Assembly: GCA_965220655.1 (NCBI GenBank)
Contig: CBDCQO010000012.1
Location: 102,931-166,930 of the forward strand
DNA length: 64,000 bases
Reading direction: 5' to 3'
Source of the DNA: Dehalococcoidia bacterium
GTDB taxonomy: Bacteria; Chloroflexota; Dehalococcoidia; Lucifugimonadales; Australimonadaceae
The position numbers and the translations under genes were made by a program. Under the pieces are notes generated by a model that saw only the letters and a list, made by a program, of their open reading frames with translations, did not search any database and was not told the origin of the DNA. Below, piece after piece: positions 1-64,000 of the stretch (the first letter of the stretch is position 1; the number at the start of each line of letters is the position of its first letter).

Positions 1-1700
1 CGAAGCACGGGCGGGCGCCCGCCAGTTACCCTCACCCCGACCTGCAGGAGATCCTGAACGAGACGTACGGGGTGATCGTCTACCAGGACCAGGTGCTCCA
101 CATCATGCGGCAGTTCGCGGGCTATTCGCTCGGCGAAGCGGACGTGGTGCGGAAGGCGATGGGGAAGAAGATCGCCTCGCTGATGCAGCAGGAACGCGAG
201 AGCTTCGTTGCGGGGGCACGGGAGAAGGGCTACGACGAACCAACCGCCGCCGCGGTCTTCGACCTGATCGAGCCGTTCGCGGGGTACGCGTTCAACAAGG
301 CGCACAGCGTGAGCTACGCCGTTGTCGCGTACTGGACGGCGTACTTCAAGGCGAACCACCCTGTGGAGTTTATGACGTGCGTCCTGAACGCGTACCAGGG
401 GAACGACCGGATGGGCCCCGCGGTTGCGGAGTGCTTGCGGCTGGGGATACCGGTACTGCCGCCGGACGTGAACCGGAGCGGCGTGGACTTCAGCGTGGAC
501 TGGGCGGACGGCGGCCGGGAGGCCGTGCGGTTCGGTCTTGCCTCGATCAAGAACATCGGGGCATCCGCGGTGGCGGAGCTGGTGGCGGAGCGCGATGAGA
601 ACGGCCCGTTCCAGTCGCTGGAGGACTTCTGCAGGCGCGCCGGGTCGGAAGCCGCGAACCGGCGCGTGGTGGAAAGTCTGGCGAAGGTGGGAGCGCTCGG
701 CGCTTTCGGGTCCCGGGGGCAACTCACTGCGGGCGCAGACAACATCGTCCACCTGATGCAACGGGAGGCACGCCTGCGCGACAGCGGCCAGTCCACGATG
801 TTCGACATGTTCGGCGCATCTGCGCCAACGCCCCTGGCGGAGATCGAGCTGCTGCCCGCGCCCGAACCGTCGGTACGGGAACTGGTCGCTTGGGAACGTG
901 AACTGATAGGCGTCGCGCTGGGGCATCGCGTGCTGGATCCGGTGAACGCGCCTGCAGGCGCGGCCCTCTCTCGCGAGGAGGTGGAGGCGTGCGCGGACGG
1001 AGACAAGGTGGTGCTGGCGGGCGAGGTAGCGTCGGTGCGTATCAGGCCGGACAAGCAGGGCAGGCAGATCTGCTTCGTGGGCTTGGAGATATTCGACGGC
1101 TCTGTTCTGGACGTGGCCGTCTGGAGCCGCGTGTTTGAGAAGACCGCCGAGCTGTGGGTAGAGGGCAATCTGGTGCAACTGAAGGGAGTGGTGCGTCACC
1201 GGGGGGACGAGACCTCGATACATTGCGACGAGGCGCTCGAGTTCGAACTCGCGGAGACGCCGGCCGACCCGCAGCCTGCTTCCGTGGCCGCCCCTGCCAC
1301 TCCAAAGGTAGAGGAGTGGAAACCGCCTGTAGAGGAACATGGGAGCGCGCTGTCGCATCCCCCTGCCAACGGCGTGGAGCCGGACTCGACGAATGGAACT
1401 GCGCACCACGAGGAGGGTCCATCAGTTGGCAGCCTCGATGAGGGGCAGCGCAAGGTCCTCGTGAAGATGAAAGAGACGGACCAGCCTTCCGAGGACAATC
1501 GCCTGCTCAAACTGGTGCTGCAGACGTTGATGGACTACCCCGGCACAGATGAGGTTGACCTCGTCATCGAGAGCGGGGGTCAGTTCTGGCGTATCAGCAT
1601 GCCGATCATCCGTACGCAGTACAGCGATGAGCTCGCAGCGCACGTCAACGGGATGTCGGACGCAGGCTTGAAGGTAGAGCTGGAGAGTACGGCAGCCTGA
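1..1700 (+). CDS. dnaE: DNA polymerase III alpha subunit, C-terminal part (5' end lies outside the window)
   Basis: Frame 3 is open from base 3 with no upstream stop. HPDLQEILNETYGVIVYQDQVLHIMRQFAGYSLGEADVVRKAMGKK and FAGYAFNKAHSVSYAVVAYWTAYFKANHP are conserved DnaE blocks. An OB-fold-like block VVLAGEVASVRIR follows. Stop TGA at 1698-1700. Confidence 0.93.
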   Translation, partial: KHGRAPASYPHPDLQEILNETYGVIVYQDQVLHIMRQFAGYSLGEADVVRKAMGKKIASLMQQERESFVAGAREKGYDEPTAAAVFDLIEPFAGYAFNKAHSVSYAVVAYWTAYFKANHPVEFMTCVLNAYQGNDRMGPAVAECLRLGIPVLPPDVNRSGVDFSVDWADGGREAVRFGLASIKNIGASAVAELVAERDENGPFQSLEDFCRRAGSEAANRRVVESLAKVGALGAFGSRGQLTAGADNIVHLMQREARLRDSGQSTMFDMFGASAPTPLAEIELLPAPEPSVRELVAWERELIGVALGHRVLDPVNAPAGAALSREEVEACADGDKVVLAGEVASVRIRPDKQGRQICFVGLEIFDGSVLDVAVWSRVFEKTAELWVEGNLVQLKGVVRHRGDETSIHCDEALEFELAETPADPQPASVAAPATPKVEEWKPPVEEHGSALSHPPANGVEPDSTNGTAHHEEGPSVGSLDEGQRKVLVKMKETDQPSEDNRLLKLVLQTLMDYPGTDEVDLVIESGGQFWRISMPIIRTQYSDELAAHVNGMSDAGLKVELESTAA

Positions 1701-2210
1701 TCAGGCGAGCGCCGCTTCCAGATTCAGCAGACGCGCTTTCATCTGCAGACCGGGGCCGCCGAACCCGTGCAGCCCGCCGTCCTTGCCGATCACGCGATGG
1801 CACGGGATAACGAGGGGGATGCGGTTCCGCGCCATGGCCTGACCTGCGGCGCGCACGGCTTTGATGTTTCCAGCGGAGGCTGCGAGCCACTCGTAGGTGC
1901 GCGTCTCTCCGGGAGGGATGGAGCGGCACGCATCCCATGCGCGGCGGAAGAAGGGGGCTACGCCGTCCAGGTCCAGGGGCACGTCCCATGTGGGGGCGTC
2001 GCCCTTCAGGTACGCCTCGAGTTGGGTGCGGTAGGCGTTGAACGCGTCCGGCACGTGCTCGGGGAGCGGGGCCCGCATACTGCGTTCCAGGTCGTCCAGG
2101 GCGCGATCGGGAGACGGCTCCGGGAGAGTGGCGTAGCGGATGCCCTTTTCCGATCCGGCGACTGCCACCCACCCCCAACCGGTCTCAAATACGTCGTAGT
2201 ACAGTTCCAT
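1701..2210 (-). CDS. ogt: Methylated-DNA--protein-cysteine methyltransferase
   Basis: 169 aa with the PCHRV active-site motif (IPLVIPCHRVIGKDG). Its stop codon directly abuts the dnaE stop. Confidence 0.9.
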   Translation of the reverse strand: MELYYDVFETGWGWVAVAGSEKGIRYATLPEPSPDRALDDLERSMRAPLPEHVPDAFNAYRTQLEAYLKGDAPTWDVPLDLDGVAPFFRRAWDACRSIPPGETRTYEWLAASAGNIKAVRAAGQAMARNRIPLVIPCHRVIGKDGGLHGFGGPGLQMKARLLNLEAALA

Positions 2211-2375
2211 CCGGCCGTGCCTCCTCGCTCAGCGTGCGGCAATTGTAAAGTATGGGGCGAGTGTTCGACAGACACGAAGCCGTGGTGTGCAGGATTTCAC
2301 ACGGGCACGCAACATTTGGTAGAGTTGCGGATGAGTCGTCGGAGGCTCGCCAATCCTGAGTAGGGGAGAAGCTAC

Positions 2376-2714
2376 ATGGATCTCAAGAGTACACGGGAAG
2401 GCTCGAATCTGATCGTGGACGTGGAAGGGCGCGTGGACGGGACGAACGCGATGGACTTCCAGACCGCGCTCGAGGGAGCAATCCAACCGAGTGACCAGGG
2501 CGTCATCATGGACATGGGGCAGTTGCAGTACATCAGCAGCGCGGGCCTTCGTGTCATCCTCCTGGTTGCCAAGTCGCTCCAGAAGCAGAACGCCAAACTG
2601 CTGGGGTGCTCTCTCTCTGAATCTGTCCGAGAGATATTCGCCATCAGCGGGTTCGACAAGATCGTACCGGTGCACGACTCCCGGACAGATGCGCTGAAGG
2701 CGCTCGAAGACTAA
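2376..2714 (+). CDS. STAS-domain anti-sigma-factor antagonist (SpoIIAA/RsbV-like)
   Basis: 112 aa. The block MGQLQYISSAGLRVILLVAK resembles the phospho-serine region of SpoIIAA-type proteins. A GGGGAG SD lies upstream. Confidence 0.85.
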   Translation: MDLKSTREGSNLIVDVEGRVDGTNAMDFQTALEGAIQPSDQGVIMDMGQLQYISSAGLRVILLVAKSLQKQNAKLLGCSLSESVREIFAISGFDKIVPVHDSRTDALKALED

Positions 2715-2811
2715 ACCTCAGGGTCGGGACCAACCTGGGGTCGGCACTGAATCGTCAGCCGGCGCCGGGTGGTTATTCAGGCTGCCCGCGAAGAACAGAC
2801 GCGAGGAGACG

Positions 2812-3984
2812 ATGTCTGAATCAGAAGGGGAAGCGTACAGGATACTGGTGGTTGACGACGAACCCGACGTAGAGCCGTTGATGCTACAGCGGATGCGGCG
2901 TCACATACGGTCCGGGCGCTACTCGTTCGTCTTCGCCCAGAACGGGATCGAGGCGCTCGATGTGCTCAACAGCGATCCGGAGATCGATATGGTGGTCTCG
3001 GACATCAACATGCCCAAGATGGATGGGCTGACGCTGCTGTCCCAGATATCGGAGTTGAACCCTGATCTCCGTGCGGTCATCGTCTCTGCCTACGGAGACA
3101 TGAAGAACATCCGCACCGCGATGAACCGCGGTGCGTTCGACTTCGTTACCAAGCCGCTCGACTTCGATGATCTGCAGGTGACGATAGAGCGCACGCTGGA
3201 GAACATGAAGGCGTGGAAGGAGGCGCTCTCCTCCCGTGACAAGCTGGTGTCGCTGCAGCGGGAGTTGGACGTGGCGAGCCAGATGCAGCAGTCGATCCTC
3301 CCGACGCAGTTCCCGCGCGGGGACGATTTCGAGGTATTCGGGAGCATGGAACCGGCGCGCAACGTTGGTGGGGACTTCTTCGACGTTGTGCTCCTGGATG
3401 ACGGCCAGATCGGCCTGGCCATCGCGGACGTGTCGGGCAAGGGCGTGCCGGCAGCGCTGTTCATGATGTCCAGCCGTACGCTGTTGAAGGGCTCTGCCAT
3501 CGGCCTGACTGAACCGGGGAAGGTGCTCCGGGAGGTGAACAATCTCCTCGCTGAGGACAACGAGTCCGCCATGTTCGTCACGGTGCTGTACGCGGTTTAC
3601 GACCCTGCGACCGGACACCTCTCCTACGCTAATGGAGGCCACAACCTGCCTGTGATCTTCCATAGCGACGGTAGTTGCACGGTGCTCCCTTACACAGAAG
3701 GGCTCGCATTGGCCGTCCTGGCGGGCGTCGAATTCGTGGAAGGGGAACTTACCCTGGCACCGGGCGATACGCTGGTCCTGTACACGGACGGTGTGACGGA
3801 GGCTATGGACGCGGTGAATGAAGAGTTCGGGATGGAGCGTCTGCAGGCGGTTTTCGCAGGGGGTGCGCCACAGAGCGCGGAGGCTGCGAACGAGGCGGTG
3901 TTCGCGGCTGTTCGAGAGTTCGTAAGTGGAGCGCCACAGTCGGACGACATCACATGTCTGACTCTGAGGCGTCGGGGAGCGTAG
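2812..3984 (+). CDS. Response regulator receiver fused to PP2C/SpoIIE-type serine phosphatase (RsbU/HsbR-like)
   Basis: Receiver blocks ILVVDDEPDV and VSDINMPKMDGL. Phosphatase blocks GGDFFDV, ADVSGKGVPAALFM, YTDGVTEA and SDDITCL. GAGGAG SD upstream. Confidence 0.9.
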   Translation: MSESEGEAYRILVVDDEPDVEPLMLQRMRRHIRSGRYSFVFAQNGIEALDVLNSDPEIDMVVSDINMPKMDGLTLLSQISELNPDLRAVIVSAYGDMKNIRTAMNRGAFDFVTKPLDFDDLQVTIERTLENMKAWKEALSSRDKLVSLQRELDVASQMQQSILPTQFPRGDDFEVFGSMEPARNVGGDFFDVVLLDDGQIGLAIADVSGKGVPAALFMMSSRTLLKGSAIGLTEPGKVLREVNNLLAEDNESAMFVTVLYAVYDPATGHLSYANGGHNLPVIFHSDGSCTVLPYTEGLALAVLAGVEFVEGELTLAPGDTLVLYTDGVTEAMDAVNEEFGMERLQAVFAGGAPQSAEAANEAVFAAVREFVSGAPQSDDITCLTLRRRGA

Positions 3985-3986
3985 GC

Positions 3987-4406
3987 ATGAGCAACGGGCT
4001 GGCCCTGACACTCGAGACGCGTCCCGAGGAGCTGGAACGGCTGACCGCTGCGATCGAAACGCTAGCCGAGCAGGACAACTGGCCTGCCGCGCTGACGTTC
4101 AGGGTGAACCTCGTCCTGGAAGAGCTGGTGCTCAACGTCATCAACTATGCCTATGACGAGGACGGGCACCATCTGGACGTTGAGCTTACGTGCAACGAAG
4201 AAGACCTGGTCATTGAGATCACGGACGAAGGGAAGCCCTTCGATCCGCTGCACGATGCCCCTGAACCGGACATGGAATCGCCGATGGAGGAACGCCGCAT
4301 AGGTGGATTGGGCGTTTACCTGGTGCGGACGATGACCTCCGACATGCAATACCGGCGGGAGGATGGCAAGAACCGCATGACCGTTGCCATGTCGAGGGAT
4401 GGATGA
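3987..4406 (+). CDS. RsbW/SpoIIAB-like serine protein kinase (anti-sigma-type HATPase)
   Basis: Motifs EELVLNVINYA, ITDEGKPFDP and GGLGVYLV. The ATG at 3987 follows a GGGGAG SD. An in-frame ATG at 3954 is an alternative start. Confidence 0.8.
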   Translation: MSNGLALTLETRPEELERLTAAIETLAEQDNWPAALTFRVNLVLEELVLNVINYAYDEDGHHLDVELTCNEEDLVIEITDEGKPFDPLHDAPEPDMESPMEERRIGGLGVYLVRTMTSDMQYRREDGKNRMTVAMSRDG

Positions 4407-5698
4407 AACGCGTGCCGCGTTCCGGGCGTACGCCCGGGTACATCGCAGCACTCTTCATCGTCGCGGGGCTGATTGGCTGTAACGGCGATGCAACAGCGTT
4501 GCCTACCCCTACTCCGCATCACGAGAAGGCTACCGCGACGCCGACCCCGGTAGACACGGGGACGCCCGGCGTGACCGATGATCAGGTACTGTTCGGACAG
4601 TCCGCTGCATTCAGCGGCCCGGCCGAGGAACTCGGTACCAACATGCGGCTGGGCATCCGGGCGGCGTTCCACGAAGCGAACCGGGCGGGGGGCGTACACG
4701 GGCGCTCACTGGAGTTGATCTCGCTGGATGACTCCTATGAACCAGAGAAAGCGGTTACGAACACGCTTCAGTTGATAGAGGATGAGCGTGTGTTCATGCT
4801 GATGGGAGCAGTGGGGACGCCTACGTCACGCTCCGCTACCCCCGTGTCCGTATCGGCGGGTGTACCCTATCTCGCGCCGTTCACAGGAGCGGAGTTCCTG
4901 CGAACCCTGGGGCCGGAGAACGTGATCAACGTCCGCGCCTCGTACAACCAGGAGACGGAGGAGATGGTCGAGCGTCTGACCAAGGACCTGGGCATCACGC
5001 GGATAGCGGTGATGTACCAGGACGACTCCTTCGGCCGCGCAGGCTACCAAGGGGCGGTAGACGCACTCCGGCGCAGAAACATGTCTCCGGTGGGCATCGG
5101 GCTGTATACGCGCAACACGACGGCGGTGAAGACCGCGCTGTTGGATATAGAGCGTTCGCTTCCCGAGGCAGTAATCATGGTAGGCGCCTACGAACCGGTG
5201 GCAACCTTCATCAGATGGGCGCGGCATATCGGGATGGACGTGCAGTTCATCAACATCTCCTTCGTCGGCAGCAACGCGCTGGCGCGGGAGCTCGGTCCCG
5301 ATGGCGCCGGAGTGTTCGTAACACAGGTGGTGCCTTTCCCGAACGATCTGTCGCAGCCCGTCGTGCGGGCTTACCGGAGTGCGCTCTCGTCGTATGACTC
5401 GAGTGCGGTGCCGGGCTTCGTATCGCTCGAAGGATACCTGGCAGGGCGTCTTGCGATAGCAGGGCTGGAAGGTTGTGGCCGTGACCTCACCCGCCAGTGT
5501 TTCCTGGATAGCCTGACCACTCCCGACATGATCGACCTGGATGGGTTCCGGCTGGGTTACGGGGAAGACGATAACCAAGGCTCAGATACGGTGTTCCTGA
5601 CCGTGCTCGGGCCTGACGGAGCGTATTATCCGATCCAGGCACTGGGGGACTTCCAGTTGCTGCAGGAAACCTGGGCGTTGCAGGACGTCGAGCCATGA
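4403..5698 (+). CDS. Lipoprotein, type-1 periplasmic binding fold (Leu/Ile/Val-binding-protein-like SBP)
   Basis: Lipobox AALFIVAGLIGC is followed by a Pro/Thr tether and then an SBP body (VLFGQSAAFSGPAEELG...). ATGA start/stop overlaps occur at both ends (4403-4406 and 5695-5698). Confidence 0.85.
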   Translation: MKRVPRSGRTPGYIAALFIVAGLIGCNGDATALPTPTPHHEKATATPTPVDTGTPGVTDDQVLFGQSAAFSGPAEELGTNMRLGIRAAFHEANRAGGVHGRSLELISLDDSYEPEKAVTNTLQLIEDERVFMLMGAVGTPTSRSATPVSVSAGVPYLAPFTGAEFLRTLGPENVINVRASYNQETEEMVERLTKDLGITRIAVMYQDDSFGRAGYQGAVDALRRRNMSPVGIGLYTRNTTAVKTALLDIERSLPEAVIMVGAYEPVATFIRWARHIGMDVQFINISFVGSNALARELGPDGAGVFVTQVVPFPNDLSQPVVRAYRSALSSYDSSAVPGFVSLEGYLAGRLAIAGLEGCGRDLTRQCFLDSLTTPDMIDLDGFRLGYGEDDNQGSDTVFLTVLGPDGAYYPIQALGDFQLLQETWALQDVEP

Positions 5699-7989
5699 TT
5701 CAACCACTCAGGTTCTTCAGATTGCCATCGCGCATATCCACACAGCTGCAGTTGGTGATCGCGGGAGCGGTTGCCCTCACGCTGGCTGCCAGTGTCGTGG
5801 GCTGGTTCTCGTTCACCCGGGTGAGCGAGGCGCAGAGCCTTGTGAATGACGCCAGCCTGCCGGAGATCACGACGGCGTTTCACGTGGCGGAGTCCGCCAA
5901 CGTGTTGGTGGCGGCGGCCCCGCGGTTGACGTCCGCCGAGGTGGAAGACTTCGCGGAGGTGGTGGCTGAGATCAACCAGGCGCACGGGGCATTCGAAGAA
6001 GAACTGGCTGCGCTGGAGGCTCAGGGGAGCGAGGAGGAGCGCCTCAATAGCATCCGTGAACAGGCAGACAGGCTGGTCGCCAATATCGATACGATCAAAT
6101 CGGAGATGCCGGATGTCTTCGCGCTGGAAGCTCGCAGCGATATTCTCCGGCAGGACCTGACGGCGGTCCAGGACGAACTTGACGGAGTCCTGATCCCGGC
6201 GCTGGATGACCAGCTCTTCTACCTGATGACGGGCTACACCAGCCTCGACGCGCCTCCTGTTTCGTCTGAGGAGTCCTTCTCCGGTGATCAGATCATCGAA
6301 TACCGGCGTCTCGCAGAGTTGCAGGGAGCCCTCAGCATCGCGGCGCAGGTGCTGGCAAGCGCCTTCACCGTCTCCGAGCCGGCGCTGGTAGAGCCGCTAC
6401 GGGAGCGGTTCGAGGCAGAGTTCGCCGCATTCAGGGGCGCTGAGAGCACGTTCCTGGGGCAGGTGAGTGAAGACCTGTTGGCGTCGCTTACCCCCCTGGC
6501 TGACCGACTCTACGACCTCGGTCTGGGTGAAGAGGAGGGAGGTTTCGCTCTGGTTCAGAGCGGGTTGGAGCTCACTGAGCGGCAGCGTGAGTTGCTCGCC
6601 CTCAACCGCACCATCGCGATCGAACTCGTGGAAGAGGTGGACAGTCTGGTCAGCGTGGCGAACCAGCATGCGGAGGCGGCGACACTCTCGTCCGACCAGT
6701 CCATCCGCACCGGGCGCCAGCTCCTTATCGCGATCGGCATCGTGAGTGTGACAGGAGCGCTGCTCATCGACTGGCTCTTCGTGTGGCGGGTACTGCTTCG
6801 GCGGCTGGCGTTCCTCTCTAACCGGATGCGCCGGATGGCCGGGGGCGAACTGGAGGAGGAAGTGGTCGTGAAGGGCCGGGACGAGGTAGCGGACATGGCT
6901 GCGGCGCTGGAAGTATTCCGCCGGAACGCCCTGGAGGTACAACGGCTGAACCTGGTTGAGCACCTGGCAGAGGAGTTGCGGGAAAAGAACGACGAGTTGG
7001 AGTCTGCGCTTTCAGATCTGGACAAAGCGCAGGACCAGATCGTCATGCGGGAGAAGCTGGCCGCGCTCGGTGAGCTGACCGCTGGAGTTGCCCACGAGAT
7101 CAGGAACCCGCTGAACTTCGTCAAGAACTTCTCAGAAGCGTCGGCAGAATTACTGGTGGAGTTGAAGGAAGCGGTCGATGACACCGGCGATGCGTTGACG
7201 GAGGACCAGAAGCAGTACATCGAGGAGATATCCGCCGATCTGATCGGCAACCTTCAGCGTATCCAGTCGCACGGCGAGCGAGCGAACCGCATCGTCCAGG
7301 ACATGCTGATGATGGGCAGAGGCGGGGGCGAAGCGCGTCCTATCGACATCAACGACCTCGTCAACGAACATGCCTCGCTGGCCTACCACAGCGCCCGGGC
7401 GCTGGACCCGGACTTCCAGCTCACCATCCGGCAGGAGTTCGATCCGGATGCCGGCGAGGTGGAAGCTATCCCCGGCGACCTTGGCCGCGTCTTCCTGAAC
7501 ATGGTGAGCAACGCCTGCTACGCCGTGGACGAGAAGCGGAAGCAGAGGGAAGCGGCAGGGGACAGGGACTACATGCCCGAGGTTACGCTGAAAACGAAAC
7601 GCACAGACGAATCGGTGGAAGTGCGTATCAGGGACAACGGGAGCGGAATACCCCAGGAGGCCATCGACAAGATATTCAATCCGTTCTTCACCACCAAGCC
7701 CACCGACAAGGGAACAGGGCTGGGGCTTGCGATCTCGAACGACATCGTCCGCCAGCATGGCGGAACGATAGCGGTTACGTCAGAGGCGGGCGAGTTCACC
7801 GAGATGCTGGTGACGCTGCCATTCAGGTACCCGGTGGTAACTGCTGAACACGAGGACGATGCCAGCGGTGACGATGACGCCAATGATGACGACGAAGCCG
7901 AGGGCGTTTCTGAGAGCGTCGACGATGAGGAGGATGACACAGGAGAGGGGCCGGACGAGGAGGCTGAAGACGACGGCGAGGCAGGCTAG
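5695..7989 (+). CDS. Sensor histidine kinase (TM, large extracytoplasmic helical domain, TM, HAMP, HisKA, HATPase) with an acidic C-terminal tail
   Basis: H-box AHEIRNPLNF, N-box NMVSNACYAV, G-boxes DNGSGIP and GTGLGLAIS. A HAMP-like segment follows TM2. The last ~46 residues are almost entirely Asp/Glu/Gly. Confidence 0.9.
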   Translation: MIQPLRFFRLPSRISTQLQLVIAGAVALTLAASVVGWFSFTRVSEAQSLVNDASLPEITTAFHVAESANVLVAAAPRLTSAEVEDFAEVVAEINQAHGAFEEELAALEAQGSEEERLNSIREQADRLVANIDTIKSEMPDVFALEARSDILRQDLTAVQDELDGVLIPALDDQLFYLMTGYTSLDAPPVSSEESFSGDQIIEYRRLAELQGALSIAAQVLASAFTVSEPALVEPLRERFEAEFAAFRGAESTFLGQVSEDLLASLTPLADRLYDLGLGEEEGGFALVQSGLELTERQRELLALNRTIAIELVEEVDSLVSVANQHAEAATLSSDQSIRTGRQLLIAIGIVSVTGALLIDWLFVWRVLLRRLAFLSNRMRRMAGGELEEEVVVKGRDEVADMAAALEVFRRNALEVQRLNLVEHLAEELREKNDELESALSDLDKAQDQIVMREKLAALGELTAGVAHEIRNPLNFVKNFSEASAELLVELKEAVDDTGDALTEDQKQYIEEISADLIGNLQRIQSHGERANRIVQDMLMMGRGGGEARPIDINDLVNEHASLAYHSARALDPDFQLTIRQEFDPDAGEVEAIPGDLGRVFLNMVSNACYAVDEKRKQREAAGDRDYMPEVTLKTKRTDESVEVRIRDNGSGIPQEAIDKIFNPFFTTKPTDKGTGLGLAISNDIVRQHGGTIAVTSEAGEFTEMLVTLPFRYPVVTAEHEDDASGDDDANDDDEAEGVSESVDDEEDDTGEGPDEEAEDDGEAG

Positions 7990-8007
7990 CGAACGGGAGC
8001 AGGGAGC

Positions 8008-9441
8008 ATGAACTTCGACTCCTATAACCTCGACGCTGCCATCTACGACGAGATGCTGCTGGCGGACGGGTCGCCGCGGGAGCACTCCCAGCAGCTTTAC
8101 GAGACGTTGCTGAGCCTCTCCCCCGAACGCTTGGGCAGCGTCCAGGAAGGAGTAGCCCGCTCTTTCCTGCACGAAGGGATCTTCTTCACGGTCTACGGAG
8201 ACGAGGAGGCCCAGGAACGGATCATCCCTGTGGACTGCGTGCCGCGAGTGCTTTCCGCATCAGAATGGACGTTGCTCGATTCAGGACTCGCCCAGCGCCT
8301 GCGTGCGCTCAACCGTTTCATCGATGACGTCTATAACGGCGCACACGCCATCGCCGACGGGGTGATCCCCGAAGACCTCGTCATCGGATGCCCGAACTAC
8401 CGTCCGGAGATGCTGGGCTACTCTCCTCCGGAAGGGGTCTGGGTGGGTATCTGCGGGTCGGACCTCCTTCGGACGCACGACGGCTTCTTCGTGCTGGAGG
8501 ACAACCTCCGGTCGCCTTCCGGCGTGTCGTACATGATTGCGACCCGCAACGCGGTGAAGGCGGGCTTGCGGCGGCTGTACCGTGCATCGCGTGTGCGGGA
8601 GGTCGAGCACTACGGGAACCTGCTGCAGCAGACGCTGAGTGAACTGGGGCCGAGGGGCAATCCCGACCCTACTATCGTGCTGCTGTCGCCGGGGGTGTAC
8701 AACGCGGCCTTCTACGAGCATATGTTCCTTGCCCATGAGATTGGGGCGGAACTGGTTGAAGGACGCGATCTGCTGACGCGCGACGGTTTCGTGTACATGC
8801 GAACGACCGTGGGGCTTCGCCGGGTAGACGTCATCTACCGCCGGGTGGACGACCTGTTCTTGGACCCGTTCGCCTTCCGTCCGGACTCGATGCTGGGCGT
8901 GCCGGGCCTGCTGGACGCGTGCAAACGCGGCAACGTCACGCTGGTCAACGCTCCGGGGGTCGGCGTTGCCGACGACAAGAGCGTCTACCCCTACGTGCCG
9001 GACATGATCCGCTATTACCTCGGCGAAGAGCCGATACTCGGCAACGTGGAGACGTACCTGTGCCGGCGCCCCGCCGATCTGGAGTACACGCTGGACAACC
9101 TGGACGAGCTGGTGGTGAAGCGGGTGGGCGAGTCCGGCGGGTATGGAATGCTCGTCGGGCCGCATGCCACACCCCAGGAGCGTGAAGAGTACGCGGAGCA
9201 GGTGCGGGCGAACCCGGCAGATTTCATCGCGCAGCCGGTGTTGACGTTCTCCCGTGCGCCCTGCCTTGTGGATGGCGAGCTGGAGCCGCGCCACGTTGAC
9301 CTCCGACCCTTCATCCTCCAGGGTCGCGAGACGCGGATCGTGCCGGGGGCCTTCTGTCGCGTGGCGCTGCGCCGCGGGAGCCTGGTGGTGAACTCCAGCC
9401 AGGGCGGGGGCGGCAAGGATGTCTGGGTACTGGAAGAGTGA
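8008..9441 (+). CDS. Circularly permuted ATP-grasp type 2 family protein
   Basis: 477 aa. Blocks VDVIYRRVDD, LVNAPGVGVADDKSVY and VVKRVGESGGYGM match my recollection of this family. It starts 18 nt after the kinase stop, and no hairpin lies between them. Confidence 0.8.
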   Translation: MNFDSYNLDAAIYDEMLLADGSPREHSQQLYETLLSLSPERLGSVQEGVARSFLHEGIFFTVYGDEEAQERIIPVDCVPRVLSASEWTLLDSGLAQRLRALNRFIDDVYNGAHAIADGVIPEDLVIGCPNYRPEMLGYSPPEGVWVGICGSDLLRTHDGFFVLEDNLRSPSGVSYMIATRNAVKAGLRRLYRASRVREVEHYGNLLQQTLSELGPRGNPDPTIVLLSPGVYNAAFYEHMFLAHEIGAELVEGRDLLTRDGFVYMRTTVGLRRVDVIYRRVDDLFLDPFAFRPDSMLGVPGLLDACKRGNVTLVNAPGVGVADDKSVYPYVPDMIRYYLGEEPILGNVETYLCRRPADLEYTLDNLDELVVKRVGESGGYGMLVGPHATPQEREEYAEQVRANPADFIAQPVLTFSRAPCLVDGELEPRHVDLRPFILQGRETRIVPGAFCRVALRRGSLVVNSSQGGGGKDVWVLEE

Positions 9442-9446
9442 GGCGG

Positions 9447-10412
9447 ATGCTCTCTCGAAGCGCTCAAGGGATCTATTGGATGGGCCGTTATCTCGAGCGG
9501 ACCGAGTGCATGTGCCGCCTGCTGCAACTCCAGACGGAGGCACTGGTAGACCGTCCTGCGCGCGACATATACGTCGGATGGCGCAGGCTCTACGGCGTGC
9601 TGCGCCGGATACCGCCGGGAGGCGCGCTGGCTCTCCCCGAGGGCGACGATTTCACGCTTGCGGACTCATACACGCTCGCCGGGGACCTGACCTTCGAGCG
9701 TTCGAACCCGGACTCGGTGTGGAACTGCTTCGCCCAGGGCAGGGAGAATGCACGGCAGATGCGCCATTGCATCAGCGGGGAGATGTGGCAGCGTCTCAAC
9801 CTCGCCTACCTGCGCCTTCGCGATATGGAGATAGAGGATATATGGATAGCGCTGCCGGAAGGCTTCTACGCAGGGTTGGCTGCCGAGACCGACGCGTTCG
9901 ACGGCGCTGCCCAGGCGACCATGTACCGTGACGAGGGCTGGAGCTTCCTACGCCTGGGCGGGTTCATCGAGCGGGCGCAGTTCGCGCCTGCCCTGCTCTT
10001 GCAGCAGTTGGCCATAGATGCGGAGAGCGACGGCTATGCGGAGGAAGACTGGGCGAGCCTGCTGGAGGCCTCCCATGCGCTGGAGGTGTACAACCGGCGC
10101 TACGGGGCTGCAGTGCACCCGGCCGCTGCGCTCGACCTGCTGGCAACGGACCCTCTGTTGCCCGGTTCAGTCTACAGGTCGCTCAAACAGATCTCAGGAG
10201 AGTTTGCAACGCTCGGAGCGGGCCCCGGAGCGGACTCCGGGTATGCGGCCCAGCGGCTCATAGGACGGCTGCTCTCACTCATGCAGAACGAGTGGCCGGA
10301 CAGCAGGGACCGTGAGGGTTTGCTGCGCCGGGTCCTGAGCGAGGCAACGAACCTGCACTTCATGATCAACGAGGCCTACTTCGACTATCCGCTCACCGTT
10401 CGTGCCGAGTAG
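9447..10412 (+). CDS. Alpha-E domain protein (partner of the CP ATP-grasp)
   Basis: Begins MLSRSAQGIYWMGRYLERTE, the typical alpha-E N-terminus. A GTG at 9438 that overlaps the upstream stop is an alternative start. Confidence 0.8.
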   Translation: MLSRSAQGIYWMGRYLERTECMCRLLQLQTEALVDRPARDIYVGWRRLYGVLRRIPPGGALALPEGDDFTLADSYTLAGDLTFERSNPDSVWNCFAQGRENARQMRHCISGEMWQRLNLAYLRLRDMEIEDIWIALPEGFYAGLAAETDAFDGAAQATMYRDEGWSFLRLGGFIERAQFAPALLLQQLAIDAESDGYAEEDWASLLEASHALEVYNRRYGAAVHPAAALDLLATDPLLPGSVYRSLKQISGEFATLGAGPGADSGYAAQRLIGRLLSLMQNEWPDSRDREGLLRRVLSEATNLHFMINEAYFDYPLTVRAE

Positions 10413-10462
10413 GGTGCGCGGAGTTCAAGCCTGTCCCTGAGAATCCCGCCAGGAGCGCAACG

Positions 10463-12772
10463 ATGACCGAAGCACTCGCCCGTATCAGTTCCGGCAGGCC
10501 GTGGATCACGATAGGCGTGTGGTTGCTGCTCGTGCTGGTTGCCCTCGGAATCGTTGGTCAACTACTCCCGACCGCCACTACCACTGAACTCCGCATCATC
10601 CCGAGGTTCGGCGAAGTTGGTTCGGTGACAGCCAGTGAACTGCTGGAAGGCAGCCCGATCGAGCCTCCGCCCGCTGAGATCGTCATCGTTCATTCGGGAA
10701 CGTTGACGGTGGACGATAACGCATTCAAAGCGAAGGTCCAGGAGGTCACGGGCAAGCTCCGGGAGTTGGAGCCTGAAGTCATACAGGCCAGCACGAACTA
10801 CTACGAGGTCCTGGACACCACTCCGCTGGACTCCCTTGCCCTGGTCTCAACGGACCGCAGAAGCGCCATCGTGGCGGTCCAGATGACCGGCACGCTCGGT
10901 GAGGCGCTGGAGAACATCGAAGAGGTCATCCACGTCGTGGAGGAGGCGGATGGCAAGGACGGCTTCGACGTGCTCATCGTGGGCGACGTGAGCAGCCGTT
11001 TCGAGCAGGCGGAACTGTCGGCTATGGACCTGGAGCAGGGTGAGCGATTCGGTCTCCCGGTAGCACTCCTCATCCTCCTGGTACTGTTCGGCGCTGTCGT
11101 GGCGGCGCTGATACCCGTCGGACTGGCCATCATTTCGATCCTCGTCACGCTGTCAATCGTGGCGGTTATCGGCAACATCTTCGGCGAGCTGGTCTTCTTC
11201 GTGCTGCTGTGGATCACGATGATCGGCCTTGCGGTAGGGATCGATTACAGCCTCATCGTGGTGTCCCGCTTCAGGGAGGAGCTGGCTCGCGGCGTGAGCG
11301 CGCGGGACGCGGTCATCAAGGCCGGGGCGACGGCAAGCCGCACGGTGTTATTCAGCGGCATGACGGTAGTCATCGCACTGCTCGGCGTGTTCATCGTTCC
11401 GCACACCCTGTTCTTCGCGACCGGCCTGGGCGCGATCCTGGTGGTCATCGTTTCGGTCATGGCGACGCTTACCTTCCTGCCAGCGGTGCTCACTGTGCTG
11501 GGGCCGCGCGTCGATCTGTTGCGGCTTCCGTTCCGCCGGAGCACGGCTGCCACGTCTTCAAGAGAGCAACGTGAGGGTTTCTGGGAGTTCATCACGCGGA
11601 AGACGATGCGCTACCCCGTTATCAGCATCCTCGTGGTCGGCGGGCTGATGGTCTGGGCGTCGGTGAACTACTTCGGCATCAACACCGGCTTCAACAGCGT
11701 CGAGACGTTCCCGGAGGACTCGCACACACGCGAGGCGTTCACGGCGCTGGAAGAAGACTTCCCGCTGGGGTACGGCTCGGCGAACCCAGCCAGGGTGGTT
11801 ATCGAGGGCGATATCAATGACCCGGCGGTTGCGGCTGCGGTGCAGACGTTCAAGCGGTCCGTAGTCGGCGATCCTGCGGTTACCGAAGCGCTGCAGAAGA
11901 TCCAGCAGGCCGTGGAGAGCGATCCGGCTCTCATCGCAGCACTATTGCAAAGCAACCCGGAGATACTCAACGACCCGTCAGCTGCTGCGCTTCCGACGAA
12001 CACGCACGGCAATCTCACCGTGATCGCTATACCGGTGCCCGGCGCTCCCAGCAGTGTGGATGCGTTCGACCTGATAGAGCGGCTGCGGGACGAGTACATC
12101 CCTGCGGCGTTTGCGGGTGTCCCGGCAGAGGCGCACGTGGGCGGCATCTCGGCCGAGTACCTTGACTTCGATACGCAGCTCAGGGCCTACCTCCCCATCA
12201 TATTCGCGTTCATCCTCGGCGTGAGCTTCATCCTGCTCCTGGTGGTCTTCCGCTCCATCGTCATCCCCATCAAGGCGATCATCATGAACCTGCTCTCGGT
12301 CGGCGCCGCCTACGGGTTGATGGTGCTCGTGTTCCAGAAGGGCGTGGGGGCAGACCTGCTCGGGTTCCAGCAGGTCGAGACGATAGAGGCGTGGCTCCCG
12401 CTCATCCTGTTCGCCATCCTCTTCGGGCTGTCCATGGACTACCACGTCTTCATGCTGAGCCGTATCCGCGAGCGCTACGACCAGACGCACGACAACGCCG
12501 AATCAGTGGCGTACGGCCTGCGCTCGACCGCAAGCCTCATCACGGGCGCTGCGCTCATCATGGTGGCCGTGTTCAGCGGCTTCGCCTCGGGTGACATGGT
12601 CGTGAACCAGCAGGCGGGGTTCGGGCTTGCGGTAGCCGTCCTGCTGGACGCGACCCTGGTGAGGAGCATCCTCGTTCCGGCGAGCATGCAGCTGCTCGGC
12701 GCGCGGAACTGGTACCTGCCGGGATTCCTCAACTGGCTGCCCCAGATACAGGTGGAGGCCGAGGAAGACTAG
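10463..12772 (+). CDS. MMPL/RND-superfamily membrane transporter
   Basis: 769 aa with two repeated halves, each a TM bundle plus an extracytoplasmic domain. Motifs GIDYSLIVVSRFREE and GLSMDYHVFMLSRIRE. Confidence 0.88.
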   Translation: MTEALARISSGRPWITIGVWLLLVLVALGIVGQLLPTATTTELRIIPRFGEVGSVTASELLEGSPIEPPPAEIVIVHSGTLTVDDNAFKAKVQEVTGKLRELEPEVIQASTNYYEVLDTTPLDSLALVSTDRRSAIVAVQMTGTLGEALENIEEVIHVVEEADGKDGFDVLIVGDVSSRFEQAELSAMDLEQGERFGLPVALLILLVLFGAVVAALIPVGLAIISILVTLSIVAVIGNIFGELVFFVLLWITMIGLAVGIDYSLIVVSRFREELARGVSARDAVIKAGATASRTVLFSGMTVVIALLGVFIVPHTLFFATGLGAILVVIVSVMATLTFLPAVLTVLGPRVDLLRLPFRRSTAATSSREQREGFWEFITRKTMRYPVISILVVGGLMVWASVNYFGINTGFNSVETFPEDSHTREAFTALEEDFPLGYGSANPARVVIEGDINDPAVAAAVQTFKRSVVGDPAVTEALQKIQQAVESDPALIAALLQSNPEILNDPSAAALPTNTHGNLTVIAIPVPGAPSSVDAFDLIERLRDEYIPAAFAGVPAEAHVGGISAEYLDFDTQLRAYLPIIFAFILGVSFILLLVVFRSIVIPIKAIIMNLLSVGAAYGLMVLVFQKGVGADLLGFQQVETIEAWLPLILFAILFGLSMDYHVFMLSRIRERYDQTHDNAESVAYGLRSTASLITGAALIMVAVFSGFASGDMVVNQQAGFGLAVAVLLDATLVRSILVPASMQLLGARNWYLPGFLNWLPQIQVEAEED

Positions 12773-12791
12773 CCGAGGAACCGGCGCGCTC

Positions 12792-14261
12792 CTATCCGAG
12801 AAAGCGACGGATAAGGGCGGCCTCTTCGATGAAGTGCCGCGTCCGGGAGGTGCGGTTCCGCACGAGCCCTGCCCAGACCGCCGTGGTCAGCCCTTCGTGG
12901 ACGCGGTCGATCTCCTGGGTGAAGCGTACGAACAGCCGCCGGTAGTCGTCGCCGAGGAGTTGCGTGATGCGCGTCTCGTTCGAGAAGCGGAGGGCGGCGC
13001 TGAGGTCTTCCTGGAGGCTGGGGTAGACCTCGCGCAGGTAGGCGAAGTCGTCCTCGTTGAGCGCGGCGAGCCCGAGCAAGTCCGGGGGCACGCCGATGGA
13101 GTAGAGCGTGGCCGCGAATGCGATGGCGCGCGGAAGGGCCACGTCCTCCGCGCCCGGAAGCGTGCGCCCGTAGCCGAAGAGACCGACGTGCAGTTTGCGC
13201 TCCCGCCTGCGCGGTATGTGAGCGGATACGGAGGCGATGGTGGGGGCGAGCTTACGCACCTGTTCCTGGTAGGCCGCTGCTGCCCTGTCGATGATGTCGT
13301 TGACGCGTGCCTCGTCAACCGGCGGAGCGGGTTGGCGCTCGTACGCGTGGAGCTGCGCGATGGCGTCGACCACCTGCTCGCGGGGGTAGTCGAACTTGAA
13401 CGCAGACTGCACCGTGAGCGTCTGTACGCTGGGGTATTCACGGAAGATGCGGTCCACGTTCACGGGGGAGAGGTGCCCCCGGAAGGGCGCCGAGCCTGCA
13501 CCGATGATGGGATAGAGAGGGATGCCCAGTTCGCCCTCAAGGCGGTCCAGCCGGGCGAGGGCGGCCTTGAGCATCAGTTCGGCGCCGACGATGCCGTTGT
13601 TCAGCGCAGGGTCGCTCCGGGCGAGGAAGACACGCTGGTACTCGACCTCCCACCCCTGCAGATATTCCCGGACGATGTCGTCCACCGTCATCATCTGCTC
13701 TCGCTCTTCGAAGAGCGGGATGACGCGGATGTGCTTGGGGTAGAAGTCGCCTATCCAGTCGCTGACGGTGCTTCCGTCCGGCAGATGCCTGCTCTCCTGC
13801 CCAGCGATGAACTGGGCGTAGTAGTCCCGCACCTTCACTATCTGCGCGGCGTTGGTGGTGAAGGGAAGGATGACTTCCTGGATGGGGGGTTCGAGGTCGC
13901 CCTCGTAGAACTCGTTCGCGACGTCGTAGGCGATGGGGATGCCCTGGAGCGCTTCGACGAGGAGCTTGCGCATCTCCAGTTCGATGGAGGGATTCGGGAC
14001 GCGGAGGGTGATGAGGGCGTCGCGCCCCAGTTTCATCTCTTCAGAGAAGTAGCCGGGATAGTGACTGAGCAGTTTCTGGATGACGTGCGTGTCGGTGTCC
14101 TTGCCCTCGGAGTCCCACATCTGCTCGTCGCATCCGAGCGCCAGTACATCGGCGGCTTCGATGATCTCGCCGTCGCCCTTGATAACGCCGTCGATGGCGT
14201 AGGCGGGGGCCTCCGCGTTGTCCGGGTGCTGGGTGCTCATCACTCGCGGGATCAGGGGCAC
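12792..14261 (-). CDS. ppcA: Archaeal-type phosphoenolpyruvate carboxylase
   Basis: N-terminal IPRVMSTQHPDN signature. The ~490 aa size is typical of PepcA-type enzymes rather than ~900-aa bacterial Ppc. Confidence 0.85.
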   Translation of the reverse strand: MPLIPRVMSTQHPDNAEAPAYAIDGVIKGDGEIIEAADVLALGCDEQMWDSEGKDTDTHVIQKLLSHYPGYFSEEMKLGRDALITLRVPNPSIELEMRKLLVEALQGIPIAYDVANEFYEGDLEPPIQEVILPFTTNAAQIVKVRDYYAQFIAGQESRHLPDGSTVSDWIGDFYPKHIRVIPLFEEREQMMTVDDIVREYLQGWEVEYQRVFLARSDPALNNGIVGAELMLKAALARLDRLEGELGIPLYPIIGAGSAPFRGHLSPVNVDRIFREYPSVQTLTVQSAFKFDYPREQVVDAIAQLHAYERQPAPPVDEARVNDIIDRAAAAYQEQVRKLAPTIASVSAHIPRRRERKLHVGLFGYGRTLPGAEDVALPRAIAFAATLYSIGVPPDLLGLAALNEDDFAYLREVYPSLQEDLSAALRFSNETRITQLLGDDYRRLFVRFTQEIDRVHEGLTTAVWAGLVRNRTSRTRHFIEEAALIRRFLG

Positions 14262-14336
14262 GGCATGAACCTCCTTCGTGTCGGGGGCATGATACTCGCA
14301 TGGACATTCCAGCGGGCAGCATGGGGTTATGTTTCG

Positions 14337-15233
14337 TTACAGGGTGCGTTGGATAAAGCCGGCCTTCCGGCGCCATCGCGTGTTCACCTTCACCCATAGT
14401 TCGAGAAAGGCGGGACGCCCCGTGAGCGCTTCGATCTCAGGACGCGCAAGGACACCGACCTCCTTGAGCGCCCCTCCTCCCTTGCCGATGAGGAGCCGCT
14501 TCTGGGAGGGCGTGTCAACGTAGACCACTGCCCGGATGTAGTCAGGCGATTCTCGCTCGCGCTCCTCGAATGTAACGACTTCCACGGCTGTGTCGTACGG
14601 GACCTCGTGGGCGTAGTGTTCGAAGATCTTCTCGCGGACGAGTTCACCCACGAGGAAACGTGTCGTGCGGTCGGTGAGCATCTCCGGCGGGAAGAGGGCG
14701 TCCTGCTCCGGCAGATGCGCACCTATCGCTTCTGCGAGAGGGGCCAGCCCGTCGCGTCCGAGAGCGCTCACGGGCACGATCTCGGCGAATGGGTGGGTTT
14801 CGGAGTAGCGCGCCATGACCGGGAGCAGCTTCTGCTTGGCGATGGTGTCGGTCTTCGTGAGCACGAGCAGCGCGGGCACATCCACGGAGGCGATCTGATC
14901 GATGAGCGCCTGCTCGACATCGCCGGGATAGCGTGGTTCGGCGGCGAGAACGATGGCATGGGCGTCGCCGAGCGCGCCGGAGAGCTGGCGGGCCATCGCA
15001 GCGTCGAGCTGGTCGCGGCCTTTCCGAAGGAACCCCGGCGTATCGATGAGGGCGGCCTGGAAGTCCTCGCCGTTCAGGATGCCGAGCAGCCTGTGACGGG
15101 TCGTGTGGGGCTTCGCGCTCACGATGGACAGTTTCTGCCCGAGCAGGGCGTTCAGCAGCGTGGACTTGCCCACGTTCGCCCTCCCGACGATGGCCACGAG
15201 CCCGCTGCGAAAGTTGGTAATTCGGCTGCTCAC
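14337..15233 (-). CDS. era: GTPase Era
   Basis: G1 GRANVGKST, G3 DTPG, G4 TKTD, and a C-terminal KH-like region. 298 aa. Confidence 0.93.
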   Translation of the reverse strand: MSSRITNFRSGLVAIVGRANVGKSTLLNALLGQKLSIVSAKPHTTRHRLLGILNGEDFQAALIDTPGFLRKGRDQLDAAMARQLSGALGDAHAIVLAAEPRYPGDVEQALIDQIASVDVPALLVLTKTDTIAKQKLLPVMARYSETHPFAEIVPVSALGRDGLAPLAEAIGAHLPEQDALFPPEMLTDRTTRFLVGELVREKIFEHYAHEVPYDTAVEVVTFEERERESPDYIRAVVYVDTPSQKRLLIGKGGGALKEVGVLARPEIEALTGRPAFLELWVKVNTRWRRKAGFIQRTL

Positions 15234-15322
15234 ACTTCAAGCATACTCGCTCGGAGAAGTCGGTGACTCTGGGGTCTCCCGCTGTGTATAGTGACTGTGC
15301 CGCGGTTTATTCGCGGGCGACG

Positions 15323-16594
15323 ATGCGTATCTTCCACACTCGTTTCCCAAGCCCCTTTGTCATCGCAGTCCTGCTGCTGTTCATGCTGGCTGCGTGTGGC
15401 GAGCCGTCGCCCGGAGTCGTACAGTTCGAAGCGCGTGCGACTCCTGAAGGGCCGACCACTCCGACACCGACCCCCACGCCTGCGCCTTCTCCGACGCCCA
15501 CGCCAACGCCGGAGCCAACGGCAACCCCCGCGCCGGAACCGACCGACACGCCTACCCCGACACCGACGCATACCCCGATGCCGGAAGAGCCGGGGATACT
15601 GACGCCACAGCCGGACGTCTCCATCGTCATGCAGCCGGAGACCGTCATCAGCGCCGGTGACCGCCATACGTGTGCGCTCCCGCCCGGTGGGACGCCCGTC
15701 TGCTGGGGCAGCGACAGCCTGGGGCAGGCGATGCCGATCGCCTTCCTCCCGCTCAGGACGATAAGCAGCGGGAACAACCACTCATGTGGACTTACCCTGG
15801 AGGGAGCGGCCATCTGCTGGGGCGGCGATGCCTTTGGCCAGATCAACGCTCCCACCAATCAGATGTTCCTGGCGCTCAGCAGCGGCGACGATTTCACATG
15901 CGCGCTCACTTTCGACGGCACCCCGGTCTGCTGGGGCGGTCAGGGGATCACGCCTCCCGATGGGGAGAAGTTCACCCAGATCAGCAGTGGAGGACGCCAT
16001 GCGTGCGGACTCCGCCTGGATGGCAGTGCGGTCTGTTGGGGAGACGATGCGGACGGCAAGTTGAGTCCTCCGGCTGGAGCGTACTTCGCCATCGCGAGCG
16101 GCGGAGACCACACGTGCGCGCTCACCGCGCAGGGCACTCCGGTCTGCTGGGGCAGCGACAGTTCCGGCCAGCGGACGAACGCACCGGTCGACGCCGCGTT
16201 CCTGTCCATCAGCAGTGGAGGCTCGCATTCGTGCGGCCTGCGCGGGGATGGGACTGCGCAATGCTGGGGCGACTGGGGCGGCGCCGAGGTCCCGACCGAT
16301 GCGTTCTTCCAGATCAGCTGCGGGCGCAATTACTCCTGCGGTACGGTGAATGGAGTCCAGGAGTGCGCCGGTGAAGTGCACACGTGCGGAGTGACCTTCG
16401 AGGGCACCGCCGTCTGCTGGGGAGATAACAGCGCTGGACAGTCCACCCCGCCCGCGAGCCTCACGGGTTCGGGGCAGTCCGGGGACGGGACGGATGCGGA
16501 AGCCACGGTGGAGCCTACCGAGGGATTGGTGGTGGACGGGGAGGTGATACCGCTGCCGCCCCCGATACCGGGCGTACCGCAACCCACCTCCTAG
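15323..16594 (+). CDS. RCC1-repeat (beta-propeller) lipoprotein with a long Pro/Thr linker
   Basis: The ATG at 15323 gives signal/lipobox VIAVLLLFMLAAC. A ~50-aa PT-rich linker follows, then about seven ~36-aa repeats of the form SxGxxHxCxLxxxGxxxCWG. Confidence 0.8.
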   Translation: MRIFHTRFPSPFVIAVLLLFMLAACGEPSPGVVQFEARATPEGPTTPTPTPTPAPSPTPTPTPEPTATPAPEPTDTPTPTPTHTPMPEEPGILTPQPDVSIVMQPETVISAGDRHTCALPPGGTPVCWGSDSLGQAMPIAFLPLRTISSGNNHSCGLTLEGAAICWGGDAFGQINAPTNQMFLALSSGDDFTCALTFDGTPVCWGGQGITPPDGEKFTQISSGGRHACGLRLDGSAVCWGDDADGKLSPPAGAYFAIASGGDHTCALTAQGTPVCWGSDSSGQRTNAPVDAAFLSISSGGSHSCGLRGDGTAQCWGDWGGAEVPTDAFFQISCGRNYSCGTVNGVQECAGEVHTCGVTFEGTAVCWGDNSAGQSTPPASLTGSGQSGDGTDAEATVEPTEGLVVDGEVIPLPPPIPGVPQPTS

Positions 16595-16607
16595 TCCGCG
16601 TTTCCCT

Positions 16608-17738
16608 CTACTCGCCTCGTAGGCGGGGGATGAACTCCGCCATCTGTGATTCCGCGCCGGACTTCGCGAGCGTTTCGAGGAAGATGTCGTGGATGATGGG
16701 GTCTTCATCCTCGTACTCGATCTGCCCGCCGCCCTGCTTCACGTCCACGTCGGTCTCGCCCTCCATCGCCACGCCGAGTGAGAAGTAGTACTTCTGGCTT
16801 CCCCAGCGGAAGGCGAGGTAGCGCGCGGGAGTCGCGCCGCCGTTGAAGTGCTGGTGGAACCAGCCGTTCGGAGGCACGACGAGCGAGCCGGGCTTCCAGT
16901 CGACGCGTTCCATGCCGTCGTGGGGGCTGCCGTGGGACGGCCAGAGCAGCGAGTAGCCCTCGCCCTTGATGATGATGACATGTGCGCCCGGACCGTGCCG
17001 GTGCGCCTTCTTGTAGGTGCCGACGGGGAACTGCGAGACGTGGGCGGTCTGAGTCTGGTCGGCGAGCTCGAACTTGATGTGCGCTCCCCCTGCTCCCCGC
17101 TCCTTCCAGGAGAACGTCGTGAATGTCTCGATGTCGGGCACGAAGTTGGTCTCCCAGGCGTTGGTGCGCCCGGTCGTGGCCGTCCACATCCTGCCCTCGC
17201 CCTGGAACTGCTTCGGGTTGCCGATGCGGTCTTCGAAGACGTAGGGGTTGTTGAAGACGAAGCCCTCGTTGTGGAAGAGGTTCATGGTGATGGGGGCAGT
17301 GGTGACCGCGACGAAGCGGGCAGGCTCCGAGCCGCTGCCGTTCATGTGCTGGTGCCAGACGTTGATGGGGATGGAGAAGACGCTGCCGCGCTTCCACTCG
17401 AAGCTGACTCGGCTGTTGGGGTCGTCGCCGACGAGGGTCGCGCCGCGCCCTTCGAGGACGTAGATGTTCTTCTCGAAGATGTGCTTCTCCGGGGCCATCC
17501 TGCCGCCCGGCGGTATTTCAGCGACGTAGGCGCCGTTGGTGTCGCCCGCGCCGTCGAGGTTGATGTACGTGCCGAGGCAGTTCAGGCGTGCCCACGGCTT
17601 GACCTCGACGGTGCGCAGGTCGTCCACCGCGAAGCCGGTGATGACGGGTATGCCCTCCTTCTCCTGGAAGGCGCGATAGGCGTTGTACTTGACGATGCGT
17701 TCCTGGTCCGGGCGTATCTCTGGCGTGGATGTTGTCAT
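16608..17738 (-). CDS. Bicupin protein (two cupin barrels), function unknown
   Basis: The ATG at 17738 is preceded by GGAGGAGCC. Cupin motifs are YVLEGRG/VWHQHMN and HRHGPGAHVIIIKGEGY/GWFHQHFN. The longer six-frame ORF runs through the tRNA and is not used. Confidence 0.75.
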   Translation of the reverse strand: MTTSTPEIRPDQERIVKYNAYRAFQEKEGIPVITGFAVDDLRTVEVKPWARLNCLGTYINLDGAGDTNGAYVAEIPPGGRMAPEKHIFEKNIYVLEGRGATLVGDDPNSRVSFEWKRGSVFSIPINVWHQHMNGSGSEPARFVAVTTAPITMNLFHNEGFVFNNPYVFEDRIGNPKQFQGEGRMWTATTGRTNAWETNFVPDIETFTTFSWKERGAGGAHIKFELADQTQTAHVSQFPVGTYKKAHRHGPGAHVIIIKGEGYSLLWPSHGSPHDGMERVDWKPGSLVVPPNGWFHQHFNGGATPARYLAFRWGSQKYYFSLGVAMEGETDVDVKQGGGQIEYEDEDPIIHDIFLETLAKSGAESQMAEFIPRLRGE

Positions 17739-17797
17739 GGGGGCTCCTCCTGTGGGGACGAGGCTGGCTGGAGTATGGGAAGTGATGGGAGAATGGT

Positions 17798-17872
17798 TGG
17801 AGCGGGCGATGGGATTCGAACCCACGGCCCTCTGCTTGGGAAGCAGATGCTCTACCCCTGAGCTACGCCCGC
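17798..17872 (-). tRNA. tRNA-Gly (anticodon CCC), CCA encoded
   Basis: Minus-strand read: GCGGGCGTAGCTCAGGGGTAGAGCATCTGCTTCCCAAGCAGAGGGCCGTGGGTTCGAATCCCATCGCCCGCTCCA. It folds as a cloverleaf with anticodon loop TTCCCAA. Confidence 0.92.
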
Positions 17873-17914
17873 GCTGTGTGAGATTGTAGCGCGGTTCCGG
17901 CGAGTTGGCACGCG

Positions 17915-18412
17915 CTACCGCGCGAGGCGCGACCAGGCGACCGCCATCGCGACGCCGATCGCTGCGAGGCGGAACAGTCCGCCGATAGAGAGGTCGCCAA
18001 GCGCTCCGACCAGGAAGGGAAGCGTAGCCAGCGCCACACTGGCCAGCCCCATCCACTGGTAGGTGCGGCCTCTGCGGCGGTTGACCGCGACGCTGATGGC
18101 CTCGCCCAGGACGTACCCGAGCCCCAGCATGATGAAGAAGGTGAAGAACCCCCCGAAGGGGATGAGCCGGAACAGGACCTGCAAGGCGATGAACCCGGCG
18201 ACTCCCGCTCCGAGAGCTGACAGGACGCCTCTGGTCACGTAGCTCACAGAGACGGCGTGGGTCGGCAGCCCCACCGGCGCGCCGCACTCCTTGCAGCGTA
18301 TGCCGACCGGGTGCTGGCGCATGCACTCGGTGCAGATGGGCTTCTCGCAGTTGCCGCACCGCAAGCCCGTTTCACGGCTGGGGTGCCAGTGGCACGTGGG
18401 CAGTTGCGTCAT
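17915..18412 (-). CDS. B-box-type zinc-finger membrane protein
   Basis: N-terminus CHWHPSRETGLRCGNCEKPICTECMRQHPVGIRCKECG, followed by about four hydrophobic helices. The ATG at 18412 overlaps the plsY stop (ATGA). Confidence 0.65.
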   Translation of the reverse strand: MTQLPTCHWHPSRETGLRCGNCEKPICTECMRQHPVGIRCKECGAPVGLPTHAVSVSYVTRGVLSALGAGVAGFIALQVLFRLIPFGGFFTFFIMLGLGYVLGEAISVAVNRRRGRTYQWMGLASVALATLPFLVGALGDLSIGGLFRLAAIGVAMAVAWSRLAR

Positions 18413-19089
18413 TCCGCCTCCGGTTGCGGCGTGTTGCGCTGGACCCAGGCGTCGTGGTCTGCGATGTCGCGGTCGTACATGAGCCGGTTGAAGAGGAGCT
18501 GCGGCAGCGGGACGTCGGAACCGCGCAGCGAGTTCGACGCGAGGCGCTTGACGACAGTGATGAGCAGAAGGCCGACCATGAGCAAGACGACGGCGGCTGG
18601 ACGCTGGAAGTAAAGCGCAACGAGCGGGAGGGATACGAACCCCAGCAGCACCCAGACGCCGGAGGCCTTGGTGAACTGCCATCCGGCGCTGGTGATGACG
18701 ATGAAGAAGGCGAGTTCCAGCCGGCCGAGGGCCAGGAGCGCCCCGACCGAGGGCGCCACTCCCCTGCCGCCCTTGAAACCGAGGGAGACCGGCCAGTTGT
18801 GGCCTATCACGGCGAGCAGTCCTGCCGCTGCCTGCACCTCTATCTCCAGGCCGAGCGCACGGGCGAAGTAGACGGGGGTGAGCCCTTTCACGAAGAGGTC
18901 GAAGATACCGACGGGTAGGATCCAGAAGCGTCCGACGTTGTAGTAGACGTTCGATGCGCCGATGGTGCCGCTGCCGACCTTGCGGAGGTCGATGCCTTTG
19001 ACGAGGCGGGCGACGATCCAGGCGGCAGGCACGGAGCCCAGCAGGTACGCGTAGAGGAGTACCAGCGCTATCTGTAAGGAATCGTCCAT
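18409..19089 (-). CDS. plsY: Glycerol-3-phosphate acyltransferase PlsY
   Basis: Blocks [24 protein letters not shown] and [16 protein letters not shown] are typical of PlsY. Confidence 0.9.
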
Positions 19090-19101
19090 CGCAAGAGGCT
19101 C

Positions 19102-19938
19102 TTATCCTGCTCCAGCAAGACGCTCCAAGGCTTCGAACACTTCCTGAGGCGGGCCGTCCGATCCGGGAAGCGCCTCGTTCTCATTGCCCATCGCATGATA
19201 ATCGCTCCCGCCGCACGGCAGGAGGCCGTAGCGTTCGGCGAGGCCGAACAGGGCGCGTTGCTCGTCCGCGTTGAAGTTTGCGTAGTGCGCTTCGAGCCCC
19301 ACGATGCCCATATCAGGCAGCCGGGGAACGAGCCTTCCGTACTCCTCGACGTAGAGCGGGTGCGCGAGGACTGCCGCGCCGCCTGCGCTCCTTATCGTGC
19401 GTGCGGCGTCTTCCAGCGTTACGCCCATGCGACCGACGAACGCAGCGCCCCCGTTGTTCAGCAGTCCGTCGAACGCGTCCTTGTACGTTGCCAGGTAGCC
19501 TCGCTCCACCATCGCGTGCGCGATGTGGGGACGCCCTATGCTTGCGCCCTCCGCGAGCTCCCGGACGCGCTCCCAATCGAGCGGATAGCCGAGTCTGGCG
19601 AGGTTATCGAGCATCCGCAGCCCCCGCTCTTCCCGCTCCTGACGGAGCGCGGCGAGCTGCTGTTGCAACGCGGCGTCGGCGCGGTCCACGAAGTAGCCGA
19701 GCAGATGCACGTCCGAGTTGTCCATCGTGGGGTGCGAGGCGCTGATCTCGATACCGGGGACGATACGCAGCGCGGGATGAGCGGCGGCGGCAGCGATGGC
19801 CTCGTCCAGCCCTTCGGTGGAGTCGTGGTCGGTGAGCGCAGCGACGTTGACCCCCCGATGAGCGAGGACTCCTACGAGTTCGGTGGGCGTCAGGCGTCCG
19901 TCCGAGCGCGTGGAGTGCATGTGGAGGTCTATTTTCAT
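19102..19938 (-). CDS. PHP-domain metal-dependent phosphoesterase (TrpH/YciV-like)
   Basis: N-terminal MKIDLHMHSTRSDG and C-terminal GGSDYH motifs of the PHP family. Confidence 0.85.
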   Translation of the reverse strand: MKIDLHMHSTRSDGRLTPTELVGVLAHRGVNVAALTDHDSTEGLDEAIAAAAAHPALRIVPGIEISASHPTMDNSDVHLLGYFVDRADAALQQQLAALRQEREERGLRMLDNLARLGYPLDWERVRELAEGASIGRPHIAHAMVERGYLATYKDAFDGLLNNGGAAFVGRMGVTLEDAARTIRSAGGAAVLAHPLYVEEYGRLVPRLPDMGIVGLEAHYANFNADEQRALFGLAERYGLLPCGGSDYHAMGNENEALPGSDGPPQEVFEALERLAGAG

Positions 19939-19953
19939 GGCTTGCCGGGCGGG

Positions 19954-19983
19954 CTGCCCGCACTCGAATCAGAGTGCGGGCAG
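19954..19983 (-). terminator. Perfect 12-bp hairpin between rny and the PHP gene (possible attenuating terminator or processing site)
   Basis: CTGCCCGCACTC-gaatca-GAGTGCGGGCAG. No T-run follows, so termination is uncertain. Confidence 0.35.
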
Positions 19984-19998
19984 CTGCATCCGTCCGTT

Positions 19999-21528
19999 CT
20001 AGTGGGCGACCTCGGTAGCCCTTGTCTCGCGCACGACGGTGACGACGATCTCGCCCGGGTAGACGAGGTTCTCCTCGATCTTGCGGACGACCTTGCGTGC
20101 GAGGTTCGATGCGGCGACGTCGTCTATCGAGTCCGGCTCGACGAGGATCCGCACCTCGCGCCCCGCCTGTATGGCGTACGACTTCTGCACGCCGTCGAAG
20201 CTGTTGGCGACGTCTTCCAGGGCTTCCAGCCGCTTGAGGTAGAGCTCGACGGTGTCGCGGCGGGAGCCGGGACGAGCGGCGCTGATGGCGTCAGCCGCCG
20301 CGACGACGAAAGCCTCGACAGACCCTCTGTCGTCGTCGTGGTGCTCGTTGATAGCGGCGGTTACGGCGGGTGTGAGGGAGTAACGCCGGGCAACCTCCTC
20401 GCCGAGCTCGATGTGCGTACCCTCGAACTCGTGGGTGAGGGCCTTGCCGATGTCGTGGAGTAGTCCACCGGCCTTGGAGGTCTGGACGTCCGCTTCTATC
20501 TCACCGGCGATCAGCCCCGCGATGCGGGAGACCTCGACGGAGTGCTGCAGAACGTTTTCGCCGTAGCTGTAGCGGTACTGGAGCCTGCCGAGGAGCCTGA
20601 TGAGCTCGGGGTTCAGGCCGCGGACCCCTGCGTCCAGCACGGCCTGTTCGCCAGAGCGGGCGATGGAGTCGTCCACTTCCTTCTGGGCTTTGTTAACCGC
20701 TTCCTCGATACGCGCGGGGTGGATGCGCCCGTCGGCGATGAGGTTGGTGAGCGCCACCTTTGCCACCTCGCGGCGGATGGGGTCGAAGCAGGAGACCGTC
20801 ACGGCCTCCGGCGTGTCGTCGATGATGAGGTCGACGCCTGTGGCGGCTTCGATGGCGCGGATGTTGCGTCCCTCGCGTCCGATGAGACGGCCCTTCATCT
20901 CGTCGTTCGGCAGCGCCACCTGCGAGGTGGTGGACTCATTGACGACGTCTGAAGCCAGACGCTGGATGGAGAGGGCGATGGTCTTCTTCGCTTTCTCGTC
21001 CACCTCGTTCAGCATCTTCTGTTCGAGGGCGTAGTAGCGCTTGGCGAGTTCGTGCTCGGCCTCGTCCTCCGCGGTCTGCATGATCTGGGCTTTCGCTTCC
21101 TGCACACTGAGGTTCGCAACCTGTTCGAGCTTGACGGCCTGCTCAGCCTTGATGGCTTCGGCTTCCTCGTACTGCTGCTCGACGTCCTGCTCCCGGTCGG
21201 CCACGCGGTGTTCGCGTAGTTCCAAGCCTTCCTGGCGGCTGTCGAGGGTCTCACTGCGACTGGCGAGACGATTCTCCGCCCGCTGCACCTCGCGCCGCCT
21301 GTCGCGCAGTTCGGCCTCAGCCTCCTGTTTCGCCTTGAGCGCCTCTTCCTGGGCCTCCAGCAGGGCGCGTTTCTTCTCTTCTTCAGCGCTTGCGAGGATG
21401 CGGGCAGCCTCGTCCTGGGCTGCTCCCATCCGCCTGTTCCGGCCCATGCTACGGGCGAACAAGACCACTACGACGCCGACGATAGATCCTGCTACTGCTC
21501 CTGCGATACCGACAATCAACGCTTCCAT
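19999..21528 (-). CDS. rny: Ribonuclease Y
   Basis: N-terminal TM helix, a Glu/Ala/Lys coiled coil, a KH block GREGRNIRAIEAATGVDLIIDD and an HD block LLHDIGKA. Confidence 0.93.
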   Translation of the reverse strand: MEALIVGIAGAVAGSIVGVVVVLFARSMGRNRRMGAAQDEAARILASAEEEKKRALLEAQEEALKAKQEAEAELRDRRREVQRAENRLASRSETLDSRQEGLELREHRVADREQDVEQQYEEAEAIKAEQAVKLEQVANLSVQEAKAQIMQTAEDEAEHELAKRYYALEQKMLNEVDEKAKKTIALSIQRLASDVVNESTTSQVALPNDEMKGRLIGREGRNIRAIEAATGVDLIIDDTPEAVTVSCFDPIRREVAKVALTNLIADGRIHPARIEEAVNKAQKEVDDSIARSGEQAVLDAGVRGLNPELIRLLGRLQYRYSYGENVLQHSVEVSRIAGLIAGEIEADVQTSKAGGLLHDIGKALTHEFEGTHIELGEEVARRYSLTPAVTAAINEHHDDDRGSVEAFVVAAADAISAARPGSRRDTVELYLKRLEALEDVANSFDGVQKSYAIQAGREVRILVEPDSIDDVAASNLARKVVRKIEENLVYPGEIVVTVVRETRATEVAH

Positions 21529-21791
21529 GAGCGTCTCCTTTCGGGCTCGACCTGCGCGCGTGTCCCCGTCGAGGGGGACCGGACAGACCGGCCATGGCTA
21601 TAGCCAGACGACGGTTACCCAGTTCCGGGAGCGGCAGCGAAGCGGGTACGCCAAGACCGCCCAGCAGCGCGAAGGCCGCTGGCGCGAGGAGGCGGGTGTG
21701 GTCCCGCCTGTTTGCGCGTTGGTGGAGCGCACGTTATCTGCCACCGCCGTCCTTTATTCCCGGCGCGTGGCAGCCAGTAAGACGATGCCGG

Positions 21792-22841
21792 TTACCCGGT
21801 TGCCGGGGCCGCCGGTTGGAGCTCGGCCTCGGGAACGGGAGCCTCGCTGTGTCCGTTCGCAGCGTCGATGCCGCGAACCTTCGCCTCGATCTGAGCGGCG
21901 ATATCCGGGTTGGCGCGGAGGAACGTCTTGGCGTTCTCGCGGCCCTGTCCCAGGCGCGTCTCGTCGTACGAGTAGTTCGCGCCGGACTTGCGGACGATCC
22001 CCATCTCCACACCGAGGTCGAGGAGGTCTCCTTCCTTGCTGATGCCTATCTTGAACATGATGTCGAACTCGGCCTGCCTGAAGGGCGGGGCGACCTTGTT
22101 CTTGACGACTTTCGCCCTGACGCGTGAACCGACAGGGTCCGTCCCCTGCTTGATCGTTTCGATACGCCGCAGGTCTATGCGGACGGAGCTGTAGAACTTG
22201 AGCGCCCTGCCTCCCGGAGTGACTTCCGGGCTCCCGAAGAAGACTCCCACCTTCTCCCGCAGCTGGTTCACGAACACGACCGCGGTGTGGGAAGTGTTGG
22301 TGGCGGCAGTGAGCTTGCGGAGCGCCTGAGACATCAGTCGCGCCTGCAGCCCGACGTGGGTGTCGCCCATGTCGCCTTCGAGTTCTGCCCGGGGCACGAG
22401 AGCGGCGACGCTGTCCACGACGACAACGTCCACGGCGCCGCTGCGCACGAGGTACTCGACGATCTCCAACGCCTGCTCGCCAGAGTCAGGCTGCGAGATG
22501 AGGAGCGAGTCCACCTGCACGCCGCACTGTGCGGCGTAGGTGGGGTCCAGTGCGTGCTCAGCGTCTATGTAGGCGGCAGTGCCGCCGCGACGCTGGGCTT
22601 CGGCGACGATGTGGCTGCAGAGCGTGGACTTCCCTGCGGACTCCGTTCCGAATATCTCGGTGACCCGCCCCTTTGGGATCCCTCCTATACCCAGGGCCAA
22701 ATCCAGCGAGATGGAGCCCGTGGGGATGGCTTCTACATGCAGGCTCTGGGTGGCTTCGCCCAGCCGCATAATCGCCCCGTGCCCAAACTGCCGTTCTATC
22801 TGCCCGAGAGCCAGTGCCAGCGCTTGTTCCTTGTCAGACAT
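21792..22841 (-). CDS. recA: Recombinase RecA
   Basis: [29 protein letters not shown] and Walker [10 protein letters not shown]. The ATG at 22841 is preferred because an AAGGA sequence lies upstream. An in-frame ATG at 22871 would add 10 residues. Confidence 0.96.
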
Positions 22842-23031
22842 GTCCTTTTGGCCTCGTCTCCTGGCTGCCACATGCCAGTGTTTTCATCGTATCACACCCA
22901 CTATCGCGGGCTGTGTGGCGGTTGTTGACGAGTTTGCCATGCATATGGTGCAACCGCGCAATGGGTGCGTGTCACAAATCCGGAATTCCACAAAATCCGG
23001 ATGCCTGCAGGGCGTTCGTGAGGGTTGAGGC

Positions 23032-24807
23032 TCAGGAGGGGCGGTAGCGGTTGACGATGGGGAGGCGGCGGTCCCGCCCGAAGTTACGGCGCGTAATCTT
23101 GACACCGGGGGGCGCCTGGCGACGCTTGTACTCGCTGCGGTCGACGAGGCGCACGGTGAGTTCGACGGCGTCGCGGGGCATGCCTGCGGCGAGCATCTCG
23201 TCGAAGCTGCGGTCGTCCTCCACGTAGGCCTGGATGATGGGGTCGAGCACGTCGTACGGGGGCAGGGAGTCCTCGTCCTTCTGGTCGGGGCGGAGCTCGG
23301 CGGTCGGTGGCCGGACGATGATGGACTCCGGGATGACCTCCCGTCCGGCCATCACGTTGCGGTGGCGCGCGAGTTGCTGCACGAGCGTCTTGGGGACGTC
23401 CTTGATGACGGCGAACCCGCCTGCCATGTCGCCGTAGAGGGTGGCGTAGCCGGTGGCCATCTCGCTCTTGTTGCCGGTGGTGAGGACGATCCAGCCGAAC
23501 TTGTTGGACGCGGCCATGAGCAGGTTGCCCCGGATGCGCGCCTGCAGGTTCTCCTCCGTTGTGTCCGGCTCCTTTCCGGCGAACTCGTCAGCGAGCGTTT
23601 CGAGGAACTCGTCGAAGATGGGGCGTATGGGCAGCGATACGAGCCGGACGCCGAGGTTGTCGGTGAGCGCTTTCGAATCGTCCCAGGACTGGCCGGACGT
23701 GTACTGCGACGGCATGAAGAACGTGGTGACGCGCTCCGGTCCGAGCGCGTCGGCGGCGATGGCGGTGGTGAGCGCGGAGTCTATGCCGCCGGAGAGACCG
23801 ATGACCGCGCCCCCGAAGCCGCTCTTGAGCACGTAATCTCTCGTGCCGGTGACGAGGGCCTGGTAGACCTCCGTGAGCGGGTGCAACTCCTCTGTGATTG
23901 CAGGGGGAAGCGGCTCGCGCGGCGTCGTATCGCTCGGGCCGGAGAGGAAGTAGCGGCGGGACTCGCCGATGGTTTCGAGTCCGGGCCGGGCGAGTGGGCC
24001 TTCCGGGTCGGGAGAACCGACCTCGTCGGCGTCCATGTCCACGAGCAGCAGCGACTCCTCGAACTGCGGTGCGCGTGCGATGAGTTCGCCGCGCGGGTCG
24101 AAGACGAGGCTCTGGCCGTCGAAGACGAGTTCGTCCTGCCCGCCGATGAGGTTGACGTAGGCGATGAAGCAGCCGTGTTCGACCGCGCGGCGCGAGAGCA
24201 TCGCGCTGCGCTGGGCGTAGCGTCCCTGGTGGTAGGGTGAGCCGTTGATGGTGACGACGACCTCCGCGCCCGCGAGCCGCTGCACGGTGGCGGGGCCGGT
24301 GTCGTACCAGATGTCCTCGCAGACGTTGACACCTGTCTGCACTCCGTTGATCTCGAAAACGGGGCACTCGTTGCCGCGGGCGAAATAGCGCTCCTCGTCG
24401 AATACACCGTGATTAGGGAGGAGGATCTTGCGGTAGATGGCGGCAACGCTGCCGTCGTGGAGTACGGCGGCGCCGTTGTAGATACGGCCCTCCATCTGGT
24501 CCGGGTAGAGGGCCGCGCCGAGGTGGAATGGCTCGCCGTCTACGAGCTCAGGGACGCCGGCGACGATGGTGATGCCGTGTGCGGCTTCGGCGATACGCTC
24601 CAGCTGGGCGCGGGCGTCGAGCAGGAACTGGCGCTTGAAAAGAAGGTCTTCAGGGGGGTAGCCGGTGAGGGCCAGTTCAGGGAAGGCGACGAGGTCGGCC
24701 TGTCGTTCCCGGGCCTGTTGGACGAGCGCAAGCATGCGTTCGGCGTTGCCGTGGAGGTCGCCGACGGTTGCGTTCATCTGGCCGAGGGCTATGCGGATGG
24801 GCCTCAC
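23032..24807 (-). CDS. nadE: Glutamine-dependent NAD+ synthetase
   Basis: N-terminal CN-hydrolase domain (DLVAFPELALTGY) and a C-terminal synthetase with P-loop GLSGGIDSALT. 591 aa. Confidence 0.93.
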   Translation of the reverse strand: MRPIRIALGQMNATVGDLHGNAERMLALVQQARERQADLVAFPELALTGYPPEDLLFKRQFLLDARAQLERIAEAAHGITIVAGVPELVDGEPFHLGAALYPDQMEGRIYNGAAVLHDGSVAAIYRKILLPNHGVFDEERYFARGNECPVFEINGVQTGVNVCEDIWYDTGPATVQRLAGAEVVVTINGSPYHQGRYAQRSAMLSRRAVEHGCFIAYVNLIGGQDELVFDGQSLVFDPRGELIARAPQFEESLLLVDMDADEVGSPDPEGPLARPGLETIGESRRYFLSGPSDTTPREPLPPAITEELHPLTEVYQALVTGTRDYVLKSGFGGAVIGLSGGIDSALTTAIAADALGPERVTTFFMPSQYTSGQSWDDSKALTDNLGVRLVSLPIRPIFDEFLETLADEFAGKEPDTTEENLQARIRGNLLMAASNKFGWIVLTTGNKSEMATGYATLYGDMAGGFAVIKDVPKTLVQQLARHRNVMAGREVIPESIIVRPPTAELRPDQKDEDSLPPYDVLDPIIQAYVEDDRSFDEMLAAGMPRDAVELTVRLVDRSEYKRRQAPPGVKITRRNFGRDRRLPIVNRYRPS

Positions 24808-24891
24808 GAGTCGCCCCAGTGCAGATTCAGGTAACGGGGGCTGTGCGCTGGTTGTCCTGGCCAGCCAGCGCGTGCAGGCTCGGCGGAAGAG

Positions 24892-25077
24892 CTACATACC
24901 AGAGCGGCGGCGGCGCCTGGCGGAACGGCGGGCCGCGATGCGGGCCTTCTCTCCCTTGGAACGGAAGAAGCGCCGGTCCTTGTGGGCCTTGAGGATGCCG
25001 TTGCGGGTGACTGCCGCGCGGAACCGCGACACGATCGCCTCGGGCGGCTCCCCGTCTCTCATCTCAACGTATGCCAT
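24892..25077 (-). CDS. rpsU: 30S ribosomal protein S21
   Basis: 61 aa and basic. SRFRAAVTRNGILKAHKDRRFFRSKGEKARI matches the S21 pattern. Confidence 0.9.
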   Translation of the reverse strand: MAYVEMRDGEPPEAIVSRFRAAVTRNGILKAHKDRRFFRSKGEKARIAARRSARRRRRSGM

Positions 25078-25150
25078 GAATGCTCCGTGCGCATGCGCCG
25101 CGCGGGAGTGATGCTAGCACAGCGCCACGCTCACCGGCAAGGCGGCGCGA

Positions 25151-25179
25151 TTGACAATGCTTCGGCACAGCAGTATGTT
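25151..25179 (+). promoter_or_regulatory. Candidate sigma-70-type promoter for fmdB-dtd
   Basis: TTGACA (25151-25156), a 17-nt spacer, then TATGTT (25174-25179). It lies about 55 nt upstream of the fmdB ATG. Confidence 0.45.
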
Positions 25180-25182
25180 GGC

Positions 25183-25211
25183 GTTAGCAGTCGCCAGCCG
25201 CGACTGCTAAC
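25183..25211 (+). promoter_or_regulatory. Perfect 11-bp inverted repeat in the fmdB leader (operator or 5' UTR hairpin)
   Basis: GTTAGCAGTCG-ccagccg-CGACTGCTAAC, immediately downstream of the candidate -10 element. Confidence 0.4.
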
Positions 25212-25231
25212 TATGAGAGAGGCAGTACCGA

Positions 25232-25552
25232 ATGCCCACGTACGCCTACCAGTGCGGTTCCTGCGGTAACGAGTTCGATCTGCGGCAGAGTTTCAGCGCG
25301 AGCACCGAGCAGCCGTGCCCGGCCTGCTCCGGCCTCAGCCGCCGCATGCTCTCGGTTCCGACGGTGATCTACAAGGGCTCCGGCTTCTACACGACGGACT
25401 ACGCCCGCAAGGGCATGACCGACTCGTCGTCCTCCTCTTCTTCGTCTTCCTCGTCTTCCTCGTCCGCTGCTGCTTCCTCGGAGAAGAGCAGCACCAAGAC
25501 GGCGGACTCGAAGAGCAAGGCGTCCAGCACGCCTTCCACCTCCTCTGAGTAA
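25232..25552 (+). CDS. FmdB-family zinc-ribbon protein with a Ser-rich tail
   Basis: N-terminal MPTYAYQCGSCGNEF...CPAC (CxxC...CxxC). By my codon count, a run of 14 Ser codons spans 25424-25465. Confidence 0.85.
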   Translation: MPTYAYQCGSCGNEFDLRQSFSASTEQPCPACSGLSRRMLSVPTVIYKGSGFYTTDYARKGMTDSSSSSSSSSSSSSSAAASSEKSSTKTADSKSKASSTPSTSSE

Positions 25553-25555
25553 CGG

Positions 25556-26017
25556 ATGCGCGCGGTTGTCCAGCGCGTGAGCAGCGCCTCGGTGTCGATC
25601 GACGGCGAGGAGGTGTCACGCATCGGCGCGGGTCTGGTGGTGCTGGCGGCGGTGGGCCGGGACGATACGGACGCCGACGCGGACTACATCGTCGAGAAGA
25701 CCGTGCACCTGCGCGTGTTCCCCGACGCCGAGGGGCGTTTCGACCGCTCGGTGCTCGACGTGGGCGGCAGCCTGCTGGTCGTGAGCCAGTTCACGCTGTA
25801 TGGCGACGTGCGGCGCGGTCGGCGTCCGTCGTTCACGGAAGCGGCGCCGCCGGCGGAGGCGGAGGAGCGCTTCGCGGCGCTGGTAGAGCGTTTCAGGGCA
25901 ACCGGCGTCCCTGTCGAGACGGGGCAGTTCCAGGCGATGATGGACGTTGCGCTGGTGAACGACGGCCCGGTAACGCTCATCCTGGACTCGCCAGACCGCC
26001 ATCGCCCCCGGCGTTAG
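25556..26017 (+). CDS. dtd: D-aminoacyl-tRNA deacylase
   Basis: MRAVVQRV start and the SQFTLYGD block. 153 aa. Confidence 0.93.
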   Translation: MRAVVQRVSSASVSIDGEEVSRIGAGLVVLAAVGRDDTDADADYIVEKTVHLRVFPDAEGRFDRSVLDVGGSLLVVSQFTLYGDVRRGRRPSFTEAAPPAEAEERFAALVERFRATGVPVETGQFQAMMDVALVNDGPVTLILDSPDRHRPRR

Positions 26018-26147
26018 GGGAAGCCGCCTGATCTCTTCCCCCTCGATGGAGGAAGGCGAGGATGGGGGTGAACAGGCGATAATCGCGCTTGACCGCATCC
26101 GTTCCGGCTTGCTAGCGTGCCAGCATCCGTTGGGAAGGAGGAGCGCG

Positions 26148-26828
26148 ATGAGTGCTGCGATGAACAGGTCCGGTGGATGGGCTCTCGTGATAGGTCCGCT
26201 GCTCGCGTTGGGGTTCTTCCTGATCGAGCCGGGCGGCCTGCTGATAGACAGCGCCGACTCGACCGACGCGGTTGCCAGCATCACGGCGAAGTCGGCGAAC
26301 ACGGCGCTTGCTCACCTGACCGCGCTGGTCGTGCCGTTCGGTCTTGCGCTCCTGCTGTTCGGGTACATCGTCCTGCAGGCCGGAGCGATCCGGGAAGGCG
26401 GCGGCATCGGGGCGGCGCTCCTCGCCGTCGTGTTCCTGGGGACAGGCATGATCGTCTGGGGGATAACCCAGGGGTTGAACCACCCGATCTCCGAGATCGA
26501 TGTTTCGTCGGCGGAATCGATGGCGACAGGGCTGGCGCTCTACGAAGTGCAGTCCGCGGCCCGTGTGCTGGGCGGGCTGTTGGTCGCCGCCGGGTTCCTC
26601 GTCCTGGGCCTGAGTCCATGGATGCGCGCCCGCTCCAACGTACTTGCGGCGAACGGGATCGTGGTCGTCTCCGTTGTCTCGCTCGCCGGCCTGGTCGTTG
26701 GGCTCTTCTCGGTCGATCTACGCCTGGAGGGGATCACCGTATCGAGGGCGTGCTACTTCATCTGGGTTGCCTGGAGTGTCTATCTCGGTGCGCAGCTCAT
26801 CAAGAGCAGCGGCAACGAGTCCGGCTGA
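26148..26828 (+). CDS. Hypothetical multi-pass membrane protein
   Basis: The ATG at 26148 is preceded by GGAAGGAGGAG. About six hydrophobic helices and high GC3. I recognise no family with confidence. Confidence 0.6.
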   Translation: MSAAMNRSGGWALVIGPLLALGFFLIEPGGLLIDSADSTDAVASITAKSANTALAHLTALVVPFGLALLLFGYIVLQAGAIREGGGIGAALLAVVFLGTGMIVWGITQGLNHPISEIDVSSAESMATGLALYEVQSAARVLGGLLVAAGFLVLGLSPWMRARSNVLAANGIVVVSVVSLAGLVVGLFSVDLRLEGITVSRACYFIWVAWSVYLGAQLIKSSGNESG

Positions 26829-26891
26829 CGCGCCCGAGAGGAACGGCATGGGAGGGGCGAGCGTTGTCGTGAATGGCACAGGGGTCGAGCG

Positions 26892-27134
26892 CTACGGCTC
26901 CGACGCTGCTTGCGCCAGCACGTCCTCGTCCGGCACAACTTCGAGGAACCGCCACGGGAACATCAGCCCCCGCGCCTCGCAGAAGGCGTCTATCACGCGC
27001 CACAGGTCGCGGTCGCTTTCGATACCGGCGAGGGCCGCGAACTCGCGGAAGCCGAGCGTATCGTTCCCCGTCGTAACAAGCCGGTGGGCTTTTTCGTCCC
27101 AGGCGACCATCAGGGTTTCGATGCAGCATCCCAT
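26892..27134 (-). CDS. Hypothetical small protein (80 aa)
   Basis: It is the only ORF in this gap with balanced composition and high GC3. No clear SD, and no family recognised. Confidence 0.4.
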   Translation of the reverse strand: MGCCIETLMVAWDEKAHRLVTTGNDTLGFREFAALAGIESDRDLWRVIDAFCEARGLMFPWRFLEVVPDEDVLAQAASEP

Positions 27135-27271
27135 AGCGGGATGATAGCCCCGCTCAACTCGATTGACACGCCCCGCCAGCAGTCCGGGCCCCGGCGGGGA
27201 TGCGGGTCCGCTGGAGCCAAACCCGCGTTATACTCTCCACCAACTCGCAAGGGCTGGACGGAGGCGTGGCA

Positions 27272-28195
27272 ATGGGCAATCTGCTCAAAGGGAGAGTGGC
27301 GGTCGTCACCGGCTCGGGCCGGGGCATCGGACGCGCCCATGCGATGGCCCTCGCGGAGGAGGGGGCGAGCGTTGTAGTGAACGACATCGGGGTCGAACGC
27401 GACGGCTCCGGCGGCACGCGCGCTCCGGCGGACGAGGCGGTCGCGCAGATACGCGAGAACGGCGGCGAGGCCGTCGTGAGCTACGACGACATCTCGGACT
27501 ACGAGGCGGCGGGTAACCTCATCAGGACGGCGGTGGACAACTTCGGTCGGCTGGACATCCTGGTGAACAACGCAGGGACGTTCCAGTACCGGCTCTTCCA
27601 CCAGTTGACCGAACAGGAGTGGGACGGGCTGATGAACGTGCACCTGTTCGGGACGTTCAACACCTGTCATCACGCCGTGAAGGTGATGATGGAGCAGCGC
27701 TACGGGCGCATCATCAACACCGCGTCCAGCCAGTGGCGCAACCCGGAGGGGCGCGGGAACTACGGCGCGGCGAAGGGCGCCATCGTGTCGCTCACGTGGG
27801 GGCTGGCGTTCGAGTTGCGGAACCACAACATCACCGTGAACGCGCTCGCGCCGATGGCGGCGACGCGGAGTTTCGGCGACGACACCTACCGGAACATGCT
27901 GGCGGACGCCGGGCTGGACCGGAAGAAGAACCCGGCGGAGCAGGGCGACAACCGTGCAGGGCCGGAGTTCGTCTCACCGCTGATCGTCTGGCTCGCTTCG
28001 GACGAGGCGGCAGGGATCAACGGGATCGTGTTCAGAGCGGGGTCGGGCAAGATCGGGCGTTACAGCCACCCGACGGAGATCAGGACGCTGTACCGCGAGG
28101 CGGGCAACGGCGACCCGTGGACGCTCGATGAGCTGGACGAAGTGCTGCCATCGACGGTGTTGCTGGGCGAGACGAAGGCCCCGTTCATCCCGTAA
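27272..28195 (+). CDS. SDR-family oxidoreductase, MFE-2/HSD17B4-like dehydrogenase type
   Basis: TGSGRGIG Rossmann motif, NNAG, and YGAAK (YxxxK). The VVVNDIG...GG...APADEAV pattern resembles the dehydrogenase domain of multifunctional enzyme 2. The ATG at 27272 follows a GGAGG. Confidence 0.88.
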   Translation: MGNLLKGRVAVVTGSGRGIGRAHAMALAEEGASVVVNDIGVERDGSGGTRAPADEAVAQIRENGGEAVVSYDDISDYEAAGNLIRTAVDNFGRLDILVNNAGTFQYRLFHQLTEQEWDGLMNVHLFGTFNTCHHAVKVMMEQRYGRIINTASSQWRNPEGRGNYGAAKGAIVSLTWGLAFELRNHNITVNALAPMAATRSFGDDTYRNMLADAGLDRKKNPAEQGDNRAGPEFVSPLIVWLASDEAAGINGIVFRAGSGKIGRYSHPTEIRTLYREAGNGDPWTLDELDEVLPSTVLLGETKAPFIP

Positions 28196-28212
28196 GGCGG
28201 AGGAGAAGCGCT

Positions 28213-29166
28213 ATGGCAGACGAGTACATTCCGCCGAGAGGGACGAGGCTCGCTGGCAAGGTGGCCATCGTGACCGGTTCCGGCCGGGGCATCGGCAGGG
28301 CGCATGCCATCGCGCTGGCCGCCGAGGGCGCGAAGGTGGTGGTCAACGACCCGGGTGTCGAGCGGACGGGCGCGGGCGGAAGCAGCGCCCCTGCCGACGA
28401 CACGGTGGCGTTCATCAGGGAGAACGGCGGCGAGGCCGTTGCGAACTACAACTCGGTCGCGGACTACGAGGAAGCAGGGCAGATCATCAAGACGGCTCTC
28501 GACGCGTACGGGCAACTGGACATCCTCGTGAACAACGCAGGCATCGCGCGCGAGGGCCTCTTCCACCAGATCACGCCGGAGGACTTCGCGGCGGTGGTAG
28601 GAACGCACCTGAAAGGGACGTTCAACACCTGTCACCACGCAGTGCCGCTGCTGATGGAGCAGCGCTCCGGCCGCATCATCAACACGGCGTCGAGCCAGTG
28701 GCGTAACCCCGAGGGGCGTGCGGCATACGGGGCGGCCAAGGGCGGCATCGTGAGCCTCACCTGGAACCTCGCTTTCGAGCTGCGGTATCACAACATCACG
28801 GTGAACGCTATTGCGCCGATGGCGCAGACGCGCGGGTTCATCAACTACAACCATCCGCAGGTGCTGGCCGAAGCCGGCATCCCCGCGAAGAAGGCCGGCG
28901 ACGAACTCGCGGCGAACCGTCCGGGTGGCGAACACGTGTCGCCCATCGTGGTGTGGCTGGCGACCGACGCGGCGGCGCACGTGAACGGCTGCGTGTTCCG
29001 CGCCGGGAGCGGCAAATACGGGTTCTACGCTCACCCCACCGAAGTGCGGACGGTCAACAAGGACTGGCGCACCAAGGGAAAGTGGACGATAGAGGAAGTG
29101 AGCAGGATACTGCCGAGCAGCCTGCTGTTCGACGGCTCGATCGCACCCTTCATCCCGGCGGACTAG
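28213..29166 (+). CDS. SDR-family oxidoreductase, tandem paralogue of the preceding gene
   Basis: Same motifs (TGSGRGIG, NNAG, YGAAK). By eye it is colinear with the upstream gene, with well over half the positions identical. Confidence 0.88.
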   Translation: MADEYIPPRGTRLAGKVAIVTGSGRGIGRAHAIALAAEGAKVVVNDPGVERTGAGGSSAPADDTVAFIRENGGEAVANYNSVADYEEAGQIIKTALDAYGQLDILVNNAGIAREGLFHQITPEDFAAVVGTHLKGTFNTCHHAVPLLMEQRSGRIINTASSQWRNPEGRAAYGAAKGGIVSLTWNLAFELRYHNITVNAIAPMAQTRGFINYNHPQVLAEAGIPAKKAGDELAANRPGGEHVSPIVVWLATDAAAHVNGCVFRAGSGKYGFYAHPTEVRTVNKDWRTKGKWTIEEVSRILPSSLLFDGSIAPFIPAD

Positions 29167-29183
29167 GGCGCCCGCGCCCGCTT

Positions 29184-29921
29184 ATGCCAGACCTGCCGTT
29201 CGTCATCGGTTCCGCTGTCACGGTGCTGTTCGCCTCGACCATCCAGGGAGCGACCGGGTTCGGGTTCGTCGTCACGTCGGCGCCCATCATGGCCTCGTAC
29301 CTCGACCCGAAACTCGTGATACCCGTGCTGTTGATCCTGGGCACGATCCTGAACTTCCCGTTGATGGTGCACACGCGACGAGAGTTCAGCATCGCGCGTA
29401 TATGGCCGATGATGCTTGCCGGTGTCGTTTGCACCCCTATCGGAACGTTCATCCTGACGCGGCTCGACGCGCCGCAGATCAAGATAATCCTGGGGGTGGT
29501 GACAGGCACGGTAGCGGTGGCATTGCTGCTCGGGTTGCAGCGCACGGCGCGCAATCAGCGTCTCGCCTCTATACCGGTCGGCGCGGCGAGCGGACTGCTC
29601 ACGGGGGCGACCGGCCTCGCCGGCGCTCCCGTCATCCTCTTCTTCGCGAATCAGGGTGTTGAGCAGCGACAGTTCCGCGCAGATATCATCTATTATCTGG
29701 CAGGGGTGTCGCTCTCGGCGTTCCCGAGTTATGCCGTGGCGGGCGTCCTGACGCTTGAATCGGTACAGTTGGCGGCGGTGCTCCTGCCTGCGGGGGCTGC
29801 GGGCGTTTTCGGCGGTATATGGCTCTCCAGCCGTATTCCGGCCCTGGTGTTCCGGCGCATAGCGCTGGGGATCGTACTGATCGCTGCGGTAATCGCGATC
29901 ACGTCAGGAGTAACGGGATGA
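29184..29921 (+). CDS. TauE/SafE-family anion exporter
   Basis: 245 aa and polytopic. Blocks TIQGATGFGFVV and GATGLAGAPVILF are typical of TauE-like permeases. Confidence 0.8.
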   Translation: MPDLPFVIGSAVTVLFASTIQGATGFGFVVTSAPIMASYLDPKLVIPVLLILGTILNFPLMVHTRREFSIARIWPMMLAGVVCTPIGTFILTRLDAPQIKIILGVVTGTVAVALLLGLQRTARNQRLASIPVGAASGLLTGATGLAGAPVILFFANQGVEQRQFRADIIYYLAGVSLSAFPSYAVAGVLTLESVQLAAVLLPAGAAGVFGGIWLSSRIPALVFRRIALGIVLIAAVIAITSGVTG

Positions 29922-30547
29922 GGCTGTCCCGCTCGATACGGTATCGACTGGCCTCGATGGCGGCATTAGCGCCGCTCTACTACACGTCGGTCACGGCGCG
30001 TGCGATGCGCAACGCCCCGCCCGGCTACAGCTCGACGCAGCACACGATGAGCCGGCTCGCCGCGCGGGGTACGTCGAGCGCCAGACTGATGAACGCCGCG
30101 TTCGCGGGTTACGGCGTGCTCGTGCAGGGGCTCGGGCCGCTGCTGCACCATGAGGCGAGAGGAGGGAAGCGGGGACGCGCCCTCTGGGGGCTAGTGGCGA
30201 TATATGGGCTCGGCGCGGTCCTTGCGGCGAAGTACCCTACGCGCAGCGAGCGGCAGGTAGTGCCGGGCATCACGGAGAACAGCGCCCACAACATCGCAGG
30301 CGGGATGACGCTGGCGAGCATCGGCCTGCTCATGGCGTTGTCGCCCCGCGCGCTGAAGGAGCGTCCCGCGTGGTGCGGGTGGTGGAGGTGGTTCTCCTAC
30401 GGCATGTTCGCCGCGACCTGCATCCTCACGCTGCCGTACTACTCGCGCACGTGGCTCCGCAAGCGAGGGCTGTTCCAGCGCAGCCTCTTCGTCACGACCA
30501 TGACGTGGGTGATGACGACCGCGCTGCGCCTGCGCAGGCTGTCCTGA
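29918..30547 (+). CDS. Membrane protein, DUF998-like
   Basis: ATGA overlap with the TauE stop. About 209 aa with roughly five helices. The family assignment is from memory of the pattern (...STQHTMSRLAARG...NAAFAGYGVL) and is tentative. Confidence 0.55.
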   Translation: MRLSRSIRYRLASMAALAPLYYTSVTARAMRNAPPGYSSTQHTMSRLAARGTSSARLMNAAFAGYGVLVQGLGPLLHHEARGGKRGRALWGLVAIYGLGAVLAAKYPTRSERQVVPGITENSAHNIAGGMTLASIGLLMALSPRALKERPAWCGWWRWFSYGMFAATCILTLPYYSRTWLRKRGLFQRSLFVTTMTWVMTTALRLRRLS

Positions 30548-30561
30548 GGGCGGTTCGTTCC

Positions 30562-31551
30562 CTACCTGATGGGGGCCTGCGGGACGTCCGCCCCCATACC
30601 GAAGCGCTCAACCTCTTCGTCCGTGCCGTCCCACGCTGCGATGGCGTCCACGGCGTCGCGCTCCTCGGGTGAGAGCATCCAGTCCGACGCGCCTGCGTTC
30701 CCTGCAACCTGCTCCTCGGTCATCGCCCCCGCTATAACGGAGCTCACTGCCGGGTGCGCGAGCAGCCATGCGAACGCGAGGTCGAGGACCGTGTGCCCGT
30801 GCTCGTTCGCGTAGGCGTCGAGACGCGAGAGCACGGCCCGGGCGCGTTCGTCGCCCTGCAACTGGCCGACCATACGCCTCGCGCTGCCGGGCACCTCCGC
30901 GCCCGCCGCGTACTTGCCGGTGAGCCATCCGCCCGCGAGCGGGAAGTAAGGCAGGAAGCCGATGTTGTGCTCCGTGCAGTAGGGGAGCAGTTCGAGTTCG
31001 ACCTGCCGGTGCATGAGGCTGTAGTTGTTCTGGGAGGAGACGAACGGTGCGAGGCCGCGCTCGTCGGCGGCGCGGTTGGCGTCGGCGTGGCGCCAGCCGG
31101 AGTAGTTGCACTCGCCGACGTACCGCACCTTGCCCTCCTTGACGAGGTCGTTCAGCGGTTCCAGGTACTCCTCGTGCGGAACGCCGTGCGGGATGAAGTG
31201 GATCTGGTAGAGGTCGATGACGTCGGTCTGGAGCTTGGTGAGGCTCTCCTCGACGTTCTTCATGATGCGGTCACGGGGCGATTCGCCATCGAGGCTGTTG
31301 AGGTTGAACTTGGTTGCGATGAGGAAGTCGTTCCGCTGACCGCGCAGCGCTTCGCCGATGTGTACCTCGCTCTGGCCGCCGCCGTAGATGTTGGCGGTGT
31401 CGATGAGGTTGATCCCCACATCCCGGCACTTGTCGAGCACGCGCTTGCTGTCCGCGTGGTCGCTGATGCGGGAGGGGTTGCCGAAGTTGTTGGTTCCGAG
31501 TCCGATGACGGAGACGTTGAGGTCCGTTTCGCCGAGTCTGCGGTACTGCAT
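30562..31551 (-). CDS. Aldo/keto reductase
   Basis: MQYRRLGETDLNVSVIGLGTNNFG start, preceded by GGAGGAG. AKR-fold blocks appear throughout. Confidence 0.9.
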   Translation of the reverse strand: MQYRRLGETDLNVSVIGLGTNNFGNPSRISDHADSKRVLDKCRDVGINLIDTANIYGGGQSEVHIGEALRGQRNDFLIATKFNLNSLDGESPRDRIMKNVEESLTKLQTDVIDLYQIHFIPHGVPHEEYLEPLNDLVKEGKVRYVGECNYSGWRHADANRAADERGLAPFVSSQNNYSLMHRQVELELLPYCTEHNIGFLPYFPLAGGWLTGKYAAGAEVPGSARRMVGQLQGDERARAVLSRLDAYANEHGHTVLDLAFAWLLAHPAVSSVIAGAMTEEQVAGNAGASDWMLSPEERDAVDAIAAWDGTDEEVERFGMGADVPQAPIR

Positions 31552-31692
31552 CTGCTGCTCCTCCGAGTTGCGCCGGTGGGGTATCGCGCCTGACGCTCCC
31601 ACGCATGATAGCGGATGGATGCGCTGGCTGGGGTGGCGAGGAGGGTTGCTATACTCGCTGGGCTGTCGTCGAGAGCGGCTTTTGGAGGAGAC

Positions 31693-32937
31693 ATGTTTGC
31701 GTTCGTATCAAGCGCCGCTCGGGCGGTTCTGGTCTGTCTGGTGCTGGGGGCGGTTGTGGCCTGTGGCGGCGGCTCGGAGAGCGCAGCCACTCCATTGAAG
31801 ATCGGGCTGCTGTTCGACTACAGCCCCGATTCGGAGGAAAAGGCGCGTGACAGGGAGCGGGCGTTCCACCTGGCGGTGCAGCACGTCAACGCTGCCGGAG
31901 GAGTGCTCGGGCATCCCGTCGAGACAGTGGTCAGGGACTCCACGCGCGACCCCCAGGTGGCGGTGGAGGAAGCCCGCCGCATGATCGAGGAAGACGGCGT
32001 TCATGTCCTGGTCGGCCCCAACTCCAGCGCGAACTCGCTGCCCGTGGCGGAGCAGGTAGCCGGTCCCGCAGGCATACCGGTCATCAGCCCGTCGGCCTCA
32101 TCCGCACTCCTCACCGGCGCGGCGGACAGCGATTTCTTCTTCCGCGCCACGCTGTCCGCCGACGTACACGGGCCTGTACTGGCGGATGTGACGCGCGACC
32201 TCGGCTTCACGAACCTCGGCCTCGTCTACCGCGACGACGCCTGGGGGCGCAGCCTCTTCGAGTCTTTCGAACGAGCGTGGACGGGGGAGCTGAAGGCCGT
32301 TCTGCTCCCGAAGGGGCAGACGACGTTCCTCTCCGAGTTGCGGCAGACGGCGAGCGGGGGCGCCGAGGCGCTCATCGTCCTCACGTTCGAGGCGGAGGCG
32401 GCGATCGTCACCAGGGAGGCGGTCGAAACCGGCCTCTACGGCAAATTCGTAATGGGCAGCGCTCTGAAGAGCCCCGCCCTGGCCGCTGCAGTCGACGGCG
32501 CTCTCGCGGGCGCCTACGGCACAGGCTCGGCCGCACTGGAAAGCCGCGCCTCGCGCGACTGGGAAGCCGCATTCATCGCGGAATACGGCAACGCCCCTGC
32601 ATATGCATACGTGCAGGAGACGTACGACGCCACGATCGCCCTCGCGCTTGCGGCGCAGGCTGCGGGAAGCGTCGACGGGACCGCCATCCGTGACCAGCTG
32701 CGCAGCATCGGCAGCGGCCCGGGGACAGTGATAACGCCCTCAGCCGCGGGAGTAGCGGAGGCGTTGCGCATCCTCGGCGACGGCGGCGCGGTGGACTACG
32801 AAGGAGCCGCAACGTCGATGGACTGGGACGACAACGGCGACCTGCGGCGCGGGCACATCGGCATCTGGCGGTTCACGGACGACGGGATGGCTGAAGACCT
32901 CTACACCGTGCCCTTCGACTCTGGAAGCAGCCCATAG
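31693..32937 (+). CDS. Lipoprotein, Leu/Ile/Val-binding-protein-like SBP (no transporter genes adjacent)
   Basis: The ATG at 31693 follows GGAGGAG. Lipobox LGAVVAC, then a type-1 PBP body (LKIGLLFDYS...). Confidence 0.85.
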   Translation: MFAFVSSAARAVLVCLVLGAVVACGGGSESAATPLKIGLLFDYSPDSEEKARDRERAFHLAVQHVNAAGGVLGHPVETVVRDSTRDPQVAVEEARRMIEEDGVHVLVGPNSSANSLPVAEQVAGPAGIPVISPSASSALLTGAADSDFFFRATLSADVHGPVLADVTRDLGFTNLGLVYRDDAWGRSLFESFERAWTGELKAVLLPKGQTTFLSELRQTASGGAEALIVLTFEAEAAIVTREAVETGLYGKFVMGSALKSPALAAAVDGALAGAYGTGSAALESRASRDWEAAFIAEYGNAPAYAYVQETYDATIALALAAQAAGSVDGTAIRDQLRSIGSGPGTVITPSAAGVAEALRILGDGGAVDYEGAATSMDWDDNGDLRRGHIGIWRFTDDGMAEDLYTVPFDSGSSP

Positions 32938-32945
32938 GAGGCAGG

Positions 32946-34229
32946 ATGGATATCGGGTTCGTGGGGATCGGCATGATGGGCAAGCCGATGGCGGTGAACC
33001 TGCTCAAGGCGGGGCACAACGTCACGGTCGTCAACCGCAGCCAGGGAAAGGTGCAGGAGCTCGCCGGGATGGGCGCGACGTCCGGCGCATCGCCCGCGGA
33101 TGCGGCGCGCGGCGCGGAGGTAGTCGGGCTCTGCCTCGTGGGAGATGCGGTCGTGGAGTCGGTGCTGTGCGGTGAGAACGGCGTGCTGGAAGGGGCTGCG
33201 CCGGGTACGATCGTGCTCGACCACTCGACCGTCCATCCGGAGTTCGCGCGGCGCATGGAGCAGGAGTGCGCGGCGTGGGGCGTGACGTACCTCGATGCGC
33301 CGGTGTCGGGGACGGGCGACGTGGCGTGGGGCGGCAGGCTGACGGTGATGGTGGGCGGCGACGCTGCCGCGTTCGAGCACACCCGTCCCGCGCTCGATGC
33401 GGTGTCGGCGAATGCGCGGTTCATGGGGCCGGTCGGCAGCGGCAACATGGCCAAGCTGCTCAACAACATGGTGAAGGACATCAACCAGCTGGGCGTGCTG
33501 GAGACGTTCGTGCTCGGTGCGAAGCAGGGGTTGGACTGCGGGCTGCTGTTCCATGTCATGCGCAAGGGAGCGTCCGTGAGCCGCCAGTTGGAGCGCATCC
33601 TGCCGAAGATACTCGACCGCTCGTTCGAGCAGACGTCGTACGTCTCCACGAACATCAAGGACCAGGACCTGATGGAGTGGATGATCGAGCAGGCGGGGCT
33701 GGACCTGCCGTTGCGGAACGCCGCGCGCGATTCGTGGCTGTACGCCGCCGAACACGGGTTGGCCAATGCCGACCCGCCCGAGGCAATCAAGGCCCTGGAG
33801 CCCATCGCTGGCGTCGAGGTTGCGGGAGAGTTGCTGCCTTCCGATGCGGACGTGCCGGCGCACGGCGTCGGGTACGACGCGCTGGACACGGCAACGGCCG
33901 CGATGTACGAGGTGGGCGTATTCGAGGCGTTCGCGCTGACCACGAGACTGGGAATGGACGCTCGAGCGATGTACGAGGTGATGCGCACCGCGTCCGGGGC
34001 TTCGGCGCGGTTGGAGCGCATCGGTCAGGTCATCCTTGGCGGAGCGTCCGGGGACCCGGAGCCGTCGGTGGACGACTACGTCGCCTGCTGCGAGCCGCTG
34101 CTCGCGGAGGTGAGGCGCGACGGGTTGCGCATGCCGCTGCATGAGGCGTCGGCATCCCTGTGGCGCAGGGCAGCGGGACAGGGATTGGGAAGCGGGCCGT
34201 CGTCCGCCGCGTATGCGCTCTACGAGTAG
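32946..34229 (+). CDS. NAD(P)-dependent dehydrogenase of the 3-hydroxyisobutyrate/6-phosphogluconate dehydrogenase family, with a duplicated C-terminal helical domain
   Basis: Rossmann motif GFVGIGMMGKPMA. Residues ~300-427 repeat the helical domain: compare AKLLNNMVKDINQLGVLETFVLGAKQGLD with AAMYEVGVFEAFALTTRLGMD. Confidence 0.85.
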   Translation: MDIGFVGIGMMGKPMAVNLLKAGHNVTVVNRSQGKVQELAGMGATSGASPADAARGAEVVGLCLVGDAVVESVLCGENGVLEGAAPGTIVLDHSTVHPEFARRMEQECAAWGVTYLDAPVSGTGDVAWGGRLTVMVGGDAAAFEHTRPALDAVSANARFMGPVGSGNMAKLLNNMVKDINQLGVLETFVLGAKQGLDCGLLFHVMRKGASVSRQLERILPKILDRSFEQTSYVSTNIKDQDLMEWMIEQAGLDLPLRNAARDSWLYAAEHGLANADPPEAIKALEPIAGVEVAGELLPSDADVPAHGVGYDALDTATAAMYEVGVFEAFALTTRLGMDARAMYEVMRTASGASARLERIGQVILGGASGDPEPSVDDYVACCEPLLAEVRRDGLRMPLHEASASLWRRAAGQGLGSGPSSAAYALYE

Positions 34230-34248
34230 TTACCGGTAGACTGCGCGC

Positions 34249-34599
34249 ATGGAGTACGTCGAGGTAGACGTTGAAGCCGGAGAGAACTGCGACCTCTCCG
34301 TGACGCGCATGTTCGAGGCGCTGGAGCCGTCCCGCGAGGTGACGTGGGTCGAGTCCGCGTTTCGCCCTGACGGTTGGGAGGGCCCGTGCGACGTGGTCGG
34401 CTGGTCGGGCGGCGGACCGGTCCCGGCGATGGCGGCGAAAGTGTCGGACTCCGGGGATGGTGTCGTGGTGCTGGTGTACGGCGGAGACGAGGGGTTGCGC
34501 TTGCGTCCGTCCGGCTCGTCCGCGGAGTGGTCGCTCGACGACAAGGAGCAGTGGGGCGAGCCGTGTCTCCTGCTGGAGTTGACGCTGGGGGTCAGGTAA
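34249..34599 (+). CDS. Hypothetical acidic protein (116 aa)
   Basis: Very high GC3 in this frame. No SD and no family recognised. Confidence 0.5.
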   Translation: MEYVEVDVEAGENCDLSVTRMFEALEPSREVTWVESAFRPDGWEGPCDVVGWSGGGPVPAMAAKVSDSGDGVVVLVYGGDEGLRLRPSGSSAEWSLDDKEQWGEPCLLLELTLGVR

Positions 34600-34700
34600 C
34601 GCGCACCGCTGCGCCTGTTCCGGCGGGGGCATACTGTACAATGCCCGTACGAGTGACTCCCACGTCCCCATAGCCTTCAGCACGGTATCGAGAACGCAGC

Positions 34701-35867
34701 ATGGCACTCCAGACGGCAAACGCAGACGCCGGACAGGGCGGTGTTCAGTTGCGCTACCGGCGGATCGTGGTCAAGGCCGGCACGAACGTGCTCACCCGCA
34801 AGACCGCGCACCTGGACCGCTCCGTCATGGAGTCGCTGGTCCACCAGATCGCGGACGTGGTGGAGATGGGCGCTCAGGTGGTGCTCGTCACCTCGGGCGC
34901 CATCGCGGCGGGGCACGAGGCTGCGCCCGGCGTCGTGCAGGGTAAGAGCGTCGCTGCGAGCCAGATGCTTGCGGCCATCGGGCAGAGCCGCCTCATGCAC
35001 GCCTACCAGGAGCTCTTCTCGCGGCGCGGGATCGTCGTCGCGCAGACGCTCCTCATCGCGCGGGACGTGGACGACCGCGTGGGCTATCTGAACGTGCGTA
35101 ACACCCTGAACGGGCTGCTGGAGCGCGGCGTCGTGCCCATCGTCAATGAGAACGACGTGGTCGACACGAAAGAGATCAACGGCCAGCGCTTCGGCGACAA
35201 CGATACGCTCTCCGCCATCGTGGCGAACGTGATCGACGCCGACCTGCTGTTGATGCTGACGGACACCGGCGGACTGTTCACCGCCGACCCGAACCGCGAC
35301 CCCGCAGCGGAACTGATACCCCGGGTCGACCGGATAGACGACGCCATCATGTCCTTGGCGGAGGTGCACACGAGCACCGCGACCCGCGGGGGGATGGCTT
35401 CCAAGCTCCTGGCTGCGCAGCATGCCACGGGCATAGGAGTGGCGGTGGTGTTCGGTCTCGGCGGAGACCCGTCGGTCGTGCGAGAGGCGGCATGCGGTCA
35501 GTTGACCAACGGTACGTTCTTCCCTGCCAGAGGGTCCGTCGTGGAGAGCAGGAAGCGCTGGCTGTTGAGCGGCATGACGAAGAAGGACGCTGGCCTCGTG
35601 GTGGACGATGGGGCGGTGCGCGCTCTCTGTGAGCAGTCGCGCAGCCTGCTGCCGGCGGGCATCCGCGAAGTGAACGGACGGTTCGTGCGGGGCGACGTGG
35701 TGGAGGTCCTCTCGGTGAGCGGCTCGCGCCTCGCCTACGGTATAGCGAACTACGACTCGTCGGAGATGCGGAAGATCGCGGGGGAACGCTCCGACCGGAT
35801 CATGGAGTTGCTCGGGCACCACAACGGCGACGAAGCGGTGCACCGCAACAACATGGTCGTCGTCTGA
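34701..35867 (+). CDS. proB: Glutamate 5-kinase (with PUA domain)
   Basis: RRIVVKAGTNVLT and VLVTSGAIAAG blocks, plus a C-terminal PUA-like region. Confidence 0.95.
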   Translation: MALQTANADAGQGGVQLRYRRIVVKAGTNVLTRKTAHLDRSVMESLVHQIADVVEMGAQVVLVTSGAIAAGHEAAPGVVQGKSVAASQMLAAIGQSRLMHAYQELFSRRGIVVAQTLLIARDVDDRVGYLNVRNTLNGLLERGVVPIVNENDVVDTKEINGQRFGDNDTLSAIVANVIDADLLLMLTDTGGLFTADPNRDPAAELIPRVDRIDDAIMSLAEVHTSTATRGGMASKLLAAQHATGIGVAVVFGLGGDPSVVREAACGQLTNGTFFPARGSVVESRKRWLLSGMTKKDAGLVVDDGAVRALCEQSRSLLPAGIREVNGRFVRGDVVEVLSVSGSRLAYGIANYDSSEMRKIAGERSDRIMELLGHHNGDEAVHRNNMVVV

Positions 35868-35884
35868 GGACGAAGGAGAGATAC

Positions 35885-37165
35885 ATGGCAACGGGAACAG
35901 CCACATCCGAACTCATTACGAAGGCGCAAGCAGCGCGTGAGGCGTCCAAGCGCGTTCGCATGCTCTCCACCGAACAGAAGAACAGCGCGCTGCGCGCCAT
36001 CGCCGACGCCCTCGAAGCCAACTGCCCCACCATCCTGGAGGCGAACGCCCGCGACCTCGAAGCCGGGCGCGAGTCCGGGCTGAGCGAGGCGCTGATGGGG
36101 CGGCTGCTGCTGAATGAGCAGCGCATAAGCGGGATGGCGAACGACGTGCGCGGGGTCGCGCTGCTGCCCGACCCGGTCGGGGAGTGTTTCGACTCCCGCA
36201 CGCTGCCGAACGGGATACGCGTGGAGCGGCGCAGGGTGCCGCTGGGCGTCATCGGCTGCGTGTACGAAGCCCGTCCGAACGTAACGACGGACATCGTGTC
36301 GCTCTGCCTGAAGTCCGGCAACGCGGTCGTGCTGCGCGGCGGCAAGGAAGCCGTCCATACCAACACTGCGGTTGCCGCGCTGGTGAAGGACGCGCTGGCG
36401 GCCGAGGACGCCGTGCCGGAGGCCGTGCAGTTCGTCACCGACACGGACCGGGCCATCGTCGACCAGATGATCCGGCTCAACGACTACCTTGACCTGTTCA
36501 TCCCGCGTGGCGGCGAAACGCTCATCAAGTACGTGCGCGACAACGCGACGGTCCCCGCCATCACCGGCGGCATCGGCGTCGTGCATGTGTACGTGGACGC
36601 CGGCGCAGACCTGGAGAAGGCGTCCGGCATCATCTACAACGCCAAAACGCAGCGGCCCGACGTGTGCAACGCGCTGGACACGCTGCTCGTGCACGCCTCG
36701 GCTGCTCCGGCGTTGCTGCCCGGCGCGGCGTCCCGGCTCACGGAGGCGGGGGTCGAGTTGCGGTGCGACCAGCGGGCGCTGTCGCTCATCGGGCCGGTGC
36801 AGGAGTCGCAGGTGCGGGCCGCCGGGCCGGACGACTTCGGGCAGGAGTTCCTCTCGCTCACGATGTCGGTGAAAGTAGTGGACTCGCTCGACGCCGCGCT
36901 TGAGCACATCGACGAGTTCGGCTCCGGGCACACCGAGGCGATCGTGACGGAGGACTACAGCGCCGCGATGCGCTTTACCGATGCCGTGGAGGCGTCGGTC
37001 GTGCTCGTGAACGCGAGCACGCGCTTCAACGACGGCGCCCAGCTCGGGCTGGGGTCGGAGGTCGCGATCAGCACGAACAAGCTGCACGCGCGCGGGCCGA
37101 TGGGTCTGCGCGAGCTGACGAGTTACAAGTGGATAGCGCTGGGCGACGGACAGGTACGCCCCTGA
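35885..37165 (+). CDS. proA: Gamma-glutamyl phosphate reductase
   Basis: 426 aa. Typical ProA blocks include ILEANARDLE and AEVAISTNKLHARGPMGL-like ends. Lies directly downstream of proB. Confidence 0.95.
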   Translation: MATGTATSELITKAQAAREASKRVRMLSTEQKNSALRAIADALEANCPTILEANARDLEAGRESGLSEALMGRLLLNEQRISGMANDVRGVALLPDPVGECFDSRTLPNGIRVERRRVPLGVIGCVYEARPNVTTDIVSLCLKSGNAVVLRGGKEAVHTNTAVAALVKDALAAEDAVPEAVQFVTDTDRAIVDQMIRLNDYLDLFIPRGGETLIKYVRDNATVPAITGGIGVVHVYVDAGADLEKASGIIYNAKTQRPDVCNALDTLLVHASAAPALLPGAASRLTEAGVELRCDQRALSLIGPVQESQVRAAGPDDFGQEFLSLTMSVKVVDSLDAALEHIDEFGSGHTEAIVTEDYSAAMRFTDAVEASVVLVNASTRFNDGAQLGLGSEVAISTNKLHARGPMGLRELTSYKWIALGDGQVRP

Positions 37166-37213
37166 GCAGCGCTTCTTCCCACGTAAGGCGCAGGTCGAGT
37201 TAAAGGAGAACCC

Positions 37214-37528
37214 ATGATCCGCTTCGAACGCGAGTGTCGTACGCCGTTCTCTGAGGTGTACACGCTCTACGAGGACGACCAGCCCCAGCCGCAGGGGCGT
37301 TTCGACGTGCACTTCTACGGGCGCATCATCCACGCCACGCTGTGCGTCTCCGAGCGCTACACCACCGACGAGATACAGGACATCATCGCCGATCTCGACG
37401 ACGAGCTGCTCGACGCCATCGGCCTCGAACGGGACGATTTCGTCGTACACGTCCACCAGGGGCGGGAGGTTGGCGTGTTCTCCGGCAGCGCGTTCGAGGA
37501 AGGCGAGGAGCCCGGCTCCGAGAACTAG
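37214..37528 (+). CDS. Hypothetical acidic protein (104 aa)
   Basis: AAAGGAG SD, high GC3, no family recognised. Confidence 0.55.
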   Translation: MIRFERECRTPFSEVYTLYEDDQPQPQGRFDVHFYGRIIHATLCVSERYTTDEIQDIIADLDDELLDAIGLERDDFVVHVHQGREVGVFSGSAFEEGEEPGSEN

Positions 37529-37540
37529 GAGCGACGGGAC

Positions 37541-38383
37541 GTGATCGTTGACTTCCATACACACCTGCTGCCCGCCTCTTTCAACGAGTGGCGCTCCGAG
37601 ATAGCCGCGCGCGACGCCACGTTCGCTGCGCTCTTCGGCTCGGGCGGGTCGATGGCCACTGTGGAAGACCTCATCGCCGCGATGGACGAGAGCGGAGTCG
37701 ACCTGTCCGTCGTGCTCGGCTTCGGCTGGTGCGACCGCGACGTCGCGCGTGAGGCGAACGATTGCCTGCTGGACGCCGCCGCGCGCTACCCGGGGCGCAT
37801 CGCCGCATTCTGCTCCGTGCACCCCGGCTGGGGAGACGACGCCCTGCGCGAGGTGGAGCGCTGCGTTGACGCGGGCGCCGTCGGTATCGGCGAGCTGCAC
37901 CCCGCGCTGCAAGGGACCGATCTGGCGACAGACGACTTCGTCGAGCCACTGGTGCGGTTCGCGGCGGAGCGTGGACTGCTCATCAACGTCCACGGCTCGG
38001 AGCCGGTCGGCCACGTCTACCCCGGCAAAGGCCCGACGACCCCCGAGCGCCTGCTCGCGATCGCGGAACGCTTCCCCGATGCGCGCTGGGTGTTCCCGCA
38101 TTGGGGCGGCGGGTTGCCGTTCTACGCGCTCATGCCCGAGGTGCGCGCCGCGCTTGTCAACACCTGGTTCGACAGCGCGGTGTCGCCGTTCCTCTACGAC
38201 GCGGAGGTATTCGACGTTGCGACACGCGCCGTGGGCGCGGAGCACGTCCTGTTCGGCTCGGACTACCCGCTGCTGCCCGCCTCCCGTGTGACGGACCAGG
38301 CGCGCAGCACGCTCGACGCTGCTACGGCGCAGGCCGTGCTCGGCGGCAACGCCGTACGGTTGCTGGGACTCACCGATGACTGA
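37541..38383 (+). CDS. Amidohydrolase-2 family metal-dependent hydrolase
   Basis: GTG start, a VIVDFHTHLLP metal-binding start motif, and FGSDYPL near the C-terminus. Confidence 0.85.
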   Translation: MIVDFHTHLLPASFNEWRSEIAARDATFAALFGSGGSMATVEDLIAAMDESGVDLSVVLGFGWCDRDVAREANDCLLDAAARYPGRIAAFCSVHPGWGDDALREVERCVDAGAVGIGELHPALQGTDLATDDFVEPLVRFAAERGLLINVHGSEPVGHVYPGKGPTTPERLLAIAERFPDARWVFPHWGGGLPFYALMPEVRAALVNTWFDSAVSPFLYDAEVFDVATRAVGAEHVLFGSDYPLLPASRVTDQARSTLDAATAQAVLGGNAVRLLGLTDD

Positions 38384-38936
38384 CGCGCCGACGCTGCCCG
38401 ACTACCTCCGCCCCGGTCTCGACCTCGTCTTCGTAGGTATCAATCCCGGTGCGTACTCTGCCTCGGTGGGCAAGTACTTCGCGACGCCGCAGAACCGGTT
38501 CTGGGGCGCGCTCAACCGCTCCGGTCTCACGGACGGACGCGAACTCGGCCCCGGCGACGAGGCGTGGCTGTTCGAGCATCGCGCCACCGGCTTCACGGAC
38601 GTGGTGAAGCGCGCGAGCAATAGCGCATCGAGCCTGCGCGCCGCCGACTTCCGCGCGTGGGCGCCGCTAACGCGGGAGAGACTGTTGGAAGCGTCGCCGC
38701 TCGTGGTCTGCTTCAACGGCATCACTGGCTACAAGTGGTTCCTGCAGTACGCGGAGGGGCGCAAGCAGGACGACGTTGCGCTCGGCGAACAGCCGGAGCG
38801 GCTCGGCGATAGCCGCGTGTTCGTCGCGCCGAACCCCAGCCCGGCGAACGCCTCATACTCGCTGGACGACATCGCGGGCTGGTACCGCCGCCTCGGCGAG
38901 CTGATCGCCCGCGCCGGGGCCGAACGCGATGACTGA
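38376..38936 (+). CDS. mug: G/U mismatch-specific DNA glycosylase (Mug/TDG family)
   Basis: GINPG motif (VFVGINPGAYS) and the NPSPAN block. 8-nt overlap with the upstream gene. Confidence 0.85.
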   Translation: MTDAPTLPDYLRPGLDLVFVGINPGAYSASVGKYFATPQNRFWGALNRSGLTDGRELGPGDEAWLFEHRATGFTDVVKRASNSASSLRAADFRAWAPLTRERLLEASPLVVCFNGITGYKWFLQYAEGRKQDDVALGEQPERLGDSRVFVAPNPSPANASYSLDDIAGWYRRLGELIARAGAERDD

Positions 38937-39576
38937 GGATGCCCCGGCGCAGCGGGAACGCAACCTGCGCCTGTTCGTGGCGCTCGCTTTCCCGGACGAG
39001 GTCCGCGCTGAACTGCGGCGTGCCGCCGGTGCGATGCGGGCGTTCGTGCCGCACGGCACGCGATGGGCGAACGTGGACGGTGCGCACCTGACGCTGCGGT
39101 TCATCGGCAGCACGCCTCCGGACGCGGCTCCCCCGCTGGGCGAAGCGATCGTCCGCGCTGCCGAGGGCATCGCGCCATTCGAGTTGTCGCTGGGAGGTCC
39201 GGGAGTCTTCCCGCCGCGTGGCGCGCCGCGTGTGCTGTGGGCGGGTGTCGGCGGCGCCCTCGATGCGCTGACCGGCCTGCGCGACAGCGTCGAGGACGCG
39301 CTTGAGACGACAGGCATCCCGAACGACGAGCGCACCTTCGCACCGCACGTCACGCTCGCGCGGGTCAACACGAGGCTGTCGCGGGACGAATCGCAGGCGC
39401 TGCGAGCGTCGGTCGCGGCACTCGACGTCCGGCGCATCGCGTTCACGGTAGAAGAGGTCGGGCTGTATCACAGCGACCTGCTCCCCACCGGCGCGGTCTA
39501 CACGCGCCTTGCGTCTGCCCGCCTCTCGTCATTCCCGCGAAGGCGGGAATCCAGTCGATTGATTTCTGAATTGTGA
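38929..39576 (+). CDS. thpR: RNA 2',3'-cyclic phosphodiesterase (2H family)
   Basis: Two HxT motifs (HLTL and HVTL). The last ~16 codons run through a GC hairpin repeat, so the native C-terminus is uncertain. Confidence 0.85.
   Translation: MTEDAPAQRERNLRLFVALAFPDEVRAELRRAAGAMRAFVPHGTRWANVDGAHLTLRFIGSTPPDAAPPLGEAIVRAAEGIAPFELSLGGPGVFPPRGAPRVLWAGVGGALDALTGLRDSVEDALETTGIPNDERTFAPHVTLARVNTRLSRDESQALRASVAALDVRRIAFTVEEVGLYHSDLLPTGAVYTRLASARLSSFPRRRESSRLISEL
39531..39550. repeat. REP-like hairpin ATTCCCGC-gaag-GCGGGAAT
   Basis: An 8-bp perfect stem. Its translation gives the SFPRRRES-type peptide that I recognise as a recurrent artefact of a widespread intergenic palindromic element. Confidence 0.5.
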
Positions 39577-39664
39577 CATCTGCCGGTTTCGCGGATGACT
39601 GCACCGTGCTAACCTGATCTCAACAACCGGTCCGCCGGAAAAGGAAACGCACGCACGGGGACGA

Positions 39665-39697
39665 GCCCCGGCCTTGAGAAAGGGCCGGGGCTTTTTT
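39665..39697 (+). terminator. Rho-independent terminator (end of the proBA-mug-thpR transcription unit)
   Basis: GCCCCGGCC-ttgagaaag-GGCCGGGGC followed by TTTTTT. Confidence 0.75.
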
Positions 39698-39741
39698 CGT
39701 GTCCGGGCGCCGCATCGGCGGGCGCATGAGGAGGCGCAGAC

Positions 39742-40431
39742 ATGGTGTCGTACGAGGTGAGTGCAGGGGTGAGCGAACGCGAGCGTTGGGAGCGGGAGCG
39801 GCTGCTGGAATCGCTGGAGGCGTACCGGCGGGGATTGGCCGACGCGCCGGTGGTGCAGAGGTTCTCGGTCTGCCACGCCGTCGCGCCGAACGAGGAACGC
39901 CCGCTCACGGTCGTCGCGTCGGACGAGTCGGCCGACCGACTGGGCGACGTGGTGCGCGCCGACGGCTGGGATCTGGACGCGTACAAGCACAACCCCGTCT
40001 TCCTGTGGGCGCACGACTACACCCGCACGCCCATCGGGCGCAGTTCCTGGGTGGGCGTGGACGGCGCGAAGCTCGTTGCCACGGTGGAATTCGCGCCGAC
40101 GGCGTTCGCGCAGGAGGTGGAGTTGCTCTATCGGCAGCGGTTCCTGCGCGCCGTGAGCGTCGGCTTTCGGCCCAGGGAGTTTTCGTTCCGCAAGGGTCGC
40201 GACGGTTCGGTGGACGGCGTCGAGTACACGAGGCAGGAGCTGCTGGAGCTGAGCGCGGTGCCCGTGCCCGCGAACCCGCACGCGCTGGCGAAGGCGCTCG
40301 AAGGCGGACTCGACGCGCCGCGGCTGCGTCCGCTGTTCACGTTCGACCTTCCCGCGTCGTGCATCGCGCCGGAAGACGCCCAGCGTGTCTTGAGCGAGCT
40401 GCGCCGGCTGCGGAGCCTGGTGTCTGGATGA
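39742..40431 (+). CDS. HK97-family phage prohead serine protease
   Basis: ASDESADRLGDVV, GWDLDAYKHNPVFLWAHD, PIG, SVGF and ELSAVPVPANPHA follow the caudoviral prohead protease pattern. GAGGAGG SD upstream. Confidence 0.9.
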   Translation: MVSYEVSAGVSERERWERERLLESLEAYRRGLADAPVVQRFSVCHAVAPNEERPLTVVASDESADRLGDVVRADGWDLDAYKHNPVFLWAHDYTRTPIGRSSWVGVDGAKLVATVEFAPTAFAQEVELLYRQRFLRAVSVGFRPREFSFRKGRDGSVDGVEYTRQELLELSAVPVPANPHALAKALEGGLDAPRLRPLFTFDLPASCIAPEDAQRVLSELRRLRSLVSG

Positions 40432-40471
40432 ACAACAAACGGCCCATCGCGGCCGGGAAAGGAGGAGAGCG

Positions 40472-40720
40472 ATGCGTATAGCACAGGTGGTGCGCGCGGC
40501 GTTGCAGGCGGCGCGGCTGGTGGATGTCCTCTGCCGGGTTGCGCCGGATGCCGCCGAGGCGCTGGAGAGCGGAGCGCGGTTGATGCGTGAGTCGGCCCGC
40601 GCCGCGCCGGACGGACTGACCCGCACGGAGCGGGACACGCTGGCGTCGTCGGCGCGCAGGTTCGGCGAAGCGCTGGCTGGGGCCATAGAGGCGGCGCCGG
40701 TCATCGAACAGGAGAACTGA
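40472..40720 (+). CDS. Hypothetical Ala/Arg-rich helical protein (82 aa) between protease and capsid genes
   Basis: AAAGGAGGAG SD, high GC3, no family recognised. Confidence 0.55.
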   Translation: MRIAQVVRAALQAARLVDVLCRVAPDAAEALESGARLMRESARAAPDGLTRTERDTLASSARRFGEALAGAIEAAPVIEQEN

Positions 40721-40739
40721 TCCCACAGAAGGAGGAGAG

Positions 40740-42065
40740 ATGTCTGCGATAGACGAGATGCAGAAGGAGATAGTGGAGACGCAGGAGTTCGTGCGCGAGC
40801 GGCTTGGCCCGGTCACGAAGGAGCTGACGCTCATGCGCGAGGAGCAGGAGCGGCTCGCGGGCGAGGTGCGCCGCGTGCTGGAGCACGACCGCTCGGCTCG
40901 GCGCGACGCGCTGCTGGGCCGGGGCTCGAACGACCGCGTCCGCGTGCGCGGCGGGAAACTCGACGGCTTCGACCTCGTGGACCTCGCCGTGATGCGGAGC
41001 CTGCTCGCAGCCCAGCAGGCGCGCCCGCAGGACTACGACCCGCGAGCGCTCCGCGCCTGGCAGGAGAGCGTCGCCAGGGCGATGGACTCCACCACCGTGG
41101 GCGCGGGCGACGAGCTGGTGCCCCAGGAGGAGGCGCGCCAGTTGTGGGCGGACGTGAACGTGGAGACGGCGGTCGCGTCGCTCTTCGAGACGGTCACGAT
41201 GCCGTCCAACCCGTTCGACGTGCCTCTGCAACTGGGCGACGTCAACTGGTACCCGGGCACGGCGAACACGGCCACGACGGCGACGGACCTGAAGACCGCC
41301 AAGCAGACGCTGACGGCGTACGAACTCGTCGGCATGGTGCCGTGGGCCTACGAACTGGACGAGGACGCCGTCGTCGCGATGATGGCGGAGGTGCGCTCCA
41401 CGCTGCTCCGCAATGCGGCGCAGGTGCTGGACGACGTGCTCCTGAACGCGGACGCATCCGCCGGGAACAACATCAACCACGACGGCCAGAATCTCGCCGC
41501 CTCCGCGGCGGGCAAGGCGCACTACCTGCTGGGGTTCGATGGCTTGCTCCACCTGCCGCTGGTGGACAACTCGGCGATGGGGAACGACTTCAACGCGGAG
41601 CCGACCGTCGACATGTGCAACCAGCTCCGGCGGATGCTGGGCAAGTACGGCGTGCGCCCGTCCGAACTGGCGTTCATCACGGACGTGGGCACGTACATCG
41701 CCATGCAGGCGGTGGACAGCTTCCAGACGCTGGACAAGCTCGGCCCGCGCGCGACGCTGCTCACCGGCCAGTTGGGCGCGGTCGAGGGCGTCCCCGTCAT
41801 CGTGTCGGAGCAGCTCCGCCTCGCCGACTCGGACGGCAAGGTCACGTCGGACGGCAACGTCGCGGACACGGGTCGCCTGCTGCTGGTGAACCGTACGCAG
41901 TGGCGCAAGGGCTTCAAGCGCGAGCTGCTCATCGAGACGGAGCGCGACATCCAGAAGCGCCAGAACGTCATGGTCGTCAGCATGCGTGTGGCGTTCGCGG
42001 AACGCTCCGGCGACCGTGCCAACGCGACGCACACCGCGCTGCAGTACAACGTGAAGCACTCGTAG
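40740..42065 (+). CDS. HK97-family phage major capsid protein
   Basis: Coiled-coil delta-like N-terminus (MSAIDEMQKEIVETQEFVRERL...). The capsid body has blocks MDSTTVGAGDELVPQEEARQLW and TLTAYELVGMVPWAYELDEDAVV...LLNAD. AGGAGGAG SD upstream. Confidence 0.9.
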   Translation: MSAIDEMQKEIVETQEFVRERLGPVTKELTLMREEQERLAGEVRRVLEHDRSARRDALLGRGSNDRVRVRGGKLDGFDLVDLAVMRSLLAAQQARPQDYDPRALRAWQESVARAMDSTTVGAGDELVPQEEARQLWADVNVETAVASLFETVTMPSNPFDVPLQLGDVNWYPGTANTATTATDLKTAKQTLTAYELVGMVPWAYELDEDAVVAMMAEVRSTLLRNAAQVLDDVLLNADASAGNNINHDGQNLAASAAGKAHYLLGFDGLLHLPLVDNSAMGNDFNAEPTVDMCNQLRRMLGKYGVRPSELAFITDVGTYIAMQAVDSFQTLDKLGPRATLLTGQLGAVEGVPVIVSEQLRLADSDGKVTSDGNVADTGRLLLVNRTQWRKGFKRELLIETERDIQKRQNVMVVSMRVAFAERSGDRANATHTALQYNVKHS

Positions 42066-42092
42066 CCCACGTCGTTCCTGCGGTGAGGAAAG

Positions 42093-42117
42093 GGGGCGGG
42101 CGCATAGCGCCCGCCCC
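42093..42117. terminator. GC-rich hairpin between the convergent capsid and methyltransferase genes (bidirectional terminator candidate)
   Basis: GGGGCGGGCGC-ata-GCGCCCGCCCC, with weakly T-rich tails on both strands. Confidence 0.55.
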
Positions 42118-42125
42118 TGTTCGTT

Positions 42126-42968
42126 CTACGTTGCCGCGCAGGTAGACACCTCCGGCCCGCTGAACGCGAGCCGCTCCTTCATCACCCGCACCGCCTCCGG
42201 GTTGCTGTCGATGAGGAGGTAGCGCCTGCCGTTGCGCGCCGCCGCCTCACCCGTCGTCCCCGACCCCGCGAAGAAGTCCAGCACGAGGTCGCCGGGGTCC
42301 GAGTGCACCCGCACGATGCGGTTGAGGATGGCGATGGGCTTCTGCGTCGGATAGCCGGTGCGCTCGCGCCCGACCGTTGGAACGATGGTCTGCCACCACA
42401 CGTCGGTGGGCGTCTTCCCGCGCGCGGCCTTCTCGGCTCCCGCGAGTCCGGGGGCCATGTACGGCACGCGGTCGATCTCGTCGTAGTGGAACGTGTACCG
42501 CGTGGGGTCCTTCACGTACCAGAGCAGCGTGTCGTGCTTCGCGGGCCAGCGGGACTTCGGCCTGCCGCCGTAGTCGTACGCCCAGATGATCTCGTTCATG
42601 AAGCAGTCGCGCCCGAACAGCGCGTCGAGCAGCACCTTGCAGTAGTGCGCCTCCCGGTAGTCGATGTGCAGGAAGAACGAACCCGTGGGCGAGAGGATGC
42701 GGTAAGCCTCCGCCAGCCGTGGCTCCAGGAACGCGAGGAAGTCGTCGAAGATGTCGTCGAACGATTGCGCGCCGAGCCGCACCGTCCGGTAGCGCTTGCC
42801 CTGGAATCCCGTGCGGTCGCCGTGGTCGTCGTCGCGCACCGTCCGCAGACGCTCGCGGCGTTGCTCTTTGCCCGTGTTGAAGGGGGGGTCTATGTAGATG
42901 AGCGCCGCCGCCCCGTCCTCGATGGTCGGAAGCACGTCCATGTTGTCGCCGAGCACGATGCGGTTCAC
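42126..42968 (-). CDS. Beta-class N6/N4 DNA methyltransferase (orphan)
   Basis: Motif IV IYIDPPFNTG precedes motif I LDFFAGSGTTGEAA. The GTG at 42968 lies 1 nt after the HAD stop and gives the typical NRIVLGD N-terminus. Confidence 0.88.
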   Translation of the reverse strand: MNRIVLGDNMDVLPTIEDGAAALIYIDPPFNTGKEQRRERLRTVRDDDHGDRTGFQGKRYRTVRLGAQSFDDIFDDFLAFLEPRLAEAYRILSPTGSFFLHIDYREAHYCKVLLDALFGRDCFMNEIIWAYDYGGRPKSRWPAKHDTLLWYVKDPTRYTFHYDEIDRVPYMAPGLAGAEKAARGKTPTDVWWQTIVPTVGRERTGYPTQKPIAILNRIVRVHSDPGDLVLDFFAGSGTTGEAAARNGRRYLLIDSNPEAVRVMKERLAFSGPEVSTCAAT

Positions 42969-42969
42969 G

Positions 42970-43689
42970 TCAACCCTCGGCTTCCAGCAGCGACCGCACG
43001 TGCGCGGCTGCTTCCGCCAGCGACGCCACCACGCATACACCGTCGGGCGCGGGCGGCCCCGGCTCGCGCTGCACGAGCACGGCCTCGATCCCCGCGCTCC
43101 GCGCACCTTCCACGTCCGCCGGGATGCTGTCGCCGATGTGCACGGCTTCATCGGGCTGTGCCCTCGCCTGCGCAAGCGCCAGTTGGAAGATGCGCGGGTG
43201 CGGCTTGCTCACCCCTGCGGTGGCAGTGCAGGAGCGCACAGGAAGATGTCCGGCGATACCGAGCCGTTCGAGCAGACCGTTGAGTTCCAGCCCCATGTTG
43301 GAGATGACGCCCAGCGTCAGCCCCAGCGAACGCAGGCCAGCGAGCGCGGACTCCGCGTCGGGGAGGAGCGTCAGCTCGTCCGGCGCACTGCGCACGCGCT
43401 GCCAGACGCGCGCTGCGACGTCGAGGCTCACGTCCGGCGCGCCCGCGTCCGTCAGCAGCCGGCGCTCGTACTCGGCGAAGAAGGCGTCGCGCTCCGGTTG
43501 CGTCCGCTGCTGCACAGGGCGTTTGGCGTTCTCCTCGTCCATGTAGGCGTTCGCCGTGCGATAGCCCGCGGCGATCGCGGCTTGCTCGATAGCGATGCCC
43601 TCCGCAGCCGCAGCCGCCTGCTGCAGGCCTTCCGCCGTCGGCCAGTCGGCCAGCGTCCCGTAGAAATCGAAGAAGACTGCCCGTATCAT
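42970..43689 (-). CDS. HAD-superfamily hydrolase (subfamily IA-like)
   Basis: Motif I FFDFYGTL, SN, K and GDS..D motifs. Confidence 0.85.
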   Translation of the reverse strand: MIRAVFFDFYGTLADWPTAEGLQQAAAAAEGIAIEQAAIAAGYRTANAYMDEENAKRPVQQRTQPERDAFFAEYERRLLTDAGAPDVSLDVAARVWQRVRSAPDELTLLPDAESALAGLRSLGLTLGVISNMGLELNGLLERLGIAGHLPVRSCTATAGVSKPHPRIFQLALAQARAQPDEAVHIGDSIPADVEGARSAGIEAVLVQREPGPPAPDGVCVVASLAEAAAHVRSLLEAEG

Positions 43690-43718
43690 GCGGCCAGCCT
43701 ACCATCCGGTTCCGCTCC

Positions 43719-44363
43719 ATGGGCATCGTCTCCAACCTGCTCCGCTCTGGTCTCGACGTGCTGTTCCCCGTCCGCTGCGTCGGCTGCGGCAGGAGCGGCG
43801 CATACATCTGCGTAGCCTGCCTTGCGAAGGCCAGGCGTCCGCCGCCGAGCCCTCCGCCTCAGAGCGGTCCGCTCGCCGACGTGCTGACGCCGTTCGCCTA
43901 CGAGGGCGTTGTGCGGACCGCGGTGCAGCACCTCAAGTATCGCGGTCTGCGCTCCCTCGTGCCGGAGATGGCGCGCCCGATGGCGTGGGAGCTGGCGGTC
44001 ACCGTCCCGCCGCCGTTCACGCTCGTGCCTGTGCCCTTGCACCCTGCACGTCAGCGCGAGCGCGGCTTCAACCAGGCGGAGCTGCTGGCGCGGGAGCTTG
44101 CACGTTTGTTGGACGCTCCGCTCTCGACCGGTGTGCTGCGCCGCACGAAGGACACGTCGTCGCAGGTCAACACGTCAACCCGGGCCGAGCGCTTGGGGAA
44201 CGTGCGGGACGCGTTCGCCGCCACGGACGGAGTGGACGGAGCGACCATCGTTCTCGTGGACGACGTCACCACCACCGGCGCAACGCTCTCGGCGGCAGCG
44301 CAGGCGCTGCTCTCCGCGGGCGCCGCGCGGGTCTACGGCCTCACCTTCGCCCACGAGGAGTGA
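43719..44363 (+). CDS. comF: ComF-family phosphoribosyltransferase-like protein
   Basis: N-terminal CVGCG...CVAC zinc finger and the PRTase motif VLVDDVTTTGATL. Confidence 0.8.
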   Translation: MGIVSNLLRSGLDVLFPVRCVGCGRSGAYICVACLAKARRPPPSPPPQSGPLADVLTPFAYEGVVRTAVQHLKYRGLRSLVPEMARPMAWELAVTVPPPFTLVPVPLHPARQRERGFNQAELLARELARLLDAPLSTGVLRRTKDTSSQVNTSTRAERLGNVRDAFAATDGVDGATIVLVDDVTTTGATLSAAAQALLSAGAARVYGLTFAHEE

Positions 44364-44404
44364 TACGCTGGCCGCCCCGCCGCACGCGGGGAGGAGGGAC
44401 ACCC

Positions 44405-45319
44405 ATGAAACTCTGTCTGTTCGAAACGGGCGACGCCCCCGGCGATCAGCGCCTCGGCGCGGTGGTCGATGGCGGCGTTGCGGAACTGACCTCGGCTCTC
44501 GGCGACGTCGCTGCGTTGCCGCCGCAGGCGCGCATGGAGGCGGTCATCGACGGCTTCGGAGGCCTGCGCGGCGCCTTCGAGCGCATCATTGCAGGCGGGG
44601 CGTCGCACGCCGACGGTTCGTTCCGCCTGCGCGCGCCGCTGCCGAGGCCGAGCAAGATACTCTGCTGCATCGGCAACTACTGGGAGCACGCCGAGCGGGA
44701 GCCGCGCCCGCTCAACATGTTCCTCAAGTCGCCGGACGCGGTCATAGGCCCCGGCGATACGATCGTGCTGCCGTCGACGACCGACCCGTGGGTATTCCAG
44801 CACGAGGCGGAACTGGCCATCGTCATGAGAGGCCCGGCGAAGGACGTGAGCAGGGAAGACTTCGCAAGCGCGGTGTTCGGATACACCGGCCTGATCGACG
44901 TGTCGGCGCGCGGTGAGGGACGCCGCACCTGGCGCGCGGGCAGCTGGATGGGCAAGTCGTTCGACACCTTCGGCCCGCTCGGCCCGGTGATCGTCACGGC
45001 CGACGAGATCGCCGACCCGAACGACGTGCACGTTCGATTCTGGAACGACGGCCAGTTGCGCCACGACTACAACACTGACGACATGGAGCACCGGGTGCCG
45101 GAGCTGATCGAGTTCGCAACGAGCATCATGACGCTCAACACGGGCGACGTGCTCAGCTGCGGCACGAACCACGAGGGGCTCGGCCCCCTGCAGGACGGGG
45201 AGACGGTGGAGTTCGAGTTGGCGGGCATCGGCAGCATGACGTTGCACGTGTCGGACCCGCTCAAGCGGACGTGGGAACGCGGCATCTACATGGGCCCGGA
45301 TTCGACCGCCCGCCGTTAG
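44405..45319 (+). CDS. Fumarylacetoacetate hydrolase (FAH) family protein
   Basis: The ATG at 44405 follows GGGGAGGAGG. FAH-fold blocks include KILCIGNYWEH, FQHEAELAIV and GTNHEG. Confidence 0.88.
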   Translation: MKLCLFETGDAPGDQRLGAVVDGGVAELTSALGDVAALPPQARMEAVIDGFGGLRGAFERIIAGGASHADGSFRLRAPLPRPSKILCCIGNYWEHAEREPRPLNMFLKSPDAVIGPGDTIVLPSTTDPWVFQHEAELAIVMRGPAKDVSREDFASAVFGYTGLIDVSARGEGRRTWRAGSWMGKSFDTFGPLGPVIVTADEIADPNDVHVRFWNDGQLRHDYNTDDMEHRVPELIEFATSIMTLNTGDVLSCGTNHEGLGPLQDGETVEFELAGIGSMTLHVSDPLKRTWERGIYMGPDSTARR

Positions 45320-45404
45320 AAACGCCGCGCGGTTGACCGGCGCGGCATATCGGCCTAATCTCGCGGCATCGAGTGAAGCGCTGAACGTTCAGAGGGAGGT
45401 TGCC

Positions 45405-46697
45405 ATGCTGAGTGCACTGGATAACGAACGGTTGGCCCGCATCGGTCCCGGAACGGAGATGGGCGCACTGATGCGCCGCTACTGGATACCCTTCCTGCTG
45501 ACGGAAGACATCCCCGAAGCCGACGGTGTGCCCGTCCGCGTCACCCTGCTGGGTGAGCGGCTCGTCGCATTCAGGAACAGCGTCGGGCAGGTCGGACTGG
45601 TCGACCGTCTCTGTGCGCACCGCAACGCGGACCTCTTCTTCGGGCGCAACGAGGAGATGGGCCTCCGCTGCACCTACCACGGCTGGAAGTACGACGTCGA
45701 CGGCAAGTGCGTCGACATGCCGTCCGAGGCGTCGGATAGCAACTTCAGGGACAAGATCCAGTTGAGGGCGTACCCCGTCAGGGAGCGCGGCGGCGTCCTC
45801 TGGACGTACATGGGCCCGAAGGAGCACATGCAGCCGATGCCCGAGTTCGAGTGGACGCGCGTGCCGGACGGCCACCGTTACGTCTCCTGGAACTTCCAGG
45901 AGAACAACTACGCGCAGGCCATCGAGGGCGGCATCGACACCGTGCACTCGGTCTACCTGCACAGCGCGATGGACTCCCATCGCCGTCTGAGCGACTGGCA
46001 GGACGCGGGCAAGGAGAGCGGCGACGTGACGAAGATGTACCGCACCCGCGAGAACCCGCCCAAGCTCAAGGCGCTCGAGACCGACTTCGGCCTCATCATC
46101 GGCGGCAGGTACCCCGGCGACGAGACCCAGGACTACTGGCGCTTCAACCTCTTCTGGATGCCGTTCTACACCGCGCCTCCCGGTGGCGGCGAGGGGAAGA
46201 TGATGCACGCGTTCGTCCCCGTCGACGACGTCACCACGGCGCGCTGGTGCTTCACGTGGAGCACCACTGGCAAGCCGCTCTCTTCGAGGCACATCGCCGA
46301 CCTCCGCAAGGGGCAGGGCGTCCACGCGCAGACCATCCCCGGTTCGCACTGGCCGGTCCGCAACATGCGCAACGACTACCTGATCGACCGCGAGGAGCAG
46401 AAGCACCTCACCTTCACGGGCATCAAGGGCACCGGCGAGCAGGACTTCTCCGTGCAGGAGGGCATGGGGCAGATATCCGACCGCACCCGCGAGCATCTGG
46501 GAGTCACGGACATCGGCATCATCGCCATGCGACGCATGCTCCTGCATTCAGCCGCGGCTATCCGGGAAGGGGCCGAACCGACCTCGGCGCGCAGCCCCGA
46601 CGCCTACCGTGTCCGCCCCGGCCAGACGATGATCCCGACCGACGCGGACTGGGCGACGCACGAGAACCTCAAGGAGGCCATCGCCGCCACCTACTAG
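45405..46697 (+). CDS. Rieske [2Fe-2S] non-haem-iron oxygenase, catalytic subunit
   Basis: Rieske motif CAHR...CTYHGW and iron motif EGGIDTVHSVYLH (E-x3-D-x2-H-x4-H). The ATG at 45405 follows GGGAGG. Confidence 0.9.
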   Translation: MLSALDNERLARIGPGTEMGALMRRYWIPFLLTEDIPEADGVPVRVTLLGERLVAFRNSVGQVGLVDRLCAHRNADLFFGRNEEMGLRCTYHGWKYDVDGKCVDMPSEASDSNFRDKIQLRAYPVRERGGVLWTYMGPKEHMQPMPEFEWTRVPDGHRYVSWNFQENNYAQAIEGGIDTVHSVYLHSAMDSHRRLSDWQDAGKESGDVTKMYRTRENPPKLKALETDFGLIIGGRYPGDETQDYWRFNLFWMPFYTAPPGGGEGKMMHAFVPVDDVTTARWCFTWSTTGKPLSSRHIADLRKGQGVHAQTIPGSHWPVRNMRNDYLIDREEQKHLTFTGIKGTGEQDFSVQEGMGQISDRTREHLGVTDIGIIAMRRMLLHSAAAIREGAEPTSARSPDAYRVRPGQTMIPTDADWATHENLKEAIAATY

Positions 46698-46698
46698 A

Positions 46699-47640
46699 TC
46701 ACCCGCCGAAGTGCGGCATGACCTCCGCCGCGAACCGGTCGTACGTCGGCAGCAGCGCCTCGGGCGTGCAGAGTGCGTTCATGATGAAATGCGTCACGCC
46801 CGCGTCGACGAACGCTTCGAGCGTCTCGATGCAGTCCGCAGGCGTGCCGAGCGGGAGCGTCGCCGGGTCTATCGCCCACGCGTCGTCGCCGAAGCGGTGC
46901 CGCATCGCGGCCTGTACTTCGCGGTACGCGTCGTCCTTCGTCCGCCCCATGCAGAGGTACATGTTGCACGACCACTCGAAGGCCGCCGGGTCGCGCCCGA
47001 ACGCCGCGGCCATCTCCTCGATCGCGGCCTTGCCCTCGGCGTAGCCTCGCGGCGTCATGCCGTTCGGGTGGAACCCGTCGGCCCATCGCGCCGTCCGCTC
47101 CAGCGTATGCCGGATGAACCTGCCGTCCCACATCGCGCCCGTCCAGATGGGCAGGTGCGGCTGCTGTACGGAACGCGGCTCCAGCGTGACGCGCTCGATG
47201 CTGTGGAATGTCCCGTGATGCGTCACGTCCGTCTCGGAGAGCAGCCTGCGCACGAGTGCGAGCCGCTCGTCCGTGATGCCGCGCCGGTCTTCCACGCGCA
47301 CGCCCTCGACCCCGAAGTCGTCGTTGTAGACGCCGCCGGAGCCCAGCCCCAGCACCATCCGCCCGCCCGAGAGCACGTCTATCGAGGTCGCGACCTTCGC
47401 GATCTGGTACGGGGTGTGGAAGGGCAGCACGGCGACGCCGGTCCCCAGCCGCATGTGCTGCGTGCGCTGCGCGACGGACGCCAGCAGGGTGAACGCGTCG
47501 AGCGTCGGCAGAGTCTCCAGTTCCGGGACGAAGTAGGAGCGGTACCCCAGCGTCTCCATCCGCTCGGCGAAATCGAGCGGGCCGATGACGCTCGCCATCG
47601 AAGCCCCGTTGTACTGGACGCCGAATGCGGCCAAGGGCAA
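46699..47640 (-). CDS. Luciferase-like (LLM-class) flavin/F420-dependent oxidoreductase
   Basis: The LLM TIM-barrel pattern (FGVQY...GYRSYFVPE...GRMVLGLGSGG). The proposed start is a TTG directly after the upstream stop. The ATG at 47598 is an alternative. Confidence 0.82.
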   Translation of the reverse strand: MPLAAFGVQYNGASMASVIGPLDFAERMETLGYRSYFVPELETLPTLDAFTLLASVAQRTQHMRLGTGVAVLPFHTPYQIAKVATSIDVLSGGRMVLGLGSGGVYNDDFGVEGVRVEDRRGITDERLALVRRLLSETDVTHHGTFHSIERVTLEPRSVQQPHLPIWTGAMWDGRFIRHTLERTARWADGFHPNGMTPRGYAEGKAAIEEMAAAFGRDPAAFEWSCNMYLCMGRTKDDAYREVQAAMRHRFGDDAWAIDPATLPLGTPADCIETLEAFVDAGVTHFIMNALCTPEALLPTYDRFAAEVMPHFGG

Positions 47641-48171
47641 CTAGCCTGCGGTTGCTTCGAGCGCGTAGGGGATCAGCTCCGCCCCGCGGGCCCGCTTCTC
47701 GCTGCGGATGATGATGGCGGCGCTCCGCTCCCCGATCGTGATCTCTTGGTGCGCCAGGTGCGGCGGCACCACGTCCACGTCGCCCGGCTCGATGCGGAAG
47801 GTGCTGTCGTGGACGACCTCGTCGCCGTCGCGGTGGAAGCGGTTGATATCCTCCGCCCCCTGCACCAGCCCGTACATCGTCCAGATCTCCCCGTGGTCGT
47901 GAACGGTCGTGTGGTGCCCGGCCTCCTTCGCCATTGCGGTGACGAGGAACCCGTAGTCCGGGTCTTCGTAGAAGATCAGGTTGCCGGTCCTCTCGCGCCC
48001 CGTGCTCGTCCGGTCGGTCGCGGGCCAGTTCTTCGCGTGCTCCTGCACGACCGGGTCTGAGGCGAAGTCGCGCAACAGTTCACCCGTCCGGGTCCAGCGC
48101 TCCTCGTCGCTCATCTCCTGCGCGCAGAGCGCCCTGACCTCGCTCACGAACTTCTCTGCTGCTTCCAGCAT
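47641..48171 (-). CDS. Cupin-domain protein (cysteine-dioxygenase-type cupin-like)
   Basis: The ATG at 48171 follows GGAGGAG. The cupin metal motif is around HHTTVHDHGE. The specific subfamily is tentative. Confidence 0.7.
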   Translation of the reverse strand: MLEAAEKFVSEVRALCAQEMSDEERWTRTGELLRDFASDPVVQEHAKNWPATDRTSTGRERTGNLIFYEDPDYGFLVTAMAKEAGHHTTVHDHGEIWTMYGLVQGAEDINRFHRDGDEVVHDSTFRIEPGDVDVVPPHLAHQEITIGERSAAIIIRSEKRARGAELIPYALEATAG

Positions 48172-48190
48172 CGCTCTCCTCCTTGGGCCC

Positions 48191-49288
48191 CTACAGGCCG
48201 TACAGCGCTCGCGGGTTGTCGTACAGGATCTTGGTCTTCGCCTCATCGCTTACGTCGTCCATCTCCTGGAACACGCGGATCGCGTCCATCGCGCTGGAGA
48301 CGTCGGTGTGGCCGTAGTCCGTTCCTATCAGGATGTTGTCCTCGCCGCCGTGCTTCAGCACGAAGGGGATGTCGTCCGATATCTCGCAGGTCACGTACAC
48401 GTTGAAGTGCTTGAGCACGTTCTCGGGGGGCGGGCCGAGGTTCCGCGCGATGAACCGCTGGCGCACCTCGCGCACCACCCACGGCACCCAGTTCGACGAC
48501 GCCTCGACGAACCCCCACCGCAGCGTCGGGAAGCGCTCCGGCACCTCGCTCACCATGATGACGCCGCACTCCATCACCGTCGGGATGCGGAACGGCGTGA
48601 AGCCGCCGCTCCGGTCGTACGGCGACCGCAGCGTCTGGATCATCGCGTTGCTGCCGTTGGAGATGTGGATGGCCACGGCAAGGTCGAGCCGCTCCGCCTC
48701 GGCGTAGAGAGGGTAGAAGTACGGGTCGACGAGCGTCCGCCCGAGCTCTAGGGGACGCAGTGCGATGGCGGCCGCCCCGTGCTCCTTCGCGTAGCCGATC
48801 TGCTCGACCGCCGCCTCGATGTCGAGCGTCGGCATCACGGCGCACCACCGCAGGCGTCCGCCCGCCTGCTGCCACACGTCGGCCATCCAGCGGTTCCAGC
48901 TGCCGCAGAGGGCGACGTCTGCCTCCGGCACGTCCGTCACCGGCTCTATCCACATCGTGTTGTGGAGCACCTGCACGTCGATGCCAAGCTCGTCCATGTG
49001 TTGCAGCCGCTGGGAGACGTCGGAGAGCTCGCGGGAGTCCTGGGTGGAGATGAGGTCGCGCCCCACCTGGGCGGAGAGCCGCTGCAGCTGCTCCTGCGTC
49101 GGCGTGGCGTTGCGGTGTCCCCGCACCTTCCCGCCGATGACCCAGTGCCCCTGGTTCGGGTTGTCGGGATTGACGAACAGCGTTGGCCGGAACTTCTCCT
49201 CGTGCGGGAGGAGGTAGTCCCACGTGTGCTCGGACTCAATGACGTGGGCGTCGCTGTCGATGACCCTGGTCTTCGCGATCGTTGCCAT
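48191..49288 (-). CDS. Amidohydrolase-2 family hydrolase/decarboxylase
   Basis: The VIDSDAHV start motif and IGTDYGH near the C-terminus. 365 aa. Confidence 0.85.
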   Translation of the reverse strand: MATIAKTRVIDSDAHVIESEHTWDYLLPHEEKFRPTLFVNPDNPNQGHWVIGGKVRGHRNATPTQEQLQRLSAQVGRDLISTQDSRELSDVSQRLQHMDELGIDVQVLHNTMWIEPVTDVPEADVALCGSWNRWMADVWQQAGGRLRWCAVMPTLDIEAAVEQIGYAKEHGAAAIALRPLELGRTLVDPYFYPLYAEAERLDLAVAIHISNGSNAMIQTLRSPYDRSGGFTPFRIPTVMECGVIMVSEVPERFPTLRWGFVEASSNWVPWVVREVRQRFIARNLGPPPENVLKHFNVYVTCEISDDIPFVLKHGGEDNILIGTDYGHTDVSSAMDAIRVFQEMDDVSDEAKTKILYDNPRALYGL

Positions 49289-49307
49289 CAGCGCCTCCTT
49301 CTCGATT

Positions 49308-50561
49308 CTACATGCGGTTCTGCCAGCCCGCGCGGGCGAACGGCAGCGTGAACATGACTACTCCCAGCGCCGCCGCGCTTATCCCCGCGATGTACCAGAA
49401 CAGCGACTCGAATCCCCAGGTGTGCACGACGAAGCCGACCAGCAGCGGGCCGATGCCCGTGAAGATGAAGTTCGCTCCGTCCAGCACACCCAGCGTCGAC
49501 CCTTCCAGTTTGCGCCCGTGAGCGATGTCCAGCGCCCACGTCTGCACCAGCGGATTGACCACGAAATTGAACGCCCCCATCACCCCGACGAGCAACGTAA
49601 ACATGACGCCGGCGCCGGAGAGCGCGAGGAGCACGGCGATCGCCACCTTGGCGGTCAGCGCGATGACGATGACGGGCATGCGGCCGATGCGGTCGGACAG
49701 GTACCCGAAAGCGGGGTTGGTAATGGTGCCCATGGCCGTTAGCAGGGCGAGATGGAACCCGATCCCGATCTCGCTCATGCCCAGGTGTTCCGACAGGTAC
49801 AGCGGCAGCCACAGGAAGAGACCGCCCTGCCCGAACCCCGCTACCGCCTTGATGAGGATGAGCAGCGTGAGGATCCTGCCGTTGTCCTTGAACAGTCCCT
49901 TGAGTTCACCCAGTTGCGCGCCGATCGGGCGGGATTCCCCTCTCGAACGCGCGCCGACGTTCTGGAACGCCTCCGACCGCCGGAGGAGGGTCCAGAGGAA
50001 GAACATGAACAGGAGCGCCAGCGGGAACGCTGCGAGGAATATCTGTTGCCAGAGCAGGTACGCCAGGAGGAATCCAGCCAGGAGCGGGCCGGCTGTGTCT
50101 CCTATCGACCCGGCCGAGCGGTCGACCGAGATCATGAACCCCCTGCGCTTCGGGTATATCTGGGAGAGCAGCCCGCGTGCAGTGGGATGCCATATCGACC
50201 CGGCGATGGAGGCTACCATCAGGGCCCCCAGTATCAGCACGTAGGTCGGTGCGGCGCCCACCAGGAAGTATCCCAGACCCATGGCGGTGAGGCTCAGGTA
50301 GAGGATCAAGAGGCGCCTGTGCTGCAGGCGGTCCACCAGGAAGCCGCCCACCGTCGAAGAGACTCCGCTGCCGACCTGTCGCACGGTTCCGACGAGGCCC
50401 GCCGTTATCGGGTTGAGCCCCAACGCTGCGTAGATGGTCGGCAGTATCACCCAGAACGCGTGTCCGTACAGGTGCTGCAGCGTATGGCTGGTGATGACGG
50501 CGCCTGCCGCCACGTGGTCGCGTAGCTCGGGCTCGGTGGAGACTGCGGTTGCTGTGGCCAT
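49308..50561 (-). CDS. MFS transporter
   Basis: 417 aa with a ~12-TM pattern. It heads the minus-strand amidohydrolase-cupin-LLM string. Confidence 0.85.
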   Translation of the reverse strand: MATATAVSTEPELRDHVAAGAVITSHTLQHLYGHAFWVILPTIYAALGLNPITAGLVGTVRQVGSGVSSTVGGFLVDRLQHRRLLILYLSLTAMGLGYFLVGAAPTYVLILGALMVASIAGSIWHPTARGLLSQIYPKRRGFMISVDRSAGSIGDTAGPLLAGFLLAYLLWQQIFLAAFPLALLFMFFLWTLLRRSEAFQNVGARSRGESRPIGAQLGELKGLFKDNGRILTLLILIKAVAGFGQGGLFLWLPLYLSEHLGMSEIGIGFHLALLTAMGTITNPAFGYLSDRIGRMPVIVIALTAKVAIAVLLALSGAGVMFTLLVGVMGAFNFVVNPLVQTWALDIAHGRKLEGSTLGVLDGANFIFTGIGPLLVGFVVHTWGFESLFWYIAGISAAALGVVMFTLPFARAGWQNRM

Positions 50562-50647
50562 CGTTCCTCCGCTGCCATCGCTCTGGGAACTGCACTCTAC
50601 AACTCGGCGATTGTACTACCACCAACAACTTGCTGCGGACAGGGGGT

Positions 50648-50826
50648 GTCATGCTGAGCGGAGCGCAGCGGAGTCCCGCGCTTTAGCGCGCAGCATCCTC
50701 TCGGATCCCCTCTCCCGTGAGGGGAGAGGGTTAGGGTGAGGGTGAACCGGTGGGGAGCGGAGTGTGGGGCGTGGGCTGCCTTGCCCCCCTCGTCTTTTGG
50801 GAGAGGGGGCGGGGGTGAGGATTGGG
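50648..50826. repeat. Cluster of three intergenic palindromic repeat units
   Basis: Unit 1 (50648-50696): GTCATGCTGAGCG...CGCGCAGCAT. Unit 2 (50707-50745): CCCCTCTCCC-gtga-GGGGAGAGGG + TTAGGGTGAGGGTGA. Unit 3 (50783-50826): GCCCCCCTC-gtcttttgg-GAGAGGGGGC + GGGGGTGAGGATTGGG. Confidence 0.55.
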
Positions 50827-50838
50827 ACGGTTGACGGC

Positions 50839-52101
50839 TCAGCTCTGGTACCGCACGAGGTCGCGCACCGCGAGCAGCGCAATGACCAGCGTTGCCGTGC
50901 CGATGGCTGCGCCGATAAGGAGCGCGTTCGGCGCGAGGAATGCAGCCGCCATCGCGCCGACGATCACCTGCCCCAGCGACGGCCCGCCCCGGTTGGAGAG
51001 CTGTAGCACTGCGGTCGTGCGGCCTCGTATGTCGTCCGGCACCGCCATCTGCACGATCGTCGAGCGCATGATCGCCCCGATGCCGTCCGTGGCCCCCACC
51101 AGCGCAAGCGCCGCGAGGGAAAGCAGGAAGTTGGTCGACAGGGCGAACAGCGCCATGGACACGAGATAGGCGGCGTAGGAGCCCACCACCATCGCGCCCT
51201 TGTACTTGAAGTCGCCGAGGAGCAGCAGGACGCCGGAGCCGACCAGGAAACCCGCCGCCGGAGCGGAGAAGAGCAGGCCGTAGCCGAACGGACCGGCGTC
51301 GAGGATGTCCTTGAATATGGGCATGATGCCCCGGTGATGCGTGAACAACATCGCGACGACGTCCAGTAGCAGCATCACGAGTATCGTGTGGGTGCTGAAC
51401 ACGAAGCGGAACCCCGCGAGCATGGAGTCCACGCTCATGCGCCGCCGTCCGCCCGAAGCGTCGGGCGGCATCGGGCTCACGAGGAACAGCGCGCCGATGG
51501 TGGGGATGAACACCACGAAAACTGCCGCGTAGGTCCAGCCCGGCCCGACGAACCCGATGAGCAGCCCGCCGATGGCCGGGCCGATGAGCATGGAGGCGTG
51601 GCGTGCCGCCTGGTTCATCGTGATGGCGTTCATCATGTAGTGCCGCGGCACGAGGCGGGGCAGCATCGCCATCCGTGCAGGGCCCTCGAACGTATTCACT
51701 GCGGACGTGACGAGCGTGGTCATGTAGATGTGCCACACCGCGATGTTGTCCGTGAGCATCAGCGCCGCGAGGACGCCTGCGAGCGCGAAGTTGCCCGTCT
51801 GCGTCAGGATGAGCAGCGTCCGTCGGTCGACGATGTCCGCTATCGACCCGCCGATGAACACGAGGATGAGCATCGGCGCGAACTGGAAGATGCCCAGCAG
51901 GCCGAGGCTGAGCGGGTTCCCCGTGAGCTCCCAGATCACCCACAGGTTCGTGACCTGCCGTATCTGGAAGCCCATGAACCCGACGACGAAACTGATGAGC
52001 ACCCACCGGAAGTCGGCGAATGCAAGCGAGCCCCACGGCCTGATCCTGGCGGCAGGGGCGGGCTCAGCAGTTTCTGTCCGTCGGTCTGGAGGGTCGGTCA
52101 C
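50839..52101 (-). CDS. MFS transporter (EntS/MFS_3-like)
   Basis: 420 aa with 12 TM. The N-terminal FADFRWVLISFVVGFMGFQI pattern is typical of this MFS subgroup. Confidence 0.85.
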   Translation of the reverse strand: MTDPPDRRTETAEPAPAARIRPWGSLAFADFRWVLISFVVGFMGFQIRQVTNLWVIWELTGNPLSLGLLGIFQFAPMLILVFIGGSIADIVDRRTLLILTQTGNFALAGVLAALMLTDNIAVWHIYMTTLVTSAVNTFEGPARMAMLPRLVPRHYMMNAITMNQAARHASMLIGPAIGGLLIGFVGPGWTYAAVFVVFIPTIGALFLVSPMPPDASGGRRRMSVDSMLAGFRFVFSTHTILVMLLLDVVAMLFTHHRGIMPIFKDILDAGPFGYGLLFSAPAAGFLVGSGVLLLLGDFKYKGAMVVGSYAAYLVSMALFALSTNFLLSLAALALVGATDGIGAIMRSTIVQMAVPDDIRGRTTAVLQLSNRGGPSLGQVIVGAMAAAFLAPNALLIGAAIGTATLVIALLAVRDLVRYQS

Positions 52102-52382
52102 GCACGCTCCTGTACGAAAGGCGGCCTGTGCGGTGCATCTCCCGCATCCGCCGCATCGAACCGGCCGGCGGTCGGGGAGCGTCCCTATGTTAAGGCATGC
52201 AGCGTTGGGCGTAGCGCAAGCCGCTGCGCGTGTGACATCCGCCTCTTACGCGATGCCGCTCCCATCCGCTACGCTGGGCGTATGACCTGCGCCGCTGCCC
52301 CGACTCATAGACAGGATCTATGGCTGACTGGCCAGGGTATAGAAAGGGTCTATGCCAACGGAGGCAACTTGTGAAAAAGAGG

Positions 52383-52530
52383 GGAATCTTGGTTTCTTGG
52401 TCGCGGGAAGCAGGCCACGGCCTTGAAAATGCCCCGACCAAGGCGACCAAGGATGCCAGATTCGCCCGCCCGATTACTCGTAAGGAACCGACCAAGATTC
52501 CAGAATTCAGGCCCCGATGGAATCTTGGTC
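52383..52530 (+). promoter_or_regulatory. Six copies of a CTTGGT(C)/(G)ACCAAG core arranged as two long inverted repeats upstream of the TAXI-like gene
   Basis: GGAATCTTGGTttCTTGGTCG (52383-52403). CGACCAAGG CGACCAAGG (52435-52452). GACCAAGATTCC (52490-52501) and its perfect complement GGAATCTTGGTC (52519-52530) are 17 nt apart. The second arm ends about 15 nt before the SD. Confidence 0.45.
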
Positions 52531-52558
52531 TGACCACCGGCTCCCCGAGGAGGACACC

Positions 52559-53515
52559 ATGACCCAGCAGTCTGTACCCGCTATCCGGTTCGGAACGTCG
52601 TGGTCGACGCAGTTCCGGTTCACGCAGGCCATAGGCCGCGGGCTCAGCGAGTTGAAGCACATCGATGCCACGGTGCACGTCCTGAGGCCCGGAGGCGTGG
52701 GCGCGCTGGCCGACGGCACGATCGACGTGGTCTTCTCCAAGTGGGTGGTCAACGAGCACCGCTACTCGGGCAAGGGCATCTTTGCCGGGGAGAAGCCTGA
52801 CGACTGGCTGCGGACCATCGCGTGGCTCCCACAGGAGGACCGCTTCCTCTTCGCGATGGCGCCGTGGACGGGCATCGAGTCGTTCGAGCAACTCGTTGAG
52901 GAGAAGCCGGTGCTGCACATGGCCGGCAGCGGCGCCGAGGTGGTGCTCCGGGAGCACGGCTTCAGCTATGCCGACATCGGGAAGTGGGGAGGCTCGGTGA
53001 GTCACATGGACCACACGGCGCGCGCTGCCAGGGCGCGTTACGACGCCGGGCAGCTCGACGCGTTCTGGGGCGACGGCAGCGCCTACGACTTCTCGGCCTG
53101 GCCCTGGGTGGGGTCGCGCGGCTATCGCTTCCTTGACATCAGCGAGGAGGTCATGCAGCGGCTGGAGGCGAAGGGCCTGCGCCGCCAGGTGACGCCCGCG
53201 GGTTTCGTGCCCGGTATCGACCGGACGCTCACCGCGCTGGACGACTCGCACATCGTGCTGACGTGCCGCGCCGACCTCGATGACGAGCTCGCCTACCTGC
53301 TGGCGAAGGCGATAGACGACAACAAGCGCGACATCGAACTCACCTCGATCCAGATCGACTACGACAACGGCGAGGCCGGAGGCCTCCCGATGATCAGGCC
53401 GACGTACTGGTCGTCCCTCACGGGGCCTATCGGCCGCCAGTGGGACGAGGCCATCACCGGCGCCCCGCTCCACGACGGCGCGAGGCGCTACTACCGGGAG
53501 CAGGGATACCTGTAG
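52559..53515 (+). CDS. TAXI-family (TRAP-associated) solute-binding-protein-like protein with no signal peptide
   Basis: The ATG at 52559 follows GAGGAGG. The overall pattern (IRFGTS..., GTIDVVF, LAKAIDDN) resembles TAXI/NMT1-type receptors. The family call is from memory. Confidence 0.6.
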   Translation: MTQQSVPAIRFGTSWSTQFRFTQAIGRGLSELKHIDATVHVLRPGGVGALADGTIDVVFSKWVVNEHRYSGKGIFAGEKPDDWLRTIAWLPQEDRFLFAMAPWTGIESFEQLVEEKPVLHMAGSGAEVVLREHGFSYADIGKWGGSVSHMDHTARAARARYDAGQLDAFWGDGSAYDFSAWPWVGSRGYRFLDISEEVMQRLEAKGLRRQVTPAGFVPGIDRTLTALDDSHIVLTCRADLDDELAYLLAKAIDDNKRDIELTSIQIDYDNGEAGGLPMIRPTYWSSLTGPIGRQWDEAITGAPLHDGARRYYREQGYL

Positions 53516-53527
53516 CCGACGGCGCGC

Positions 53528-54058
53528 TTACTGTTCGGTGGGACGTTTCATGGCCATCGGCAGCCCCGCGGCCATGAAGTACACCGCGTCCGCCTCCTCG
53601 GCCACGAGCTGGTTCACACGGCCCAGTTCATCGGCAAAGATGCGCCCTAACTCGGTCGGGGGCACCACGCCGAGCCCAACCTCGTTGCTGACGACAATCC
53701 AGGAGGCGTCGCCCTGCCGGTACACCTCCAGCAACCGTCGGGCCTCCGCAGAGATGTCGTAGCTCCGGCTACTCAGCAGCAGGTTGCTTACCCACAGCGT
53801 CAGGCAGTCGAGCAACACCGTGTCGTAGCGGTGCTGCATCGGCGCAAGCACGCCCACCAGGTCGAGCGGTTCTTCGAGGGTGTCCCACTCTGCGGGACGG
53901 CTCGCCTGGTGCGCCAGGATGCGCCCCTCCATCTCGGCGTCGCCCGCCTCGGCGGTTGCCACGAAGAGCACCCGCTTGCCGCTCTCAGCCAGCCGCTGGG
54001 CGTAGCTGCTCTTCCCAGCACGCACTCCGCCCAGGATGAGCGTCAGCCGTTTGCTCAT
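53528..54058 (-). CDS. cobU: Adenosylcobinamide kinase / adenosylcobinamide-phosphate guanylyltransferase
   Basis: P-loop LILGGVRAGKSS. 176 aa. ATGA overlap with cobC. Confidence 0.9.
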   Translation of the reverse strand: MSKRLTLILGGVRAGKSSYAQRLAESGKRVLFVATAEAGDAEMEGRILAHQASRPAEWDTLEEPLDLVGVLAPMQHRYDTVLLDCLTLWVSNLLLSSRSYDISAEARRLLEVYRQGDASWIVVSNEVGLGVVPPTELGRIFADELGRVNQLVAEEADAVYFMAAGLPMAMKRPTEQ

Positions 54059-54705
54059 GCCCCCACTCCCATATCGCCGGAGGCGCAAGGGACCTCGTTC
54101 CAGAGTTCCAGGACGCGTCCGTCGGCATGGTTGCTGACGACGGAGAGACTGCCGCGATCGATCCTGAACCGCCAGAACCGGTCGTCCGCCAGCCCCAGCA
54201 GGCAGACGAGTAGCGCGCGTATCGACCCTCCATGCGCCACGATCAGCACGTTGTCGGTGGGCTGATGGCGCCCCACCGCGTGCTCGTAGAACCGCCGCAC
54301 CCGGCGCAGCAACTGTCGGGTGTCCTCGCCTCCGGGAGCCGCGAACGCATCGGCGTCCAGCGCCATCCGGCGGGCGTAGGACTCCGCATCCCGTGCCTCG
54401 GCTTCCTCCGCCGTCAGCCCTTCCCACTCCCCGTACGAGAACTCGCGGAGGTCGGGGTCAGCTTCGATAGGGATCCCGCTATCCTGCATGATTACCCGCG
54501 CGCTCTCCACGGTGCGCGACAGGTCGCTGGCATAGACCGCGGCGAATCTGCATCCGGCGAGCCTCTCCGCCAGTGCATGCATCTGTCGCCTGCCGTGGTC
54601 GTTCAGCCCCACGTCAGTGTGACCGTGGATGCGTCCTTCTCTGCTCCACTCCGTCTCACCGTGGCGTACCAGGTACCAGCGGCCCGCCCCATCGTTCTGT
54701 GTCAC
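54055..54705 (-). CDS. cobC: Alpha-ribazole phosphatase (histidine phosphatase family)
   Basis: LVRHGETEWS motif. The GTG at 54705 overlaps the cobS stop (GTGA). Confidence 0.8.
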   Translation of the reverse strand: MTQNDGAGRWYLVRHGETEWSREGRIHGHTDVGLNDHGRRQMHALAERLAGCRFAAVYASDLSRTVESARVIMQDSGIPIEADPDLREFSYGEWEGLTAEEAEARDAESYARRMALDADAFAAPGGEDTRQLLRRVRRFYEHAVGRHQPTDNVLIVAHGGSIRALLVCLLGLADDRFWRFRIDRGSLSVVSNHADGRVLELWNEVPCASGDMGVGA

Positions 54706-55472
54706 TGCATCCCCCACAGCAGCGCTTGGAACAACCCTGCAGCCAGGTGGAACAGTGCTATGCCTGTCAGGAGCACGACCACCTCTCCCACTTCGTTCAC
54801 CGCCCCGTAGGTGTCGCCGGTCATGCCTCCCAACAACCCGGTGACCCACCGCCCCATCGCCAAGGCTATGGCGATGACCGCACCCAGCAGCACCAGCCCC
54901 GCGAGCCCGCTCAGCAGCGCACCTGCGGTGGCTGCGGTGGCAAAGCCGAATGCCATCTGCCACCTGCGGCGTCCCTCCTGGAACGACGTGCCGAGTCCCT
55001 GCTCCCGGGCGTACGAGAAGGCGCCCATCGCCGCCAGCATCCCGAACCGCGACAGGCATGGGAACAGCATGAGCAGGGCGGTGCGTTCCTCGTCTGGAAT
55101 GCCCGCGATGAGGCTCCACTTCAGCAACAGCAGGCTCGCGCCGCCCAGCACCGCGAACGCGCCGACGTGTGGGTCGCGGAGTATCTCCAGCCGCTTGGCG
55201 CGGTCGTAGCCGCCGAACAGCCCGTCGCACACATCGAGGAACCCCTCAGTATGGATGGCCCGCGTCAGCACCAGCATCGCGACGACCAGCAGCGCGCTTA
55301 TCACCGGCGGTGGCAATGCTTGCCCCAGCACGAGGTCGATGCACGCAAGTATGCCGCCGAGCGCCAGCCCTACGAGCGGGAAGTACGCGCGGGCAGGCCC
55401 CATCCGTGCATCACCACCGGGTGCGACCGGCAGCACCGTGAGGAATCCGATGGCCTGCCGCAAGCCGTTCAA
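54702..55472 (-). CDS. cobS: Adenosylcobinamide-GDP ribazoletransferase (cobalamin synthase)
   Basis: MNGLRQAIGFLTVLPV start, polytopic, 256 aa. Confidence 0.9.
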   Translation of the reverse strand: MNGLRQAIGFLTVLPVAPGGDARMGPARAYFPLVGLALGGILACIDLVLGQALPPPVISALLVVAMLVLTRAIHTEGFLDVCDGLFGGYDRAKRLEILRDPHVGAFAVLGGASLLLLKWSLIAGIPDEERTALLMLFPCLSRFGMLAAMGAFSYAREQGLGTSFQEGRRRWQMAFGFATAATAGALLSGLAGLVLLGAVIAIALAMGRWVTGLLGGMTGDTYGAVNEVGEVVVLLTGIALFHLAAGLFQALLWGMQ

Positions 55473-56536
55473 GGTCCGTCCTCGCCTGCGCTGCCGGAGA
55501 CGCTGGCCTCGGAGAAGGTCGCCATCTCCGTCAGGCAGGCAGCGGCTGCTTCGATCAGACCCATCGCCAGCACCGCGCCTGTGCCTTCTCCCAGCCTCAT
55601 CTCGAGATTGAGCAGGGGACGCAGTCCCATGTGCGACAGGGCGATGCCATGCCCCGGCTCGACCGATAGGTGCGATGCGACGATGTAGCCGCTGGCGTGG
55701 GGGCAGAGGCTGTGCGCTATCAGCCCTGCGGCGGTCGAAACGAACCCATCGAGCACGACGACTTGGCGGGCGAGCGCTCCTCCCAGCACGACTCCGGCCA
55801 GTACGCCTATCTCGAATCCACCGACCTTCGCGAGTACGTCCAGCCCATCGGTGGGGTCAGGCTGGTTCACCGCTAGGGCGCGCTCAATGACGGATGCCTT
55901 GTGCGCCAGTTCCTTGTCGTTGCGCCCCGTTCCCCTGCCGGTCGTCTCGTTGGGCGGTCTTCCGGTCAGGACCGCGGTGATGGCGCTCGATGCCGTGGTG
56001 TTGCCGATCCCCATCTCGCCTGCGCCGATGATGTCGGCGCCGCTCTCGGCAGCCTCCAGTGCGAGGGCGACTCCGGCATTGACGCACTGCTCTGCCTGTG
56101 CTCGCGACATGGCCGGACCCTCCGTCATGTCGGCGGTGCCGTGTCCTGCGCCGACGCCCCGGAGGTCAGGGTGTTCAGGCAGCGGGGTGGCTACTCCGGC
56201 ATCGACGATGACGAGACCGACGTTCGCCGTCCGGGCCATTACGTTGATTGCCGCGCCGCCCGCGAGGAAGTTCAGCACCATCTGCGCGGTGACTTCCTGC
56301 GGATAACCCGTGACGCCCTGGGCAACCACCCCGTGGTCGGCGGCGGCCACGACAACCGCTTTGCCGCGTATCGTGGGCCGTTCGGTCCGGAATATGCCCG
56401 CGAGTTGGACAGAGAGTTCTTCCAATCGACCCAGACTACCGGGCGGCTTGGTGAGGCGTCCCTGCCGGAGTTCGGCTGATCGTTGAGCGCGGCTATCGAC
56501 CGGTTCGATGCGCGCAAGCACACCGTCGAGGTCCAT
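55469..56536 (-). CDS. cobT: Nicotinate-nucleotide--dimethylbenzimidazole phosphoribosyltransferase
   Basis: GEMGIGNTTASSAI block. 355 aa. Confidence 0.92.
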   Translation of the reverse strand: MDLDGVLARIEPVDSRAQRSAELRQGRLTKPPGSLGRLEELSVQLAGIFRTERPTIRGKAVVVAAADHGVVAQGVTGYPQEVTAQMVLNFLAGGAAINVMARTANVGLVIVDAGVATPLPEHPDLRGVGAGHGTADMTEGPAMSRAQAEQCVNAGVALALEAAESGADIIGAGEMGIGNTTASSAITAVLTGRPPNETTGRGTGRNDKELAHKASVIERALAVNQPDPTDGLDVLAKVGGFEIGVLAGVVLGGALARQVVVLDGFVSTAAGLIAHSLCPHASGYIVASHLSVEPGHGIALSHMGLRPLLNLEMRLGEGTGAVLAMGLIEAAAACLTEMATFSEASVSGSAGEDGP

Positions 56537-56538
56537 CG

Positions 56539-57111
56539 CTAGAACTCGATGCCCTGCTGGGCCTTGATGCCCTGCGTCTCGTACGGATGCTTGACCATCC
56601 GCATCTCGGTGACGAGGTCGGCGAAGTCGACCAGCTCCTGCGGGGCGTAGCGGCCCGTGATGATGACGTGCAGTGTGCTCGGACGCTGCTTCAGCGCTTC
56701 GATGACCTCAGTGACGGAGACCCAGCCGTAGTGCATGGCATAGGTGAACTCGTCCAGGATGATGATGTCTTCATCGCCCTTCAGGATGGCTTCCCTGCAT
56801 CGGCCCCATTGCTCCACCGCGAGAGCCGTCGTGCGGTCCATGTCCTTCGACAGCCAGGTGAAGCCGTCCCCAAGCGCCTCGATGTGTATACCGAGCCGCT
56901 CGGCCGCGCGCTGTTCACCGAACCGCGCCCCCGTGTGCTTGATGAACTGGAACATCCTGACGCGGAAGTTCCGTCCCCAGGCGCGGAAGAGCACGCCGAG
57001 CGCGGCAGTCGTCTTGCCCTTGCCCTCGCCTGTGTTGACGATGACGAGGCCGTGCCGTTCGCGCCGACGTCTGGTCGGACGCCCCGCTCCTTCTGGCGCC
57101 TCTTCACTCAC
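56539..57111 (-). CDS. cobO: Cob(I)yrinic acid a,c-diamide / corrinoid adenosyltransferase
   Basis: [16 protein letters not shown]-loop and the DEFTYA block. Confidence 0.9.
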
Positions 57112-57126
57112 GCTCTCCTCCCTGCG

Positions 57127-57969
57127 CTACCGCGGCATTCCTGTCGCAACCTTCTCGGAAGACGACATGGTTGACTCTGCCGGGCCGATCAGGCTTATCG
57201 CAAGTGAGCCGGTTACGGGGTCGGAATAGACAGCGCACCGGACGCCGAAGGCGGACTGGATGGCCCCGGGCGTCAAGACCTCCTCAGGAGTGCCCTCGGC
57301 AAGCACTCGCCCCGCGCTCAGCAGTACGAGGCGGTCGCAGTAACGCGCCACCATGTGCAGATCGTGGATCGCAGCAATGGCCGTCAGACCTTCGCTGACG
57401 AGCTGCCGCACGAGGTCGAGCACTTTGAGCTGATGGAAGACGTCCAGGTTGGAGGTTGGCTCGTCTAGCAGGAGGATGCGCGGTTGCTGTGCGAGTGCAC
57501 GCGACACGAACACGCGCTGGCGTTCTCCTCCGGACATCGTATCGAGCGTCCTGTCGGCGAACCGCTCGGTGTCGGTCTGGCGCATCGCGTCGCGGGCGAC
57601 GCGGTTGTCCTCTCTTCCTTCGATCTGGAAACGCCCCAGGTGGGGATACCTGCCCATGAGCACGAGCTCGAACGATGTGAATCCGTGCGTGTACGGCGCG
57701 ATCTGGGAGACGAGTGCCATGCCGGCGGCGACGTCCCTGGAGGACATGGAGCGCAGGTCCGTTCCCTCCAACAGGACAGCGCCGTGTTGGTGCACGAGCA
57801 TGCCTGACAGCGCCCTCAACAAGGTGGACTTCCCTGCGCCGTTCGGGCCGATGAGGCCGACGAACTGTCCCTGCTCGGCGTGCAGACGCACGTTGTCCAG
57901 CAGCGTCTGCGCGCCGACGCTGTAGGAGAGGCCTTCCGCGCTGAGCGCTTGTGGCTTGTCACTGTTCAT
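57127..57969 (-). CDS. btuD: Corrinoid/iron-siderophore ABC transporter ATP-binding protein
   Basis: Walker A GPNGAGKST, signature SGGERQ, Walker B LLLDEP. ATGA overlap with btuF. Confidence 0.88.
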   Translation of the reverse strand: MNSDKPQALSAEGLSYSVGAQTLLDNVRLHAEQGQFVGLIGPNGAGKSTLLRALSGMLVHQHGAVLLEGTDLRSMSSRDVAAGMALVSQIAPYTHGFTSFELVLMGRYPHLGRFQIEGREDNRVARDAMRQTDTERFADRTLDTMSGGERQRVFVSRALAQQPRILLLDEPTSNLDVFHQLKVLDLVRQLVSEGLTAIAAIHDLHMVARYCDRLVLLSAGRVLAEGTPEEVLTPGAIQSAFGVRCAVYSDPVTGSLAISLIGPAESTMSSSEKVATGMPR

Positions 57970-59123
57970 CTGCTGTCCGGAAGGCTGAACGGAGCGCTCT
58001 CCGACGCAGGGAAGTCGTTCGGCCACAGGAGCCGGGCGAGCTCTTCAGCCCCAAGGATGTTCCAGTAGGAGAGAGTGGTCGCGTGCTTACTCTCCACCAC
58101 GTGCACAGCACCGTTCTTCACTGCCGAGACTTCGGCGAGTGCTGCGTTGGCAAGCAGGCTTTCGCGGAAGTCCTCCCCGCCGAACTCTACCGGCTGAGGG
58201 ATGATGATGACCTCCGGGTTCATGGCGATGACCCCTTCCAGGCTGGTCAGTTGGTTGCTCTCGACCCCGGCCTCTTCGGCTGCGTTGACGCCTCCGGCAG
58301 CCGTGATGACGCCGCCCTCCGTCGAGTTGCCGCCCGCTACCCAGAGCTGATCCGAGTACTGCGTAAGCGCGAGCACCCGGGGACGAGGCTGTGCCACTGT
58401 GGTGATGGCGACGAGAGAATCGTACCGTTCGCGTACCTCGGCTGCGAACTCGATGGCGCGTTCCTCTTCACCGAGGACATAGCCGATAAGCAGGATGTTG
58501 TCGATGCGCGCCTCAGGGTCGTGCTGCAGTTCCGTCTGCACCACCGGGATGCCGACTCTCGACAAGGCCTCGATGCCCTCGGCAGGGAAGAACGGGCTGG
58601 TGATGATAACGTCCGGCGACTGGGCGATGATCGTCTCAGGGTCACGTGTGACCTCAGGCTTGTCCTGCACCAGCGAGGCGACGTTGGAGAACGTCTCGCT
58701 CTTTGTGGGGTTTCCGACTGCAACGAGCCGGTCGCCGGGGGCAAGGGCGAGGACCACCTCGTCGTGCCCGACGGAGGCGGTGATGATGCGCTCCGGCTTG
58801 GTGGGGATGCTCACGACACCGTTCAGCCCCTCGACCTCGCGTGGCCAACCGAGGTTCGTGGGGTCGACGATGCCCGGTACGTTGTCGGGCAGCCTGACGA
58901 CGGGCTCGGGAATCGGCGTGGGCTCAGGGGTTGGAGTTGGTGTTGGGTCTGGCGCCACGGTAGGTGTGGCTGTTGGTGTTGCCGTCGGTGCCGGGGTTGG
59001 AGTCGGGGTTGGTTGCGAACAGGCTGCCAGCGCTATGACGGCAATGGATACGAACAAGGTGACGATGAGGGCGGCGAAGTGTCGGACCAGCAAGGTGACT
59101 CCTTTCGTGAGGTCGCGTCTCAT
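57966..59123 (-). CDS. btuF: Corrinoid/iron-siderophore ABC transporter substrate-binding lipoprotein with a PT-rich tether
   Basis: Lipobox VIALAAC, a ~40-aa Pro/Thr linker, then a class III (BtuF/FecB-like) binding-protein body. Confidence 0.85.
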   Translation of the reverse strand: MRRDLTKGVTLLVRHFAALIVTLFVSIAVIALAACSQPTPTPTPAPTATPTATPTVAPDPTPTPTPEPTPIPEPVVRLPDNVPGIVDPTNLGWPREVEGLNGVVSIPTKPERIITASVGHDEVVLALAPGDRLVAVGNPTKSETFSNVASLVQDKPEVTRDPETIIAQSPDVIITSPFFPAEGIEALSRVGIPVVQTELQHDPEARIDNILLIGYVLGEEERAIEFAAEVRERYDSLVAITTVAQPRPRVLALTQYSDQLWVAGGNSTEGGVITAAGGVNAAEEAGVESNQLTSLEGVIAMNPEVIIIPQPVEFGGEDFRESLLANAALAEVSAVKNGAVHVVESKHATTLSYWNILGAEELARLLWPNDFPASESAPFSLPDSR

Positions 59124-60196
59124 AGCGAGTAGACCTGACGTTTGTTCCTGATGAGCAGGAGGATGAAGAACGGCGCACCGACGAACGCGGTGAGGATGCC
59201 GACGCGGAACTCGGCTGGCTGGATGATGGTCCTGGCTACTGTGTCGGCCACGGTGACGAAGACCGCGCCACCCAGTGCGCTCATGGGGATGAGCACGCGA
59301 TGGTCCGGGCCGATCAGGAGCCGGAGGATGTGCGGGGTGACGAGGCCGACGAAGGCGATGGTGCCGCTGACGGCGACGGCAGCGCCGGTCACCAGTGCCG
59401 CCGCAGCAAGGAGGAGGATGCGTGCCATGCCGACGCGAACGCCCATGGAACGGGCCTCATCGTCACCCAGCATCAGAAGGTTGAGGTCGCGCGCCATCAG
59501 AAGGATGACCGCAGCGCCGCCGATGATCAGCGGCGCCGAGATGCGCACGTGTTCCCAGGAGCGCGAGTCCAGCCCCCCTGCGAGCCAGAAGAGGATCTCG
59601 CGGAGTGCTTCGTTGTCGGGCAGGAGGATGATGATTGCTGAGACGATGGCGCCGAGGAACGCGTTGACCGCGACTCCGGCAAGCAGAAGCGTTGCCATGG
59701 AGAAGCGTCCGCCAACGGCGGCTATCCCGTACACGAGGAACGAGGCCGCCATGGCGCCGATGAACGCGAAGGCTGGCAGTGCAAGGAAGAAGAGCCCTGC
59801 CATGCCAGTAGCGATGGCAACCACTGCACCCAGCGCGCCTCCTGCCGACACCCCGATGATGCCGGGGTCGGCCATGGGATTGCGGAACAACCCCTGCATC
59901 GTTGCTCCGGCCACTCCCAGGGCGACGCCGACCACGGCGCCGACCAGTATGCGTGGCAATCTGATCTGCTCGATAACGAGCCGCTCGGTGTTGCCGAACC
60001 CCTCAGCGTCGAATCCCAGGGATGACAGCACGATGGATGCGACGTGACTGGCGGGTATGCTGACAGGCCCGAGGCTGAGCGAGACGGCGGCGCTCGCCAG
60101 GATCAGCAGGAGCAGTGCGGATGCGCCGATGGCCAACCGGCTGGTAACGGCCACCCGGCGGTAGCCGCGTAACGTTGTGAGTCCAACGGCCCTCAC
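59120..60196 (-). CDS. btuC: Corrinoid/iron-siderophore ABC transporter permease (FecCD family)
   Basis: 358 aa with a FecCD-type ~10-TM pattern. GTG start 9 nt after GGAGG. Confidence 0.88.
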   Translation of the reverse strand: MRAVGLTTLRGYRRVAVTSRLAIGASALLLLILASAAVSLSLGPVSIPASHVASIVLSSLGFDAEGFGNTERLVIEQIRLPRILVGAVVGVALGVAGATMQGLFRNPMADPGIIGVSAGGALGAVVAIATGMAGLFFLALPAFAFIGAMAASFLVYGIAAVGGRFSMATLLLAGVAVNAFLGAIVSAIIILLPDNEALREILFWLAGGLDSRSWEHVRISAPLIIGGAAVILLMARDLNLLMLGDDEARSMGVRVGMARILLLAAAALVTGAAVAVSGTIAFVGLVTPHILRLLIGPDHRVLIPMSALGGAVFVTVADTVARTIIQPAEFRVGILTAFVGAPFFILLLIRNKRQVYSL

Positions 60197-60199
60197 ACC

Positions 60200-60490
60200 A
60201 AAAAACCTCCGGCGGCTCTCCGCTGGAGGTCAGGTTTCACGCTGCCGGAATTACGAGTCCGGCGACCGAGGGACCCTCTCTGAGGCGGAGAGTGGTCACC
60301 TCTCGTTCAGGCAGGTCTCCTGGCTTCGCGGGGGGATTCATCCGTCGGGCCCTTCCCATCGACATCTTCGACAGTGGGCTCCGGCTCCGAGACCCCGCTT
60401 ACAGTGGCGCTACCGCGGCGGACTCACACCGCCTTCCCTATTCTCCCGGGACGGGCACCTGAACGAGCAGTGATCGTATGTGTGTAACGA
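60200..60490 (-). promoter_or_regulatory. Cobalamin (B12) riboswitch with terminator/SD-sequestering expression platform
   Basis: The minus-strand read AATAGGGAAGGCGGTGTGAGTCCGCCGCGGTAGCGCCACTGTAAGCGGGG contains the conserved core and the B12 box GCCACTG. The 3' hairpin CCTCCAGCGG-agag-CCGCCGGAGG + TTTTTT (60200-60229) includes the btuC SD. Confidence 0.9.
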
Positions 60491-60496
60491 GAAGGC

Positions 60497-60525
60497 AGAC
60501 TATGGCGTGGGCCGTGGGCTGTCAA
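60497..60525 (-). promoter_or_regulatory. Candidate promoter for the riboswitch-btu-cob operon
   Basis: On the minus strand: TTGACA, a 17-nt spacer, then TAGTCT, just upstream of the riboswitch core. Confidence 0.4.
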
Positions 60526-60714
60526 TGATGCGTGTGACATGCTTGCAGGTGAGGCCGCACGCCTACGTGGCCTATGTAAGCAGACTCCCCTATCATCAGG
60601 GCTTCAGGAATTCCCCGTAGTCCAAGAGGCAAGGGTGCGGAAGGCGTTCCTGTGCCAAGGAAGTAACCGATAGCAGCCAATACTGAACATGTAAACGCCG
60701 GCTCGAAGTGGGCG

Positions 60715-62070
60715 GTGCTTGCTGCAGCCGGGGCGAGCACGCTCCTCGGCACCTCCGATTTCTCGATAGTTGCGATTGCGCTTCCCTCTTTCACCGAGGT
60801 GTTCGACGCGTCCACTTCGACCGTCGTCTGGATCGCTCTGTCCTATCAGCTCATCGTGCTCGGCCTGGCGCTGCCGATGGGCCGGCTGGGGGACCAGTTT
60901 GGCAACAAGACCGTCTTCGCCACCGGAGCTCTGATCTATGCAGTCGGCCTGCTGGGCGCTGCTGCTGCGCCAAACATCCTGACGCTGATCGCTCTTCGGG
61001 CGGTGCAGGGCGCAGGGGCTGCGATGATGGTCTCTCTCTCGCTGGGGCTGGTGTCGAGCGCCTTTCCACCTAACGAGCGCGGCAAGGCGTTGGGCTTGAT
61101 GGCTTCCGTCGCCGGCTTCGGACTCATGTCGGGTCCGGCGCTCGGCGGCATCCTCCTCGAGACGCTGGGCTGGCGCTCCATCTTCTGGGTGCGAGCGCCA
61201 TTCGGGTTCGCGGGATTCGTTCTCGCCATGGTCTATCTCCGAGATATACGGGCGACCGCCGATCGGCGAACCGATCTCTCTGGTGCGGCCCTGCTGTTCG
61301 CAGCGCTGGTGCTGATGGCTGTGGGGCTGAACCGTGGCTCCGCTGAGGGCTGGACGTCGCCGCTGGCTCTCTTCGCGTTCCCACTGAGCGCGGTGGCCAT
61401 GACGGCCTTCGCACTCCACTCGGTCCGCACAGAGAGCCCCGTCGTAGACATACGGATGTTCCTCAACCCGGCCCTTTCCGTTTCCAGTGCGCTGATGCTG
61501 ATGGCCGGCGTTTCGATGATGGCCGTAACCTTTGCGATGCCGTTCTACCTTCTCATCGCTCGGGGGCTGTCACCGTCGCCGGTTGGCCTGATCATGCTGG
61601 CGGCCCCTGCCATGTTCATCGTGTTTCCTCCGTTCACGGGACGTCTTTCCGACCGGATCGGCCCCCGGGTTCCCACGACTATCGGGCTGAGCCTGTCGGC
61701 AGCGGCGCTCTTCTTGCTCGCGAACCTGAACCTGGGTACGTCGATCCCGGTCATCGTGGGGACCTTGGTCCTGAGCGGCGTCGGCGGCTCGTTCTTTCAA
61801 GCGCCGAACCAGAGCGTCATCATGAGTGCAGCCCCGCGGGACCGCGTCGGTACAGTCTCCGCGCTGATCCCGACCCTCCGTTACATCGGGATAATCACGG
61901 GGGTCGCGGCCTCAGAGGCGATCTTCACCTCGGGCCTTGGCGAGCCGGGGCTGGGTGGAGCGAATGCGGAGACGGTGACAGCCGCCGCGCGAACCGTGTT
62001 CCTCGTCTTCGGCGGGGTCGCTTCACTCGCTGCGCTGGTAGCGCTCTTCCGCACTGGCGGACGCTCCTGA
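60715..62070 (+). CDS. MFS transporter (14-TM DHA2/EmrB-like)
   Basis: 451 aa. The first in-frame start after the stop at 60664 is the GTG at 60715. TM1 looks short, so the exact start is uncertain. Confidence 0.82.
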   Translation: MLAAAGASTLLGTSDFSIVAIALPSFTEVFDASTSTVVWIALSYQLIVLGLALPMGRLGDQFGNKTVFATGALIYAVGLLGAAAAPNILTLIALRAVQGAGAAMMVSLSLGLVSSAFPPNERGKALGLMASVAGFGLMSGPALGGILLETLGWRSIFWVRAPFGFAGFVLAMVYLRDIRATADRRTDLSGAALLFAALVLMAVGLNRGSAEGWTSPLALFAFPLSAVAMTAFALHSVRTESPVVDIRMFLNPALSVSSALMLMAGVSMMAVTFAMPFYLLIARGLSPSPVGLIMLAAPAMFIVFPPFTGRLSDRIGPRVPTTIGLSLSAAALFLLANLNLGTSIPVIVGTLVLSGVGGSFFQAPNQSVIMSAAPRDRVGTVSALIPTLRYIGIITGVAASEAIFTSGLGEPGLGGANAETVTAAARTVFLVFGGVASLAALVALFRTGGRS

Positions 62071-62124
62071 GTCGACGGCGATTCCCATGGGGGCCAACCG
62101 TGGGGATATGAGTTCGCTAACGCG

Positions 62125-62201
62125 TGGTGGGCGAAGCAGGAATCGAACCTGCGACCTCCTGTGTGTAAGACAGGCGCTCTAACCGCTGAGCTATTCGCCC
62201 C
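62125..62201 (-). tRNA. tRNA-Val (anticodon TAC), CCA encoded
   Basis: Minus-strand read: GGGGCGAATAGCTCAGCGGTTAGAGCGCCTGTCTTACACACAGGAGGTCGCAGGTTCGATTCCTGCTTCGCCCACCA. Anticodon loop CTTACAC. Confidence 0.92.
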
Positions 62202-62268
62202 GAGGCGATAGTGTACAGCGTGTGTTGCCGCAGGCGTGATAGCCTGAGAAACCCCATCACGTCTCTCG

Positions 62269-63513
62269 GTGGTTCCCTTGCTGACGTCCCGGAGGTTCTG
62301 GAGCGGCGCGCTCCACATCTACATCCCATCCCTGCTGATGATGATCGGCCAGGGGATGCTCATCCCTGCGTTGCCTACCCTAGCGGAGACGTACGCAGTA
62401 GCCCCCGCACTCGCCGTGCAGGTGGTCACCATCCAACAGGTGGGCAAGTTCATCGCGTTCATACCGACGGGCGCGATCGTCGACCGGTGGGGCGCGAAGC
62501 CGCCTATGATGATCGGAGCATTCGTCTCTGCGGTCTGTCTCCTGGGCGCGGCTGCCACGCAGAACTTCGTGCTGCTCTTGGGTACCCAGATCGTGTGGGG
62601 ATTCGGGCAGAACATGTGGATGTTCGGTCGGGAGATCGCGGCTGCGGAGATGGTGCGTGCCGAGCAGCGGGGACGGGCGCTGAGCACGCTGATGGGCATC
62701 AGCGGCGCAGGGATGGCGCTTGGCCCGGCGATAGGCGGGTTCCTCGTTGAGCCGGTCGGCGTACAGGGGCTCTTCCTGATCTTCGCGGGGATCAGCGCGG
62801 TGATATTCGTCCTGGCAGCCATCCACAAGAGCGCTCGGATCGAGAGACCGAAGCGCAGCGGCTCCATGTTCAACTTCACCGCCTTCAAGGAGATACACCC
62901 CTACTTCCGGCTCACCTACTTCATCCTGTTCATCACCACCTTCGGCGTACTCACGCGTACGCAGGTTACACACACGATGCTGCCTCTCTACGTGGAGAAC
63001 CAGCTGGCTTACAGCCCCACGGTGACCGGGCTGCTGTTCACCGTGCACGCCATCGCGACGTTTGCAATCATCCTGCCCGCGGGGTTCGTCTCGGACAAGA
63101 TGGGACGGAAGTGGGTTGCTGCGCCCTCGGCGCTCATCGCGGGCGCCACGTTTATCTTCGTTCCATTCGCAGACAACATGCTGACGCTGGGAGCCGTGCT
63201 CGTATTCATGGGGTTCGCCAGCGGCATGGCGATGGGCTCCATGACGACGTATACGTTCGACATAGTGCCGGTGCACCTGCGTGGACAACTGCAGGCGTTG
63301 CGCCGTTCGTTCGGGGAGACGGGAGCGATATCCGGGCCTCTCATCGCTGGAGCAGTCGCAAGCGTATCCAGCCCATCGACGACCTTCTGGGTGTTCGCTC
63401 CGTTGCTCATGGGAGCAGGGCTGGCGCTCGTCTTCTTCGCGCGGGAGGGCCTGCCATCCAAGCGCGCACCGGGTGCCCCGCCCCCAGCCGTGGAGAGCGT
63501 TCCTGCCCGGTAG
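62269..63513 (+). CDS. MFS transporter
   Basis: 414 aa, GTG start, 12-TM pattern. Confidence 0.85.
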   Translation: MVPLLTSRRFWSGALHIYIPSLLMMIGQGMLIPALPTLAETYAVAPALAVQVVTIQQVGKFIAFIPTGAIVDRWGAKPPMMIGAFVSAVCLLGAAATQNFVLLLGTQIVWGFGQNMWMFGREIAAAEMVRAEQRGRALSTLMGISGAGMALGPAIGGFLVEPVGVQGLFLIFAGISAVIFVLAAIHKSARIERPKRSGSMFNFTAFKEIHPYFRLTYFILFITTFGVLTRTQVTHTMLPLYVENQLAYSPTVTGLLFTVHAIATFAIILPAGFVSDKMGRKWVAAPSALIAGATFIFVPFADNMLTLGAVLVFMGFASGMAMGSMTTYTFDIVPVHLRGQLQALRRSFGETGAISGPLIAGAVASVSSPSTTFWVFAPLLMGAGLALVFFAREGLPSKRAPGAPPPAVESVPAR

Positions 63514-63573
63514 GCTGCTACCATGCGGAAGCGGCGTTCGCCGGCATTCCCCGCCGTAAGGGAGGCCTCTTTC

Positions 63574-64000
63574 GTGCGCTCCGGTAGGCCACCACTCCTG
63601 AGGGCTGCGCTCTTCATCTATCTGCCGTCCATGCTGATGAGCATGGGGCAGGGCATGATCATCCCCGCACTGCCCGCGATAGCCCGGACGTTCAACGTAT
63701 CTGAAGCGCTCGCAGTGCAGGTGATAACGAGCCAGCTCATCGGACGCACACTCTCGATGCTCCCCACGGGTGCGATCGTCGACCGCTTCGGAGTGAAGCC
63801 GCTCATGATCGGCGGCGCTTCTCTCGCGACCGTCAGCACGCTCACTGCCGCGCTTGCGCCTAGTTTCACCGTCATCATCGTCACGCAGTTCTTCTGGGGC
63901 ATCGGCATGAGCACGTGGATGTTCGGCCGCGAGGTTGCTGCGGTCGACATGGTGCAGCGGCACCAGCGCGGGCGGCAGATGAGCGCACTCATGGGCATCG
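63574..64000 (+). CDS. MFS transporter, tandem paralogue of the preceding gene (3' end outside the window; absent from the ORF track)
   Basis: My own translation from the GTG at 63574 (AGGGAGG 9 nt upstream) is VRSGRPPLLRAALFIYLPSMLMSMGQGMIIPALP...FGREVAAVDMVQRHQRGRQMSALMGI. It is colinear with the N-terminus of the 62269 gene. An ATG at 63523 is an alternative start. Confidence 0.8.
   Translation, partial: MRSGRPPLLRAALFIYLPSMLMSMGQGMIIPALPAIARTFNVSEALAVQVITSQLIGRTLSMLPTGAIVDRFGVKPLMIGGASLATVSTLTAALAPSFTVIIVTQFFWGIGMSTWMFGREVAAVDMVQRHQRGRQMSALMGI

Follow-up and report, generated by a model that had tools for sequence, protein, structure and literature searches.

Eight co-directional genes on the plus strand, at positions 2376–12772 of the window (the whole 64,000-nucleotide stretch of a Dehalococcoidia bacterium contig that was analyzed), on balance probably form one nitrogen-linked signal-to-effector unit made up of separable modules. 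A single signal-to-effector unit, leading from an extracytoplasmic sensor to a ligase pair and an MMPL transporter, had been proposed in the original prediction. The conservation of a sensory cassette and its linkage to the ligase genes supported that proposal, but the transporter was not a general member. The genes, which are spaced by −4 to 97 nt, and the site upstream of them are as follows:

2296–2325, plus strand: promoter-like site (TTCACA, 18 nt, TAGAGT, with TG), a consensus match
2376–2714, plus strand: STAS protein (Pfam STAS, E 2.9e-18)
2812–3984, plus strand: REC-PP2C (Pfam Response_reg, 2.4e-24; SpoIIE, 6e-55)
3987–4406 (ORF 3954–4406), plus strand: RsbW-like kinase (Pfam HATPase_c_2, 1.6e-24)
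4403–5698, plus strand: lipoprotein solute-binding protein, SBP (Pfam Peripla_BP_6, 2.2e-53)
5695–7989, plus strand: histidine kinase, HK (Pfam HAMP, HisKA, HATPase)
8008–9441, plus strand: CP ATP-grasp (Pfam CP_ATPgrasp_2, 9.5e-151)
9438–10412, plus strand: alpha-E (Pfam Alpha-E, 2.7e-60)
10463–12772, plus strand: MMPL transporter, paralogue A (Pfam MMPL, 1.7e-83)

All the open reading frames, domains and junctions set out in the original prediction were confirmed. The ATGA overlaps were read directly at 4403–4406 (RsbW stop/SBP start) and 5695–5698 (SBP/HK), and there was also a GTGA overlap at 9438–9441, where the GTG start of alpha-E lies on the ATP-grasp stop (−4 nt). The PP2C and RsbW genes are either 2 nt apart or overlap by 31 nt, according to which RsbW start is used. 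ATG 3987, 2 nt past the PP2C stop, is the likely start and gives 139 residues; ATG 3954 is the alternative, with the frame open from there. Orthologues of 139 residues were found in L029 and L026. The spacers measured 97 nt, 18 nt (HK/ATP-grasp) and 50 nt (alpha-E/MMPL). The 18-nt spacer had been described as free of hairpins, and indeed neither it nor the 50-nt spacer folded more stably than shuffled sequences (z +1.0 and +2.0, respectively), and no terminator-like site was found on the plus strand in 1600–13200. The sole promoter-like match on that strand in the same interval, at 2296–2325, lies in the 165-nt gap between the divergent ogt and the STAS gene and, as a consensus match, may be the promoter of the entire array. 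The run ends, as predicted, at the convergent ppcA, an archaeal-type PEP carboxylase gene (PEPcase_2) whose stop is 19 nt past that of MMPL. The spacing alone suggests that the array is co-transcribed. Because this order is found again in many genomes whose flanking genes are unrelated, the arrangement appears to be more than chance.

The first three genes encode the components of a partner switch. The STAS protein (112 residues, single domain) belongs to the anti-sigma-factor-antagonist type and exceeded the cut-off of NCBIfam ant_ant_sig with 73.8 bits; its phosphorylatable serine motif, YISSAGLR, was at least 90% conserved among 55 cassette STAS proteins. REC-PP2C has a receiver domain at residues 11–125 and a PP2C/SpoIIE phosphatase at 196–388. 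As this is the only receiver domain of the cluster, REC-PP2C is the likely partner of the HK. The RsbW-like protein is of the GHKL serine kinase/anti-sigma type, with weak, below cut-off matches to NCBIfam RsbW and SpoIIAB.

The SBP is a type I lipoprotein of the LivJ/amino-acid-amide (HAAT) kind, and its sequence and hydropathy revealed a signal peptide, a lipobox (LIGC) and a Pro/Thr-rich tether at the N-terminus. Its closest solved structure was 4KV7, with ~45% identity as estimated by eye from the printed alignment of the binding domain. Hydropathy placed two transmembrane segments in the HK (TM1 ~14–40, TM2 ~340–368) with an all-helical outside domain of ~300 residues between them, followed by HAMP, HisKA (H467), HATPase and a poly-acidic tail; a Pfam search of the HK identified neither a receiver nor an HPt domain. 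TorS is the archetype of a binding-protein-dependent kinase. An AlphaFold2 model of HK residues 1–420 (mean pLDDT 88.7) predicts a TorS-like fold for the sensor: its six best PDB matches were all TorS sensor domains, three of them entries of the TorS–TorT complex, at target-normalized TM values of 0.65–0.86. TorS was also the best NCBIfam match of the HK, below cut-off. The predicted TorS-like fold, together with the ATGA overlap of the SBP and HK genes, makes it plausible that the HK is SBP-dependent, as had been proposed.

The suggestion that the partner-switching trio belongs with the SBP and the kinase was borne out by comparison with other genomes, in which all five make up one conserved cassette. 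The order STAS/REC-PP2C/RsbW/SBP/HK was kept in Chloroflexota, Proteobacteria, Acidobacteria, Acidimicrobiia and others, as named by record titles, many of the relatives being metagenome bins with possibly incorrect taxon labels. Among 53 loci from many phyla with an SBP and HK, 50 had PP2C, and STAS and RsbW were each present in 48. After these five core families the commonest were ATP-grasp in 21 loci, alpha-E in 20, the ammonium transporter Amt in 15 and a transglutaminase-like protein in 11, with all other specific neighbor families found in five loci or fewer. Unbiased clustering identified no sigma factor gene in the cassette neighborhoods. Since the ligase is often unlinked, and in 25 of the 53 cassette loci both ATP-grasp and Amt were missing within 10 kb, the target of the cassette may be a different or a broader one.

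The circularly permuted (CP) ATP-grasp amidoligase matched PDB 3N6X at E 5e-160; no solved relatives of alpha-E were found by sequence. Alpha-E accompanied ATP-grasp in 20 of 21 loci. A survey of gene neighborhoods, as had been suggested in the original prediction, showed the linkage of cassette and ligase to be conserved at the level of families, classes and phyla alike; it takes several gene orders, and the spacing is operon-like. Within the order, the HK adjoined ATP-grasp in 27 of 65 genomes, from 11 families, and cassette and ligase were unlinked in 38. Elsewhere in Chloroflexota, 14 of 23 additional genomes had the two genes side by side, and in a set of 49 species representatives from different phyla the cassette adjoined ATP-grasp/alpha-E in ~16. 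Roughly half of the genomes holding both sets of genes have them unlinked. Adjacency by chance was estimated at ~0.7% per genome (20 kb of 3 Mb) versus the 33–60% observed, and thus the cassette appears to adjoin ATP-grasp/alpha-E far more often than by chance. There were at least four arrangements (cassette before ligase, ligase before cassette, and the two either convergent or divergent), and the HK tree required at least 12 changes of adjacency state, at least nine of which were forced by well-supported branches. The distance from HK stop to ATP-grasp start had a median of 19 nt (29 loci). In a sample of the phylum, the HK was present, even if unlinked, in each of the 24 genomes whose ATP-grasp was at least 65% identical to the one studied here, and ~55 genomes with a 40–59% identical ATP-grasp were all without it. 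Across phyla, ATP-grasp identity was 61–78%.

The eighth gene encodes an MMPL-family RND transporter whose NCBIfam matches (MmpL3, actII and HAE3) were all below cut-off. Most related arrays lacked MMPL, with alpha-E followed by a transglutaminase-like gene or by nothing, and MMPL was also missing from the arrays of divergent species of the same genus (L024–L026). Of 201 genomes of the order, 129 had MMPL genes, mostly a long way from the array. Paralogue A directly follows alpha-E in this genus, and paralogue B does so in family f60 and L036, with genome G197 keeping paralogue A ~100 kb away; in both of these co-directional cases MMPL occupies the place of the transglutaminase-like gene. In f60 a conserved non-coding spacer of ~450–590 nt, which allows for a separate promoter, lies between alpha-E and MMPL. 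A convergent paralogue B is found beside the array in f13 and f59. The transporter therefore appears to be a lineage-specific accessory and not a core member, and, because two distinct paralogues adjoin alpha-E in two lineages and the third arrangement is convergent, it also appears not to be purely incidental.

The strongest functional clue, which the original prediction had missed, suggests a link to nitrogen, and comes from the recurrence of Amt in or beside the array and from expression data on the ATP-grasp/alpha-E/transglutaminase genes (hereafter the ligase trio), which belong to a nitrogen-limitation regulon in Proteobacteria. In many loci the gene between ATP-grasp and alpha-E, or one next to the cassette, encodes a marine-subtype Amt (TIGR03644), and in others an AmtB-type gene is directly upstream of STAS. 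No PII gene was identified in any of the fetched loci. Under nitrogen limitation the ligase trio of Burkholderia cenocepacia depends on NtrC and sigma-54 (PMC5491218), and that of Pseudomonas putida is induced, according to work cited in PMC5666114 and PMC6376114; in marine metagenomes urea genes co-vary with the domains of the ligase trio (PMC3597751). In the genome studied here the gene for the marine-type Amt lies away from the cluster. As PII genes and a canonical amtB-glnK pair are encoded elsewhere in this genome, nitrogen control is not exclusively through this system. We found no description of such a nitrogen-related control system in the literature.

Based on these data, we propose that in the first module, the five-gene sensory cassette, the lipoprotein SBP would capture an extracytoplasmic solute, presumably a nitrogen-containing compound, and, going by the predicted fold, would dock on the TorS-like helical sensor of the HK. 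The HK would then set the phosphorylation state of the receiver of REC-PP2C, the only such domain in the cluster, and the PP2C and RsbW-like kinase would, as in their families, set the phosphorylation of STAS on its conserved serine. The second module would be a dedicated branch of the CP-ATP-grasp/alpha-E amidoligase system, joined in relatives by the transglutaminase-like gene and marine-type Amt, and co-transcribed with the cassette or placed beside it. In this genus the array is without the transglutaminase and Amt genes, and MMPL has been added after alpha-E. Neither sigma-54 nor a SigB/F-like sigma factor was found in the genome, only RpoD and two sigma factors of ECF size (the assembly is 93% complete, so one could be missing), and for this reason the most likely output is a protein–protein switch of STAS or RsbW on a non-sigma target. 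The nitrogen module (ligase pair and Amt) would be the leading candidate, either as the target itself or as a co-regulated set of genes. A precedent is HsbA, a STAS protein with the non-sigma partners FlgM and the diguanylate cyclase HsbD (PMC6482189).

A tentative alternative is that the cassette is a general regulator with its output elsewhere, for example an ECF or unrecognized sigma factor, a second-messenger enzyme or some other transcription factor. The genes for ATP-grasp/alpha-E, Amt and MMPL would then merely share a nitrogen/stress regulon or have been co-transferred, with no direct action of STAS or RsbW on them. The cassette loci with neither ATP-grasp nor Amt and the 38 genomes of the order with unlinked genes favor this reading, as do the two ECF-size sigma factors and the binding of sigma factors by classical RsbW-type proteins. 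However, no cassette neighborhood contained a sigma factor gene and no SigB/F-like factor was found in the genome, and both the very tight spacing (median 19 nt) and the strict co-occurrence with one branch of ATP-grasp suggest something beyond loose co-regulation. It is very improbable that cassette, ligase pair and transporter are juxtaposed without function, as hitch-hikers on a horizontally transferred island or in a compact genome. The cassette and the ATP-grasp branch do look horizontally spread, as the 61–78% identity of ATP-grasp across phyla suggests, so that a single ancestral fusion could have been copied, and closely spaced genes are usual in small genomes. Against this stand the multiple gene orders, the repeated changes of adjacency on the HK tree, flanking genes that vary between lineages, a co-occurrence that persists where the genes are unlinked and the excess over chance adjacency.

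The full version of the original prediction, in which MMPL is the effector end and exports, or acts with, the ligase product under the partner switch, we consider unlikely. It is favored by the 50-nt spacer without a terminator and by the recruitment described above: two paralogues directly after alpha-E in two lineages, each in place of the transglutaminase-like gene, and a convergent paralogue B beside the array in f13 and f59. Conversely, most arrays, including those of divergent congeners, lack MMPL, its genes usually lie far from the array, the f60 spacer would accommodate a separate promoter, and no lipophilic ligase product is known.

In TorT–TorS (PDB 3O1H, 3O1I, 3O1J, 3I9W, 3I9Y), as here, the binding-protein gene adjoins the kinase gene, and the outside domain of the kinase is a long all-helical double bundle, which in the cluster HK is predicted. 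TorS, however, is a hybrid kinase: it carries receiver and HPt domains of its own, and its signal goes to TorR, a DNA-binding regulator. The cluster HK is without both domains, and the sole receiver here belongs to a PP2C phosphatase. The SBP is of the LivJ/HAAT family (Peripla_BP_6) and not of the TorT type, and sequence identity of the HK to TorS sensor domains is only 13–14%.

RsbY of Bacillus cereus has the REC-PP2C architecture. In the RsbK-RsbY-RsbV-RsbW-SigB pathway, of which RsbK is the hybrid kinase (PMC4574943), a sensor kinase likewise feeds a response regulator with a PP2C output domain, and the PP2C acts on a STAS antagonist opposed by the RsbW kinase. RsbK differs in having its own receiver domain and no binding-protein partner, in contrast to the predicted TorS-like sensor and SBP here, and its output, SigB, is encoded in the same locus, whereas no sigma gene is near the cluster and no SigB-like factor was found. 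In HptB-HsbR-HsbA of Pseudomonas aeruginosa and CrsR-CrsA of Shewanella (PMC6482189), a receiver-PP2C and a serine kinase also set STAS phosphorylation, but the kinase/anti-sigma domain is fused to the REC-PP2C of HsbR and CrsR and is a separate gene in the cluster. Their input reaches them from hybrid kinases through Hpt and not from an SBP-dependent kinase, and their outputs, which are not linked to ligase or Amt genes, concern motility, biofilm and RpoS.

AmtB-GlnK is an established pair in which, as in the related loci, an Amt gene is coupled with that of a small signaling protein whose covalent modification state carries information. The small protein beside Amt in those loci is STAS and not PII; an interaction of STAS with Amt is speculation.

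On the effector side, a known counterpart is the CP-ATP-grasp/Alpha-E/transglutaminase-like system, which may or may not include Anbu (Iyer et al. 2009; Valas & Bourne 2008; both as summarized in PMC5666114 and PMC6376114). The ATP-grasp and alpha-E of the cluster are clear, translationally coupled members, relatives carry the third, transglutaminase-like gene, and the association with nitrogen limitation is alike in kind. The array here differs in lacking the transglutaminase-like gene, a 30% identical paralogue of which lies elsewhere in the genome, and Anbu, present in some of these systems, was not among the recurrent neighbors. The Proteobacterial genes are controlled by NtrC and sigma-54 (PMC5491218), whereas here, with no sigma-54 found, a partner-switching cassette precedes the genes, and in many relatives an Amt gene lies between ATP-grasp and alpha-E.

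The array lies on contig C12 of an assembly of 2.8 Mb that is 93% complete (genome G000). Upstream it is flanked by a divergent ogt gene and by dnaE, of which the window includes the 3' end. The features of the region, with genes assigned by ORF calling and Pfam searches, were as follows:

2296-2325, promoter-like site, 5' of the STAS gene
2376-12772, + strand, eight ORFs with Pfam matches, in order, to STAS; receiver and SpoIIE/PP2C (REC-PP2C); HATPase_c_2 (RsbW-like); Peripla_BP_6 (solute-binding protein, SBP); HAMP-HisKA-HATPase_c (histidine kinase, HK); CP_ATPgrasp_2 (circularly permuted, CP, ATP-grasp); Alpha-E; and MMPL
12792-14261, - strand, archaeal-type PEP carboxylase (PEPcase_2, E 5e-166)
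15263-16594, protein with seven RCC1_2 repeats, downstream of era

Within the array, STAS and REC-PP2C are 97 nt apart, and REC-PP2C and RsbW-like 2 nt; the next two junctions are ATGA overlaps, at 4403 and 5695; 18 nt separate HK from ATP-grasp, whose stop overlaps the alpha-E start in a GTGA at 9438; and 50 nt separate alpha-E from MMPL. The 2-nt gap holds if the RsbW-like gene starts at the ATG at 3987, which gives a protein of 139 residues that matches its relatives. No terminator-like site was found on the + strand of the array, and RNA folding at the HK/ATP-grasp and alpha-E/MMPL junctions, the two in question, was not better than that of shuffled sequence. Read directly in this way, the spacings and overlaps bore out the tightly spaced co-directional run of the original prediction. 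The PEP carboxylase gene is convergent to MMPL, with 19 nt separating the two stop codons, and its product was 94-99% identical among close relatives. The RCC1-repeat protein was 60-85% identical in relatives, much below the identity of the neighboring genes. An Rfam scan of positions 1-16000 matched no family.

A kinase alignment was searched against one genome per species, which yielded about 49 loci whose kinase relative is full-length and 41-59% identical. These loci belonged, by record title, to Chloroflexota, Gamma- and Alphaproteobacteria, Acidobacteria, Acidimicrobiia, Thermodesulfobacteriota, Latescibacterota and further groups. To find recurrent neighbor families, we then clustered every ORF of 53 loci without prior labels; gene calls in GC-rich related loci rested on tblastn and Pfam. 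The counts were taken given an SBP and HK pair, which was accordingly present in 53 of 53 loci; REC-PP2C was found in 50 of these, STAS in 48 and RsbW-like in 48, in an order that was nearly always constant. The five upstream genes are thus one cassette, which has apparently moved from phylum to phylum. The related lineages, by record titles uncultured and marine, seem to be largely sponge-associated, as do many of the cassette carriers. Some cassette loci had two or three STAS genes (L046, L049, L069, L077 and L078), and in the gammaproteobacterial clade STAS, as one gene or more, was encoded past the 3' end of the kinase gene and on the other strand.

The domain composition of the first three proteins was that of a partner switch. 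The STAS protein is a single domain that scored above cut-off on both the Pfam STAS and the NCBIfam ant_ant_sig model, and its motif YISSAGLR, which includes the phosphorylatable serine (Ser54 or Ser55), was at least 90% conserved among 55 sequences. REC-PP2C matched Pfam SpoIIE at residues 196-388 (6e-55). The RsbW-like protein scored 86.8 bits on HATPase_c_2 against a cut-off of 27.4, whereas it fell below cut-off on the NCBIfam equivalog models for RsbW and SpoIIAB, which indicated a protein of the same type and not an orthologue.

The two genes that follow the cassette were also clearly assigned: the ATP-grasp protein scored 502 bits on CP_ATPgrasp_2 and matched PDB 3N6X (E 5e-160), and the alpha-E protein, encoded directly 3' of it with a GTGA overlap of the ATP-grasp stop, scored 205 bits on Alpha-E. 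All eight array genes and the same flanks were kept in five species of the genus. STAS through alpha-E, with different flanks, was kept in divergent congeneric species and in a second family of the order. We scored two candidates per genome in samples of 201 genomes from the order and 301 from the phylum. At least 65 genomes of the order sample list both HK and ATP-grasp. The two genes were immediate neighbors, at most 250 nt apart if co-directional, in 27 of the 65 listed, from 11 families; in the remainder they were far apart on one contig (20) or on different contigs (18). The phylum sample added adjacency in 14 of 23 further genomes with both genes, and among species representatives across phyla an ATP-grasp gene was within 10 kb in about 16 of 49 loci. 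We estimate that, by chance, a single ATP-grasp gene in a 3-Mb genome would lie 10 kb or less from any one other gene in about 0.7% of cases.

Four gene orders were observed, namely cassette followed by ligase genes, ligase genes followed by cassette (in Acidobacteria and Gammaproteobacteria), convergent and divergent. On the HK tree the adjacency state changed at least 12 times, at least nine of these changes being forced by well-supported branches, and in 29 co-directional loci the median distance from HK stop to ATP-grasp start was 19 nt. All 24 phylum-sample genomes with an ATP-grasp at least 65% identical to that of the window also held the HK, even where the two were unlinked, and no HK was found in the approximately 55 genomes whose ATP-grasp was 40-59% identical. 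This pattern indicated that a dedicated branch of ATP-grasp proteins travels with the cassette. The neighborhood survey suggested with the original prediction therefore showed that the link of the cassette to ATP-grasp/alpha-E is conserved. That prediction had proposed that all eight genes may form a single signal-to-effector unit ending in a ligase and/or MMPL export. Such a unit is supported for the cassette with ATP-grasp/alpha-E and only weakly for MMPL, and control of the ligase or exporter by STAS would be a putative step within it.

Two stretches of the MMPL protein matched Pfam MMPL (280.8 bits). The protein has multiple hydrophobic segments that fit about 12 TM helices in two repeats, and it fell below cut-off on the NCBIfam MmpL3, actII, HAE3 and HpnN models. 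Of the 201 genomes in the order sample, 129 had homologues, for the most part at a large distance from the array, and the divergent species of the same genus had no MMPL after alpha-E. Based on this usual distance and this absence, MMPL is not a core member. An MMPL tree resolved two well-supported clades, paralogues A and B. The MMPL of the window is paralogue A, which in genomes G197 and G044 is located elsewhere. Paralogue B is 3' of alpha-E and co-directional in family f60 and locus L036, replacing the transglutaminase gene as MMPL does in the window, and in families f13 and f59 it is convergent beside the array. These two or three independent recruitments of MMPL exceed what we would expect by chance. 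The spacer between alpha-E and paralogue B is approximately 450-590 nt (L114:12852-13438, L115, L116 and L036:16104-16696), so that MMPL could be transcribed separately in f60. This spacer was 80% conserved among the four genomes, all of which are close relatives, and contained no transglutaminase remnant or Rfam match in f60 and L036; it may be a leader or promoter region. Taken together, we consider a real functional tie of MMPL to the array to be doubtful, or at best a tentative possibility.

The widespread CP-ATP-grasp/alpha-E/transglutaminase genes were first catalogued in 2008-2009, and to our knowledge the system is still without a substrate or role. Published hypotheses on it remain unconfirmed (PMC6376114). 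The transglutaminase-like third gene was absent from the array of the window, and a paralogue elsewhere in G000 (C12:963709-964467) was only 30% identical. The gene was found 3' of alpha-E in L029, L027, L030, L042, L120-L124 and L126, and no Anbu proteasome-like family was among the recurrent neighbors in the clustering of 53 loci.

In that clustering, the most frequent families after the five core genes were ATP-grasp (21 loci), alpha-E (20), an ammonium transporter, Amt (15), and the transglutaminase-like gene (11). No other specific neighbor family occurred in more than five loci. Families of ABC ATPase, polyprenyl synthase, DUF502-like and acyl-CoA synthetase proteins, named by reading of their sequences, were rejected as generic or rare; apart from the ABC ATPase, rejected families were in five loci or fewer each. 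One Amt type narrowly missed the 514-bit cut-off of the marine-subtype model TIGR03644, with a score of 507.5 bits. This marine-subtype Amt was inserted between ATP-grasp and alpha-E at L030:10242-11627 and in L031, L036, L043, L045, L047, L059, L114-L117, L120, L121, L123 and L124, where it splits a pair that is translationally coupled in the window. It also flanked the cassette where the ligase genes were absent. Several families had a co-directional row of nine genes, STAS, PP2C, RsbW, SBP, HK, ATP-grasp, Amt, alpha-E and transglutaminase (L120, L121, L123 and L124). An AmtB-type gene was located directly 5' of STAS at L034:5367-6584 and in L040, L055, L059, L122 and L125; STAS there occupies the position 3' of the transporter gene where glnK is usual. 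In L119 (genome G044), positions 4455-13383, the arrangement was divergent, with Amt, transglutaminase, alpha-E and ATP-grasp on one strand and STAS, SBP and HK on the other. There is no space for REC-PP2C and RsbW between STAS and SBP at this locus, so its cassette is reduced.

With the PII proteins of G000 as queries, no PII match was found in about 105 fetched cassette/ligase/Amt loci. G000 itself keeps PII genes, with a canonical amtB-glnK pair elsewhere (C12:534425-535979), and its marine-type Amt (C12:575149-576453) is unlinked to the array. The neighbors of the latter, a hydrolase-like ORF and, by sequence reading, an arginyl-tRNA synthetase and a chromate-transporter-like protein, were uninformative. 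The recurrence of Amt agrees in kind with published induction by nitrogen limitation: in Burkholderia cenocepacia, the gene cluster for ATP-grasp, alpha-E and transglutaminase shows a strong dependence on NtrC and sigma-54 when nitrogen is limiting (PMC5491218), and in Pseudomonas putida nitrogen limitation induces the Anbu operon, as cited in PMC5666114 and PMC6376114. In marine metagenomes, the domains of this system co-vary with urea genes (PMC3597751).

At the input end, the SBP gene encodes a secreted type I binding protein and overlaps the HK start by ATGA. The protein has a signal peptide, a lipobox (LIGC) and a Pro/Thr-rich tether of about 30 residues (window 4403-4570), features consistent with membrane anchoring in a monoderm-type cell, which has a single membrane. 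It was closest to LivJ/HAAT-type binding proteins, and the best 120 matches in a homologue search were metagenome relatives only. The nearest solved structure, 4KV7, was about 45% identical as judged by eye over the printed binding-domain alignment, far ahead of the next match. Its source, which we take to be a cultured marine planctomycete, may be a cultivable cassette carrier.

Hydropathy placed TM segments of the HK at about 14-40 and 340-368, enclosing about 300 residues. An AlphaFold2 model of residues 1-420 was all-helical (mean pLDDT 88.7), and its six best Foldseek matches in the PDB were TorS sensor domains (target-normalized TM 0.65-0.86), three of them from TorS-TorT complex entries. 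The modeled sensor was an extracytoplasmic, all-helical double four-helix bundle between two TM helices, as in TorS. TorS was also the best NCBIfam match of the HK, yet at 158 bits against a cut-off of 676. At its sensor end the HK is, on this modeling, TorS-like; it is not a TorS orthologue. TorS is a hybrid kinase with a receiver, an HPt domain and a DNA-binding regulator downstream, whereas the HK has HAMP, HisKA and HATPase_c domains only, without receiver or HPt, and the SBP is from a different family than TorT. The C-terminus of the HK is a poly-acidic (D/E-rich) tail of about 46 residues (window 7850-7989) that falls outside the alignments to more distant orthologues (coverage 0.92-0.94) and so looks lineage-specific.

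The sole receiver domain of the cluster is on the PP2C protein. Based on this, on the TorS-like sensor and on the kinase having no receiver of its own, we infer a signal path from SBP to TorS-like kinase to REC-PP2C to STAS, with RsbW opposing. No sigma factor family was among the recurrent neighbors in the unlabeled clustering of 53 loci. In the 93% complete G000 assembly we found no sigma-54 and no SigB/SigF-like cognate for the RsbW-like kinase. The sigma-70 family there comprised three genes only, RpoD (C12:54031-55749) and two of ECF size (C8:224706-225287 and C2:84303-84959), a very small repertoire for a genome of this size. Both NtrC-type control and a classical SigB/F partner would therefore be unavailable in G000.

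These findings led us to consider that the STAS/RsbW/REC-PP2C switch might be a PII-free, phosphorylation-based form of nitrogen control. The SBP and TorS-like sensor would read an external nitrogen compound, and STAS or RsbW would directly gate the marine-type Amt and/or switch on ATP-grasp/alpha-E. The latter would use imported ammonia as amine substrate, and the transglutaminase-like protein would pass on or release the amide nitrogen. We regard this proposal as improbable. If it is true, the orphan ATP-grasp/alpha-E/transglutaminase (Anbu-operon) system would gain a biochemical role, and a new mode of Amt regulation would emerge for bacteria without NtrBC and sigma-54 in marine and sponge-associated settings.

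The components are all of known kinds. A full-text literature search identified no description of an SBP/TorS-like input combined with a sigma-less REC-PP2C switch and an amidoligase/Amt, and a TorS-like sensor with binding protein joined to a REC-PP2C output was likewise not found described in the literature searched. The conserved linkage is important as it ties a dedicated ATP-grasp branch to a sensory input (SBP and TorS-like kinase), a phosphorylation switch and an ammonium transporter, which narrows the search for the role of the orphan ligase to nitrogen supply. It offers as handles the ligand of the SBP, phospho-mimic variants of STAS and ammonia as a candidate substrate. In sponge-associated carriers, the linkage may bear on the handling of host ammonium by symbionts.

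Compared to known systems, the cassette/ligase/Amt loci differ from AmtB-GlnK control, in which Amt is paired with a PII (GlnK) gene, in having no such gene. The cluster also adds a partner-switching system without a sigma factor. The signaling logic proposed here for the cassette is the same as that of RsbK-RsbY in B. cereus (PMC4574943) and of HptB-HsbR-HsbA (PMC6482189); it is in its input that the cassette differs from both.

Follow-up and report, generated by a model that had tools for sequence, protein, structure and literature searches.

Gene content of the cassette

Within the window (the whole 64-kb stretch of DNA that was analysed), a cassette of three intact open reading frames (ORFs), all in one direction, encodes an S78 prohead protease, an 82-amino acid ORFan and a T5/HK97-type major capsid protein (Table 1). 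ORF calls, together with ribosome-binding sites (RBS) read off the sequence, confirm an earlier note on this DNA, which had described three intact co-directional ORFs with AGGAGG-class sites. The window's clade, here termed clade A, comprises 16 species plus the window.

Table 1. Features of the capsid cassette and its immediate surroundings, in window positions.
Feature	Position	Strand	Remarks
thpR-protease intergenic leader	39582..39741	+	Conserved among 12 aligned clade-A loci
Prohead (capsid maturation) serine protease, family S78	39742..40431	+	229 aa; RBS GAGGAGG at 39728-39734
82-aa protein "SMALL", lineage-specific	40472..40720	+	Predicted three-helix bundle; RBS AGGAGG at 40460-40465
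Major capsid protein with predicted HK97 fold, T5 pb8 type	40740..42065	+	441 aa; RBS AGGAGG at 40730-40735
12-bp GC hairpin	42092..42118	.	Separates the capsid gene from the convergent methyltransferase gene; resembles a bidirectional terminator
Orphan N6/N4 DNA methyltransferase	42126..42968	-	280 aa

The assignments of the protease and the capsid protein, proposed earlier from the letters alone, hold in profile searches against Pfam, PHROG, NCBIfam and the PDB. The protease matches Pfam Peptidase_S78 (PF04586; 35.8 bits, cut-off 21) and PHROG 617 and 80 (E 1e-26 and 2e-19, respectively), and its score of 36.9 against the TIGR01543 equivalog falls under the cut-off of 59. Residues H91 (in NPVxLWAH) and S139 (in VSVGF) and the motifs DRxGD and PVPAN do not vary among 18 orthologues with identity down to 39%, and the C-terminal LRRLR tail is conserved in an 18-sequence alignment. 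By analogy, H91 and S139 are the putative catalytic pair.

The capsid protein matches Pfam Phage_capsid (PF05065; 32.8 bits, cut-off 24.2), NCBIfam TIGR01554 major_cap_HK97 (55.5 bits, cut-off 27.5) and the capsid chains of phage T5 in the PDB (8ho3/5tjt; E 2e-14). Homology to T5 pb8 begins around residue 108, and a helical structure is predicted for residues 1-118, in line with the delta-like N-terminus that had been suggested. Residues 1 to about 112 are a predicted helical, delta-like (scaffolding) domain, and the mature capsid body probably begins near the invariant motif AMDSTT.G.GDELVP. The protein has more than 1227 homologues of constant length, with 441-447 amino acids down to 58% identity; its AF2 model, built on an alignment of 18 sequences, reached a pLDDT of 39 and was unusable.

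The AF2 model of the 82-aa protein consists of three helices (pLDDT 72). The protein has no match in Pfam, PHROG, NCBIfam or PADLOC, its PDB sequence matches are meaningless, and its model has no BFVD match at E < 0.3. Just two related clusters were found among 1.84 billion representative proteins, and the gene occurs only in clade A and at loci L019, L021, L024 and L026. It is conceivably a scaffold protein, a decoration protein or a factor for assembly, but this is guesswork.

Leader, hairpins and flanking genes

The leader upstream of the protease gene contains two conserved blocks, GGTTTCGC then TAACCTGAT, with a spacing of about 17 nt, followed by a 13-bp hairpin (39663-39693; fold z -5.3), a T-run and the GAGGAGG of the protease gene. 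Both hairpins said to bracket the cassette are present, and the downstream one folds on either strand (z -4.7 and -4.8); the description of the upstream one as a terminator may be incomplete. This upstream hairpin lies inside a 160-bp intergenic block conserved across clade A and may, for this reason, do more than terminate thpR transcription, serving the cassette as its leader or attenuator. Promoter and attenuator roles of the leader are putative; it yielded no sigma-70 consensus promoter and no Rfam match.

The flanks are housekeeping genes by Pfam, as had been noted: proB, proA, an amidohydrolase, UDG/mug and LigT/thpR upstream, and an N6_N4 DNA methyltransferase, a HAD hydrolase and a comF-type phosphoribosyltransferase downstream, beyond which lie a Rieske oxygenase, a luciferase-like monooxygenase and MFS transporters. 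The methyltransferase gene is the one given in Table 1, not the 349-aa ORF to which it had been assigned. Its product matches Pfam N6_N4_Mtase (E 3e-46) and PHROG 67 (E 1e-61), and PADLOC classes it as a type II methyltransferase with no partner nuclease. The gene adjoins the cassette throughout clade A and lies about 7 kb downstream in L019; methyltransferases near the protease gene in L024, L054, L070 and L075 are only 26-30% identical. It is possibly a co-retained phage gene, the association being uncertain.

At third codon positions, the cassette has a GC fraction of 0.84-0.95 and the flanks one of 0.81-0.92, which bears out the host-like codon usage reported before, and GC across the window is flat with no anomaly. 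No further phage gene was found in the window, for which Pfam annotation is partial and the genes at 72-31602 were assigned by inspection only, and tblastn searches of the window with the terminase, portal, adaptor and tail-like proteins of relatives gave no match. No flanking direct repeats suggestive of att sites are present, only short imperfect chance repeats, and no recombinase or integrase family appears among the available Pfam annotations for genes of the loci inspected.

Distribution, synteny and selection

Relatives of the capsid protein were found in 370 species-representative genomes, and the best 80 of these 370 all belong to the Dehalococcoidia/Chloroflexota. The protease gene adjoins the capsid locus in all 77 loci with upstream sequence (77/77), and each of 81 loci has an intact capsid gene. 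Across clade A, the synteny of the cassette is complete.

Within this clade, dN/dS is 0.116 for the protease, 0.149 for the 82-aa ORF and 0.133 for the capsid gene, at a dS of 0.3-0.4; flanking genes have dN/dS values of 0.03-0.25 and a similar dS, and the capsid is better conserved than most housekeeping neighbours. Capsid distances correlate with those of proB (0.81) and proA (0.76), close to the control correlation between housekeeping genes (0.84-0.89). Within clade A, to which the evidence from synteny, dS and distance correlation applies, the cassette has therefore been inherited mostly vertically and has co-diverged with the chromosome. The purifying selection, the complete synteny and the 81 intact capsid genes strongly support retention of the cassette over decay, as the earlier note had favoured.

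In IMG/VR, at least 104 "viral" contigs carry relatives in the same gene order. Their best identity is only about 64-67% and most are fragments of 4-15 kb, which could be pieces of chromosome.

Portal and terminase genes elsewhere in clade-A chromosomes

The description of the cassette as an orphan with no portal or terminase holds for the window, but not for clade-A genomes, which have both genes at other chromosomal sites. In OZ220673.1, the clade-A genome of locus L006, an HK97-type portal gene lies at about 0.22 Mb, a large terminase gene at about 0.70 Mb and the cassette at about 2.21 Mb, with the portal and the terminase each solitary among housekeeping genes. A clade A lacking a portal was considered and ruled out, as the cluster members include the portal on OZ220673.1.

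This portal gene (P0368) sits between the genes for Mfd and EF-G, and its locus is syntenic in a second genome; the portal evidence thus comes from two clade-A-type chromosomes, neither of which is the window's own genome. Its dN/dS is 0.084 at a dS of 0.52, the same dS as that of its flanks, and its product is 82% identical to the portal encoded beside the cassette in a sister clade.

Solitary terminase genes (P0290, P0310, P0335 and P0352) were found on four clade-A chromosomes, with PHROG 2 matches at E 1e-39 for P0290 and 5e-38 for P0352. Their ATPase and nuclease motifs are conserved and their dN/dS is about 0.25. They are of two types, with only 55% identity between them and three different contexts in all, and type 1 shares only 56% identity with the closest cassette-linked terminase, compared with 82% for the portal and 79% for the capsid. 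Given this divergence, the variety of contexts and the low identity, it is uncertain whether these terminases are the partners of this capsid.

Among the matches listed for clade A, there is no small terminase, adaptor, head-closure, tail, holin or endolysin gene, and no neck or tail genes were found near the terminase, portal or cassette loci. Separately, a metagenome scan revealed a c7-adaptor pair beside lysS-greA on contig L174 (67.5% GC), for which no tie to clade A was found.

Fuller modules in related clades

The term orphan is also contradicted by sister clades, where portal and terminase genes lie beside the protease-capsid pair. In more distant clades, the terminase and portal genes are found upstream of the pair (large terminase, PHROG 2, E 7e-33; portal, Pfam, E 2e-67), and downstream there are genes for a head-tail adaptor (PHROG 442, E 2e-16) and for tail-terminator-like and tail-tube-like (major-tail-like) proteins (E about 1e-10). 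The sister-clade locus L017 reads terminase, portal, protease, capsid, a protein of about 150 amino acids and adaptor, followed by housekeeping genes, and contains no tail genes. No family was found for the module proteins c18, c86, c50, c73, c76, c105 and c90.

The earlier note had named, as the outcome that would count against retention, relatives carrying a full prophage in which the cassette is degrading. The fuller modules of relatives are instead conserved, and no integrase was detected in them; in some, cellular genes stand between the module genes, among them those for an alpha/beta hydrolase, DUF7700 and an F420 ligase. The 82-aa ORF occurs exactly in the lineage whose locus has shrunk to protease, small ORF and capsid gene; together, the ORF and the shrinkage could signal a change of function.

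A dispersed head system probably resembling gene transfer agents

The cassette is probably one locus of a dispersed, vertically inherited, phage-derived head system that resembles gene transfer agents (GTAs), and this reading fits best among the options of the earlier note, which had included a GTA-like head. A phage-derived set of genes would have become a fixed part of the chromosome in a large lineage of SAR202-type Dehalococcoidia, with the cassette as the procapsid-building locus, supplying the maturation protease, the small helical protein and a capsid protein with its own delta scaffold. The capsid protein would assemble through its delta domain on a portal dodecamer, the co-packaged protease would cut off the delta domain, and the terminase would fill the head with DNA. 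For clade A, we infer particle formation and DNA packaging, as well as the neck, tail and release functions.

The loci lie 0.5-2 Mb apart in clade A, and a single headful would therefore probably not hold the gene set. With genes up to 2 Mb apart, the particle would be unable to carry its own genome and hence would act as a gene-transfer-agent-like particle, not as a virus. A definition of GTAs as viriforms, with genomic criteria, is available (PMC9662315); it further includes a gene set that does not fit into one particle, and particles that take up mostly random host DNA and hand it to recipient cells. Judged by their genes, the cassette and the dispersed loci appear to match the genomic criteria: the proteins are caudoviricete-derived by Pfam, PHROG and NCBIfam matches, the endogenised genes are spread over multiple loci, with three separate sites in OZ220673.1, and inheritance within clade A is mostly vertical.

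In common with the RcGTA-type GTAs (Rhodogtaviriformidae), the system has a caudovirus-derived terminase, portal, S78-type protease, HK97-fold capsid and adaptor, and its genes are endogenised at several loci, vertically inherited and under purifying selection, with no detected integrase. RcGTA is encoded by a head-tail cluster of about 15 kb plus accessory loci. The present system differs in its host phylum, Chloroflexota, in a dispersal that leaves portal and terminase each on its own, in the lineage-specific 82-aa gene of its cassette and in the putative nature of its host-DNA packaging, regulation, lysis and delivery. A PDB profile search with the capsid protein at E <= 0.01 matched phage T5 capsid chains only, with no RcGTA capsid chain.

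In phage T5, the delta domain of pb8 is removed by a prohead protease encoded just upstream. T5 pb8 with its protease pb11 (PDB 5TJT, 6OKB, 6OMA, 6OMC, 8HO3) is the closest solved structure by sequence, and both systems place an HK97-fold body after a long N-terminal delta domain and encode the prohead protease just upstream. The alignment is good only in the P-/A-domain region (residues 268-367), the predicted delta domain has about 112 amino acids here compared with 159 in T5, and the cassette lies outside any phage genome.

Putatively domesticated head-tail elements of Thaumarchaeota, which their authors regard as possibly GTA-like (PMC6563490), likewise lack att sites and replication genes, and in their conserved morphogenetic module an S78 protease gene precedes the gene for an HK97 capsid protein. 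Each of those elements is one contiguous proviral region; they occur in a few genomes and differ greatly from one another. The genes described here are scattered and have orthologues in hundreds of species.

More tentatively, the loci could belong to a class-wide family of GTA-like viriforms in SAR202/Dehalococcoidia, in which the head genes came to be scattered singly, from compact through interleaved to fully dispersed; in the lineage with the small ORF, the particle may be on the way to a capsid that has a portal but no tail and that assembles with a new partner.

Alternative explanations

An unlikely alternative is a head-only system that depends on helpers or interferes with them, in which chromosomal heads take the tails of infecting phages, as in cf-PICIs, or block phage assembly as a defence. 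The gene set of L017 stops at the adaptor with no tail genes and resembles a cf-PICI repertoire; in some relatives, the genes are restricted to those for head and neck (terminase, portal, protease, capsid, adaptor). Unlike cf-PICIs, these loci have no detected integrase, regulatory or replication module, and no recombinase or integrase family was found in the available Pfam annotations of those inspected. Since the genes are non-contiguous, fixed in position and syntenic with housekeeping genes, co-diverging with the chromosome, the element cannot excise or be mobilised as a unit. Tail-terminator-like and major-tail-like genes in some clades also speak against a head-only system. A defence decoy was rejected, as PADLOC gave no match for the protease, 82-aa ORF, capsid or terminase.

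It is also quite unlikely that the trio forms closed, DNA-free shells in the manner of an encapsulin nanocompartment, in which the small protein would be cargo, a scaffold or cement, while the portal and terminase serve something else. The locus is down to three genes exactly where the 82-aa ORF appears, all three are under strong purifying selection, none of the three clade-A loci has a neck or tail gene nearby, and the clade-A terminases are unusually divergent and paralogous, all of which favours such shells. However, the portal of these genomes is under as much constraint as EF-G and remains close to the cassette-side portal of the sister clade, and the terminase catalytic motifs are intact. 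With encapsulins (families 1-4; PMC8346489), the cassette shares an HK97-fold shell protein kept by selection in a cellular genome; it differs in matching only the Phage_capsid family and no encapsulin profile, in having no adjacent cargo gene conserved across clades, where encapsulin cargo is encoded next to the shell protein and bears a targeting peptide, and in keeping a delta-like domain and a dedicated protease, unlike any described encapsulin family, with portal and terminase in the same genome. Because portal and terminase genes lie elsewhere in clade-A genomes and adjacent to the pair in sister clades, the self-contained nanocompartment or decoy suggested by the earlier note is unlikely.

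Neutral persistence of the last fragment of a decaying prophage is very improbable: solitary phage genes among housekeeping genes and fuller clusters in some relatives might suggest it, but it is refuted by the selection and conservation data, namely the 81 intact capsid genes, dN/dS of 0.12-0.15 at dS of 0.3-0.4, a near-constant capsid length down to 58% identity, invariant putative catalytic residues in the protease and a capsid better conserved than most of its housekeeping neighbours. An active temperate phage or satellite, found at the same place in many species through a very specific integration site, is extremely improbable; the IMG/VR contigs could be taken to favour it, but these are distant and possibly chromosomal, no att repeats and, in the available Pfam annotations, no recombinase or integrase were found, portal, terminase and capsid genes lie 0.5-2 Mb apart, and capsid distances co-vary with those of flanking genes. 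Nor do the loci form the contiguous unit with integrase, att sites and regulatory or replication modules of a functional prophage, PICI or cf-PICI.

Implications

The dispersed GTA-like head system is probably previously undescribed in SAR202-type Dehalococcoidia, and a literature search for GTAs or conserved capsids in Dehalococcoidia, SAR202 or Chloroflexota found none. To our knowledge, independent domestications of GTAs number only a handful, with none known from Chloroflexota. If this reading is true, the domestication extends over hundreds of species in a lineage that is ecologically dominant and uncultured. The locus series, from compact through interleaved to scattered over megabases, would be a natural record of the dismantling of a prophage and its absorption into the chromosome, and it bears on the question raised by encapsulins, the cellular co-option of HK97 capsids. 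Many of the IMG/VR "viral" contigs may be chromosomal, in which case they have inflated SAR202 virus counts and virus-host links. A GTA-like system would, moreover, make horizontal gene flow in a SAR202-type lineage testable, and would provide one of the most abundant uncultured groups of the deep ocean and of sponge symbionts with a built-in organelle for DNA exchange.

Genes and signals of the cassette

The window has a GC content of 65.8%, and the three co-directional ORFs described in the earlier note, each with an AGGAGG-type site and together bracketed by two hairpins, were confirmed by ORF, motif and folding analyses (see table). Profile searches also bore out the protease and capsid assignments: the protease matches Pfam Peptidase_S78 above cut-off as well as PHROG head-maturation-protease families, while the capsid scores above cut-off with both Pfam Phage_capsid and NCBIfam major_cap_HK97. 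Among solved structures, the capsid is closest to chains 8ho3 and 5tjt of the T5 phage capsid (E 2e-14); 5TJT, 6OKB, 6OMA and 6OMC are all from phage T5 (PMC11937500). Given that T5 homology begins at about residue 108 and that residues 1-118 are helical by a low-confidence prediction, the N-terminus is compatible with a delta scaffolding domain.

Features of the window discussed in the text
Feature	Position	Strand	Remarks
583-aa ORF	16608-18359	-	called mechanically; spans tRNA-Gly
tRNA-Gly	17798-17872
Upstream hairpin	39663-39693		13 bp with T-run; folds far better than shuffled sequence
Protease ORF	39742-40431	+	229 aa; AGGAGG-type site at 39728-39734
Small ORF	40472-40720	+	82 aa; AGGAGG-type site at 40460-40465
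Capsid ORF	40740-42065	+	441 aa; AGGAGG-type site at 40730-40735
Downstream hairpin	42092-42118		12-bp GC; folds far better than shuffled sequence
N6/N4 DNA methyltransferase	42126-42968	-	orphan; adjoins cassette in clade A
CobS	54702-55472		near cobalamin riboswitch
ABC ATPase	57127-58026
FecCD permease	59120-60196
Cobalamin riboswitch	60293-60477	-	Rfam RF00174, 102.9 bits; upstream of permease and ATPase

The thpR-protease intergenic region (39582-39741) is conserved block by block over its full length in clade A, the window's own clade, and a possible -35/-10-like pair lies 5' of the terminator-like hairpin. On these grounds, the hairpin may act as an attenuator within the cassette leader, recalling phage late-operon antitermination.

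The flanks are housekeeping genes, as first described: proB, proA, an amidohydrolase, mug and thpR on one side, and on the other the methyltransferase, a HAD hydrolase, a comF-type gene, a Rieske oxygenase, a luciferase-like monooxygenase, MFS, CobS and FecCD. GC3 is host-like, and GC3, GC and repeat content of the window gave no sign of foreign origin and no att sites. Genes at 72-31602, named solely from reading their translations, include the DnaE C-terminus, Ogt, RecA, RNase Y, Era and NadE. Within this stretch, the 583-aa ORF can be a real gene only in its cupin-like C-terminal part.

Distribution, inheritance and selection

More than 1227 capsid homologues were found, with identity from 100% down to about 60% and a steady length of 441-447 aa, many of them on megabase contigs. 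A capsid relative is encoded by 370 genomes (GTDB contigs, one genome per species), and among the best 80 of these (L001-L080) every title is Dehalococcoidia, Chloroflexota or SAR202, several being sponge-derived. Split by capsid identity, these loci form clade A (L001-L015 and L027; 90-98%), clade B (L016-L031 without L027; 71-82%) and clade C (L032-L080; 58-62%). Wherever upstream sequence is available (77 loci), the protease gene lies directly 5' of the capsid gene, and the capsid is a full-length, uninterrupted match in 81/81 genes; the cassette is thus conserved across a bacterial class. The sole irregular copy of the 81, in SAR202 bin16 (L015 10001-11427), carries an N-terminal duplication of about 100 bp or a frameshift, possibly an assembly error in an older short-read MAG.

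In clade A, the gene order of the window is complete from proBA to comF and beyond. Across 16 genomes, the protease, small ORF and capsid have dN/dS values (Nei-Gojobori) of 0.116, 0.149 and 0.133, with flanks at 0.03-0.25, and dS is 0.30-0.43 in the cassette versus 0.25-0.59 in the flanks. Capsid distances between pairs of genomes follow the proB distances (correlation 0.81) and the proA distances (0.76), the proA-proB control reaching 0.89, and the capsid (mean distance 0.074) is better conserved than mug, thpR, HAD and comF. Protease residues H91 and S139 and the motifs DRxGD and PVPAN are invariant down to 39% identity, over which the C-terminal LRRLR tail is also conserved. The cassette is vertically inherited under purifying selection in clade A, in line with the retention favoured in the earlier note, whereas its alternative, the last fragment of a prophage decaying neutrally, is effectively excluded by the synteny, dN/dS, distance correlations, full-length capsids and invariant protease motifs.

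Phages place scaffolding or decoration genes between protease and capsid. The small ORF in this position is genuine and evolves under selection, and matches to its protein HMM are confined to clade A and four clade-B loci (L019, L021, L024 and L026), exactly those loci reduced to protease, small ORF and capsid. A set of 1.84 billion representative proteins contains just two related clusters; the protein has no family match, and its predicted three-helix bundle (pLDDT 72) no structural match.

Fuller modules in relatives

ORFs of 80 loci were clustered and cluster representatives scanned. Downstream and co-directional among these loci are several conserved unknowns and, in 48 loci, a head-tail adaptor of about 283 aa (PHROG 442, E 2e-16). 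Proteins of about 140 aa encoded there resemble a tail terminator (PHROG 17840, E 7e-10) or a major tail protein (PHROG 10528, E 3e-10). In 15 loci the 10 kb upstream include a large terminase (PHROG 2, E 7e-33), accompanied in 14 of them by an HK97-type portal (Pfam E 2e-67). The clade-B locus L017 reads terminase, portal, DUF7700 (opposite strand), protease, capsid, alpha/beta hydrolase, cluster c7, adaptor, an unknown and F420 ligase, with no tail genes thereafter; cellular genes are thus interleaved with the module. Clade-C sub-clades have stable housekeeping neighbours of their own (for example ABC transporters, gamma-glutamyltranspeptidase and a FAD oxidoreductase). The Pfam annotations available for genes of the inspected loci include no recombinase or integrase family, and an active prophage or satellite is effectively excluded.

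IMG/VR holds 104 contigs with relatives (highest identity about 64-67%), mostly 4-15 kb fragments sharing the order protease, capsid, c73, c105, c7, adaptor. Many of these 'viral genomes' (L085-L164) are made up of the module and its neighbours, and may be Dehalococcoidia chromosomal fragments rather than viruses.

Several neighbours recur. A 387-aa Fic/DOC gene follows a 680-aa unknown module protein in eight clade-C loci (e.g. L035 16997-18160), and a Trypsin_2 serine-protease gene lies just 5' of the prohead protease in one clade-B and one clade-C genome (L169 7101-8432, minus strand; L170 7603-8469, plus strand). The L019 methyltransferase, about 7 kb downstream, is 78% identical to the window's; larger ones near the protease gene in L024, L054, L070 and L075 are only 26-30% identical, and a 601-aa ORF of L057 falls in their cluster. 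The methyltransferase beside the cassette may have been retained with it from a phage, or its position may be coincidental.

Dispersed portal and terminases in clade A

The earlier description of an orphan cassette holds within the window, where the additional module proteins of relatives gave no tblastn match, but not for clade-A chromosomes, which carry portal and terminases elsewhere. With the L019 terminase as query, four terminases were found, each solitary amid housekeeping genes: P0290 (OZ220673.1, the L006 genome), P0310 (OZ242348.1, L027), P0335 (CBDEVR010000002.1, L008) and P0352 (OY764542.1, L005). Walker motifs and nuclease aspartate motifs are intact in all four, and dN/dS is about 0.25; P0290 and P0352, the two that were scanned, match PHROG 2 (E 1e-39 and 5e-38). 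Clade-A terminases comprise two paralogous types with 55% mutual identity (L081, L082 and L166 versus L083 and L084), all solitary, in three distinct housekeeping contexts in total. One context, syntenic in three genomes, has methylmalonyl-CoA mutase/AMP-binding genes on one side and class-1b tRNA synthetase/inositol phosphatase genes on the other, and at least one chromosome (2,911,394 bp) bears two homologues. A 129-aa Fic/DOC gene (L083 9433-9822) lies directly 5' of a solitary type-2 terminase.

The portal, demonstrated in relatives' genomes rather than the window's own, is P0368 on OZ220673.1, with another member of its cluster on the L019 genome. It stands alone, with Mfd on one side and NTP-transferase/EF-G on the other, in a context that is syntenic in a second clade-A-type chromosome, and is 82% identical to a clade-B portal; its dN/dS of 0.084 (dS 0.52) is indistinguishable from that of adjoining EF-G and Mfd. 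On OZ220673.1, portal, terminase and cassette lie at about 0.22, 0.70 and 2.21 Mb. Neck, tail, small-terminase and lysis genes were not found for clade A among the matches listed; a c7-adaptor pair beside lysS-greA on metagenome contig L174 (67.5% GC) is suggestive of candidate clade-A neck genes.

A probable domesticated head system

The reading best supported by these sequences is of a dispersed phage head system that would have been domesticated, with the cassette as its procapsid locus. A head-only system borrowing tails, or an interference system, is possible. The strong constraint on the portal and the intact terminase speak against an encapsulin-like shell free of DNA.

In its genes, the system is a caudovirus-derived set, endogenised over several loci and vertically co-diversifying, and in these genomic respects corresponds to the GTA/viriform definition (PMC9662315), under which particles also carry random host DNA and deliver it to recipients. 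Literature searches turned up no account of a conserved capsid module or GTA for Dehalococcoidia, SAR202 or Chloroflexota, and the nearest conceptual precedent is the domesticated head-tail elements suggested in Thaumarchaeota (PMC6563490). Though alike in concept, the putative Dehalococcoidia system differs from known GTAs in its phylum, its single-gene dispersal and its lineage-specific partner protein.
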